Assembly (NCBI RefSeq): GCF_018350175.1
Contig: NC_058368.1
Span: 48,238,001-48,302,000 of the forward strand
DNA from: Felis catus
Lineage: Eukaryota
Direction: 5' to 3'
Length of the DNA stretch: 64,000 bases
Part shown: one piece after another, positions 1-64,000 of the stretch
Position numbering within the stretch: position 1 is the stretch's first letter
Layout: each line of letters starts with the position of its first letter
Program-made: the position numbers and the translations under genes
Notes under the pieces: model-generated
The model's database searches: none
The model's input: only the letters and a program-made list of their open reading frames with translations
What the model was told of the DNA's origin: nothing

Positions 1-1055
1 ACGTCCATTGCATGGCTCTTATGTAACCCCTCCAGTGTCCTATCCCACTCTCTGCCTTATTCTTTAGGCTTTCATGATGGAGAAGTGTGATTTTCCTTAA
101 GTATAACCCTTAGACTCAGGCACACAGGGTATCTGTTTTACGATCTCTGCTTTCCAGGGGCCTGGTTCTGATGCTCTCTGGTCTTCCTCACAGATGAGCT
201 GTCCAGGTGACTAAGGAAGAATTCACTCACAGTCTATCCTTCCTCCTTGTGAACCAGACTACTGATGTCTGCTCTCTTGAATTCCCTGGACAAATTACCC
301 AAGGTTTGTGCTCCAAACAATAGACTATGACCTTGGGTAGGTCTGAGGTAGGCGGGCCGGGGGCAAATCTTACCACTGTTTCTGAAGAAAGGGAGGTGGA
401 AGATGGAGCCAGGGGTGAGAAAAGAGAAAGGTAGGCTACAGGCTAAGGGCTGACTCTCTCTTCACAGTCACATTTCTAGCCTGGAATTCCAATAAGCTCC
501 AGTATTCCCACATATAGCTTGGCCTTCTAGGATGTTATGAAGGAACATTTGTCAAGGTAGGAGGATAAAACATATGTAGCAGGGTGTTACCATGTTTTAT
601 TACTTCTATATATTTAGACATAAGGTATGTAGCCTCCATTTTTACCCTTGCTTTGATCCCTGCAAATGTCCCCCCCACCCCCATACCATGTCTTCATGTT
701 GTTTCCTCCTGTGGAGGACCTACTCACCATTCTTCACCTGCCCAACTCTTACACATGGTTCAAGATTCAAGTCAGTGATTGCCACCTCCAGGAAGTCTCC
801 AGTGATTCTCAAGTGCCCCTTCCCTGTCAACGTGTGCAAATGTGAAGTTATTAATTAAGTCTCTCCTACGCTGTAAGATGAAGAACAGAGACTACATTTT
901 ATTCATTTTGTTGTCTCATTACCATAGTGTCTGGTACATGGTGTGGGTTTAATTAAGGTTTATTGAACTGAAAACTGAAAGCAAATGGTCCATTCATAAC
1001 ACATTCAACAAGTATTTATTAAGGAATAAAATAGCACAAAGTGGGGAAGAAAATA

Positions 1056-1061
1056 TGTGTG

Positions 1062-1114
<53 letters not shown>
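1056..1114. repeat. (TG)n microsatellite (others at ~10262, 50384, 51291, 52479 and 58918)
   Basis: Read directly from the sequence. Confidence 0.98.
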
Positions 1115-1116
<2 letters not shown>

Positions 1117-1159
1117 GTAGGGGAACAGATGTGGCAAACACATCTTCCTAGGTCACATA

Positions 1160-1385
1160 ATAGTAATAGTTGACATTTCTTGAACACTAACCATTTGCCA
1201 GAAATTGCACTAAGTATTTTACAGTTACAGTTAACTCTTGCAAGTCCATGAGGTAGGAACTATCATGATCTTCATTTTATAAATGAGGAAACAGAGGTAT
1301 AGAGAGGTTAAATGACTTGCCTGCAGACCCAAAGCCAGTCGGTGATAGAGCCTGGAGGGACTCCAAAGCCTGAGCTTAAACTATC
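1160..1385 (-). mobile_element. MIR (representative; similar copies at ~13.4, 14.4, 17.2, 33.1, 34.6, 34.9 and 54.1 kb)
   Basis: MIR core cattttataaatgaggaaacagagg..agagaggttaaatgacttgcc. Confidence 0.85.
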
Positions 1386-3682
1386 AGGACATGCTGCTTC
1401 CTGATGCCTCCTACACATATAGAGAGTAGATCCACAGTGCCTTTTTTAAAAAAAGAGGATACCAAAGGTAGCCTTCAAGGGCATGTGTCAATGTTAGCTG
1501 GAAATTAATTGCATGCACTTCAGGAATAAATATAGGAACATCTGAAATGTGTAAATAATAATAACACTGCAAAGTAAGAAGAAAAACTTGGATTAAAATA
1601 GGAAATGATAATGTACTCTGCTGCAAGTGAGCTGGGGGTGTGTCCCTAAGGAAGCTGGGAGGTCCTGTCTAGAGGCCCTCACTACAGTAGAATTTCTGGA
1701 AGCTTCATAACACAGGATGTAAGATGGGAATGTATGGGGGCTGAGTTGGTCTTCAAATCCAAAATGTAATACCAACACGAGTTTTACATTAAAATGTTTC
1801 AAGACATAAATTGTTCTTCACAACAGTGTTTCATTTAAAAGAGGAGTTGCCACGTTTCCTAAAATGATATTTAAGGCCATTTTACATGTCAACTTATTGG
1901 ATCAAATCATTATTTTTTAGTGGAATTCAGAAAACCAATTATTTTGCCATTTGGGAAAACTACATTTTATGCCAAATAAGCAGTAATATTTAGAGTGGGC
2001 AAAAAGTCACCCAGAGTCTCTTTTGTACAAGAAATTTCTCTGTAAGTGAACTTAATGTTTATTTCTATTTGTTACAATTGAACTTGTGCATTGTTGTTCC
2101 ACAGGACAATGGAGAACTTGGTGAGGTTGTTTGGAGCCTGTCTGCCCAACACTGCTTCTGTATCCAGTCATGAAAGCTAGAGATGCTGGAAACTTTCTCC
2201 CTTTCCAATGGCAGAGGACTCAGATCCACTTTGCTCTTGGACGTTCCAACTACATCCCTGGTTTCTATGGCATTTGCTAGACGCTTGACTAAGGAAAAGC
2301 AGATCACTGGCCCCCTTCTCAGAAACCAACAATATGTAAGTTCTCTGCATCTACTTTCTGAATTTCTCCTTCCTCATCCCAGATAATCTTTATCTAGCTT
2401 AGGGCAAGAAGTCTTGCTCTTACATCATTATGCGTTGTTCCAAATCTTTTGTCTCATTCTAGGATCTAGGTTTATAAGATACCAAAGCCAAGAATAGACT
2501 TTCTCAACTTGGTAATTTCTTGTCTCTTTTGGCACTGTGTACAAGAAGTTTCCAATCTGCCTGGGCTAAAGGAACAGCCATAGGAGTGAAGAAGAGGTAG
2601 GGATGCCTTAAAATTTACAAAACATTACATCACTGCCATAGTTTGGAGACAAACATCAGACAGGGAGTCAGGAGATTGGGAGTTTGCTCATGTGATCATT
2701 TCTTCTCTGGGACTTGGTTTCTTCATTGATGTAATGAGAAGTAAGAGGAGATGATTTTCCATGTTTTCTTTGGACTCTACAAATGCTACTTTGAGTTTTT
2801 AATCTGGTTCTGTGCCTTTAAAACTCTGTGATCATATATTCATGGTAATGAAGGGCACCATGATTTGCACCTTACTCCCACCCATCTAGAAGTAGGATTC
2901 CTGGCACCCAGGTTCAAAATTATTTAATTGAGGCTAGTATCTAATTTCCAGAGCTAAAATATTCATATAATGGATATGTCTCATATAACTTAAAATTTTA
3001 ATTCCCTAAAATTTGACTTTAAATATAGCTTTCTCATCATGCTCTTTTAATGTGTATTATTAGCAATATTCCTTATTTACTTCTATGAACTTTTTAGTTT
3101 CCTTGTTTTTAGAACTGAGAAAAAAAATTGGCAAGGTCAGTGAGTACCTGACTGAGAGGTGTTTTGCAGAAGAATTACAATTATATTACGAACATTTTGA
3201 AAAGTGACTTGCTTTCAGAAATTGTGAACTATTTTAAACAAAGTCTCCGATTTTAAAAATAAATGACTTGCACTAATCCATCAGACACGGTCAAGTGTAC
3301 TTCTGACAATACATTCTAAAATCCAGCAAGAAAAACAGCGACCAAGTAATATAATAAAAGAATAATGACTGGCTTCTAGGCCACCAAGAGAAGGAGAAAT
3401 GAAGTTATATTATAAATACCACACAATGCTCTACATCAGTGTGGCAGAAAGTCTATTTATGTTGCCTGCTAGCTCCCTTGTTATTATTTTGTTCCTACTA
3501 ACATAGCTGGGATGTTATATATAGTATATGTGCTATAAAACACCAAGGCCATGCTTTTAGTTTTCAGACAGTGTGAAAAGAAAATCCAAATAAAAGTCTA
3601 ATTTCAGCCTTGATACCAATTACTCCTGTGACCTTAAGAAAGTCTTTTAACTCTATTTGCATTGAGAATTTAAATGAATTCA

Positions 3683-3909
3683 GGGGCTCGTGGGTGGCTC
3701 AGTTGGTTGAGCTACCTACTTCGGCTTCCACTCAGGTCATGATCTCACAGTTCATGGGTGTGAGCCATGCGTCGGGCTCTGTGCTGACAGCTCAACTCAG
3801 AGCCTGGAGCCTGCTTGGGATTCTGTGTCTCCCTCCCTCTCTGCCCTTTCCCCACTCATGCTCTGTCTCTCTCTCAAAAATAAATAAACATTAAAAAATT
3901 TTTTTAAAT
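3683..3909 (+). mobile_element. CanSINE (SINEC_Fc)
   Basis: tRNA-derived head (GGTGGCTCAGTTGG), CT tract, AATAAA tail; 16-bp TSD aatttaaatgaattca. Confidence 0.95.
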
Positions 3910-4404
3910 AATTTAAATGAATTCAAATGCTAGCCTTAAATGAAAATTGTTTGATTCTGTACTTTTTCCTTAGCCATAAATAGGAACCATAATATCTGTA
4001 CTATCTATTTCAGAGTTGACATGGGAATTAAAGTTTTGTTTTGTTTGTTTGTTTTTTACTCAAAAGCAAATGTAATTTTGCATTCATGTAATTATTTGCT
4101 TAACGCTTATCACCTCAGGAGGCCATTAGGTCCATGAGGGCAGGGAGGGTGTCTGTCTTACCCACTGATGTTTTCCAGGACCTAGTGCAGTGTCTGGAAC
4201 ATTACAGACTCTCAATTCATAAATCTATTAAGTGAGAAGCCTCAACCTAACATGGGTAATTTACACATGGGCAACACCTCAACCCTGCTTTCTCAGAAGA
4301 AAAATATAGAAATATGTGGCCATGTTTTGAATGAACCGTTGGCAAAAAAAAAAAAAATCAAACTTTTCTAAAAGAGAAATACTCTAAATTTGTGCTGCCC
4401 GAAG

Positions 4405-4576
4405 CATTGTGCGCACAGACCAGTCACAACAGCATCAACTGAGAACAAGTTTGCAATGCAAATTCTCTTTCCTCACCCCAGACTTACTGACAGAAACTCC
4501 GGAGTGGAGGCCAGCAATCTGTATCTTAACAGGCCTTCTGGTAATTCTAATATACACTGAAGTTTGAGAACCACTG
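4405..4576. mobile_element. MER5A (hAT-Charlie)
   Basis: cagcatca...ccccagacttactga..cagaaactc...agtttgagaaccactg. Confidence 0.82.
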
Positions 4577-7010
4577 TCTCAAACAATTGTCTTCACATTT
4601 CTTCTTTATGTATCATGTCTTCTATGTCTCTCAGCTTAGCTTGATATAGTCAGCCCAAGGTTCTCCAGTTTCATCTTAGAAAATAATAATCAAATCAACA
4701 ACAACAACAATAAGAGTAAATGCTCTTGAGTACTTATTATGTCCTAGGCCTTGATTGTAGCCCAGAAGCCTCTTACAAACTTATTAGCAAAAAATATTAT
4801 CTTATCTATTTCATATGTCAGAAAACCAGGATTTTATTATATTTTCCTACAGTCAATAAGCCAGTGTTTGAAATCTCAGTAGCCCGATGCCAGAGCTGGG
4901 CTTTTAACTGCTATGTGAGACAGATTCAATGGCAAGCCCCTGCCTGAAGGTAAACCCCTTATGTTTTGAATCCCAGCCATACAATGAGGGGCACGTGTGA
5001 GCAAGTCTGTGCAGCTGACCCAACTCCACGTTCACATAGAAAGTGAAGCACCTTCCCAGGAGAAGGGTCATGGGATGCCTGATGTTGAGGTCAGATTTTT
5101 CCTTAAGAATTATCTTTGGATCTTTTCTCATGCAAGGGTGAAATTGTTTAGTGTTGTCCACATAAACTTTGGCGAGTGCCAAAAACTATGATCATTTTCG
5201 GTTTGGCAGAGTTGCTACTAATCAGTCATTTCTGGAAATACTTAGACAATGGTATCCGTTGTTTCTTGAGATTTATTTTCTCCCTCATCAATCTCAAAAG
5301 AGAGCTTAGAAAATGGAAGAGAGGAATATGTTAAGGCAGGATCTGGGAAGGGAGGTGGAGGAAAGGTGTCAGATGTTGGTGCTTGGTCCTCAGATGTTGG
5401 TGCTTGGTCCTCAGTCTTCTCCCTGCAGGTGTAGGAGTGGGAAGGCACACTGAGATCCACCTGGTCAGAGTCTCAGCAGAGAGCATGCAGTCGAGGTGCC
5501 AGTGGTGGCTCTGGAACTGGATGTGTGCCCCTGGGGAAGCTTATCTACTCCACTAGGTGGAAGAAGTCTGAGGCTAAATGGCACCTGTGGCAGCATGATT
5601 GCTACTGAAAAAAAAGGCAAGACAAGCAGATGGCTCATGCTCAGGAGGCAACAGCTGATGGAGCTCCCAAGGAGAATTTGTCCTAACAGAGGTGGCTTCC
5701 TCTGAAAGCTCTCCTGGGGACTTGCCTATTCCACACCATCCCAGGGGGTCTCTTCCAGGGACCTAGCCCCCATGGCAGTTGGAAAGACCAAAGAGCTACG
5801 TTGACTGAGTGTTTACAGTGCAAGGCATTTTGCTACTCACTTTACAGATCTAATCCGGTAGAACTTCCCCAAATATCTATTTTACCCTGAGATTTAGAGA
5901 TGTTAATTAACTTGTTTAGGATCATCAGCTGGTAGGAAGTACAGCCACTCAGATGTCTCTGATTCTGTTTTGTTTTGTTTTGTTTTTTTTGTTTTTAATA
6001 TGAGATGCCATCTCTTAAAATGATGGGAGGGAGAGAGGAGAATAGGGAGTTTTAGGGAATAGGGCTATTTCCACAGACTAAATAGGAAACTTTTGAGTGA
6101 GATTAGACCTCTTCAGTTGCTTGAATTATTGCTTTTTTAAGTGATCTTTTTGGAGTCTGATTACATCTCTGGTTGGAAATAATAATAAAAGTAGCCTATG
6201 GATTTAGATAATCACTATATTAATAAAATATAGAGTATATTATTATATAGTATTCATAATATACATATGAATCCTTCTGTGTTTCCGAAAAGTATCTGTC
6301 TGGAGGTAAAAATGAGATCATAATGACAATTTCTTCTTTGGCTTTTGGCTTTCATACTCATGTACTATTATAGGCCCCCTCACGACCTCCTTCAGTTCTT
6401 ATGGAGTCTCCAAGGGTATCTCATGTGGGCTCACTAGGAAGTAATTCTTCTCATCTACTGTGTAATATCCGCTATTTTCTTCTTTCCTGCTCTGGTGATG
6501 TTAGCGGTTGGGTCCTCTATGCTACATGCAGAGTTGCTTGAATTGGGTTCATTCTCTCACAGGCACCCAGGCCTACCTGGAGGGCACAGATGGCTCTCCG
6601 GTGCCCTCAGAGCTGCCAGTGCTTCTGGCACGACTCCCATGTCATGGACCAGATTGACCGCTACCAGGAAGCAGGAACATGCCGGCTTTTGTCCACCAGA
6701 GGCATTCTTCGTAGACCAAATCCATGGCTAACATCAGTCTCATGATGTACCTCATGCTTCCATGTAAGGAGACATTTCTGTGGCGTGGATTTTCCCACCA
6801 GTGTGTCACATGTGACCAGACGTGTCTGAAATCAATAATGTATACTGCGTAGATTCAAACGAGGACACACCTGCACACATATACACCAGGAACACTACAT
6901 ACATAAGTGATCCAGCATTGTTGAAGAGCTGCAAGGAAAAATCAAGGTTGTATAAAATGTAAGGTAGTAAAGACTGCACTTTCCAAATATGTAATTATGC
7001 TAACTTATTT

Positions 7011-7224
7011 TATTTTTTTTTCAACGTTTATTTATTTTTGGGACAGAGAGAGACAGAGCATGAACGGGGGAGGGGCAGAGAGAGAGGGAGACGCAGAATC
7101 AGAAACAGGCCCCAGGCTCTGAGCCATCAGCCCAGAGCCTGACGCGGGGCTCGAACTCACGGACCGCGAGATCGTGACCTGGCTGAAGTCGGACGCTTAA
7201 CCGACTGCGCCACCCAGGCGCCCC
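7011..7224 (-). mobile_element. Young CanSINE (SINEC_Fc), CpGs intact
   Basis: Minus strand GGGGCGCCTGGGTGGCGCAGTCGGTTAAGCGTCCGACTTCAGCCAGGTCACGATCTCGCGG; TSD tatgctaa(c/t)ttattt. Confidence 0.97.
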
Positions 7225-7634
7225 TATGCTAATTTATTTTTAACTCTGAGTACCTTGGCCAAGATTTAGGAAGATGAGAAAATCCTATTAGAATAGGACA
7301 CATAAAATACATAACAAGAAAATGTTCAAAAGATATGTACTTATGCTCGTCTCATAAGTGATTTCCACAGGAGGCATGAAGCATTTCATTTCTGTCAGGA
7401 TGGGGTATCTCTTGTTATGACCAAGATGCCCTTAAATACCCAAATACCCAAAGGCCCAGTCAGCCTTCACTGCAGGTTCCCTGATATTGATAGAGTAAAG
7501 GCAAAAACCCCACAGAAGCTAGAGTACTGCACCCTGACACGCTGAGTCTTGGGTTCTGAAGTCCAACACCAACCTCCAATGAGCTGGACGGGGTGAAGCA
7601 GAGAGGACTCCTTTGCCCTAAACTAATAAGACAT

Positions 7635-7945
7635 AAACATGATGCTAACTAAAAGAAGCCAGACACAAATAGCCACATATGTATACTTCTGTGCATATGA
7701 AATGTCCAGAACAGACAAACCCACAGAGATATAAGGTAGATTAGGGTTTTCCAAGGGTGGAGGGATGGGAAATTGTGAAGCAACTTTCAGTGGATAAGAG
7801 GTTTCTTCTTGGGGTGATGGGAATGTTCTGGACTTAGTGACAATGGTAGCACAACATAGTAAATATAGGCAAAACCACTGAACTGCACACTTTAAAACGG
7901 TGAGCTTTCTTATGTGAATTGTATCTCAATAAAATTTTTTAAAAA
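7635..7945 (+). mobile_element. L1MB-like 3' end fragment
   Basis: aaagaagccagacacaaa...tatgaaatgtccagaa...ggggtgatgggaatgttctgga...tgtgaattgtatctcaataaa. Confidence 0.85.
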
Positions 7946-8554
7946 GTAAAAGATTTGGTTTACAGCAGATCTCAGAAGCTATTTCATTTTCTTCTCTGTC
8001 CCCATTCCAAAGCCAAAACTCAGCTCAGCTCTACTGCTATAATGGAAGGAGACACCAGAGTCATATCTTTCAGCTAGCAACAGGGAAAAATGAAATCAGA
8101 AAACAAAGAAACAAACAAAAAACAGTATGACAAAAAGAAAGCTGAATATACAAGCAGTATGTTTACCTAGTGTCCAGGACCAAGTTGGCTTAAGCTAGGA
8201 ATGAGAAGAAGTCTTAGATTGGCTACCAAACTGGAGGAAGAGAAGACATCAAAGGAGAGAGCCCCAGAACCAGAGCGAGATCAGAAGATCCTGTATCTTC
8301 CTGTAAGTGAGCAGCCCTGGCCCTTGGCTGGAAGGAACTGAGAGAGAAGGTGGCTGTATGGATGTGGGCCGCGATACTTATCCCTTAAAAAACATGTTTC
8401 ACTTAATGTCTTGGGATCAGACAGACCCACATCAGAATTTCTTCTCTAGGGATAGAATTGACAACCTATGTGGGACCATAGCCCCCACCTGGGATTTCCT
8501 GGACCCATATACCCTGAGCTATTTTCTTCCTTGCATTTATCACCATCTAACAGT

Positions 8555-8619
8555 ATCTATCTCTCTATCTCTATCTCTCTATCTATCTATATCTATTTCT
8601 ATATCTATACACACATATC

Positions 8620-8656
<37 letters not shown>
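8555..8656. repeat. Compound (TCTA/TC)n then (GATA)n microsatellite
   Basis: Read directly from the sequence. Confidence 0.95.
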
Positions 8657-8657
<1 letters not shown>

Positions 8658-8678
8658 CACACATATATATACACACAT

Positions 8679-9059
8679 TGTTTAAAAACAGAACAACAAG
8701 CCCCAAATGGAGTTCCTTGCCCCTATGAAAGCCCGTAAAGCAAGACTAAACTGCACTTTCAGCCACTCCTAGGAATGTAACCTTTAAGCTGTCAACTTGG
8801 AATGACTTGATCAGCACTAGTGAAGGAATGTGTGTGATAGACCCCCATCGGTCTCCCAAAGGAAGGTACTTTGCCTGAAATAATCCTTTTATTTATGACT
8901 TCCTTGACCTACCCTCTTTCTGCCTTTCAAAACCTTCTATTTTTTACAACCCTCTGAGCTCTCTTCTCTTTGCTGGATGAGTTGCTGCCCGATCCATGAA
9001 TCACTGAACAAAGCCAATTAAATCTTTAGGTTTCCTCAGTTGAATTTTGTTTTTTAACA
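8679..9059 (+). mobile_element. ERV1-type solo LTR (MER34/CarLTR-like), inserted into an L2 remnant
   Basis: TG...CA ends, near 4-bp TSD (acat/atat); homologous to the LTR at 30645-31089. Confidence 0.8.
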
Positions 9060-9846
9060 ATATTAACTTATGTATGTATGCATGTGCAAGTATTTTTTTC
9101 TATGAACACAGAAACTGTTGTGTTCATTGCTATATCCCAGAGCCCGAGACACTGCCTGCCACACAGTAAGTGCTGAATAAATATTTCTTGAATGAATAAA
9201 TGTAGGGATAATGTCAGAGGACCCAGAGTCCTTCTACTTCAAATTCTGGAAAAAAGAGGATGAGAGAGATTACAGTTGATTTCCCACCATCCCTGGTGAG
9301 AAGTATTAGATTAAACAAAGAAAGTTTTCCCTCTTTGCACATTGAACTTGTGATTTGAGTTTCATAATCACTCACAAAATAAAAGTCCAGTTTGGAGACA
9401 TTTATACATTCCTGAGTAGCTGTCAACTTTTTTATTTTTCTAGTACCAGCACACTTCATAGATATAACAAAATTCGATCTGAAATTGGTGACTGGCTCTA
9501 ACATATGACTCGGGTGGAGTGAATGGTGGGAGAGTCCTGGAGACTTTCAGGTTTCTTGAGGAGGATATGCGGTTTGAAAAAAGCATAATGATTTTGAGAC
9601 AACTTGCTACACTGCTTGAGGACACTGGTTTCCTCGTGGCAAGAGGATGAAGGCACACCTCACAACACTTCAAAGTATGCAAGAACAAAAGAGAAAAAAG
9701 TGATGCTCATGTTGACATGTAAAGATAGACAAATTATGGTGTCATTGAGAGGGAAATTTCATATAATAGAAAATTCCTGTAAGAAATGATTTTGGGGAAG
9801 GAGAATGACATTCAGAAGGTAAAGGTAAGAATAAAGAAAATTCTCA

Positions 9847-10056
9847 GGGCATCTGGTTGGCTCAGTCTGTTAAGTATCTGACTCTTGATTTCAGCTCAGT
9901 TCACGATCTCCAGATTGGAAGATCAAGAGCCCTGCGTTGGGCTCCACTCTGGGCATGAAGCCTGCTTAAGATAATCTCTTCTTCTCCCTCTGTCCCTCCT
10001 CTGCTCATGCATGCTCGAGTGTGTGCCCTCTCTCTCTCTCAAAAAAAAAAAAAAAA
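9847..10056 (+). mobile_element. CanSINE (older subfamily)
   Basis: tggctcagtctgttaag...gactcttgatttcagctcag head, CT tract, poly(A). Confidence 0.9.
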
Positions 10057-10259
10057 GTCTTGTGTGCGTGGAATATTTAACATACAACATTTTATTTAAT
10101 ATTAGGATGAAAGGATCAAGAAATGTACATATTCATTCCATAAGTGCTTATTCAGCATCCACTCAGGTTCAACAGTGGGTCAGTGCTGAGGAGCCTGGAA
10201 ATCAGACAAGCCCAAGGACAATGACAATATAATATTGGGCAACTGGGGAGGATATGTGT

Positions 10260-10300
<41 letters not shown>

Positions 10301-11804
10301 GTTCTTCACACATGGGCAGAAGCACCTATCCCAGCCTTGGGAGGAAGTGGATGTTGAACTTACAGGCAAAAGCTTCCTTTGAGGTTACAAAACCTGAGAG
10401 CAAGGAAGAGATAGCCCAACAAAGAAAAGAGTGATTGAGGCAGGTTGGGGGAGGAAAGTGTTTCAGTATTCAATCTTGTAACAAAGGCACATAGACAAGA
10501 GAAAGCAAATGATTCAGGAGCAGAAATCCCAGCAAAGGAGTAGACTCCTGGATTGGCTGACACCAGTGTTCAATTCCCCTGGAAGCATTGCCTACCTGTC
10601 CACAGCTTCATCCACCTTTTTAAAGGCAAAGGGAGAAAAATGAAAATGACCAGCCTCCTGGTATAAGGAGTAGAGTTCTGGCTGGGGGTGAGGGTTAGAC
10701 AAGGACAGAAGGCAGGTAAGAGAAACAGATAGACTTTGGTTAGAAAATCATGACATGACATGTCACTTCAAGAGATGGAGGTTTAGGGAAAATCATGTGG
10801 TCTACTTAAATAAGAAAGGTGGGATGGATATTTATTATGGCTCAATCAAAAAAATGCCTGTTGGGCAAACTAAGTCTTTCCAGGTAGAGGACTTAAACTG
10901 CAGGAGTACAGGGGATGTTGATCACACAGTGGGTGTACATCTGCTCTTGGAGGAGGGAGTGCAGGACTCAGCCCTCCCAGCTCCCAACTCTGTGCTCTGT
11001 GGATCCTCCCCAAGAGCCCTTCTAAGGGCGCTGCCTGAGAAAGATAAAGTAAGGGACTCTCTCCCGGACACCACTCCCTTGTCTCTTTGGCCGTGTTGTC
11101 CTGCCGCAATGTTTAAATACATCTGGATGTGTATTTGAATGACAGTGACTTGTGAGACCAGGAATCAATTAAACATAAGGCAAGTCCATCAAAATGAGGG
11201 ACAGTAGTGTCACAAGTGGAAGAATGGAGAAAGTATATATAGTTCCTTACCATACACTTGAAAGGGGAGGAAGATGCAGAGAACTGGGAAACTAGAAACA
11301 AACTAGAAAAGAACCTCATGGTGGGGGGACTTGGAAGTTGCTATAGAAAAGAGGGCAAAGTCCATCAAGCCTTGTCTGCTACCAGGTCGCCACGGGGACA
11401 TCTGTTTTATGGCCTCTGAGCATAAGGCAAACAGTTAGAAAGAGGTTATGTAAAAAATGTACTATTTCTCTACCTTTGTTTTCTGAAATCCACAGCGCTA
11501 GGCAATACCTCTTTCCGGAATCCGCACCCACAGAACCAGTCACAACCAGGACAACCAGCTGGATGTCACACAGCACCTTGGCATACAAAACGGTCTCATT
11601 ATTTCCTTCTCCTGTTCACTGAGCTAGCTCCTTCCTGTCTCCTCCCGGAAACTATCACCATAATCTAGTTGTGTCCGCCAGAAATGGAGAAACTGTCACT
11701 CTCCCACCCGTTCAAGCCACACATCCAGGCAACACTCAGGTGCCTTTCAACAGTCACTTAATGCTCACAGAAACCATATGAGGTTTATAGTTTTATACCC
11801 ATGT

Positions 11805-11857
11805 TTTTGGTTTTTTTTTTTTTTTAGAAATAGACTCTTTAATGTTTATTTATTTTT

Positions 11858-11895
<38 letters not shown>

Positions 11896-12044
11896 GCAGC
11901 AGAGGAGGAGAGAGAGGGGAAGACACAGAATCTGAAGCAGGCTCCAGGCTCTGAGCAATCAGCACAGAGCCTGATGCGGGGCTCGAAACTCACATACCTG
12001 AACTGAAGTGGGATGCTTAACCGACTGAACCACCCAGGCGCCCC
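11805..12044 (-). mobile_element. CanSINE inserted into a MIR
   Basis: Head, CT tract and tail present; 15-bp TSD tagttttatacccat. Confidence 0.95.
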
Positions 12045-13664
12045 TAGTTTTATACCCATTTTAATGATGAGAAAATTAAGGTTCAGAAAGGCTCAAGCTA
12101 CATACCTAAGTATGGCTAAACTAATTATCATAATAAATGAAATTATAAGACATACAAAACGACTTCCATCACACCAAGAGTAAAAACCAAAACAGCCTTT
12201 AACTGACCTCCAAGAACTAGCCTCTGGACATCACTCCTTACTTATGTCCTAGTGCTCTCACCATCCTGTTTTCTGTCCCAGAGTCTGACCATTTTGCTGA
12301 TCCAAGAGTTGCTGATCCAAGTTCCTGGCTTGGCACCTGCCGGCTGCTCTTCTGGAAGCACCTCCCTGCTGGGAGTCTATAAGCCTGCTCCTTTATGGAC
12401 TCTTTGTGTCACTGTGTTAGAGATCCCCACTCTGGGTGCCCACGCACAGTGCACAGTCCCCCTTCCCAGCTATCTTACCCTTCATCACTGTTCATTACCA
12501 TGCCCCCAAGGGGCAGGACCTTTGGCAACTGTGTTCAGTTTGGTACCTAGAACATTTACTGCAATGGAGTGGATACTTGTAAGTATTTGACGAATGTGAA
12601 TTCAATCTGGCAAGTGCCCCTTGGATCCAAGGTGCCTTCTCCATTCCCACTGTTTCCGCCTTGCCTGGGGTCATCTTCGTAGCTTGTCAGGACCATTGCC
12701 ACAACCCCAAATGATCTTATATGATCTCCCCACTTCCAGCCTCTCTTCACTAGAATCCATTATTCACTTTTATCTAACTTTTACACGGGTGCCAAAGTTA
12801 CCTTCCTAATATGCACATCTGTCATGTCATCTGCCTCTTCAGAGACCTTCAAAAGCCTTCACTGACTACATTAAATCTGCATTTCTTACTTTGGGATTCA
12901 TAGTCCTTTATCACTTTCCCTCTAATTACCTTTACAAAAAATTTCTCCAGTAATATCCTGTGTTCCAGACACACGAAACTGATCACTAGTCTCTGCAAAT
13001 ATCATAGATGATCAGATTTGTTGTGCTCTCTACCCACTGAAATTCTTCAAGAACCAGTGTAAATGTCACCATCAAGAGAAGGACTTTATGGGATAGTACT
13101 CAGAAAAGAAGGGGAGAAAAGAAGGGGAGAAAAAGAGAGAAAAAAGAAAAAGAAAAGGGAAAGTAAAAGAATAATTCTACTGATCTTCGGGTAAATAAGA
13201 ACTAACCCATGGATGAATGGAGCAAAGACAGAAAAAAAATATGGAAAAGAAATTGGAAACAGGCTAAGAACACATTGATTATATGAGCACTAAAGCAGAA
13301 AGAAAGCTGTGTTTGTTGGCTGGAAACTCTTTAGTTTTATTTGGTATTATAATAATTACTTATTTTCTTCCACCTTGTTTCAAAAAGTTTAAGTATTATA
13401 ATAGTTGTGGGTTTTGAGTAGAACATATCCTGGACCAGATACTGGGCTAAAATGTTTTCTATACTTTAACTTACTTAATATTCACAACCCTATACAGAAG
13501 GCGATGTAACCCCATTTTTCAGTTAAAAAAAAACGAGGTTTAAGTGCTTTGCTTAACATCACAGCTAGTAATGAGCAAATCTGGTTTTGGACCCATGAGA
13601 ATCTGAATCCATGTCCCATGCTCTTTTAATCACACTACATAAGGACTTTAAAATTTGGAGGCAT

Positions 13665-13850
13665 GGGGACACCTGGGTGGCTCAGTCATTTGAGCGTCCA
13701 ACTGTGGCTCAGGTCATGTTCATGAGTTCAAGCCCTGCACCAGGCTTGCTGCTGTCAGCCTGTCAGCACAGAGCCCACTTTGGATCTTCTGTCCCCCCGC
13801 CGCCCCTTCCCTGCTTTTGCTCTCTCAAAAATAAATAGATATTTTTTAAA
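13665..13850 (+). mobile_element. CanSINE
   Basis: GGGGACACCTGGGTGGCTCAG head; TSD aaaatt(t)ggaggcatg. Confidence 0.93.
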
Positions 13851-14124
13851 AATTGGAGGCATGTCCTGAGTAGTTCCTTTTCTTCCTTCTCTTTTCTGGC
13901 AAGGCTGTCTCATCCATGGCTAGGCAGAGCAGCATATTCAAAATTGCTATACTCTACTATATTACAAAGTACAGAGACAAAGCCAGACAGGTACTATTTT
14001 GTTACAATAGCTATATTTGAATTTCTCCTTTTAAACTTTCCTGTGTCTACTCAGGTGGGTTTCAGTTGTATCATCTTTTAGCAGAAAGAAATAATAGCTT
14101 GTCTGCATTATATTCAGACATAAA

Positions 14125-14343
14125 TTTTTTTTAACTTTTTTTTTTTTTTTTTTTTTTTTGAGACAGGGAGAGACAGAGCATGAACAGGGGAGGGTCAGAG
14201 AGAGGGAGACACAGAATCTGAAACAGGCTCCAGGCTCTGAAGTGTCAGCACAGAGCCCGACATGGAGCTCGAACTCACGGACCGTGAGATCATGACCTGA
14301 GCCAAAGTCAGCCGCTTAACCGACTGAGCCACCCAGGCACCCC
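14125..14343 (-). mobile_element. CanSINE
   Basis: Head, CT tract and long poly(A); TSD gacataaat. Confidence 0.95.
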
Positions 14344-15257
14344 TGGACATAAATCTTAAAGCAAAAATTCTGAAATGTTTACCTCATGAAATGACTTACA
14401 TTTAGGGAACAGAATATCGTGAGGCCATTAACTGAATGAACTTTGGAGTCATAGTGTCTGGAATCAAATCTCAGCTGTGCATTGGACCTGCTATGACACC
14501 CAGGGCAATTTTCTGAATTTCTTGCTAAGCCTCAGTTTCCTCATCTACAAGTTGAGGAGACAGTGTGAGACATGTCTGACTGTGTTTGGTGAATTGATAA
14601 CATTATCTCAAGGAATCTATAGGCAACAAACAAAACTTCACAATAAGGCAAGGAGTCAAGTGGACAAGACTTCGTTGGGGTGACCTGAAGATCAATTGGT
14701 CATAAACTTGGATGCATCTTCTGATTCAGTGTTCCTTATAGCTCCTCATCTACAGCCAATGGATCTGTGATTGGTGTGAGAGGTAGGCTACATGGAAACT
14801 CCATAAATGTGTTTCCAAAACACTATGAGACACTGAGGCACAAGGAGTACTAGTATCCCACTAGCCAAGAGTGGCATTGTGGAAAGGGAAGTATAGTACC
14901 TCCAGCAGTGCACAGACACTGGGAAGCTTTATGCCTGAAAGATTGCTGCATCAGTGGCAGAGGACCTGCTATTAGCAAGATGAGATGCACTTGAGGAGAA
15001 CAGCATCTGGTAAATCTGGGATGCCCAATGAGACAAAGTGCTGGTGCAAAGGGGAAAATATCCTTGGGTAGGAGGCAACTGAGAACAATGAGATACCCTT
15101 TGGGGACTCCAGGAAGGAACCTCAGGACTTTACAAAAAGTTGGATATGTTCACGTGGCAGAGATACAAGTGGCAAAAGTAACTGAATAATAGTCAGGGAA
15201 ATTTAGCCTAAGAAACTCTTCAACAACCACCATGTGAAAGAGTTGAAGCTAGCCCAG

Positions 15258-15750
15258 ATGGTGGTAGATTACAGAGAATGGCCACAAATTGTTCCCATCT
15301 ACTTACAGTAGGACTTGGTGTCTCCTCCCATCAATGAAAGGTTTTCTTTTCTTTACTCCTTGGGTTTGGAATTGGCCATATTTCTTGCTTTGGCCAGTGC
15401 CACAGCAGCAAACATGACGAAAGGATCTAAAAAGGGCTTTCAGCGGGAGTAGTTCTCGAATGCTACTCTTGGGAACCCTACTGCAACCACCATATGCAAG
15501 ATGCTAGGCTAGCCCAGTTATTTTCTTTGTCCCTGCCAACAGCCAACAGTCAACTAGAAACGTGAGTGAGGACATTGGCTTCTACCTGGCCACAAATGAT
15601 GATCGGCTCCAGCTAATACCAAATGGACAGAGATGAGCTGTCCTAGTTGAAGCTATTCCAGCACAAATTGGTGACCCACTGAGTTATGAGCTAAACAAAG
15701 AGTTGCTGTTTTAAAACCACTAAATTTGGGGTTGGTCTATAATCAAGGTT
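15258..15750 (+). mobile_element. MLT1 (ERVL-MaLR) LTR
   Basis: aatggccacaaattgttcccatc start and gttgctgttttaaaaccactaaatttggggttgg end are typical of MLT1F-H. Confidence 0.7.
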
Positions 15751-16560
15751 TTACTGAGTGACATCCACAGATTGGCTATCCATCCATTTATCTATCTATC
15801 CCCCTATTTCTTATTCACCTTTCTTTCCAAATGGAACATGAGATTGCTCACAACAAAGGATTGGCTATTCAATAAAGTTAATATAATAGAAATATCAAAA
15901 GATAGAGAAAGCATATATCCTGGTCATGAGGCCTAATATGAATTCTGTTGATTAGCATTACAGGTATACCTTGTTTTATTGCACCGTGCAGATAATTGCA
16001 TTTTCTTACAAATTGAAGGTTCGTGGCAACCCTATGTGAAGCAAGCCTATCAGCACCATTTTTTTTTTCTGACAACATTTGCTCACTTCATGTCTCTGTG
16101 TCACATTTTGGTAATTCTCATGGTATTTCAAATGTTTTCATTATTATTGTATTTGAATTGTTGCAATCTGATGATAAAACTTTAACAGATAAGGATTCCC
16201 TTATTGTGGATGAGCAACTTACTCCTGGTGAAGATGCTGTGAAAATTGTTGAAATGACCACAAAGAATTTAGAATATTAAACAGTGGCAGGGAGAATTGA
16301 CCCCAATTTTGAAAAAAGTACTACTGTGGATAAAATGCTGTCACACAGGATCACGTGCTACAGAGATATAGCTCATGAAAGGAAAAGTCTATCAATCTGG
16401 CAACTTCAGTGTTGTCTCATTTTAAGAAATTGCCACAGCGACCCCAACCTCAGCAACCACCACTCTGGTCAGTCTGCAGCCATCAACTTTGGGGCAGGAA
16501 AATTATGACATGTTGAAAACTCAGATGATGGTTGGCATTTTTTAGCAATAGAGTATTTTT

Positions 16561-16885
16561 TAAAATCATTTTAGAAACTGAGGGTTGATGGGGGGAGGGA
16601 GGGAGGGGAGGGTGGGTGATGGGTATTGAGGAGGGCACCTTTTGGGATGAGCACTGGGTGTTGTATGGAAACCAATTTGACAATAAATTTCATATTTAAA
16701 AAAATCATTTTAGAGAGAGACTGTGAATGGGGGAGAGGGAGAGAGAGAGAGAGGAAGAAAATCTTAAGCAGACTCCACACTCAGCACAGAGTCTGAAGCA
16801 GGTCTCAATCCCATGACCCTGGGATCACAACCTGAGCCAAAATTGAGAGTTGGATGCTCAGCTGACTGAGCCACTCAGGCACCCC
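16561..16885 (-). mobile_element. CanSINE nested in Tigger1; its tail is interrupted by the L1 fragment
   Basis: Head ends at 16885; TSD agcaata(g/a)agtatttttt at ~16544 and 16886. Confidence 0.9.
16576..16700 (+). mobile_element. 5'-truncated carnivore L1 3' end
   Basis: G-rich L1 3' UTR (gggatgagcactgggtgttgtatggaaaccaatttgacaataaa) with a 14-bp TSD aaaatcattttaga at 16562-16575 and 16701-16714. Confidence 0.88.
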
Positions 16886-17850
16886 AGCAATAAAGTATTT
16901 TTTAAATTAAGGTATATACATTTTTTCATGACATAATGCTATTGCACACTTAACAGACTACAGTATTGTGTAAATATAACTTTTATATGCACTGGGAAAC
17001 CAAAAAATTCATTTGACTTGCTATATTGCAATATTTGCTTTATTGTAGTGGTCTGGAACAAAACCTGCAATATCTCTGAGGTATGCCTGTACATTTAACT
17101 CTGAATTTCCTGAAATCTAAACCAAAAAAAAAAAAAATTAAAATATGTGAGTAACTAAGACAGGTCAACCACAAAGTTCCAGTTACATGCTAAGCATTTT
17201 ATACTTGTTACTAATGTTTACAGCTTTGTGAGCTGGATATTACTATTCCAATCTTATGCATAAGGAAATTGAAGACTTGAGATATTTCCCTACTTGGATA
17301 ATATGTGGTGAGATGAAATTTAAACTAAGGACTGTCTGGTTCTAAAATCCATGCCAATTCCAACTCAAAGCAGACAAACTTTTTTCTAAAATGTGACATA
17401 GGGGACAATGAAGGATACTCTAAATCTCTTAAATATCTCTTTTCTTCATAACATACATTATTGCCTCAGTTTAAGACCTGGTCGTTGTCTGGATACACTG
17501 TGGGGCCCACCTATAACCAGTTTCTCTCAACCCAATCTTACCCCTTCCTTCCTTGCTTCTACACTTCTGTAGGACTGACTTTTCTAAAATTCGAATATGA
17601 TTGTGTCAGCTCCTGAGTAAACAATCTTTAATGGCTCATTATCTCGAAGATCACAGTCTTCTATCCATGCCTTGAGTCTCATTTCCCACCATTTGCCAGT
17701 AGGCTTCTCCTATTCTCCAGCCATACTGACTCATTGGCCAGTGCCTGAGCAGACGTCATCTTTATTCCTCTGTGCTCTGTGTTTCCAATTCCCTTTGTCC
17801 ATTCTCACTTCCCATACCCCACTCAAGTTTTCTCACTTGATAATGCTTCT

Positions 17851-18078
17851 TTTTTTTTTAAATGTTTTTTTTTAACGTTTATTTATTTTTGAGACAGAGA
17901 GAGAGAGAGAGCATGAACGGGGGAGGGTCAGAGAGAGAGGGAGACACAGAATCTGAAACAGTCTCCAGGCTCTGAGTGGTCAGCACAGAGCCCGACGCAG
18001 GGCTCGAACTCATAGACGGCGAGATCATGACCTGAGCCGAAGTCGGACGCTCAATCGACTGAGCCACCCAGGCGCCCC
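17851..18078 (-). mobile_element. CanSINE (young)
   Basis: CpG-rich head; TSD gata(a/c)tgcttcttt. Confidence 0.95.
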
Positions 18079-18549
18079 GATACTGCTTCTTTAATACAGC
18101 TCAAACATCTCTGAGATGCCCAGGCTGAACGAGGCCACCCATGGCACCCTGGATGTGCCTCTTGGAAAACTTATACCATATACCATGTCATACTTTCTTG
18201 AGTTAGAGAGTGTGTCTTATTCAGCACTTTGTCCCTAACACTTAGTCCAGTGTTTGTCACAGAGAATCATTCAATAAGTACTTGTTGAGAGAAAGAAAAA
18301 TTGTCTTCAACAGCAGTAGTCCCCAAAAATGCAGGAGCTGACCCCAGATAGCTGATTTAAAGAACCACCTCAACTTCTCTGTCAACTGTGGACCCAATTA
18401 CATTAAATATGGAAGGGACCCTCTTACTTTAACTGTGTACACTTTTAAGATCAAATACAAAAATATATACTTTAAGGAAGAGAGAAAGGAAGAGATGAAT
18501 CCTAAATTAGAAGTTTTCAGCTTTGGGTATTTTGACCTACTTCTCCTGC

Positions 18550-20080
18550 ATTGCCATGCCATCTTGGGTCCTTCATGACCATCAGGACCAAAATTTCTGA
18601 AAACCTACCTCTCCGGCTAGGGCCACTCCACCAGGTGTTTTGATAGCCACATGTTCCACTTAGGGCCAGTGGTGCAGCATCAAAACCACACCTCCTACTG
18701 AGATGCCACTGAGAACTGTAAGAGAGAATAGACAATCCTGGGAGAAGTAGGGAATTTAGGGAGAGAATGGAGCATTTTCGGAGAGAAAAGAGAAATGTGG
18801 GAGAACATGGAGGATTGTGGGAGATCACGGAGAACTGTGGGAGAAGGAATTACAGAAAAGAAGATATTGTGGGTGAGATTAAAAAATTTACCTGCTGGTC
18901 TTCTGCCCTCTTTTCCACACCCCTTCACACACATACCCTCACAGTCTGTGAGTCATGTACCTCTCTCCTAAGCCATGCCACCTACTTTCCAGCCCCACAA
19001 CTCCTTCTGCTGGGACTACATACAGTAGTTTTCCATGGCCAGACCTAGCCCTCTGGCACAGCCACTGAGAATTGCAGGAAAGACATGGACTTGGGGGAGA
19101 GCACAGAGAATTTTGTTTGGGGAGAGAATTGTGGAAGACAATAGAGAACTGTGGGTAAGAATAATTATGGAAGAAGCACAGGCTTTGGGAAGAGAAGGAA
19201 TTGTAGATATGGATAAATGGCCTTCTGGGATTTTCTGGTCCCTCCTGTGGGAACCATATCCCCTCCATTATAGCTATACCCCTGCACTAAACTGGGCCAT
19301 GCTCCCTCATGGCCCCTATCCCACTCCTCTCTGAGCTTCGGCACTGCCCAGCCATTTACCCTGGTGCTTCTACATGGCTATGTCCAACCTTCTGAGGTCA
19401 TACCCCTTGGCTCCACAGGCCTACGCTTTTCCTAGTGGGATACACCCCTTTCCCCCATCCATTATGCTTCTCTTTTCCAGACCAATTCTCCATACTCTGC
19501 CTTGGTCCTATCACAGTCTCCCAGGCAAGGTTTTTTCATTCTTTCAGAGGTGCTTCCTACCTCCTACTGTCCTTTTATTGTGGCCAGGCTGGGTCTCTTG
19601 AACTCAGCTGTGTTCACATCCATGCTCCTTGGGCTTCATTCCTCATGCTCCATCATAAACATGCCTTCTCCAACCCATTACATCATAAAGCCATGCCCCT
19701 ACCTACTGGGCTTTGGCAAATGCTCTCTTTTGTAACCATGTCCCCTCCTTCACCCACCATTCTTTTCCCTCTAAGACCACTTTCCTGGTTATCTCCTGTG
19801 TTGTCCATGGTCACTCCCTTTCCACCATAACCATACCCCATTCCTTCCTTTTGGTCTTGTTCCTCTCATCTAGCCATGCTCCTGCTCCCTCATAACTGCC
19901 ACACTCCTTCAGCCCTTCTCTTCACTTCAGCCATGACTCTGCACTCCACCAATGCCACATCCCTGCAATCTACACACATCCAGTCCCTAAAAACTTAGGT
20001 GTGCTCTGTCTCAGCTCAGCCCCTACTACTGTGAAAGGCCATGCCTCCTTTTTTTTTTTTGAAACCCTGGAGGGGCGGGG
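18550..20080. repeat. Degenerate motif array (decayed GCCACGCCCC-like units plus ~20-bp GAGAAYTGTGGGAGA units)
   Basis: Recurrent 10-11-mers and ~20-bp periodicity; alternating purine- and pyrimidine-skewed blocks; no TE I recognise. Confidence 0.7.
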
Positions 20081-20654
20081 CTCCCAAGTCTCCTGAAAAA
20101 TCCACTTAGGCCCAGAGCTTAGCTCAAGTGGCATCTGTACAGTGAACTGAGTCTTGTGGAACCCTGATCCTTGCCTTAAAAAAAAATGACTTTCTTCAGG
20201 TTTCTCTCAGCTCCAAACACCACGACTTGGTAAGTAGAAACCCCATTGTTCATTGGAGAAACAAAACTAGCAGATAGGTTGTGGGCTGTGTTCCCTCCAA
20301 CAAATTTTCAAAGGCACTAAATCTGTGTTCCTTCCAGCAAGGTTTCATGCCTTCTAACCCAACCTGTGGACTGTTTCTTTCCAGGCCTTTATCAGACCTT
20401 AAATGCTAGGCAGATGTGTGTGGTAAGAATACTCTGCTACTTCCTGAGTCTCATCCAGATGGCCTTTCCTAGGCATCTCATGCCCTGTTGCTGTCTAGGG
20501 TCTGTCAGGACAAAACCACACTTAGACTGATCCCCTGGTTGTAGCTCTGAGCCCTAAAATCACTCAGTTATCCTTACGCCTTCCATTTACAACTCTAGTT
20601 CCACAAGAAAACCATGAAAATATTATTACCAACTCTCTTCCCTGAACAATTTTT

Positions 20655-22665
20655 AGGAATACATTTAGCTAGGGAGGTGGGAGACCTTGTTGTTTATCAC
20701 AAGGTAAAAACTGTATAGTTGAACTTGATAGATGAAAACTATGGGGGCGCCTCAGTAGCTCAGTTGGTTAAGCATCCAACTCTTGGTTTCAGCTCACGTC
20801 ATGATCTCACGGTTCATTAGTTCGAGTCTTGCATCAGACTCTGCATGAACAGTACAGAGCCTGCTTGGGATTTCTTTCTCTCTGCCCCTCCCCAGCTTGC
20901 TCTCTATCTCCCTCAAAAAATAAATAAATAAACATTAAAAAAATTACAAAGCACCAATGAAAGAAATTTTAAAAGATACAGATAAATGGAAAGATATCCT
21001 GTCCTCATGGGTCAAAATAATTAATATGTTTAAAATGTTCATACTACCCAAAGTGATCTACAGATTTAGTGCAATCCCTATCAAAATCTCAGTAGTATGT
21101 TTTACAGAAATAGAAAAAGACAGTCCAAAATTCATGTGGAACCACAAAAGACCCTGAATAGCCAAAGCAATTTTGAGCAAGAAAAACAAGGCTGAAAGCA
21201 TGAAACTTCCAGATTTCAAACTATATTACCAAACTACAGTTAGCAATAGCATGGTGCTGACATAGAGACAGACACATAGGTTAACGGAACAGAATAGAGA
21301 GTCCAGGAACTAATTCACTCATGTATGGTCAACTGATCTTTGACAAAGGTGCTGTGAATATACAATACGGAAAGAATAGTTTCTTCTACAATAGGTATTG
21401 GGAAAACTAGATATTCACATACAAAAGAATGAAACTGGACCCTTATCTTACAGCATGCACAAAAACTAATTCAAAATGAGTTAAAGACTCAAATGTAAGA
21501 GTTAACTATAAAACTCCTAGAAGAAAACATAGGGGAAAATCTTGATAATGGCCTTGACAAGATTTGGATATAACACCAGAGGCACAAGCAACAAAAGTAA
21601 AAAATAGACAAATGGAATTACATTAGATTAAAATGCTTCTGCACAGCAAAGGAAACAATTGACAAAGTGCAAAGATAACCTGCAGAATGGGAGAAAGTGT
21701 TTACAAATCATATATCTGATAAAGAATTCATATCCCAAATATATAGGAAACTCCTATTATGCAATAGCAACATAAATAAATAGATAACCCAATTTAAAAA
21801 TGGGCAAAGGACCTGAATAGACACAGGTCCTTTACATCCATTAGGGGTTGATGAGGATGTGGAGAAAAGGGAACCCTTGTATGCTGTTAGTGGTAATGTA
21901 CATCAGGGCAACCACTATAGAAAACAGTATGGAAGCTCCTCAAAAAAGTAAAAATAGAACTACCATTACATTCAGCAATCCCACTTCTGGATGCTTATCC
22001 AAAGGAATTGAAATCTAGATCTTAAAGAGATATTTACATTCCCACGTTCATTACAGCATTATTCACAATAACCAAGATATGGAAGAAACCTAAATGTCCA
22101 TGTATGGAAGAATGGATTTAAAAATATGGTATTTACAGACATGGAATATTATTCGGCCTTTAAAAAGAAGGAAATTCTGCCATTTGTGTCAACATGGATA
22201 AACCTGGAGGACATTATGGTAAAATAAGCAAGACGCAGAAGAACAAGCACTACATGATCCCACTTACATGAGGAATCTAAAATAACCTTACAAAAGCAGA
22301 GAGTAGAATGGTTATTACTAGGTCCAGGGTGGTGTGAGGGGGAGAGGGAAGCAAGGAGGTATTGATCAAAGGGTTCAACATTTCAGTAATGGGAGATGCA
22401 CAAGCCCTAGAGATGTACCCTACAGCACAGTGCCTGCAGTTAGCAATCCTGCACACTTAGTTTTTTCTAAGAAAGCAAATCTTCTGAGAACTGTTCTGTT
22501 ACATACATACACACAGGGGATACACACATACATAAGAGACTTTGAAGGTGATGGATATGTTTATGTTGATGGTGTTTCATGAGTGCATACTTATCTCCAA
22601 ACTCATCAAACTGTATACTTCAAATGTGTACAGCTTTGTGTAGGTGAATTATACCTCAAAAAAGG
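20655..22665 (+). mobile_element. Old L1 (L1MA/L1MB-like) ORF2 C-terminus and 3' UTR
   Basis: Peptide [35 protein letters not shown] plus an L1MA-type 3' end; SINE inserted at 20743. Confidence 0.9.
20743..20943 (+). mobile_element. CanSINE nested in the old L1
   Basis: GGGGGCGCCTCAGTAGCTCAGTTGGTTAAG head; AATAAA tail. Confidence 0.92.
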
Positions 22666-24040
22666 GGTTGTTTTTTTCTTAAGTACTCCACCAAGGATCC
22701 AAAATATTTGTCATTGAGAAGGGTATTTTCTCAAAGTTCTGCAATAAAAATAAATTTGATGTTTGCCCCAAACCTTTCTTCATCTTTTCCCTTTGGTTTC
22801 ACAAAAAACAGAAATGGAACACAAAAATGAGTAGAAGGAGAGAACTGCTACTTAGGATGTGATGAATGGAAATATTACTCTGTTTTATATTGTTCTCCTG
22901 GAATGGTTTGCTTTTTAGAAGAATATTATTAAATAGTTAATGAAACATGCCAAAGGCTAAACATTAATTTAACTCAGTTCAATTACCTAATACCTGTATA
23001 CAATCCAAGCTTTTAATGGCATTACAACTTCACTCCCTGATATTAAAGAGTACCTTTAATTTCAAAACACAATACTCTTATGCCTTCTTTGGGTTTCAGA
23101 AGCCACTCCTCTACTGCATTTTAGTGACTATATTTTTTTCTTTTTTGCTCTTGCATATGAATCTGTAAACAAAAGAGTGTACATAGTGTAATATATGTAT
23201 ATATTTATTTAAATGTTAATAAAAACTGTAAAATAATCAAACAAAAATGTCAGAACAGATGCTCCTGGGGAAAAAGCACTTTCCACTAGCCACCAGTCAC
23301 TCATTCATTCAGAACCATATTTATCAAATGCTGTGTATGTTCCAGTAACAAATAAGAGAAGCCTAAAGGAGCTTGCAGACTGTAGTTGCCTCATCTTGGG
23401 TTTTGATAAGACAAGAAATGACTAGAAAGTTAAAAAAGTTAAAGAAGGTGTTGATAGGTGGAAAAGAATTTGGTAATCACAGATCTCCCTGACTCTATTA
23501 ATAAGGATATTTTTGGGTAGCAAACATAGGAAGCCACTTCTATACTACAGTCCTTTCACCATAAATTCTCATTCTTCACTGAATGTTAAAAAAGAAGCTT
23601 TCAGTTCTGATGAAGAAACACTAGTTGAGAGGTCTGTCACAATGAAAACAAAAAATTAAATCAGAATGAATTCATGATTATCACTATTATGATGTTGTTT
23701 TCAATCATTTGCTTCTTTAAGCAGAGGAAGAGGTGTAGTTATAGCCGTGAGTGGGAATTGAACTGAATACAGTCACGGGAGAGTATCTGTACGGTGAGTT
23801 GCATCCATTGTGTGCATGATGGGAGAAGAGAGGTTGAGAATTCTGGCTTAGATGATCATCTCTATTGTTTCTCTCACCCAGGCATTGGACAGGACCATGA
23901 AGATGACAACTGGAAGTTACACTAAGAAGCATATTTCATACGGCGACTGGATCCATGTGCTCTGGAAACCAGAAGGCCAGTAAAGAGTGAATATTCTATC
24001 TTTAAGTCAAGAAGCTAGACTGACACTACTTTATTTAGCA

Positions 24041-24569
24041 TATTAGTTTTCTGTTGCTGCATAACAAACTCAGTGGCTTAAAACAAAACAAAATTGTTAA
24101 TCTCACAATGTTGGCAGGTCAAGAGGCTGGGAATGGCTTAGCTAGGTCCTTGCTTGGAGTCTTCCCAGGCTGAAATCAAGGTGTTGGCCAGGGCTCTGAT
24201 CTTATCTGAGGCTCGGGGTCCTTTTCCAAATTCGCTGGTTATTGGCAGAGTTCAGTTCCTTGTGCCTCTGGAACTGAAGCATTCAGCAGCTAGAGACCCC
24301 CACAGACCCCTGCTATGTGACCCTCTCCATGTCATGGCAGTTTGTTTCTTCAAGACCAACAGGAGACTCTCTCTGATTTCTTTTAAGGATTCACCTGGTA
24401 AAATCAGGCTCAGCATAACCCCAATTTAAAGTTAACTCCTAGGGACTTGAATTATATCTATAAAATTTCTTCACAGCCATACCTAGACTATTGTTTGAAT
24501 AACTGGGATAATGTGTAAATACTAGCAGTCAGGAATCTTGGGGGCTATCTTAAAATTCCACCCCCCACA
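24041..24569 (-). mobile_element. MLT1 (MLT1E/D-like) LTR
   Basis: tattagttttctgttgctgcataacaaa...gtggcttaaaacaa...aggctgaaatcaaggtgttggc...ggaatcttgggggctatctta. Confidence 0.82.
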
Positions 24570-24599
24570 CTTGAAATAGAAAGAATTTCCCTATTTACT

Positions 24600-24824
24600 T
24601 ATTTGTTTTAATGTGTATTTATTTTTGAGAGAGAGAGAGAGAGAGAGAGCGAGCACACACACACGCTAGTGGGGGAGCGGCAGAGAGAGGGAGACAGAAT
24701 TTGAAGCAGGTTCAGGCTCCGAGCTGTCAGCACAGATCCCGATGCAGGGCTGGAACCCACCAACCATGAGATCATGACCTGAGCCAAAGTCAGAGGCTCA
24801 ACTGACTGAGCCACCCAGGCGCCC
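24600..24824 (-). mobile_element. CanSINE
   Basis: Head and CT tract; TSD atttcc(c/g)tattta. Confidence 0.94.
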
Positions 24825-26120
24825 AACATTTCCGTATTTAAATATTTGTTCCTACTAGTGTTGCTGCTGAGATTCTTTGAAGATCCAAGAATTGCTTTTC
24901 ACTATTTCCATTTTGGGGAAAAATTATCTTTACAAAACCAGTGCAGAGAAAAGTTGCCTCTTTGTAGCCACTTGGATATTCTTCAAATTCAGGATCTTGG
25001 TTTTTTTTTTGTTTTTTTTTGTTTTGTTTTGTTTTTTAAATAGACTTTGTGCGACAATTAAACTGTGGGAAGTCATGTGGGAAAATAAGACTAGTTCACT
25101 GCAAGAAATGTAGATCATGAAAGAGACTCCACAAGAAGAGGTCAAGGTATCACTAATTAAGAAAAGATTGTGTTGAATAGCCAGTCACCTGGATTAAATT
25201 AAGTCCATTTCCTTGGATACAAGGCGCCTGGACTCTGACAACCAGTCTGTTCTAGAATCCCTCTGTGCCTTTTCAGTAACCCACAGAAAATTTGGTATTC
25301 AATACTTTGAGTCCATAAATCCATTAAAAAAATAAGAATGCACATTACTGTCTGGGAGGTCTGCTTGTACTAACGAGCAAAGAATAAAATAATTATCTCA
25401 CACAATGCTGCAGGTGTACAATGTAAGAGCAACTTCAATAACTGTATGTGCAATTGATAATAGGTCTCCAGTGAAAGAACATTTTTAGATCTCCCTTTTC
25501 TCATAGTTTGTTTTCTTGTAAAGTAGCTGATGCCAAAATTAGTGTAACTGCTCTTTTTGGAGCCTTCCAAAACTGCAGTCATGTTATTGGTTCTTTTGTT
25601 TAATACATTCTATCCATATGCTGTTGGCTGGCCTATTCAGAGATCTCAAACCTTTGTAGATGCCCTTGGGAAAAGATGTGTGGCCTCAGTTTTGAATCAG
25701 GAAGTGTAGTTTCTCAACATGACTCTGCCTCCGACTGTGTTCAATTGCTTTGGTTCAGTTTTTAAATGCCAATAAAACTGAAAATATCAATAAATAGCGT
25801 TCCAAAAATAAATTTATTTTTGCCTAAGATTAATTGTGAAGTCCTTATATTAGGAACTGTGAAGTTTAGTTGGGTAGCGTTATTTAAAAATGCATATGTG
25901 TCTGATGTTACGAGCCACATGCAGAAACGGATTCTTTTGTAAATGATTGTCCCATGGACAGTTTACAAAATGCCAGCTGCTCCAGTGAAACAAAACAAAA
26001 CAAAACAAAATAAAATAAAACTTGGCTCTGTATGTGAAAAAAATTAAAAACAGAAGGTTAATTTTAAAAATGAAAGCACTTTTATTGGATTAACAAACAA
26101 GTAAATCGAAAACAATAAGA

Positions 26121-26202
26121 ATTTATTTATTTATTTGTTTATTTGTTTATTTATTTATTTACAGTTTGTTTATTTTGAGAGAGCAAGCGCCAGTGGGGAA
26201 AG

Positions 26203-26242
<40 letters not shown>

Positions 26243-26370
26243 CTCCCGAGCAGGCTCCCCACTGTCAGCACAGAGCCCATAGTGGGGCTCAATCCCACCA
26301 CCATGAGACCATGACCTGAGCCGAAACCAAGGGTCAGTCGCTTAACCTTCTGAGCCACCCATGGCACCTC
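26121..26370 (-). mobile_element. CanSINE
   Basis: Head, (GA)n and (TTTA)n tail on the plus strand. Confidence 0.92.
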
Positions 26371-27129
26371 GATATAAAAATTAATTTAAAACACTTTTGA
26401 GTTCTAGAAATAGAATTGCTAACTACCTCCCTTCTCCTCCCCGGCCCTCAGTAGATAGTTTACCTTACTTCCCTGAGAAAATAGACCACCCCAGGCAAAA
26501 TCCCTTCAAACTCACTTCCCAAACCTTACCTCAAGGTGCTCCGTGAATGGCCGCTGGAAGAGGAATGGACGGGTGTATGCCGAGCTCCATTCTTGACTCC
26601 TTTATTTCCGTCAAGTAGAGAAAAGCCTCTCCTCTTGCTTAACTAAGCCTTCTGGAGACCAAGTCTTCCACCTGTGCTTTGGCTCCATCCTCCAAGGCAG
26701 TTCTTGGACCCTCCCTCATCAGGGACTTGGTTCCACCAGTAAATCATTCCCTCCTATAACTTTCATCTCTCTTGGCAATTTCCATTTTTCCCATTAACAA
26801 ACATACTTCAGCTCTTTCCTCTGATGGGAGCATGTGTGTGTGTGTGTGGACACATATATACATATGATTATATACACAAACCATGTATGTTGCAACTTAT
26901 TTAGATATTCCCTTGTCAATAGCCATTTGGTTCGTTAACAAATTTTTGCTCTTATAAACATGTTCCTGTCTCCTTGCACACAAGTGTGACAGTTTCTTTA
27001 GGGCAATGGTCCTCAAGGGTCCTATCCCAGACCTATTAAGATAAAACCTCCAAGGCTGTTTCTTAAAAGCCTTGCAGACAAGTCTAATGAGCAGCTTCAG
27101 TTGAGAACCGTGGCTCAAGGAGAGGAGGA

Positions 27130-27990
27130 GAAAATCTGCGTAAGAGGGAATGCACATCTCACACTTTACTGCACGTTGCACAACTGCTCTCCCGTGTAGC
27201 TGTACCTGTCTTCTATCCTATCAGTATGGTAAGATATTTTTTTTCTGATTTTTTGTTACCATGTGGTATTGTCAGACATTTCCATTTTCCCCAATCTGGT
27301 GTGAAATTGTATTTCAAATGACTTTTGTTTTTACCCCAATTAGTAGTGAGGTGGAGCATTTTTTCACCTATTTTCCCCTTCTGGTTTTTGCTTCTATAAG
27401 TTGCTTGTACACATCTCTTGTGTATGTTTCTGCTTGTGTATTTGTATTTTTCTTATTGATTTATAGATGCTGTTCAAATTATATTCTGTATAGCAATCTT
27501 TTTCTATATTTACAAAGTAAATATAGTCTGTTGCTAGTCTTTTGAATTTGTAAGTTCTTGGGCAACACTACCTGGGTTCAGTTTACAGCTCTACTCCTTA
27601 TGTTGTTTTTCTTTTCTAGAACTGGAACTATTCTTAGACTTTTTCTATTTCCTATGGATGTCACCATCAATTAGTGAAGTCTGATGAAAATATTCTGTTG
27701 AGACTCTGTAATTGCATTGAATTTTTAGACTAATTGACATCATTATGATATTGAGTCTTCTCTTTCTTGAAAATGGGGTATTTCTGCATTTATCTAGGTC
27801 TTTGTTCACAATGATCCTTCACATCATTTTAATATTTTAAGATTTATTCCTTGGTATGCATCTATAGCTTTTATTGCCGTTGCAGATTGGATCCTCTTAT
27901 TGTGATTTTTACTTGGTTATTACTGACGCTGAGGAAGGCTATCAATTTTTATATGTTGATACTTATCACGTAGTCTTGTAAAGTCTTGCT
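27130..27990 (-). mobile_element. Ancient L1 (L1ME-like) fragment
   Basis: T-rich degenerate antisense L1 ORF2 motifs (tagtgaggtggagcatttttt; attgacatcattatgatattgagtcttc). Confidence 0.65.
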
Positions 27991-28079
27991 GCCTCTAGAA
28001 TATTTTGTCTGTGTGCATGTGTGTACTGACACACGATCCTACTGACTGCAAATGACAACTTGAGTTTTATTTACCACCT

Positions 28080-28432
28080 GCTGAGAGCACTGTCAACAGG
28101 CAGCCTTCAGTTGGTAAGCCCCTTCCTTCCAGAATTGCTTCAGCTGCTGAGCCACCTTGTCCAAGTTCAAACCTCTTCCTAGGTGGCCCACATCCAATGG
28201 TGATGAGATCTGTCCTGTTTGGGACAGCTCAGAAGAGTCATTCTAGCTCCATAGCTTTCTGGGGATTGGCTGTGACTGTTGGGTCTACTTCACAGTTCAA
28301 TGTTTCCCTCACCCAATCCTGCTTCCTTCACCACTATTTCATTGGCATTGATTCCAAGGGCACTTCTTAATAAAGATCTAGCATGTCAAAATCCATCTCA
28401 GAATCTGATTCCCAGAACACCAACTATGATAC
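28080..28432 (+). mobile_element. LTR16-like (ERVL) LTR
   Basis: 3' end ttaataaagatctagcatgtcaaaatccatctcagaatctgattcccagaacaccaactatgataca. Confidence 0.7.
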
Positions 28433-28652
28433 AGTGACTGTGGGCATCCTTGAGCTTTGCAGGGAGTACCTCACCATCAATCAGAATTTGGGTTACGAGC
28501 AACAGAGTATGCCTCTGGGTTGTCTGGCCAGAAAGTAAGCTCCATGAACATGGGGATATTCATCTCTTTTACTTACCAATGTACTGTATTCATGTACAAA
28601 GGAAAAAAAAATATGTGGAGGGGATGTAGGTTAGCTCAGAAATGATAGGGAA

Positions 28653-28814
28653 GGGGAGCCTGGGGTGGCTCAGCCAGTTAAGTGTCCGACTTTTGGTTTT
28701 GGTTCAGGTAGTGATCTCACAGTTTGTGGGTTCAGGCCCTGTGTTGGTGGGATTCTCTCTCTCCCCCTTTCTTTATCCCTCTCCCCTGCTTGCACACACA
28801 CACACACACACACA

Positions 28815-28876
<62 letters not shown>

Positions 28877-28930
28877 GTCAAAATAAGTAAACTTAAAAAA
28901 AGAGATTAATTTAAAAAAAATTTTTTAAAA
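28653..28930 (+). mobile_element. CanSINE with expanded (CA)n(CT)n
   Basis: Head ggggagcctggggtggctcag; TSD agaaatgatagggaa. Confidence 0.93.
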
Positions 28931-29407
28931 AGAAATGATAGGGAAAACCAAAGACATAGGCTTGGAAGAGCAGAAAAAAAATAAAAGGAGATTTGGAAGC
29001 CAGGGCCATGGCCAAACTCAAACATATGGTGAGGGCATTGCTATAGCAATGGGCAACTTCATTTGCACTAATGCCTCTGAATTTATAGTTTCCACATGTT
29101 GCTGTCTTTCCTGCTGAAAGAAATCCTCCACTGTTATTTTTTATTCATAGCATAGAATAAAGTTATATTTTCAGAATTATATTTCAAAATTAAATTCCAG
29201 AAAGGAGTATCACGTATTATAATCCTGGTTGTCACAGGCATGGATCTTTTTAGCTTTGGAAGTGGGAGATGGGCTCTTGTCCTCACCAGGACTTTTGAAA
29301 TCAGGAACTCCCCAAACATCAATGGGAGTTCAGATGCTGGGCAGCCAAAAACATGAAAACAAAAACAAAAACAAAAACATTGTAGCTTCTAAAATTTTAC
29401 TAAAAGG

Positions 29408-29608
29408 CAGTAGCATGCTAGTAAATGTTTAACAGTTGGCACTCCAGAGGGAAAAGGCATTGATTTGTAGCATTTGCCAATTTCTAGGTGAAAGTATCCC
29501 ACTATGTTGAATTTCAAGCTACCAGTGTGATGTTTCTAACAGAGTTGGAAAAAGATGAACTCAATCCTCTCTCATGAGTTGGTACGTGCTGGCTCCTGAA
29601 CACCACTG
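29408..29608. mobile_element. MER63-like (hAT-Blackjack) MITE
   Basis: cagtagcatgctagtaaatgtttaaca...gatttgtagcatttgccaattt...caccactg, with degenerate TIRs. Confidence 0.75.
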
Positions 29609-29789
29609 CAAGAAGTATGATCGTTACAAACTTGATTTCTCCTTTTCAACAAAAAAGGAGTTATAAACAGTTACAGCTATTTATAATGGAAAGACTGTCT
29701 ACACCTGCTAACTCCACTGCCTCAAGTCATTCATTCCTCACTTTGACCCTAAGTCCATCCACTCCAATATATATTATCTAATTAGGTTG

Positions 29790-30590
29790 TGGTGGCTGCA
29801 TGCCCGGAACACTTTTCCATACCTATGGTAGCATTTGCTACCACGAACTTCTGTGTCACAAAAGTCTTCCATTAGTGTCTGCAATGCCACATTCTTCAGT
29901 GGTCTGTTTCTCAACTGGTCTTTCTCAGTCTCCTTTATAAAACCTCCCTTTTCCTGTCCTCCCCTTGAATGCCAGGATTCCCCATGGCTCCATCTTGGTC
30001 TCTCTTGGCACTCTACACAACTATGTAGAATCTGTATCTTCAGCCTTGTTCTTTCCATCGAGGTCCAGAGCTACGCAAGTAGCTTAAACTGTCTTTTCTT
30101 GAGGGGGACGGGCGGGCGGGGGGGGGGGGGGAGGTGGGTGGGTAATTTTACCTGGAAGTCTCCTTGGCACTTCACACTTAACATGCTTAAAACTGAACCT
30201 CGCACCTTCCACTCATCTTACTCCTTGCTCCGCCCCCTCCCCTCTTCTGTCTTCCCAAGCCAAAACCTTCTTTTCCTTGTATGTTCCTTATTAAAACCAA
30301 AACCATGTAAGTGGTCTTCAAGCCCTTTATTCCCCTAACTCACATCAAATTATCACCTACTCTCACAGATTCTTCCATTTGCAATCCCATGGCTTAAGAT
30401 GAAGCCACCATTAACTCTTGGTGAATGCAGTATCCTCTTCATTGGCTTTCTTGCCCCACTATAAGTTATTTGCCCCCAAACCTAATGTTCTTTATGCAAA
30501 GGCACATCTGATATCTCCACCTTTCTACTTAAAATCCTTCAATGATTTCCAAAAGTGCTCAGAAAAAAAATATACCTTAGCAAGACATCC
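29790..30590 (+). mobile_element. L2 remnant (other L2 3' ends at ~0.9, 4.1, 9.1, 12.5, 18.2 and 32.8 kb)
   Basis: ggcacttcacacttaacatgcttaaaactgaac and cttaaaatccttcaatga are degenerate L2 motifs. Confidence 0.6.
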
Positions 30591-30644
30591 ATGGTCTGTA
30601 TTGCTAATTGTGACCCCTCAACATCCATTTCCAATCCTATCCTC

Positions 30645-31089
30645 TGTTAAAGAACAAAAATTCAACTGAGTAAATGCGAAGATCTAATTGACTTTATTAA
30701 GCAGTATGTGAATCGGGCAGCATCTCATCCAGCAAATACAAAGGTTCTCTGAGGAGTTGCACAAAATGGAAGGTTTTTATAGGAAGAAGGGTGGGCAAGG
30801 GAGTTACTGGCTAAAGAAAAAAAGGGTTTTTTTTTTCCAGACAACTCCTTAAGGAGGAATAGCAAGCGGGGGTTATTATGAAGATTACCTCATCTTCTTT
30901 TGGGGAGATAGAGAGGGCCCCTGTGACAGATTACCTCACTGGTACTGCCCAGAAAATTTCTGACTGACTGGTTAAGACTATATTTCTCGAGAAGGTTGAA
31001 ACTGCAACTAGGTTAGGTACCAAGTCCTGGTTTGGGACACGGCCTAGCATGAGTGACTCCATTTTGCACCTGTGGTTTTCTTTTTGACA
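30645..31089 (-). mobile_element. ERV1-type solo LTR (MER34/CarLTR-like)
   Basis: TG...CA ends, near 4-bp TSD (cctc/cctt), minus-strand AATAAA; related to 8679-9059 in the opposite orientation. Confidence 0.82.
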
Positions 31090-31569
31090 CCTTCTCTTAC
31101 ACAACAAAGTGATTTTAGGAATTGACACTTACTTCAGAGGTAGATCCTACTTAGTCTACCCCAAAATGATGATCCCATCTCCCTTGTCAATGACTGATTT
31201 GGGAACCCGGGGCTGAGACAATTGATGCTGGGCATCCTGCCGGTAACATTTATTGTTGGAACAGTGGATATGGTGACTAAGTCTCTTCCCATGTTGCAGT
31301 AAACAAAAAAAGAATGTAGTCTTGGCTGCTATCTTAATAGGCTGCTGCTACCTTACTCTTGATTACTCTTGGCTGCTATCTTAGTAGGCTAAAGTTTGTA
31401 CTGTGGAAAACAAAGCAAAATGATGGAAGGAACCAACCATCTCTGAACATGCTGGGACTTATTTTTTTTAAAGCTGATCTGAAATCATCCTAAATGTTAT
31501 AAGGCTCTTCCCTATATGATCTAGTCCCTAATTACCTTTCCAGTGGCACTTTTTCTTATTTGTCTATTT

Positions 31570-31754
31570 ACATTCAGGTGTCATCTGAGGACCTGCAGGA
31601 TTGGTATCACCAGAGAACTGGTTAGAAATATAGAACCTCGGGTCTCACCCAGACCTACTGAATTGAATTGCATTCAATAAGATTCCTAAATGACCATATA
31701 CACATTAGAGTTTGGAAAGTGTTGGCCTTTTAAAAAAAAAATTATTTATTTATT

Positions 31755-31826
<72 letters not shown>

Positions 31827-32450
31827 ATGTGTGAGCCTGGGATGGGAAGAGAGGCAGAGAGAGGAGAGAAAAAGAATCCCAAGCAGGCTCCCCACAGGCA
31901 TCACAGAGCCTATCATGGGGCTTGATCTCATGATCTGTGGGATCATGACCTGAGCTGAAACCAGGAGTTGGACACTTAACTGACTGAGCCACCCAAGTGC
32001 CCCAAGAGAAATGCTGGTCTTGACAGTGGTTCTCAAAGATGGCTCCCAGACCAGCAGCATCAGATCACTGATCACCTGAGAACTCATCAGAAATACACAT
32101 GCTCAGGATCCCAGACCTATTGAATCAGAAACTCTGGGGGTGGTGTTCCCAGCAATCTGTGTTTTAATGGCTCTGTCATTTCTCCTCCAACACAATGCAC
32201 AGCATTTCCATTTTAGCTGTTGCAGATACTATCTACCTACCTCTAGAACACTCTTTGAGAACTACTGGTCTATATCAGTTTCCTAAACTTACTATACATT
32301 GAAATAGCTCAGAGAGTTTTAGAAATGACTGATGTCTGCATGCCACTCCCAGAGAATTCTGACTTAATTGATATGGAGTAGGACCGGGGCACTGGGGAGG
32401 TTGCAAACTCCCCAGGTGATTCTAATTTTCAGCACGTTTGAGACCGCTGA
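31570..32450. mobile_element. Cluster of three MER5-family copies (~31570-31725, ~32023-32270, ~32276-32450), with a CanSINE between the first two
   Basis: Repeated cagacctactgaat, cagtggttctcaaa, ctccccaggtgattctaa and tttgagaactactg motifs. Confidence 0.78.
31741..32003 (-). mobile_element. CanSINE with long (GA)n
   Basis: Head ends at 32003; (GA)n at ~31757-31825. Confidence 0.92.
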
Positions 32451-33438
32451 TCTACACCCAAACCATACCCAAACCTATAAAGATATCTCCTTTTCTGAAC
32501 CAAACCCCTTGTTTTCCCCTCTCTCACCTTTCCTTTCTTCCCCGACTGACTGGTATTTGCCTTTTACAACTTGCACAGGTATCACCTCTTGCTGGAGGTT
32601 TTCTCTGATGGCCAAAGTTGGAATAATGCCTCTGCCATGTACCTATGTGGGAACCAGAGCGGTTCTCACATGCATCCACTTTATTTCTCCTGACCTGTCT
32701 TCCTTGTGGAGTTATAGTCTTTCTGAGTGTGGTAAGCCAGCCATATGCACTGTTTCATTCCTTGCGTCTTGACAAGACCTGGCACCAAGAGGGGGGCTCA
32801 GCAAGCATTTGTTGAATACATAATGAGGGTAGAATACATAAGTAGTGTGTCTTCTACTTTCTTGGTGATTGTCATAGTTCCTCAAAAAATGCTTAACTGA
32901 GTTTTCTACAATTGCTTCTTAAAGGAACTCTTTTCATTTAAAAGCCCCCAAATAAAGCCAGAAAATGTTATAGATACAGGAAAATTAGGGGAAAATAAAA
33001 CTAAGGAAACTTGGATAACGCCATCGATTGACTGCTGAATGAGCGCTGCACATTGTGTAAATTGGGTTATTTTTCACCGGGGCCAGGATGTGGGTTCTGA
33101 CTAAGACTGGATTGCCTGATGACTATATATAGCACCGATGTGGTTAAGAGCCTGAGTTGGGGGCAGACAATTTCAGCTGTGCCATTTACCCATTGTGTGT
33201 CTCTCCTTAGCTCCTTGACTTCCTTCAGCCTCAGGGGCCTTACCTCTAAAGAGGGCATAGTAATGTCTGCCTCACAGGGACATGTAAGGCTTAAATGACA
33301 CAATATTTTTCAGGCATGTAGCACAATGCCTGGTACCTAATAAGTGCTCCACCTGTGGAAGCTAAAAGCTAATAGAATATTTCTAAATTCCATTTAGACT
33401 TGTGGGTGGAATTTGGTGCCATCTTTGTTGATCAAATT

Positions 33439-33644
33439 GTTTTTTTTTTTTTTTTAATGTTTATTTTTAGGAGGGAGGGAGGGAGAGGCAGACAGACAGA
33501 CAGACAGAGAGGGAGACAGGGCATCCGAAGTGGTCTCTGTGGTGACAGCAGAGAGCCCGATGTGGGGCTCTAACTCATGAACTTTGAGATCATGACCTGA
33601 GCTGAAGCAGGACGCTTAACTAACTGAACCACCCAGGCGCCCCC
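33439..33644 (-). mobile_element. CanSINE
   Basis: Head and tail present; TSD caaatt(g/a)tt. Confidence 0.93.
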
Positions 33645-36600
33645 AAATTATTCTTAAAATATAAGCTTGGTCTCCTCAGGCTCTTTGCATTTTCCATTTA
33701 ACTCCTGATTATCCATGAGCAAAAACTGACTCTGTCTCACACCTACTCCTTCACTGCCATTGTCACAAACCTATGCTCTTATAGATATTAGTTCCACTTC
33801 TTGCTCCAAAACAACAGGTGCATTGCAAAGTAATGAAAACTCCCAAAAGATGGCCAGAAGGAAAAGCAGGATGGAAGGGCTCATTTGTGGAATACTGACT
33901 CACAAGCAACAAATTATTGATTTGAATAGAAAGTCCCAGGATGTCGGCCTCCACAGCAGATACCAAGCTACCAAGAGGAAAGGAGTCATACAGTTTCCCT
34001 AGAGGCTGAGTTACAGCCCTCAGCTATAAAATACAGCCCTTTGTGTGCTGAATGCTGATCCAGGGCACATTAAGACAAGAACTGTTCATTTATAGGCATC
34101 AATAAAGTGAAAGCATAAGTTGCATGAACAGAACTGAGCTGGTCAAGGCCAGCTAATTCCTGCAAATACCTTGTTACTCATTGAATGTAAATGATCTACT
34201 TCTGCATTTTATCATGTTTACACAGTGATATTTTGTGACGGCTGCTTCCAGGTTTATGTGTATTTTTAATCTGGGAAAGTCCAGGGCTTATTCACTCCTA
34301 TGTTGAATAAAAGGTCACTGGTAAAAATCAGGAACTAACCTAAAACAAGGATGGCAAGTTTTGGCAAGTGTCGACCAACGTATTTCACTGTTAAAAAAAA
34401 AAAAATCCATTGTCTTGAAACAAGAAATGGCTTCTCACCTTGCAAATAAAAGAACAGATATTTCAATTATGTAAGCAACGACGACAAAAAAGCAGGACCA
34501 TCAAGTGGTGCCCTCTGCTTTTATTAGAGCCACAGAGATGGACTTTTGCATGCACGTAGAGGGTGTAAAAGGGAGTAAAGTGAGAAGAAAAAGGGCAGAA
34601 CCCCAAACTTTGGGTATCATATTTTATTAAACTATCACCCTATGAAGCTGTTGTTATGCATTATCCCCACTTTATAGATAAAGAAACTGAAGATCAGCAA
34701 GCCTGACTTATTTGCTTAAGACCCACCTAGCTAGTAAGCCTCTGGTTTATCACCAAGCTTGGGTCTATCAGTCTGGTCAAACCCTGAGCTGTCCTCTACA
34801 ATATGATATTTTTCGTTTGTTTCTTCAGAAGCAAACATGTTGTGGGCATCTATGTGTTTTCTTTATTCATTGTACCACTCAACACCTGTAGAAGAGTTCA
34901 CTAGCATCTAGGGTCTAGACAAGAGTTTGAGTTCTAGGTCTGTCTACTAGTCATGTGACCTTTGGCAGATTTGTTAAATTTTGCAAATCGCAAAATTTGT
35001 CTGTAAAATGGGATAATATTAGGAGAAAGATTGTTGAACAGAGAAAAATAACCATTATGCAAAGCCCTAAGCAGAATGCTTGGCAAATGATAAATGCCTA
35101 ATAAATGTTAACTATTGCTTATCAGTGCATTCTGTGCTCAAGGCTTTGGGTAAGGTGCTTATAGAGGATAAAAGTTGAACTAGACTATTGTCCTTGGGGA
35201 AATTGGCCAGAAGATAGAGAGAACATGCCTTTAGATATAGCTTAGGGGTTTTGTTAATACAGAGAAGAGACATTTGGAAGGATTGGATTTTGTATGCTGA
35301 GTAAATGTGTATTTTACATACCTGAAAAAATCATCATTCCATAGAAAATGGAATGTTTACAGCATTAAAATTCATCCCATTGGATTTCAGCTCACTAATA
35401 TTATCACACAGATATTCTGTTTAAGGATGAGGAAAAACAAATTGTGTCTCCCAAATGACAGACAGAATGGTTGAGGAAGCAAAGAAGGACGCTGAGTGAA
35501 TTTATTTATAAATTCAGAAATATGAATTTATTCTTCATATATAAGAATAAATAAATATATGGGACAGATAGGTAGATCGATAGATAAAATATATAATCTA
35601 AAATCTGTTTCATGATGCAACATTTTAATGTCAATATTCCTGGCAAGACATTAGCAAATTTTTTAAAAAGTTTTTATTAATCCTTTTGCTGCCTTGACCT
35701 GTTCTCAACCACACCCTACCTGAGATACATTCAATTCTCCTAGAGGAAAGAACAGAAGTCTACAGAAAAAAAATAATAATAGTACTCCACACTTCTCCAA
35801 ACTTATGCTTTTGCATTTTTAGTCTCCTTCCCATTGCTCTTAAAAAACAAAACAAAACAAAACAAAAAACCCTCACTTGATAGCAGTTTGCAATTGAACA
35901 GCAGATTGAGTAGTGAAAACTAGTATCAAAATAGGTTTGATTTGCTCACAGCCTTCAAATAAGAGGTAAACCTTGAACAAAGCAATTTGTCGGAAACTTC
36001 TTTTCTAAACATTTTCCATCTAGGCATTGTACGGAATAATCTACTTGGGTATTACATAGTGTGGACTCTTGTGCATGTACATGTGTTTTGACAATTCTTC
36101 CTACTCAACAGGAAGTATGCCGTTGAGTGACATGTCCTTTACTTCTTAGGCAGAATTTCCTTGAGCAAAACCATAAACTAGGTAAAGCTTATTTTCCAGG
36201 GCTCTTATCTCTCCTTCACAAACCTTTGTACACTTTTCGCTTTACCCCTTGCCACTTCTATAACTCCCAAGTACTGCCAGCAACCACAACCACCATCATA
36301 GAAAGAACACAATCACATGAGGGCAGCGTTTGGTACTATTTTCATTCTTCCTCTTAACCCAAACCTGCTCTTCTAAATACACTGGTAGACTCCTTCACAC
36401 TCAGGTGTTACTGTTGATAAGGCTACCACTTTTGCCCTTCCAGGTGTATATCGTAAGTGATAAGAAGCCTTAGGCAAATAAATGAAGACTAATGTGTAAT
36501 TTCAAACACTAAGCGCACAGATATGGAATATATTTACGGGGGAGGTGGGCTAGAAGAGGCATTTGTAGCTGAGCCACAGTAAAGTAGCTACTAATCTGTG

Positions 36601-38242
36601 TATGCTTGAGGCAGGTACTGTCTCATACTTAAGTAATTATGATCTTTGTTCCAACTTTTCAATCCCACACTCACAAAGAAAACTATCACCTTTATGTTCC
36701 TGGAAATTAAAGGGAGATGGCCCCACACTCCTCGTAAGGCAATGATGATTGCAGAAGGATCTCTGCTTTCAATCCAATCAAGAACCTGGGGGCCCTGAGG
36801 GCAGGGTGTTCTGAGACAGATAGAGGGACTAAGCCACTCACTGTGTGCTCACTCACTCAAGTTCACAAAACACACAAGTTATTCCTGCTCCTTTGGGGAA
36901 GATACGTAGCAGGGTAGAATAGCAGGAGCCGATCCTCCTGAAATTTCCCTCCCATGGAGTAAAGTGGAAATCCCTTCCCTCTATGGACTTGGGGAGCTAG
37001 GAATCACAACAAATCCCTTCCTGAAAGCCAACTTTAGGACGGGCTCTGCACTGTGCACTTTGCATATGCTCGCCTCTGTATAGCTCACAAGGTCTGGGAA
37101 GGTGGTGTGACTACCCTCTGTATAAAAAGAGGTGTCTCCTCAGGCAAGCAACTTGTAGGCATCATTTTGCTGGTAAAATGAATAACAACCATCTGAAAAC
37201 AGTTTGTTCTGGCCTTAAAGCAAATGCTCTTTCATGGTGCCAACACTTTAAATATCTTCAACTTTCTATAACAAAGACTAAGACTGTAGCTCTACCGATG
37301 TATTTTATCGGAAGTGTCTTTTTTAACCTCTGCCTGAAAACATTCACAGTTACAACATTCTGCCTAGATCCTTTGGCACAAATGACGAAGAATCCACTTC
37401 CAGTTTTGGTAGAAAGTCTTTTTCGCTCTCATCATAAAGCCAAAAATGCCATAATCACACCATTTATCAATAACCGGCTGAGGCCACTCTCAATCTTCTT
37501 TACATTTATGTCCAACGTGTCCTATTTGTGAATGGATGCATTATCTTAAATCTAAGGTAGAGGAATCTCTCATCCGTAGTACATTCAAAAGAAGTAGGGA
37601 CTATACGAAATAGGATGGGAGAGTCCTTTAGCTGATAAGGAAGCGAAGAGACATCAAATACCAGTGCCTCACAGCTTTATGGAGCAGTTAACCTTGAGAC
37701 GTGGCTGTATGTAAAGATTAAACTGCAGCTCCTGGTTAACAGATTTATAGAGCTTTACAAATACCTTGGTTTCACTATTTGTGCTTTTATCTACTTCTGG
37801 ACTTTATTACTGCTTTCTGTCCCGTGATAGTCTTTATATACACAGAATGCCAAGAGATTAAACAATGAAAAAGGAGCCAAAAGGTTTCCTTTGTCATCTT
37901 TAATGTCTTAAAGGTTTTAAGAGAGAGCCACACCTTCCACCAGTTAGAGATCCACAGAAAATGCCACCCGTCTCCCCTACAAGGGTGATGACCATTTCAC
38001 AAGTCACAGTCTCCAGATAAAGGCAAAGAAAATGTCAAAGTAGTAGCTCTCCAGGGTTATGGTGGAAAATAACTAACCCATGATTAGGATTAGCAGCCCA
38101 TTGCTCACGCACAAAATCTAAATAAATACCTCATGTGATGCAATCAACATATTGGTAAATAAATACATCATAGTTATTCATTGTACAAAAGGGACTACTG
38201 CTTGGTTAGATGTGAATAAAGGCAGCCACATCAACACAGGAG

Positions 38243-38430
38243 ATTTTTTTTTTTTTAATGTTTATTTTTAAGGGGGGGAGGGGCAGAGAGAGAGTAGAGA
38301 GAGAATCCCTAGCAGGCGCTGCACTGTTAGCACAGAGCCCGATGCAGGGTTTGAACCCACAAACTGTGAGCCCATGACCTGAGTTGAAATCAAGTCAGGC
38401 ACTTAACCAACTGAGCCACCCAGGTGCCCC
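38243..38430 (-). mobile_element. CanSINE
   Basis: Head ctgagccacccaggtgcccc and poly(T) on the plus strand. Confidence 0.92.
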
Positions 38431-38917
38431 AGAAGATGAATTTTTAAAAAGAAAATGCAAAAGGGTTTAGGCCCCATCTGGGCTGAATGATTCCACTATC
38501 ACAGAATCCTTCACAAAAGACAGGAACTGACAATGTTAGGATAAAATACGGTAATATCGGAAGAAGAAAGAAACATCAATTAACAGGGTGAGGAGGTGGC
38601 CTATTCACACTTGCCTTGGTTGTAAGCTCGTGGCTTCTTGTTCCTGAGGTGCCTACTGTCACAGGGGCAAGCTACCGAGCCACGTGAATGTTATGACTTG
38701 AGGGAAATCAACACTTCTGACTAGAAAATTAAGCTTCCCGTCTACAGTTCTACCTACTCAGCAAGAGCGACAGTCAACACATTTTTTTTTTCTACTTGAA
38801 GAAAACAATCTATTTTCTGATTGCAGTGAATTTTGTATACCAGCTGTCATTCTGAATTCTTTACCATATAATATGTCTTTCAAACCCAATCATAAGCAAA
38901 TAATCAAATGAAAACTA

Positions 38918-39021
38918 TTTTTTAAAGATTTTAAGTAATCTCTACACCCCATGTGGGGCTCAAACTCACAACCCTGAGATCAAGAATCGCATGCTCAACT
39001 GACTGAGCCAGCCAGGCACCC
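38918..39021 (-). mobile_element. Short tRNA-derived CanSINE variant lacking the CT tract
   Basis: ggggctcaaactcacaaccctgagatcaagaatcgcatgctcaactgactgagccagccaggcaccc; TSD tgaaa(a/t)ctattt. Confidence 0.85.
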
Positions 39022-39384
39022 TGAAATCTATTTCTAAATACTCATATTTAAGGTATGGTACCAAGGTAGGGCTTTCCAGATGTGAACTGTCTAGAAGGTT
39101 TTTTTGGAAAGATGCAAAAGTACTAAAGTAACAGAAATAAAAAGACTTTTTTTTTTTTTAATTGTCATAAAGCTGTGTGGACTGAAATCATGAAAAGAAA
39201 TTCGGATGCTAAAAGAGGATAGGCACTAGCAGGGAGTGTGAGCAGAAACTTTCAGGTAAATTTGCACCCTAGAATTTTAATAATTTTTGAACTTTTTATA
39301 ATATTCACTACCCATAAAGTGCGTTGATATGTTGATAAAATTGTATTTTCTAATTAAAAAAATGAATATTTTACCATAGGTTCA

Positions 39385-39476
39385 AGTGGGGCTTGAACTC
39401 ACAACACTGAGATCAAGAACTGAGCTGAGATCAAGAGTCAGATACTTAACCAACTAAGCTTCCCAGGCAACCCCCC
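39385..39476 (-). mobile_element. CanSINE head fragment
   Basis: ggggcttgaactcacaacactgagatcaag..tgagctgagatcaagagtcaga..cttaaccaactaagc. Confidence 0.8.
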
Positions 39477-40307
39477 AAATTTTTAATTATTAGTTATTTT
39501 ATTATGCTCTTCCTTTAAGAAAATCAAATACGTGTGTGTGTGTGTATGTGTGTGTGTGCATGTATGTATAGTGTACTTAACATATGACTTGATTTTCAAA
39601 AAAATTACTAAAACATTCATTTTTAGAAATAAAAATATCACTTGGTCTCTATTACCTACATAATAAAGCCCAAATTTCACAATTTAGCCTTTATGGCCCT
39701 CTGTGATCTAGTTCAAAAGTCCCTTCCAATTTTATTGTTTCTATTCCCCTCATGAAAATCCTATCTATGAATTGGATCATTTATGTAGTCATCAAATATA
39801 TATTGAGTGCTTACCATGTGCCAGGTTCTATAGCTTCAAAGGTGAGTAAGAATAAGGCACAATTTCTGCTCTCAAATAGCTCGCAGTCTAGCAAAGAAGA
39901 AGATATATAACCAGCTATCTATAGTATTGTAAGTGCAATATTTGATGTATGTTTAAGGCACAAGAGGAAATAGTCACTTCCTAGCCAGACAGATAAGAGA
40001 TTCACAGAAGATTACATAGGGGAAGTAATAAATGAATTAGAATTCACTAAATATACCCACAGAAAATAATGTTCTAGGCTAGGGGAGCATGTAGGCAGGC
40101 ATGAAAGTTGGAGATAGGAATGAAGGTCTGTTCCACTATAGATGTTTGACTACTGTAGAACACAGAGTGCAGGAGTTCACCATCTCCCCAATATCATCCA
40201 CCTATTAAGTTCTTTATTTATGACTCATTTTGCCATTTCTGCAGGTTATAGTGGAGAACGTCAGTTGCTCATGGGAACCTAATGACATTCACCTATGACT
40301 TTAGACC

Positions 40308-40538
40308 ATAGTTTGTCAACCTCAGCACTACTGACAGTTTAGACAGAAGAATTCTTTGTCATGGGGGCGGGGGGGGGGGGGCTGTCCTGAACACTGTAGG
40401 ATGTTTAGTAGTGTTCTGAGATTTCACCCACTGGTTGCCAGTAGAACCCCTTGTCCCAGTCATGACAATAAGAAATGTTTCCAGTCATTGACAAATGTCA
40501 CTTGGGTGTGCAAATCCCTCCCCTGTTGAGAACCACTG
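40308..40538. mobile_element. MER20 (hAT-Charlie)
   Basis: tcaacctcagcactactgaca...ctgtaggatgtttagtag...gacaaatgtc...gttgagaaccactg. Confidence 0.88.
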
Positions 40539-42754
40539 TCTTGGATCTATGTGTTCATATGGTCACTTTAATATTGGAAAGGGGTATAGCCCTACTTGAT
40601 AAGAATGATTATAAGAAAAAACCCATCATGTTCCAAAGTCTTTAAGACTTTGGAGGTAGTTAACTTTGGATGTAGTTAAATGTATAAAGAACCAACTAAA
40701 TGCAAATCAAGTCAAGGAGAACTGCATTGGGAGTGTACATGTATGTAGAGGACTATGTACAGACTTCCTGAGAATGTGGAAAAATTAGGTAATAAAAAAA
40801 TTTAGCCTAGGGACGTGGAGTACACAACTATTCAGTTAAACACTCTTGCTAAATTATAGTTTTCTTATTCTACGTTATAAATAGAGGTCCGTGTTAATAA
40901 CCCTATAGGTTTCCCATCCATGCTGAGAATTCGGTATCAGTGTCTCAAATGAGATCTCTAGTCTAGTGCAAATTCAATCATCTGAGAAGATAACCCCCAA
41001 ACTATTAGAAATGTTCTAATTGTTTCCTTTTAACTCCAAGACAATTTATAATTAAATGTGGAAATATATGAGAATCATAATCATGGTGTTAATATTTTTG
41101 TGTAAGAGATTTGTGCTTATTTGGTAGTTTATACACGTGTTATAATGAAGAGAATAACTAATAGAATATGTCCTACTAGAAGCTGAATCTAATTGGAAAT
41201 ATGTGATTTAAGCAATGATTTAAATTTTTTTTTAAATTTTAAGTTGAAATCTTATAAAACTTATATGCAAAATCAGGACATATAGAGAATTTAAGAATCA
41301 TCATATCTAAAATTTAATAGGTTTATGAAAATATTTAGTTCTTGGGATGGCTCGTTGTTAATCCATTAAAGTTCTTAAAAGAGAAAGCATATATATTGAA
41401 TTTACAAAATCAGTTTTTAAGTTTAAAGGAATTTAAATGTTTTGAGCCCCTTACAAACAAATGTTACATTTGCTAGATTTATAAATATAATATTATTTGG
41501 ATGTTGAAGCAAAAGGTTAAGGAAGAACTAAGCTTCGGATTCTTTAAAAATTACATATATATTTTAAAAGTGAAATAACTTCTGCAGAATCTATCCTAAG
41601 GATATAAACTCATTCTCAAGGACCAAAAAAAACCTCAAGGATATAACAAAACCTACGTGGGGGGGAGCCAAGATGGCAGAACAGCATGAAGTTTTTTTGT
41701 GTATGTCTCTCGTCCATGAAATACAGCCAGAACCCATCCTGCCCACCTAGAAAACTGATCTCAGGATTAACACAACAATCTGCATACCCTGAACCACAGA
41801 ATTCAGCAGGTACGCAGCGCGGAGAGCTGAACTTGGGGAGAGAAGCTGTGGAGGGCAGAGAGGTACTTTTGCAGGAGGAGACAGGACGGAGATGGTGGGG
41901 AGAATACGGGAAAAGCACCCCTCCCCAAAAGCAGCTGGAGAGAAAGTGGAAAATTGGAAACAGCCGCAGGGACTAAACTAAAAAGGGAGAAAGGAGAAAG
42001 GAGAGGGTTTCAATTCCATTAAGACTGTAAACAAAGGGAGCGCAAAGGCTGCAACTCCGCAGCTCCATACCTGGCGGTGCTCTGGTGGGAAGGGCGAATC
42101 CCCAGGAACAGAGTGGGGTCCGGGAGGTTCTCGGGCCACACGGGAGAAGCGGTTCCACTGCTGGAAGGACATTTGGTAGAGACCGTTGAAGCCACCTGGT
42201 CCTAGCAGACCCCAGAAGGCGGTCACATTCTCTGGTGCTGGGGCAAGGTCATTAAGGGTGACGCCTGGTGCCAGATGTGTGTTGTGATTTTCCATTACCC
42301 TGAGGCGCTGCAGCTACACTATCTCGCGAACGTTTTCTGGGGCGGGCTGGCACCTGGCCACAATCTCGGGGCACCGGCAGCAGCAGGGTCCAGCAAGCGT
42401 TCCTGGGTGCAGCCGACATTCGGCCATTGCTCATTCGGCCATTGCTAGGTGAGACCCTCCCGCAGAGGGGCGGAACGGGTCAAAGCCGCAGTCCTTCCAA
42501 GTAAGGAGCCGTGGAAAACAGGCACATCTGAGACAAAACTCATGAGAGAGGTACTGCCTGGGGCTTGGTCACGGACACTGAAAAAGCAGGGAGTGGATGA
42601 AAGCTGAAGACAGAAGATGGATGCACAATTGCTGATCAAGAAGAGAATTTGGATACTAGAGACTGGGTAAGCTGGATGACACCAGTTTCACCGCTCCCGC
42701 GCATGCGCATACGCACTTACGAGCGCCACAACCCTCCACCCCAGTAGGCTAGCA

Positions 42755-42768
42755 GCGCCATCTAGTGG
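42755..42768 (-). promoter_or_regulatory. CTCF-consensus site in the L1 5' UTR
   Basis: Minus strand CCACTAGATGGCGC matches the CTCF core CCASYAGRKGGCRS. Confidence 0.6.
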
Positions 42769-42969
42769 AGAACAGAGGCGTTACACTGAGCCCCGCCCAA
42801 CTGGGCCAACTCCCTCTTTAAGAACAGAAGTCTCACTGCCTGCTTAGTTTATGGACTATAAGACGCTTCTTGTCTGACTTCTAGGGAAAACGAAGCAATT
42901 TCTGACGTATTTCAATCTGTTAACAAGTCCATCTATTCAAATTTCTTACTTTTTTCTTTTTCACTTTTC

Positions 42970-43800
42970 TTTTTCTTGAATACAGAGAGAAAATTCATTT
43001 TTATTTTCAATTTTTATCAAAATATTTTTAATTTTTTTACTATTTTTTTCCTTTTGTGTAAATTTTTTCCAATTCTATCTTATTTCCATTTTATTTCAAT
43101 CTACTTCAGTGTATTCACTTTTTCAAATTTTCAAACGATTTCCTTTTTTTCTTTTTTCTCTTTATAGTTTCTTTTCTTTTTCTTGAATACAGAAAGAGAA
43201 AAATTTCATTCTATTTTGAATTTTTATTAAAAATATTTTTCTTTAGGGGCGCCGGGGTGGCTCAGTCGGCTGAACGTCCGACTTCAGCTCAGGTCATGAT
43301 CTCACAGCTTGTGAGTTCCAGCCCCGCATCAGGCTCTCTGCTGACAGCTTGGAGCCTGGAGCCTGCTTCGATTCTGTGCCTCCCTTTCTCTCTGCCCCAA
43401 CCCACTTGCATTCTTCTCTGTCTCTCTCAAAAATAAGTAAACATTAAAAAAAAATCAAGATTTAAAAAAATATATTTTTTCTTTAATTTTTTTACTATAT
43501 TTTTTATTTTTATGTAAATTTTTTCAAATTCTATTTTACTTCCATCATTTTATTTTAGTCTACAGTGTATTCAATTTTTCAAATTTTCAAATGATTTGGT
43601 TTTTTTCTTTTCTTTTTCTTGAATAAAGAGAAAAAAAATCATTTTTATTTTTAATTTTTATTACAAATATTTTTCTTTAATTTTTTTCTACTATATTCTT
43701 TACTTTTGTGTAAATTTTTCAAATTCTATTTACTTCCAGTATTTCATTTCAGTTTACTCCACTGTATTCATTTTTTCAAATTCTCAAATGATTTCCTTAT
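42970..43800 (+). repeat. Three ~200-bp AT-rich tandem units in the L1 5' UTR; the second is interrupted by a SINE
   Basis: Unit tcttgaata..gagaaaa..tcat..aaatatttt..tgtaaattttt..caaattcta..gtgtattca..tcaaattttcaaa(c/t)gattt recurs at ~42975, ~43180 and ~43615. Confidence 0.85.
43246..43465 (+). mobile_element. CanSINE inserted in the L1 5' UTR
   Basis: Full head, CT tract and tail; TSD approximately atatttttcttta on both sides. Confidence 0.95.
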
Positions 43801-43975
43801 TTTCCCCCTTTTTTCTCTAACGATCAAACCACTTTCAACACCCGGACCAAAACACACACCTAGGATCTAGCATCATTTATTCAATTTTGTTTGTGTGTGT
43901 GTTTTTAATTTTTTAATTTTAATATTTTTTTAATTTTAATTTTTCTACCTCATTAACTTCTTTTCTCCCTTCAAA

Positions 43976-44838
43976 ATGATGAAATGAAGGAATTCACCCG
44001 AAAAGAAAGAGCACGAAGAAACGACAGCCAGGGATTTAACCAACACAGATACAAGCAAGATGTCTGAACCAGAATTTAGAATCACGATAATAAGAATACT
44101 AGCTGGAGTTGAAAATAGACTAGAATTCCTTTCTATGGAGATAAAAGAAGTAAAAACTAGTCAGGATGAAATAAAAAAAATGCTATAACTGAGCTGGAAT
44201 CACGGATGGATGCAGCAGCGGCAAGGATGTATGAGGCAGAACAGAGAATCAGCGATATAGAGGACAAACTTATGGAGAATAACGAAGCAGAAGAAAAGAG
44301 GGAGATTAAGGCCAAAGAGCTCAATTTAAGAACTAGAGAAATCAGTGACTCATGAAAAAGGAACAACATCAGAATCATAGGGGTCCCAGAAGAGGAAGAG
44401 AGAGAAATAGGGGTAGAAGGGTTATGTGAGCAAATCATAGCAGAAAACTTCCCTAACCTGGGCAAAGACACAGACATCAAAATCCAGGAAGCACAGAGCA
44501 CCCCCATTAGATTCAACAAAAACCGACCATCAACAAGGCATATCATAGTCAAATTCACAAAATACTCAGGCAAGGAGAGAATATGAAAGCAGTAAGGGAA
44601 AAAAGTCCCTAACCTACAAGGGAAGACAGATCAGACCTATCCACAGAAACTTGGCAGGCCAGAAAGTAGTGGCGGGATATATTCAGTGTGTGAATCAGAA
44701 AAATACGCAGCCAAGAATTCTTTATCCAGGAAGGCTGTCATTTAAAATAGAAGGAGAGATAAAAAGTTTCCCAGACAAACAAAAATTAAAGGAGTTAATA
44801 AACCAGCCCTGCAAGAAATTTTAAGGGGGACTCTGTGA
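43976..44838 (+). pseudogene. L1 ORF1p remnant (disrupted)
   Basis: Translates as M-M-K-*-RNSPEKKEHEETTARDLTNTDTSKMSEPEFRITIIRILAG..., and later NNIRIIGVPEEEE, KIQEAQSTP and RHIIVKF, all typical of L1 ORF1. There is a TGA at codon 4 plus later stops and frameshifts. Confidence 0.9.
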
Positions 44839-44949
44839 GGGGAGAAAAGATGAAAATATTAAATACATACATACATACATACCAAAAGCAACAAAGATTA
44901 AAAAGGACCAGAGAACACCACCAGAAACTCCAACTCTACAAGCAACATA

Positions 44950-47900
44950 ACGGCAATAAATTCATATCTTTCAGTACTCACTCTAAACGTCAATGAACTC
45001 AATGCTCCAATCAAAAGACATAGGGTAACAACAGAATGGATAAGAAAACAAGATCCGTCTACATGTTGTTTACAAGAGACCCACTTTAGACCTACTGACA
45101 TGTTCAGATTGAAAATTAGGGGATGGAGAACCATCTGTCATGCTAATAGTCAACAAAGAAGCCGGAGTAGCTTATATCAGAAAATCTAGACTTTAAAATA
45201 AAAGACTGTATCAAGAGATGCAGAAGGGCATTATATCATAATCAAGGGGTCTATCCACCAAGAAGACCTAACAATTGTAAACATTTATGTGCCAAATGTG
45301 AGAGCACCCAAATATATAAATCAGTTAATCACCAACATAAAGAAACTCATCAATACTAATACCATAATAGTAGGAGACTTCCACACCCCACTCACAGCAA
45401 TGGACAGATCATCTAATCAAAAAATCAACAAGGAAAAATGTCTTTGACACACTGGACCACATGGACTTAACAGATATATTCAGATCATTTCATCTGAAAG
45501 CAGCAGAATATACATTCTTTTCCAGTACACATGGAACATTCTTGAGAATAGACCATATACTGGGACACAAATCAGCCCTAAGTAAGTACAAAAAGATCGA
45601 GATCATACCGTGCATATTTTCAGACCACAACGCTATGAAACTCGAAATCCACCACAAGAAAAAATTTGGAAAGGTAACAAATACTTGGAGACTGAAGAAC
45701 ATCCTACTAAGGAATGAATGGGCTAACCAAGCAGTTAAAGAGGAAATTAAAAAGTATATGGAAGCCAATGAAAATGATAACACCACAACCTAAAACCTCT
45801 GGGACGCAGCAAAGGTGGTCATAAGAGGAAAGTATATAGCACTCCAGGCCTTCCTAAAGAAGGAAGAAAGATCTCAGATACACAGCCTAACCCTACACCT
45901 TAAAGAGCTGGAAAAGGAACAGCAAATAAAACCCAAAAACAGCAGAAGACAGGAAATAATAAAGATTAGAGCAGAAATTAATGCTATCGAAACCAAAAAT
46001 AAACAAAAAACCAAAAACCAGTAGAACAGATTGATGAAACCAGAAGCTTGTTCTTTGAAAGAATGAACAAAATTGATAAACCACTAGCTAGTGTGATCAA
46101 AAAGAAAAAGGAAAGGACCCAAATAAATAAAATCAAGAATGAAAGAGGAGGATCACAACCAACACAGCAGAAATACAAACAATAATAAGAGAATATTATG
46201 AGCAATTATATCCCAATAAAATGGGCAGTCTGGAAGAAATGGACAAATTCCTAGAAACATATACACTACCAAAACTGAAATAGGAAGAGGTAGAAAATTT
46301 GAACAGATCCATAACCAGTAAGGAAATCGAATTAGTAATCAAAAATCTCCCAAAAAACAAAAGTCTAGGGCCAAATGGCTTTCCAGGGGAATTCTACCAA
46401 ACATTTAAGGAAGAGTTAACACCTGTTCTCTTAAAGCTGTTCCAAAAAATAGAAATGGAAGGAAAACTCCCAAACTCTTTCTATGAAGCCAGCATTACCT
46501 TGATTCCAAAACCAGACAGAGACCACACTAAAAAGGAGAACTATAGACCAATTTCCGTGATGAACATGGATGCAAAAATCCTCAACAAGCTATTAGCCAA
46601 CTGGATCCAACAATACATTAAAAAAATTATTCACCACGACCAAGTGGGATTTGTACCTGGGATGCAGGGCTGCTTCAATATCTGCAAAACAATTAACGTG
46701 ATTCATCACATCGATAAAAGAAAGGACAAAAACCATATGATCATCTCAATAAATGCAGACATAGCATTTGACAAAATACAGCATCCTTTCTTGATAAAAA
46801 CCCTCAAGAAAGTAGGGACAGAAGGATCATTACCTCGAGATCATAAAAGCCATATATGAACAACCCAACGCTAATATCATCCTCAATGGGGAAAAACTGA
46901 GAGCTTTCCCCCTAAGGTCAGGAACAAGACAGGGATACCACTCTCGCCACTGTTATTCAACATAGTATTGCACATCTTAGCCTCTGCAATCAGACAACAC
47001 AAAGAAATAAAAGGCATCTAAATCGGCCAGGAGGAGGTCAAACTTTCACTCTTTGCAGATGACATGACACTCTATATGGAAGACCCTAAAGATTCCACCA
47101 AAAAACTGCTAGAACTGATTCATGAATTCTGCAAAGTTGCAGGATATAAAATCAACGGACAGAAATCAGTTGCATTCCTATACACCAATAACGAAGCAAC
47201 AGAAAGAGAAATCAAGGAATCGATCCCATTTACAATTGCACCAAAAACCATAAAATACCTAGGAATAAATCTAACCAAAGAGGTGAAAAACCTATACACT
47301 GAAAACTATAGACAGCTTATGAAAGAAATTGAAGAAGTCACAAAAAAATGGAAAAAAGATTCCATGCTCCAGGATAGGAAGAACAAATATTGTTAAAATG
47401 TCCTTACTATCCAAAGCAATCTATATATTCAATGCAATCCCTATCAAAATAACACGAGCATTCTTCACAGAGCTAGAACAAACATAATTTGTATGGAACC
47501 AGAAAAGACCCCAAATAGCCAAAGCCATCTTGAAAAAGAAAACCAAAGCAGGAGGCATCACAATCCCGGACTTCAAGCTATACTACAAAGCTGTAATCAT
47601 CAAGACAGTATGGTAGTGGCACAAGAACAGACACTCACATCAATGGAACAGAATAGAGAACCCAGATATGGACCCACAAACGTATAGACAACTAATCCTT
47701 GACAAAGCAGGAAAGAATATCCAATGGAATAAAGACAGTCTCTTCAGCAAGTGATGCTGAGAAGTCTGGACAGCGACATGCAGAAGAATGAACCTGGACC
47801 ACTTTCTTACACCATACACAAAAATATACTCAAAATAGATGAAAGACCTAAATGTAACACAGGATGCCATCAAAATCCTTGAGGAGAAAGCAGGCAAAAA

Positions 47901-48810
47901 CCTTCTTGATCTTGGCCGCAGCAACTTCTTACTCCACATGTCTCCAGAGGCAAGGGAAACAAAAGCAAAAATGAACTACTGGGACCTCATCAAAATAAAA
48001 AGCCTCTGCACAGCGAAGGAAACAATCAGCAAAACTAGAAGGCAACCAACAGAATGGGAGAAGATATTTGCAAATGGCATATCAGATAAAGGATTAGTAT
48101 CCAAAATCTATAAAGAACTGCTCAAACTCAACACCCAAAAAACAAATAATCCAGTGAAGAAATGGGCAAGAGACATGAATAGACACTTCTCCAAAGAAGA
48201 CATCCAGATGGCCAACCAACACATGAAAAAATGCCCAAGTTCACTCATCATCAGGGAAACACAAGTCAAAACCACAATGAGATACCACCTTACACCTGTC
48301 AGAATGGCTAACATTCACAACTCAGGCAACGACAGATCTTGGCGAGGATGCAGATAAAGAGGATCTCTTTTGCATTGTTGGTGGGAATGCAAGCTGGTAC
48401 AGCCACTCTGGAAAACAGTATGGAGATTCAGGAAAGTTGCAGGATATAAAACCAAAAATATAAAACTAAAAATATAAAAACTAAAAATAGAACTACCCTA
48501 TGACCCAGCAATTGCACTACTAGGCATTTATCCAAGGGATACAGGTGTGCTGTTTTGAAGGGACACATGCTCCCCCATGTTTATAGCAGCACTACCAACA
48601 ATAGCCAAAGTATGGAAAGAGCCCAAAAGTCCATCAATGGATGAATGGATAAAGAAGATGTGGGATATATACACAATGGAGTATTACTTGGCAATCAAAA
48701 AGAATGAAATCTTGCCATTTGCAACTACGTGGATGGAACTGGAGGGTATTATGCTAAGTGAAATTAGTCAGTCAGAGAAAGACAAATATCATATGACTTC
48801 ACTCATATGA
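44950..48810 (+). pseudogene. L1 ORF2p remnant (APE endonuclease, reverse transcriptase, C-terminal domain), fragmented
   Basis: Endonuclease motifs LTLNVN-LNAPIKRHRV, CCLQETH and FSDHNAMKLEI. RT motifs [27 protein letters not shown] and LFADDM (~47049-47066). ORF-track pieces at 45461, 46299, 47064, 47839 and 48577. The presumed start codon reads ACG; several stops and frameshifts. Confidence 0.95.
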
Positions 48811-49109
48811 GGACTTTAAGATACAGAACAGATGAACATAAGGGAAGGGAAGCAAAAATAATATAAAAACAGGGAGGGGGACAAAACATAAGAGACTCTT
48901 AAATATGGAGAACAAACTGAGGGTTACTGGAGGGGTTGTGGGCAGAGGGGCGGGCTAAATGGGTAAGGGGTACTAAGGAATCTACTCCTGAAATCACTGT
49001 TGCACCATAGGCTAATTTGGATGTAAATTAAAAAAAATTTTTTTTAAATCCACATAGAAGAATAAAATAATCTTATAATGGTGAAAAAACTTCACATTAC
49101 CAATTATGG

Positions 49110-49680
49110 GAGAAACCTGCACCCCATATCCCTCCTGTGCAATGCACTGAGTTTATGTTATCTGTGTAGTGTCCCCGGTAAACAATGTTTAATCTAAATC
49201 TAATCATAAGTAAACAAACACATCTAAATTGAAGGACACATTCAAAACAACTGGCCTAGATGCTTTGAAACTGTCAAAATCATGAAAGACCACCATCAAA
49301 ACAAACAAAAAACTAAACAGACATAAACACCAACAAAGAAAAACACAATGAATAGGGAAAAAAGGTGTGGGATAGTGGGGAAGGCTAACGATTGTGTGAA
49401 CCTTCACTGGATCTGGATCCCCAAACTAAAAATCTGTAAAGGGCACGATTGAGACATTTTTACAACCTCCATGGGAAAATATCCTTGTTCTTAAGGAATA
49501 GGTGGTAAAATGTTCAGAGGAGAAGTCTAAAAGATGTCCACAATTTGCACTTAAACAGTTAAAAAATGTGTATACACAGGGTCCTGGGAATCTGGCTGAG
49601 GGGTATACAGATGTTCAGTGTCCTATTTTTGAGTTTTTCTGTAGGTTTGTAAATTGTCAAAAAAAAACCCAGTTGAATAA
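49110..49680 (+). mobile_element. Ancient L1 (L1MC/MD/ME-like) 3' fragment
   Basis: aatctaatcataagtaaacaaacacatctaaattgaaggacacattc...aactggcc...tcatgaaagac resembles old L1 3' UTRs. Confidence 0.65.
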
Positions 49681-50347
49681 AAATGTCAACTCACATTGAA
49701 CCTGCTTTACTACCTTATGGTGCTCATGATTCTCAGGATAAGTAGACCCCCACCTGCAGCACAAGGGAGGTGCTGGGAAGGGAAGGGAAGGTGCAGCACA
49801 AGGGAACTTGCCTTGTCTAAGAGTTTTCTTGCCAAGAATTGGCTCAGGAATGTGCTTGTTTCTGAATTTGGACCAATGAAACAAGAAGAGTGGTTTGCCA
49901 CAGGTTTCCTTCCTTTCTCTGCTTCCAGGAGCAAGTTTCTGTTTCCTTCTATTACACCTGTACATGTGTATGAGGCCTGGGACTTTTGCAACCATCTCAC
50001 TGCCAGTCTGATGTAGAAGCTACCGAAAGGAACAGGGATGACAAAAGTCTCAGGGATAAATCAATGTTGGCAAGATTATGGTTCCTTTGGTCTTCCAATT
50101 TGGGGAATCAATTGATTTAAGCCAGTTGAAATATTGCAGCAAAACATATTATCTGATACGAGCCACATCACTCATAATGTGACTGTACTATCTCCATTCC
50201 AAACTGCAACTGACAGCAGAGTTTTCATGAGGAAGGAACTACCTTTATTTAGCAAAATATTTTGATTGATTGGTCCTGCAGGGAGAAAGGTGAGACTGTG
50301 AGGTCAGGGAGATGAAACCTAGCCTGAGCAGTCAAATAGAAGGAGGC

Positions 50348-50381
50348 ATTAGTCAGGGTTCTCCTGAGAAACAAAACCAAC

Positions 50382-50421
<40 letters not shown>

Positions 50422-50823
50422 TATATCTCTATCTCTACCCTCTATATCTCTATCTGTAGACAGAGAGATTTATTTAAGGATTTGACTCACACGATTGTAG
50501 AGGTGTGGTAAGTTTAACATAGGGTGGGCTGGCAGGCTACAGACTTAGTGACTCAGGGAAAGGTTGCAGTTCAAATCCAAAGGTATCTACTGGCAGAATT
50601 CCTTCTTTCTTAGGGGCAGTCACTCTTTGTTTTATTAAGGCCTTCAATCAATTGAAAGAGGACCATCTACATTAAGGAGGGTAATTTGCTTTACTCAAAG
50701 TCCACTATTTAAATGTTACATTTATCCAAAAAACTACCTTCACAGAAACATCCTGAATAATGTTTGACTAAATATCTGAGCACCATGGCCCAGCCAATTT
50801 GACGTATAAAATTAATCACTACA
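50348..50823 (-). mobile_element. MLT2 (ERVL) LTR with internal (TG)n
   Basis: attagtcagggttctcc..agaaacaaaaccaacagg(TG)n...ggagggtaatttgctttactcaaagtccac...ataaaattaatcactaca. Confidence 0.88.
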
Positions 50824-51024
50824 ATGGATAAACTGCTCAGCATGAGAAATGAACACGCTGGGATTTGCCTTGGGAGAGATGTTGGGCAGGAGAAAAGGAG
50901 AAAAGGAGAGAGATAGACTAGCCAACCAGAGGCTTTTCCAACTTTAACTTTTTACATTGTGCCTCCTTACATGCATGCCCATGTGTACAAAACTGAAAAA
51001 AAGCTACTCTTCATCTTCTCTGCT

Positions 51025-51191
51025 GTCTCTTCTCTTCTCTTCTCTTCTCTTCTCTTCTCTTCTCTTCTCTTCTCTTCTCTTCTCTTCTCTTCTCTTCTCT
51101 TCTTCTCTCTCTCTTCTCTTCTTTCTCTTCTCTTCCATTCCATCCCATCCCATCCCATCCCATCCCATCCCATTCTATTCCATTCCATCCT
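51025..51191. repeat. Compound pentanucleotide repeat (CTCTT)n then (CCATC/CCATT)n
   Basis: Read directly from the sequence. Confidence 0.97.
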
Positions 51192-51290
51192 ATACCTCAT
51201 TTTTGAAAATGTTCATCTTGACCCACTAAATGAATTTAATTGGCACAAAGCTTCAGTTTGCAAACAATAAACATACAATTTACACATACT

Positions 51291-51321
<31 letters not shown>

Positions 51322-52477
51322 ATGTGCATTTGTGTAGTAAATCAAGGAAGAGGCTAACAGGTCAGAAAATACGTCAGACCTTAAAATGATCCCTAAACTA
51401 AGAGAGTTGATAGTGATTATATAAGCAGCCCTGCCTCCTTTTCCCCCAGTGCTGCTTACATCCCCAAAGTTCACAGAAATCTTGGGGAGGGCTTTGGTGT
51501 GGAATTAGGAATCTGAGCATCTATCTGTATGCAAGGTGAACAGAGCTATGCCTTAAAAAAAACCCTAAATACATTCTGGGGATCTCTTCCAGGGGACATG
51601 GAGGCCCAGCTCATTACCTGTGTTACAGAGGCTATTCTCTCTACCTGTAGGCCTCCATGACACCTTAGCCAGTTCCAGTGGTGCTAAGCCATTTATGTTT
51701 TCTACCACAGAAACTGTATTTACCTACCCTAGTAGGACTTTTGGTTAGAGATTATATCTTAGGTACAATTTTTATGTCCTGTATCAATTAGCAATACCTA
51801 CACAGACTAGTAACTCAATTATGTGTTTTTCCTTATTTTATGCATATAAAAATTATTACTAGTAAACATAATAACACTGACTTGCCATGCATGAGTGGCT
51901 GAATAAAAAACTTGGTATTTCCTAAACACTTGCCCATATTTTAGACATATCAAATATAACTTACAGGTGTACTTAAGACACATAATAACATTAGACAAAT
52001 TACAAAAGAATCAACATCAATGCCTAAGAGACTATGCGCATTCCTGCTAAACGTATTACAAATCATTGGCTCCAAATCAGCAATGAAAGGTGAAGCAGGG
52101 TCCGTAGACCCTACCGAGTTCAGCAACAGAATTTACTGGCCACACTAATGCCAGCTTAAAGGGCCCTGAGGATGATCAATAATGTTAATCCTCATGACCG
52201 CATCTACCTCACAACTTGGTCTCTGATCAAGCTTTAAGAGTTCAGAGGAGTCTGGAGCTGCAGCAAGGCTACTCTTTAGACGCTGGAACTGACCTGAGTC
52301 TTTGGTACAGTCTGACAGCTCTTATGCACTGGATATCACAGTAGCTCATGACACAAACTTGCAGTGCCTTGCAAACCTCTCCAGCGTAACGGATTACAAT
52401 ATATTCACGTAAAGTGTAGCTAAGTCTAATGTTGCTGATGTCATCATTGCCTCATAAAGCTGAGTTTCTCTCTCTCC

Positions 52478-52510
<33 letters not shown>

Positions 52511-54887
52511 ATTTCGATTGTGTAAAAGTTGTTCCTGTGTAAGGAAAATATAATTTATTTCAGAGATAGATAATCACTCAAGTGTATGAGCTATGTGGGC
52601 GTTCATTGGTGAATTCAGACTAAACAGGAAGTGATGTAAATTATACTTATTACACTGCTGGGAGAGAAATATATTAAATCCAGACAGCACTCAAACAAAG
52701 TACAAGGAACTCATTGTGTTGAAGGAAACCAGGCAACTTTGGTGGGAAGACAATGTACTATATGGTATGAAAACCATCAATGGCCATCTGGGACTAAAAT
52801 AATTGTTTAGGGAGCATGATTTTGTTCTAGCACTGAAATATGTTTTCTTCTTTGATAAAGCCCCAGGGTATTCTGATCCTAAGCACATTGCCATTTTTGT
52901 ACTTTTAACCATTTCGTGCTGTTGTTATATTGGACAGAGTAAGAAACAGCTACACCAACGGTATTTAGATTAGAAATCTTAGCTGTGATGAAACACCCAG
53001 AGTAAAGGAGAGGATTGAGAAAGTTACAGGATTATCTAGCCCCCATATAATTCCCCCTATTGTTGAAGTATCCAGGAATCACTCAGCAAAAGAAATATTA
53101 ACAAATAAATTACCTTGAGAGTAAAACAATAGCATGTGATCTATTCCTTGAGGTTTGTTCCATTGGTCTATCTTTACGATAAAGCCTCCTGGGATGAACT
53201 GAAAAACAAACAAAAAACATCGCTAAAGGGCTGGTTTGGCTGTTTGCGTGGCCTAGCGAGCACTCTCAGAAAATCAGGCCAGAGACATATAAAATTAATT
53301 TCCAACTTACATTTTGTTACAAAGTCATATCCAAAATGAAGTAATTGAATGAATTAAGTTCAGCCTTACAATTTGCTACCATGCTTCACCCAGAGTAGAA
53401 CAAGACGGACTTCCTTAATTTATTGGCCTCTGCCTTAACCGAGTATTTCTAAGATGGCATAACGAAAATCTTCACAGATAATTTAGTAAAAATGTACTTA
53501 TGGTTTATTGCCTCAGTTTTCAAAAAAAATACCTTGCTATCTTTTAGTGAGTGATTTCCTTCATAAATTGGGGGTTGTGATCACCACACCAATACCAACA
53601 AAGCTCTGACTGGGAGAGAAAATCACTCCCCCCTGGGAGGGACCCCCTTCATAGTGCTCGAAACAGCCAGGTTTGGGAAAGTCAGAGCCACAGTGCACTG
53701 AGGCTCCCAGCTGAAGAGGAAGAAGCGTGTTTGGATGGGGATGGCTGGAATGTGCACCCCCGTGGCTCTCTCCACAGTGTCTTTGAGTGGAACAGAGTGA
53801 TTCTGCAGAACACCACGTTCATTTGGAAGTGGATTTCTGTCTGTAATAAAGCAAGCCTCAAACGATTTTAGTCTCTCATTTTTATGAGTGATTCAACTAC
53901 CCTATGATTTGCTGAGTATGAGACGAAGGGCAGTATTGTTGGGTTTATATCGGCGCGAACATACATAATCAAAGTATTTGTTGAATGTTTTTGATATTCA
54001 CTGCTCTTAACTCTCTCTCCCACCTTAGCCCCTGATCCCCACCTTCCATCCTTTCTCCAGTCTCTTAGCCCACAACCCCCTAGTGGCTAAGGACACCAGT
54101 TCTGGAACCAGACTGACTGGGAAAATTGCCTAAACTCAGCGCCACTCTTTTTTATCTATAAAAATTAGGATAATAACAGGACCTAACTCAGAATTTTTGT
54201 AATGAATTAAAAGGAACAGATATAATGCTTAGAATACTGCCTGGCATCTATGAAGTACTCAATTATTATTTGAATTACCACCTATCATCTATCACCATTC
54301 TATATAATTATCAGTAGCATTCACTACCATTCTCGTCATAGAGTGGATTTACCTAGTAGATCTTCAACTGAAGGACATTACGCTGGAGGATAAATAGATT
54401 TTTCAAGTGCTTAATTTAGCAATTATTCAAAAGACATTCTCCTCATTACTGGTCTTATTTTCAAAAACCTCATAATCCAGTTTTCTTAAAAACGTACAGA
54501 AATAAACTTGCTGGCACGTGCCAGGTGGATCCTTCTATACTTAAGTGATACACAAAACCTGAAAAAAAGAATTCAATTATAGAGTCCATTCTAGGCTTGG
54601 AAAGATGCATTTTTTTCCATATCATTTCATATTCCTGGACCACTTTTTAATTTTATATTCGGTAAAATATTGTTAGGAAACCTTCTTTGGGTGCCGGTTG
54701 TTATGAGATAAAAACCCTGTTCATTTTTTAGTATCAAGTATATCTCGTTCTGTGTTTCAAATCACTGTACACAAGTGGTAAAACTTTTCATAACAAAGGT
54801 TTAATTAGAATGGTTAATAACCATGATTTCCAAAGTGTCTGAGTCACCCTTAGTAATAATTAGGGAGTTTTGTTCCATACAAAATGC

Positions 54888-54893
54888 TTTATT
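54888..54893 (-). terminator. Polyadenylation signal AATAAA; a variant ATTAAA lies ~90 nt downstream at ~54800-54805
   Basis: Plus-strand TTTATT; the minus strand reads ggttaAATAAAgcattttgtatgg, at the end of an AU/TGTA-rich tract. Confidence 0.6.
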
Positions 54894-57629
54894 TAACCTT
54901 CATGCCTTCATTCAGATAATTATACAAATGCATACAGTTAAAGGTTTAAACTCTATTTCGGTTCACAGCTCAATTCATAGGAAAGTTGAATACAGAAAAG
55001 CAATGCACCAACAGAATATGTCTGAGACACCATTAAAAACGATAACACTTGTTCATTTAAATCTCTGAGAATAGACTGGAATAATCATCCTCTGAGAGAG
55101 GCTCATTAGGAGGGTCTCCCTTTACATTATCATAGGGCAAAAAAAAAAAATCACCATTTTACAGTAAAAGGAAAAAAGCTCTGAGTATATTTACAATACA
55201 TACACTATACATAAATACAAGAACAACACTTACATAATATTAATAAACTTATAACAGGGGTTGCCTAAACACTACAGAGTATATAAATGCAGAGGAAACT
55301 ATTGGGAAATTAGATCTTTAGATAAGCTGGAGAAATAAATTCATTTGCAATTAAAACTGAACAGAAAACCAAATGAAGATTTAAGAAATTAACACATTTG
55401 CTTGCCAGCATCATTGGGGGGTTTTATCCTTTAATGCGTAGGACCTCCTGTGGGCATTGTAACTCTCTGGGGTCAGGGACCCGAGAGTCTTTTGTAAAAT
55501 TACATCTGTAAAGTGAGTCAGACGCAGCACATCTATTCAATTTGCTGTTCAGAGGCTTCAAGCCTAGAATAACTGTTTTGTAAACCAAAGGATGTTTTTG
55601 TGTTTTTACACAGATGGATCTTGTGATCCAGTCATCATGTATAATGAGCTAAGTGTCAAGGAAAAGGAAAAAGATGCCTGCTTGATTTGGCCAAAGATGA
55701 TATTTTTCTTTATTCCCATATATTTTTCAAATACGAGTGAGAGATTTATTTAAAAGAATATGACGTTTGAACTGACCCCCACACACCAAGAGCAATGTCT
55801 AGACTACTACTAATTATAACTAAGTCATTTTAAGTGGCAGGTGGGTATCTTAAAGGTGGTCTGTTCTCATCGTTTTACAACACAGAAAGTTCTGAGTACA
55901 TTCTTCAATGGACAAACATGAATTTGCTGGTTTCTCTTTTTTAAAATGAGCATGTTATGATACACATAATTGCATTATGATGCAGGATGACATAATACGT
56001 AAGACGATGTTTTCAAGCTGGTTTTGTAAGTAGTTATCTCACATCCACAGAGAGTTGGTTTGCCATGGGATGCAACGTGTCCCACATAGACATGGACAAA
56101 ACAATACAACTACCATTCTGCGAGGGGTCGGGGGCGGGGGGATGGTGATTTTTTTAAATGAATTTTTAAACACAACAAATTGTGGACAGACAAGTTGATA
56201 GGAAAGAGCCTTGAATATAGGCACCAGTGCCCCAGTTCAACAATACCCATCCAACATGATGAAGCCTGAGGAACAAAATATATATTGCAGTCTGGGTGTA
56301 ATTAAAAAACTCTGCCATAGGAAAACTAGAAACACAAGTAGGGAGAAAGCATTTTCTATAAGGTTTTACACTGTATCTTTGGAGCACGAAATTAGCAAGG
56401 GGAAGATGTTGGTGTGTCCCTAAAATGTCTTACTTTTTGATTACCTGAGCACTTTTACTAGAATGTGACCCAAATTCTACCCTCCTATGCACCCTCATTT
56501 TTCACCAAAAATGAATCTCTGTGAACGTCTTGGTAGGCCTGCTTTGGTAAAAGCAAGATATAATTCACAGAGTCTGGTTCTTGCTTTGCACAAAGGGCAG
56601 ACTCTATTGTCCCAAACATCTAAAATTTCTAGAGATGAAACCCAGAAAGAAAGAAAAAAAAAAAAAAAGTACTGATGTGACTATTACCACTATTCATCTC
56701 TTTTCAACTCACTTAAAGTTGTGGTTTTGTTGTTGAGAAATTGTTGCTTGTGAAACCCAATTAACGGAGAAGAGAGCCCCTTCCCGCAGTGGCTTGTGCA
56801 CACAGAACACTTGCTTTCAGCACGGAAGGGAATTTGTTTATACAGGTTTTATCTCTTCCCTCAGCCAAGTAACAGGGAGAAAGATCATAATTCAGGGGAT
56901 TCATTTTCAGAAAAAAGAAACACCATGAGAAATGACATTCTCTTAATGTTTTCTAAGCCCATTAGTGCTTCCATGGATCAATACTGTCAAAGACCTTGTT
57001 CTACACAGAAAAGGGGTGGCGGTTGATTTCTCTGATGTTGGACAGCTTCTCACATAAAATTCAATTAAACTAACAATACCATAAACAAATTATTCATAAG
57101 ATTATTTAAAACATTCCAAGGTGGTACTTTCAGGTGAGAAATCTGAAAAGGAACTATTCGTTCTCTCTCCTTGCTTGTCATCTGAATGTTTGTGATTGCC
57201 GCCCCGTTAACAACTGCCAAGAGTGGGCTGATATTCACGAGTTCTATGGAGGTGTACATTTCAAAAGCAATTTAAGCAGATTCTAGAAGGTCTACAGGCG
57301 GAAAGGCTTTTACTATACCTACAAATAAATACATAGACTTGAGAAAACCCACTCTGGCTAAAATGCTACCAAGTGGGGGAGAGTTTTCAGGATTTGGGAT
57401 CTCTAGGCCAAACATTTCAGAGGAAAGTGACAAATTCAGGGAGACAGCTGATCATTGCTGTTTGTTTATAATGATCCTTAATGCAGGACTTCCCAGGAGA
57501 AGCCTGATTTCAGGTATTGGGTACCACTGTCATATCATGTGCTATATCTTACTTGGAAAATAGGACTACCCAGCCATAAAACTACTTCAGAGTTAGAAAC
57601 ATGAAAACTTGGCTGTAGGGAAGCCACCT

Positions 57630-57860
57630 GCAGTGTGGTGCAGTTGGAAGAACACGGCCTTCAGACTAGAGATAGGTAGCTTCACATTCCCACTCTGCTG
57701 TTCGCTATTTCCGTGTTTGCAAATGACTCAGCCACTTTCTGTGCCCCATTTGCCCAACTATAAAATGTAGACCTGTTTACGGAATAGAGGCAACGTGTCC
57801 AAAAATTGCCTAGTAGGATGCTTGGTGGATAGTAAGGGTTTAGTAAAGGACAGCTATTGT
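57630..57860 (+). mobile_element. MIR inside the putative 3' UTR
   Basis: gtgtggtgcagttggaagaacacggc...ctttctgtgccccatttgcccaactataaaatg...gcctagtaggatgcttgg. Confidence 0.75.
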
Positions 57861-58915
57861 TTCCACGGTTTGCTGAATTTTTGACCTTTCAACTTCATTC
57901 AGTACTTTGAGACAACTTGTAGGAAACAGCCCAGTTAGAAGATTTGACTTCAGTGAGATTTCAGAACCCAGCAGCTTTCCTTGGACACTTAACTGGTTCT
58001 TTTACACCCTATCCTGGCACATTTCCTTCTCCTTTTTGTTCTTTCTGTAACTTAGAGAAGGAAATAGTGAATGGTTTTCTAGGCCTGTGGTCTGGTTCTG
58101 GAGAAATATGTAGACCACTGTCCATCGTGGTAGCCTTCACTGTCTAAAGCCTGAGTGTTTAATCACAGTTATATTTTTTAAAATTGCTCCTACCAAATGT
58201 TTGGCTCTGAAAGAGTATAATTTTGCTGATAGCCCTCAATAGCTTGTTTGGGTGGATTTGTGCTCTGAGATGGTAAGGCTGGAGAATTTCCAGGGCTCTT
58301 GTCTATTCGTATAATCTCATTGTATATTTCTATTCATGACTCAACTTCTAGCAGTAAAATAATTACAGGAAAAAGTAGGCAAGTTCTGAATGTAAATCTG
58401 GTAATTTCCAGGACTAACTGCAAACCTTGGTCAAAGCTAGGCTTACTGTCAGCAGTCTTCAGTAGACTTTTTTAGAGAGAAATGATTGTGTCGATATTCA
58501 TTCCAAAATGGTTCTTGTAGGATAACAGAAAATACTAGGGAAAAAGAAAATGAAGAAATGTAAAGATGAATTTGTGCATTTGATATTAGTCGACAAAATA
58601 AAGTAAAACAAACAAGTATCTCCAGTGTTTTGCTCTACATAATTTGACTTTTGTTAACTGAGCAAAACCTTTTGAGCTACACACAGTGCTTTGCAAGTTT
58701 GGGGCGAATCAGTGAAGTTTTTACCTTAAGATTATAATTGCCATATTCCAGAGTGTATGTTGAAGATAACCTTAATGTTCAGATTTGCATTCTTACATTC
58801 TGTAAGATTAAATTAATAAGTAACTAGCGTAAAACAAGATTGGGTATGTTTAAAAATCACAAAAGAATTTTCGTGGGTGTTAGAACCTGTTCAATTTACG
58901 ATGTGCATATATTTA

Positions 58916-58949
<34 letters not shown>

Positions 58950-61900
58950 ATGTGTTTCCCAAATGTGGAGGAAAGACCCGGTCTAATGAAGAATTATTGC
59001 TGTGTAAAAGCATAGGAATATCTCATTGGTCATAATGTCTATTGACAGGCACTTTCAGCTTTTAATTCATTTCTGAAAATGGGCATTAGCTTATTCCTGT
59101 TGCCAGTACAGATTCGTTGAACATGTGGCCATATCCATAGCACTTCATCTTGTCAACATGTAGCTACTCTTAAAAGTATTCATTCCCTCTGGAATTAAAC
59201 AAGAATCAACCAACACCTTATAGTTGTTTTGCTTTTTTACTTTTTGTTTGGTATCAAAAACTAGTTCACTGAGGAGGAAGATAATTGAGAAAAGAGAATA
59301 ATTGCTAGATGCTTCTCTTTAGCACAAGTAAAATCCTATGCGGCTATTTTCTCCTCTTCAGGCAAAGACATTTTGAATTTGGAATCAGTTGTCTGCAACT
59401 TAAAATGACTTCACTGTGTTTTAAACCGTCCTGGCTAAATTGAGACAAGTGACCACTCCATTTGGTCAGAGCACAAAGAATGTGCTCTGACACAGTGGAA
59501 CACAGTTCCCATGGCAATATTGCTAATTGTACGATATACAAGGCATATCTGAACAAGTTTCTTTTTTTTTATTGTGATGAAAACTAGAAGCTCTTTTTTC
59601 CCAACATACTTCATCAAACTATTTACAACCTCTGTAAAATTTGTGAGTTTGAAAATACTTTTCACTATCACATACGTTTACGAATACAGCAAAATATTTT
59701 CACTCTATTTTTTTTTAAAGATGCAGTATCCTCCTATGTCATTTTCTTACGAAAATCTGAATTTCTATTGCAACTGCACAGTATTCAGCATATTTAAAGT
59801 ACCAATGGACATGGGTCGCTAAACAGACATTACTCTATAATGAAACTGTGAAAATATAGCATTTTTAATTTTTATGTACACTTCTTAACTATAAAATGCA
59901 GGCAAAGTCATACATAGCATTATAAGCTGATTCCCTAATAAGGTAAATAACTTACATTTCTAGACAGCATGGATTATTACAAATTCATTCTTTTAAAAAA
60001 GTTCTTTGTTGATATTTACGAGCCCACTGGCTGCTGCATATACAGGTGTGTATGTGGTGGGGGTGCCTGTACAGGTAAGTGGAAGGCAGTGTGGGGGTAA
60101 GTAGAAATGTAATATGGAAGACGTGACTTACCAAACCCCTTTTCAGAACAAAAGCATATTGAATGGAAAGATTTTTGAATGAGATGCACTACCTCAGAAA
60201 AACTGAAGGAAGAGATTTGGTCAACGAAGTTACAGAATACATAGAACCTCCTAGATTTACAGGCGTGAGTACAGAGCAAAATCTGAGACGGGACTATGCG
60301 GTATGAGTATTAAGGCTTCCTGGGCCCAAAAGGACGCATGAGAGTTCTCTCTCATTCAGTCCCTTACATGAAGACTATAGCTCAGTGTATTATGGGTGCT
60401 GGTGTTCTTAACACTGCTTAAATTCTGTCAATCCTCGCTATAAATGTTAAGACACCTTTCTAACAACATCATGGCTACATTTCTTAGCAGTCATAACCAC
60501 ATAACAAAGGCGTAGGAATACATTTGAAGGCCTCACCTCACCAGATTTATTCATTTGCAGCTTTGGTAAGTATAAATAAATAAAGTACAGAATAAGGAAT
60601 ACTGCATCTTTATCCATATACATGTTATTCTAATGAACTGATTTCAAAGTGCAGAATTAGATTTACGTTTAAAACAGAAATGGCAAAGTCTGAAGTTTTA
60701 AAAAAAGTTGTATAAAAATGAACACCATCTTTGTATAAGCTGTTCCAAATTTCAACCAGAGTGAGAATGGCCTTTCTCATCCCCTAGTACTGGCATTTGT
60801 AAACACTGTAGCATTTTGTAAGGTTTTCTCCCCACCTCACAATTTCCCCTCCTATTTTCCACTTAAAGTGAATAAAAAGTGCTCTTTTTAAAAATGCAGT
60901 TTGTGTTATTGTCAACTGCTTTTGCAAATCAATGTCCTATAGTGTTTTGTCGAAGTAATGCCAGGCAGTAGTACATTCTTTATGGGAAAGCCATTAGGGA
61001 TTTTCGTCTACATGTCTTAATACAACTTAAGACAAGTTATCAAGCAGGCTTCTCAGAGTCCACACATAATTGACAGGATGGGGCTGGAGGTGGATAGGGA
61101 AGCGTGAATCTTTTTCCTAACAACTTATGATCAGAATATGGGGAGGGCATCTATTAAAACCTCCGAGTAACTTGTAACTCTTTCAAATAATGTTAAGTCT
61201 CTTGAGCTCCCATCTCTACACCACAAAGAGATAGTCAAGTCTACTACAGCTCCTCAAGCCACTCCAGCTGTCGGTGTAGTTCTCAAACACGCACATGTGT
61301 CCAACTGCAAACTGAACAGCTCCAAATTTAAAACCAAAGAATGCTTCTAGTTAGGCAACTGACAAATCCTTTGGATTCTGCCCCTTGTCTGTTGCTCATC
61401 GTCTACTACTGTGCTTTTTAAAAGAGGCTAGAATGGATATAGATGAAATGGAGGAGGCTTTTCCATGCCTGAAGATATTCCTACTTAAAAATCCAATTCC
61501 TTCTCTCCCAAATCACTTTCCTTTCCATGGGGAAACACTGGTAGGAAACTCACCAGGAAGAATTTGCTTTGTCCCGGGAAGAGCCCCAAGTAAGTTTCCG
61601 TCCTGAGGGGGAGATCAGCAACTCACTCACTGCTTGTGCTCGGATCTCTCTTTAGAAGTATCGATTATGTCGAAAGGGGGAAATGTCATAATGCTGACAG
61701 GTTTTATCAGTTAACTTACCATCTCCATCTCAGTCTGGCTTCTACTTTCAGAGGGTGGAGAAAAAGCTCACTTCCCTGAACCTTTCCGATGTGATCAGAG
61801 AGGAGCAGCTCATTTAGTTCTGTGCTAAATTTAAGTCAAGCTGTCACTCAGGAAGCTCCCACTGCCTGTCAGTTCTACAAATTCTAAAAACCATTTCTAC

Positions 61901-62175
61901 TTGTAACACTCTCAAGACATCTCTCCGCAGAGAAAAGATTGCCCCTCTTATGAGAGTAGGCAGAGTGAAATCAAGTCTACACTGCGCCTGGACGATTCAC
62001 CTACTAACAGCCAACCAGGTTCTAGGACCGGCAGTGAGGACATCACAGGCCATGCTGGCCACTCTCTGTGTTCTTTGCCACTGACCAGTAACCAACGCCG
62101 CTGTGTAGCAAGAAACCTTTTTCTATCCAAAATGGTCACAAGCAATGAGAAGTAGGAATTGTATACAGTACAGAT

Positions 62176-62298
62176 AAAAAAAAAAACAAAAAACAAAAAA
62201 AACTTTCCAGTTGGTAAAAAAAAAAAAAAAAAAAGAAAAAAAAGAACGAAAGAGGAGAAAAAAAAAAAAAAAACCAAAAAAACAACCACCAAAAAACC
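62176..62298. repeat. A-rich low-complexity tract (U-rich on the minus-strand mRNA)
   Basis: Read directly from the sequence. Confidence 0.9.
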
Positions 62299-64000
62299 CA
62301 GTGCTTGGTGGGTAGTCAGATTGTGTAGCAAAAGGAGCTGTGTATCAACAGAATCGCAGCCCTTGTTCGAAGGAAATTGCCTGATGAATTTTTCAGACCT
62401 GGCAGAAAATGCAGAGCACGTATTTTTGAAGACAGAATTTGACCTGAAAATCATTATGCTGTTGCTTGAACATTTAAAACAAATTCCTTTTAATACCATC
62501 CAACACGAATTGTCCTTGTTTCAATGTTTATAGTTCTTGCTTCATCATTAAAGTTTCTCTGAGTAAGAAGAGGATCCCAAAAAGGATAGTTCTACAACCG
62601 GAAATTATTTCAGAATGTTCAAACATTTAAACATGAGCTAGGAATATTGTGAGGTTAATTTGTGCAATTCCCCAAATCAAGTGTTGGTGATTAAAATATA
62701 TTGCAAAGGCCTATGCTGGCAACCTTTTATATCTAAGCTATAAAAAATCTTAACAACAACAACAACAACAACAATAACAAAAAAACTTCACCAAGCCCCT
62801 TAGCCACATAAAGCTGAAAAAAAAAAAAAAACAACCCAGCTTTTAGTGGAGAAACAAAATACGGTAATTTTTCTGAAAGAATGCTTGTTGGTGATGTATT
62901 GCTTTGTTTCCTGTGTACTTCGCTAGCTGCAAGAAAGGCTCGTGAGTTTAGGGGGCTGACGGGATGATCATCTCCTTCCTCTCACCCTCAGCACAGGATG
63001 AGTGGGTTCAACATCCCTGTAGATGCCAGCGCAGAACCCCTGGGTTCCGATACAGTTTAGAAAATGAAGTCTATATAGAAGAACCTATTGGAGAGTCACT
63101 TGGCCTTGGCTCTCCAAGTGAGGAAACTAGCACCATGTCAGGCTTTCCTCGGGGAGCGCTCCCTTTCCACTGACTCGGTTCCAAGGAGAACTGACCCATT
63201 AACCCAAGGGTTAACTCCCTGCTATGCCTCCTTGGCCTTTCTCGTCACCAAATAACTGTTTTCAAACAAGAAAAGGGGAGCATAATCTTTAATTGTGGTA
63301 CTCAACCAAGCAGGACAACAAACAGCAGAAAGATTACCTCAGGGCTCTAAATGTAACCAAGACATCTAAAATGCTAGGGTGTTTTTTACAATCCCTTTAG
63401 TAAGTATGAAAATTGGTAACGTGAGTCCTCAGTGAAGTTATTGTAGGAAAGTCCTTTTATTCATTATTGCTTTTCTCCTCAAGAGGCGCATTATTCCATC
63501 TCTGCTTTGTCTGATTTTTCATGTTCACTGACTTTGCCCGAGCAGCCCCACCTCTTACCTTGGTGCCAGTGTGTCTAAGAAAGTTTGTTGTTTTTTTTCC
63601 CCCCCTGATTCCTTGTAATCAAATACTAGGGGCAGGAAGAGATGATGCCTAGGTGACAGAACACTGCAATTTGAAGTGGGGCAGTAGTTTTTTAGACAGG
63701 CTCTTCCTATTCAACTACAGAACACCTCTGTGCCAGTCCATGCCAGGGCAGACACCGAGACTAGGCTCCAACTGAAATGTCGCTGCCCCTCTGCTCGAAC
63801 AGATGAACAAAACAGAATCAAAACAAAACAAAAACAATCAACGACAAACAAATGAGAGATTCAATGTTGGTTTTCTTCAGGGCATGGCAGAATGACAAGT
63901 TGCGGGTGATATCTAGTTGCCGTCATCACTATTGCAAAGGGCTGCCTGAGCGCCCCTTTATTTTCAGGTAATGGAACCTCTCCAACAGGCTTCTTCTTCT

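What the first reader, a model, noticed from the sequence alone, without database searches (positions are those of the whole stretch)
18550..20080. Fossil KLF/SP-box array: ~25 copies of GCCACGCCCC, none with the CpG intact
Seen: variants of one motif recur over 1.5 kb, e.g. gccatgccatc (~18553), accacacctcc (~18685), tccacacccct (~18913), gccatgccacc (~18972), gctatacccct (~19273), gccatgctccc (~19296), gtcatacccct (~19397), tccatgctcct (~19619), gccatgcccct (~19690), accatacccat (~19830), gccatgctcct (~19872), gccacactcct (~19897), gccacatcccc (~19954) and gccatgcctcc (~20038). The centre is almost always CATG, CACA or CATA, and I saw no intact CACGCC. One intact GC box (GGGGCGGGG) sits at ~20072-20080. 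Known: TG, CA and TA are the deamination products of methylated CpG, and GCCACGCCC is a KLF/SP consensus. Inference: this was an ancestral homotypic KLF/SP cluster (CpG-island-like promoter or enhancer, or a VNTR-derived one) that became germline-methylated and decayed. CCACACCC variants could still bind KLFs. I recognise no TE that explains it.
Basis: partly seen in the sequence, partly recalled or inferred. Interest (0 to 1): 0.7.

Follow-up and report, generated by a model that had tools for sequence, protein, structure and literature searches.

The report
Decayed GC-box cluster, likely old LTR
A 1.7-kb stretch of mammalian DNA carries about 18 worn-out copies of a GC-rich protein-binding motif whose CG centres have mutated away; it is most likely an ordinary, ancient and inactive mobile-element relic.

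Summary
The motif cluster is real: 18 copies (not ~25) within 2 mismatches of GCCA-nn-CCCC at 18553-20047, all on the + strand, versus 2.6 in shuffles. CpG decay is shown. Centres are TG/CA/TA in 11 of 12 flank-defined hits versus 9 of 43 elsewhere. Homologous DNA, read through gene-caller ORFs in unnamed Logan/ENA contigs, keeps CG at site 18972 and has TG where this genome has CA at 18914.

Nothing favours retained KLF binding: 9 of 18 centres are TG, the change that PMC13397507 uses to break the KLF1 motif; one copy keeps CCACACCC.

Best reading (0.6): relic of an ancient, methylated, neutrally decaying LTR-type element, perhaps LTR78-like (recalled, untested). No repeat library was available. 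LTR hallmarks (PBS, poly(A) signal, TSD) were absent or at chance, and no paralogue at 80% identity or more was found. A host-born orphan CpG island remains possible (0.3). Both are known kinds; interest is low.

The parts
18380..20130 (+). Whole element, approximate (ends uncertain by about 100 bp): GC 48% versus 40% for the window, 6 CpG, CpG o/e 0.06
   Evidence: TG...CA/TSD enumeration did not fix the ends
18520..18704 (+). C-rich motif block 1: motif copies at 18553 and 18685, looser ones at 18622 and about 18645
   Evidence: homologue P0004 has Arg codons implying CG at 18629-30 and 18650-51
18705..18867 (+). Purine-rich tandem array A of about 8 degenerate 20-bp units
   Evidence: TRF 18759-18845, period 20/40; repeat family D1; 6 units compared: mean pairwise identity 66%; homologous ORFs P0001-P0026 map here
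18880..19060 (+). C-rich motif block 2: copies at 18914 (CA centre; the only exact CCACACCC) and 18972 (TG centre)
   Evidence: P0002 implies TG at the 18914 site and P0004 implies CG at the 18972 site
19061..19218 (+). Purine-rich tandem array B, homologous to array A, 356 bp downstream
   Evidence: local alignment score 33 versus maximum 16 in 200 shuffles; P0003 spans both arrays
19230..20047 (+). C-rich motif block 3 with 14 of the 18 motif copies; irregular spacing of 20-180 bp
20049..20060 (+). T12 run
   Evidence: read directly
20072..20080 (+). Intact GC box GGGGCGGGG, opposite orientation to the decayed copies
20129..20146 (+). Weak resemblance to PBS(Lys3): 12 of 18 identical, 2 more explained by CpG decay; not significant
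   Evidence: rank 9 of 127,966 positions; 2 matches versus 1.35 expected
20229..20234 (+). GGTAAG splice-donor-like word; no evidence that it is used
   Evidence: no joints

Best explanation
The 1.7-kb block is the relic of an ancient LTR-type retroelement, probably inserted before the split of several mammalian orders. Its U3-like region carried homotypic GCCACGCCCC (GC/GT-box, SP/KLF-type) sites and two arrays of a 20-bp unit, built by internal duplication, to drive its own transcription. After insertion it was methylated in the germ line, and the methyl-CpGs deaminated on either strand (CG to TG or CA; TA after a second change). It is now drifting neutrally with essentially no working KLF/SP sites. 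Shown: the cluster, the arrays, the CpG origin, homologues elsewhere, and no bias toward binding-retaining changes. Inferred: germ-line methylation, retroelement origin, SP/KLF binding in the past. Recalled only: a possible LTR78/LTR78B identity (about 0.35-0.4).
For: A delimited GC-rich, CpG-free block lies in TE-dense DNA with no coding signal. Its decay profile equals that of an old LTR16-like element at about 28030-28430 (name recalled): CpG o/e 0.05-0.06 and TG+CA o/e 1.45-1.49. Young SINEs (0.73-0.82) and the young L1 5' end (0.52) differ. All 18 motifs lie on one strand, interleaved with two homologous 20-bp arrays. PMC2664473 (passages) states that LTRs reach over 1 kb, hold enhancer and promoter elements in U3, and that ERV9 and HERV-H rely on GC/GT boxes bound by Sp1. 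PMC11366022 (passages) lists KLF among the commonest cCRE-associated motifs in TEs, finds LTR motifs ancestral more often than chance, and says most degrade with age. Two outlying ORF groups (P0014/15/25/26 and P0016; weakest hits, E 9e-4 to 7e-3) could be paralogues. PMC7951965 (passages) mentions a polypyrimidine-rich portion of an antisense LTR78, which would fit purine-rich sense arrays; this is a weak lead.
Against: No Dfam or RepeatMasker match could be run. There is no AATAAA on the + strand in 18250-20700, and the two ATTAAA (18402, 18878) lie far from the 3' end. The PBS-like site is not significant. TSD pairs: 3 of 704 at 4 bp (2.8 expected) and none at 5-6 bp. Whole-genome contigs of run X3 gave one full copy and only four 36-42 nt pieces under 90% identity. 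No second copy occurs in the window. Most homologous ORFs form graded, collinear groups that look like orthologues of one locus. The blocks before arrays A and B do not align (67 of 300 shuffles score as well), so there is no simple 356-bp duplication.
Confidence: 0.6

Rival explanations
1. A host-born orphan CpG island or distal promoter/enhancer, built by local tandem amplification of a KLF/SP site and a 20-bp unit, which lost its protection from methylation and decayed, further in this lineage than in some others.
For: No paralogue at 80% identity or more. The homologous ORFs look like one orthologous series. P0004 still has CG at up to 6 places where this genome has TG/CA. A GC box followed by a donor-like word lies at the 3' end. 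PMC11170920 (passages) describes the turnover and decay of orphan CpG islands across mammals.
Against: Strictly one-strand motifs and 20-bp arrays are more typical of LTR U3 regions than of host islands (own knowledge). No gene start was seen nearby: no non-L1 coding evidence, though only partly tested. There is no RNA-seq support, though the test was weak. Paralogue searches had little power for copies under 70% identical.
Confidence: 0.3
2. A fragment of another old transposable element (an ancient L1 5' UTR with monomer repeats, an unclassified eutherian repeat, or a hAT-type element with subterminal motif repeats).
For: Old L1 5' ends and hAT subtermini carry CpG-rich repeated motifs (recalled). 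An L1 lies 500 bp downstream (identity by recall).
Against: That L1 appears to start inside ORF2 and there is no ORF1-like sequence (by eye; Pfam 0 of 9 ORFs). There are no terminal inverted repeats spanning the block, and the motifs are not mirrored at the two ends.
Confidence: 0.1

Closest known systems
Ancient eutherian solo LTRs without a known internal part (LTR78/LTR78B, listed under ERV1 in Repbase per PMC5753468; 4,819 and 3,281 human copies per PMC4419796)
   Same: Great age, presence across mammals, full CpG decay. A length above 1 kb and purine-rich internal repeats are recalled, not checked.
   Different: No sequence comparison was possible; PBS, poly(A) signal and TSD were not detected; multi-copy status was not shown.
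GC/GT-box (Sp1/KLF)-driven LTR promoters such as ERV9 and HERV-H (PMC2664473)
   Same: GC/GT-box motifs and no clear TATA box.
   Different: Those have one or a few proximal boxes and are still active; here 18 copies over 1.5 kb are all decayed.
Orphan CpG-island turnover in mammals (PMC11170920)
   Same: A formerly CpG-rich, intergenic block lost by deamination, with lineage differences in CpG retention.
   Different: The paper treats islands still present in at least one species and tied to chromatin marks; no chromatin data or full orthologue was available here.
CpG deamination reshaping TF binding sites (PMC3228489)
   Same: The same mutational process acting on a motif.
   Different: That work stresses the creation of sites; here sites are mostly destroyed, a case the authors only speculate about.

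Membership tests
Retroviral-type LTR (features per PMC2664473) | TG...CA ends with target-site duplication | tested here: inconclusive
   3 of 704 end pairs with a 4-bp TSD (2.8 expected), none at 5-6 bp; a TSD this old may be eroded
Retroviral-type LTR (features per PMC2664473) | Poly(A) signal (AATAAA/ATTAAA/AGTAAA) followed by a T/GT-rich stretch near the 3' end | tested here: inconclusive
   No exact signal near the 3' end; only TAAAAA at 19988, followed by GT/CT-rich sequence; decay could explain the loss
Retroviral-type LTR (features per PMC2664473) | TATA box (may be absent) | tested here: inconclusive
   No TATAA; CATAAA at 19654 and 19684
Retroviral-type LTR (features per PMC2664473) | Primer-binding site after a 5' LTR | tested here: inconclusive
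   Lys3-like word at 20129 ranks 9th in the window and is at chance level; only one tRNA type was tested
Retroviral-type LTR (features per PMC2664473) | Dispersed multi-copy family | tested here: inconclusive
   None at 80% identity or more in X3 contigs; two outlying ORF groups may be paralogues; low power for older copies
LTR78/LTR78B | Alignment to the family model | not testable with these tools
   No Dfam or Repbase here; the LTR78 papers read in passages gave no family sequence
Active homotypic KLF/SP cluster | Several intact CCACGCCC/CCACACCC cores | tested here: not met
   0 intact CCACGCCC and 1 CCACACCC among 18 copies, plus one GC box; 9 of 18 carry the TG centre that PMC13397507 uses to break the motif (over 400-fold loss in vitro)
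CpG island (present day) | High CpG observed/expected and GC of 50-55% or more | tested here: not met
   CpG o/e 0.06 and GC 0.48
Decayed CpG-rich element | TG/CA excess and CG retained in homologues | tested here: met
   TG+CA o/e 1.45-1.49; CG at 18972 in P0004 and a TG/CA switch at 18914 in P0002

The most novel reading that the evidence does not exclude
A non-TE, host-born enhancer or promoter of early placental mammals, made of about 18-25 same-strand KLF/SP sites and two 20-bp arrays, that remains partly CpG-intact and active in some lineages but was switched off by methylation and fossilised in this one: a site-by-site readable case of regulatory loss.
Probability: 0.2. Interest if true: 0.5.

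Novelty: new member of a known kind. Interest (0 to 1): 0.22.

Why it matters
If it is an LTR relic it is one of thousands and matters only as a clear illustration: 18 copies of one motif act as replicate clocks of CpG decay, showing symmetric, unselected loss of KLF/SP sites. If it proves not to be a TE, it would be a tractable case of orphan CpG-island loss in which each binding site's fate can be traced across mammals.

Tried and rejected
No genome is held for this window. Self-BLAST of the window found only array A versus B. A degenerate two-unit array pattern found 0 matches in genome contigs and viral contigs; a looser version found 7 metagenome loci, none aligning to the element. Profile A1 found no relatives in viral or GTDB contigs, and a plasmid blastn found none.

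Coding origin rejected: the 20-bp unit is not a codon multiple, 0 of 9 ORFs hit Pfam, and the homologous 'proteins' switch frames against the window. Protein searches with the minus-strand ORF and with the block-3 ORF found nothing, so the 14 block-3 motifs could not be read in homologues. Rfam: 0 at gathering threshold; one sub-threshold mir-6130 hit lies inside the L1. A 3' hairpin at 20020-20150 is not unusual (z=+0.66). The PBS and TSD ideas fell to chance level.

RNA: X21 gave 0 reads (no test) and X24 one partial read under 90% identity, with about 1-2% of each run read and tissue unknown. X17 contigs cover 23 of 30 bins without joints and may be DNA. Earlier scan findings: seven look-ups returned nothing and one met no finding. 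Paper searches (listings only) showed no title or abstract start describing this motif array in a named repeat; that is not proof that it is unpublished.

Full report
Setting. The window is mammalian, TE-dense DNA. Its SINEs look like carnivore SINEs (recalled), and two runs that hold part of the stretch are labelled 'feline metagenome'. No assembly is held. By eye, the element lies between an L2-like 3' end (about 18085-18290) and a truncated L1 (about 20650-22690); both names are recalled. I read 1-44500 and 49000-64000; 44500-49000 was not displayed.

The observation. There are 18 copies within 2 mismatches of the motif flanks and 11 within 1, against 2.6 and 0.35 in 500 dinucleotide shuffles; all are on the + strand. 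An unbiased word search recovers the same motif. The centres are TG 9, CA 5, TA 4 and CG 0. Defined by flanks alone, 11 of 12 centres are TG/CA/TA versus 9 of 43 elsewhere (p=1.4e-5). The count of ~25 is generous, but the feature is real.

Two purine-rich arrays of a 20-bp unit lie at 18705-18867 and 19061-19218. They are homologous to each other (score 33 versus maximum 16 in 200 shuffles), and six units of array A are 66% alike pairwise. The order is motif block (2 copies), array A, motif block (2 copies), array B, long motif block (14 copies), T12, and an inverted GC box. The blocks preceding the two arrays do not align with each other. The C-rich blocks have TG+CA o/e of 1.45-1.49. The element's CpG o/e is 0.06, like an old LTR16-like element in the window (0.05) and unlike two young SINEs (0.73, 0.82) or the young L1 5' end (0.52).

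Homologues. DNA collections gave nothing, so I searched protein collections with the non-coding translation across array A. This retrieved gene-caller ORFs from unnamed Logan/ENA contigs: 4 hits at E 1.4e-7 or better, then 15 of 2106 candidates with a profile, of which 4 were inputs, and cluster members up to P0026. None carries a name or organism.

P0001, P0002 and P0004 are collinear with the window. In one P0004 block, 42 of 61 codons are identical and all 19 differences are single-base. This suggests orthologues in related mammals (inference). A second group (P0003, P0006-13, P0017-24) shares extra array units, and P0003 spans both arrays. P0014/15/25/26 and P0016 are outliers at the detection limit and may be distant orthologues or paralogues.

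Three of the 18 motif sites could be read in homologues. At 18972, P0004 has Arg where the window has Cys, and the only single-base route gives an intact CG. At 18914, P0002 has Met where the window has Thr (TG versus CA; aligned by eye, as tblastn placed a gap nearby), while P0004 appears to share CA. At 18685 both have CA. P0004 implies CG at five further places, two of them ambiguous. These readings assume that neighbouring silent bases match the window. The 14 sites of block 3 were unreadable.

Function today. PMC13397507 (passages) uses CCACGCCC as the KLF1 consensus and CCATGCCC as the broken control, with over 400-fold loss in vitro. Half of the copies here have that TG centre, TG and CA are statistically symmetric (p=0.42), and one copy keeps CCACACCC. 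So there is no sign of selection to keep KLF binding. RNA evidence was absent but barely tested.

Origin. The one-strand motif clusters, internal short arrays, roughly 1.7-kb length and old-TE-like decay make an ancient LTR the likeliest source (0.6). This fits what PMC2664473 and PMC11366022 say (passages) about GC/GT boxes in LTRs and ancestral TE motifs that degrade with age. Against it, every LTR hallmark tested was absent or at chance: PBS rank 9 of 127,966, no AATAAA, TSD at expectation, and no copy at 80% identity or more in a whole-genome contig set. For an element this old these tests have little power, so I do not file it as a member of any LTR family. The LTR78 idea is recall, helped only by one remark in PMC7951965. 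A host-born orphan CpG island (PMC11170920, passages) keeps 0.3 and other TE classes 0.1.

Papers. Seen as passages from find calls only: PMC7951965 (plus one search of its one listed supplement; the supplement store gave no answer, so other files may exist), PMC5753468, PMC4419796, PMC3185775 (source of the PBS motif), PMC1779541, PMC13175892 (LTR78 enriched for ERG and RUNX1 binding; the arrays here are rich in TGTGG(G/T), 5.0 versus 1.2 per kb, a lead only), PMC6360812, PMC3714349, PMC11366022, PMC3228489, PMC13397507, PMC11170920 and PMC2664473. All other papers were seen as search listings only.

Verdict. The feature is real and the CpG decay is shown. It is most likely an ordinary, inactive relic of a known kind. 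Interest 0.22.

Noticed in passing
window 41660-49000: Apparently full-length young L1 on the + strand with a CpG-rich 5' end (o/e 0.52); the reading frames are broken (longest + strand frames 191 and 172 aa). A SINE sits in its 5' part near 43190-43460.
   Followed up: partly
window 52000-64000: Long TE-poor stretch with raised CpG o/e (0.27-0.37 per 2 kb) that looks like a long 3' UTR or other conserved sequence; gene not identified.
   Followed up: partly
window 28030-28430: Old LTR16-like solo LTR (name recalled); used as a control for CpG decay.
   Followed up: partly
window 20660-20740: About 60 bp of non-L1-looking sequence interrupts the 5' end of the truncated L1, just before a SINE insertion (by eye).
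   Followed up: no
window 20284-20360: Two-copy 37-bp direct repeat just downstream of the element (84% over 25 nt).
   Followed up: no
P0001-P0026 (unnamed Logan/ENA ORFs): Public protein collections hold spurious ORFs called on what is probably mammalian non-coding DNA; these can serve as a proxy for orthologue comparison when no genome is at hand.
   Followed up: yes
L002-L007: GC-rich metagenome contigs carry short tandem repeats matching the array pattern; they do not align to the element.
   Followed up: partly
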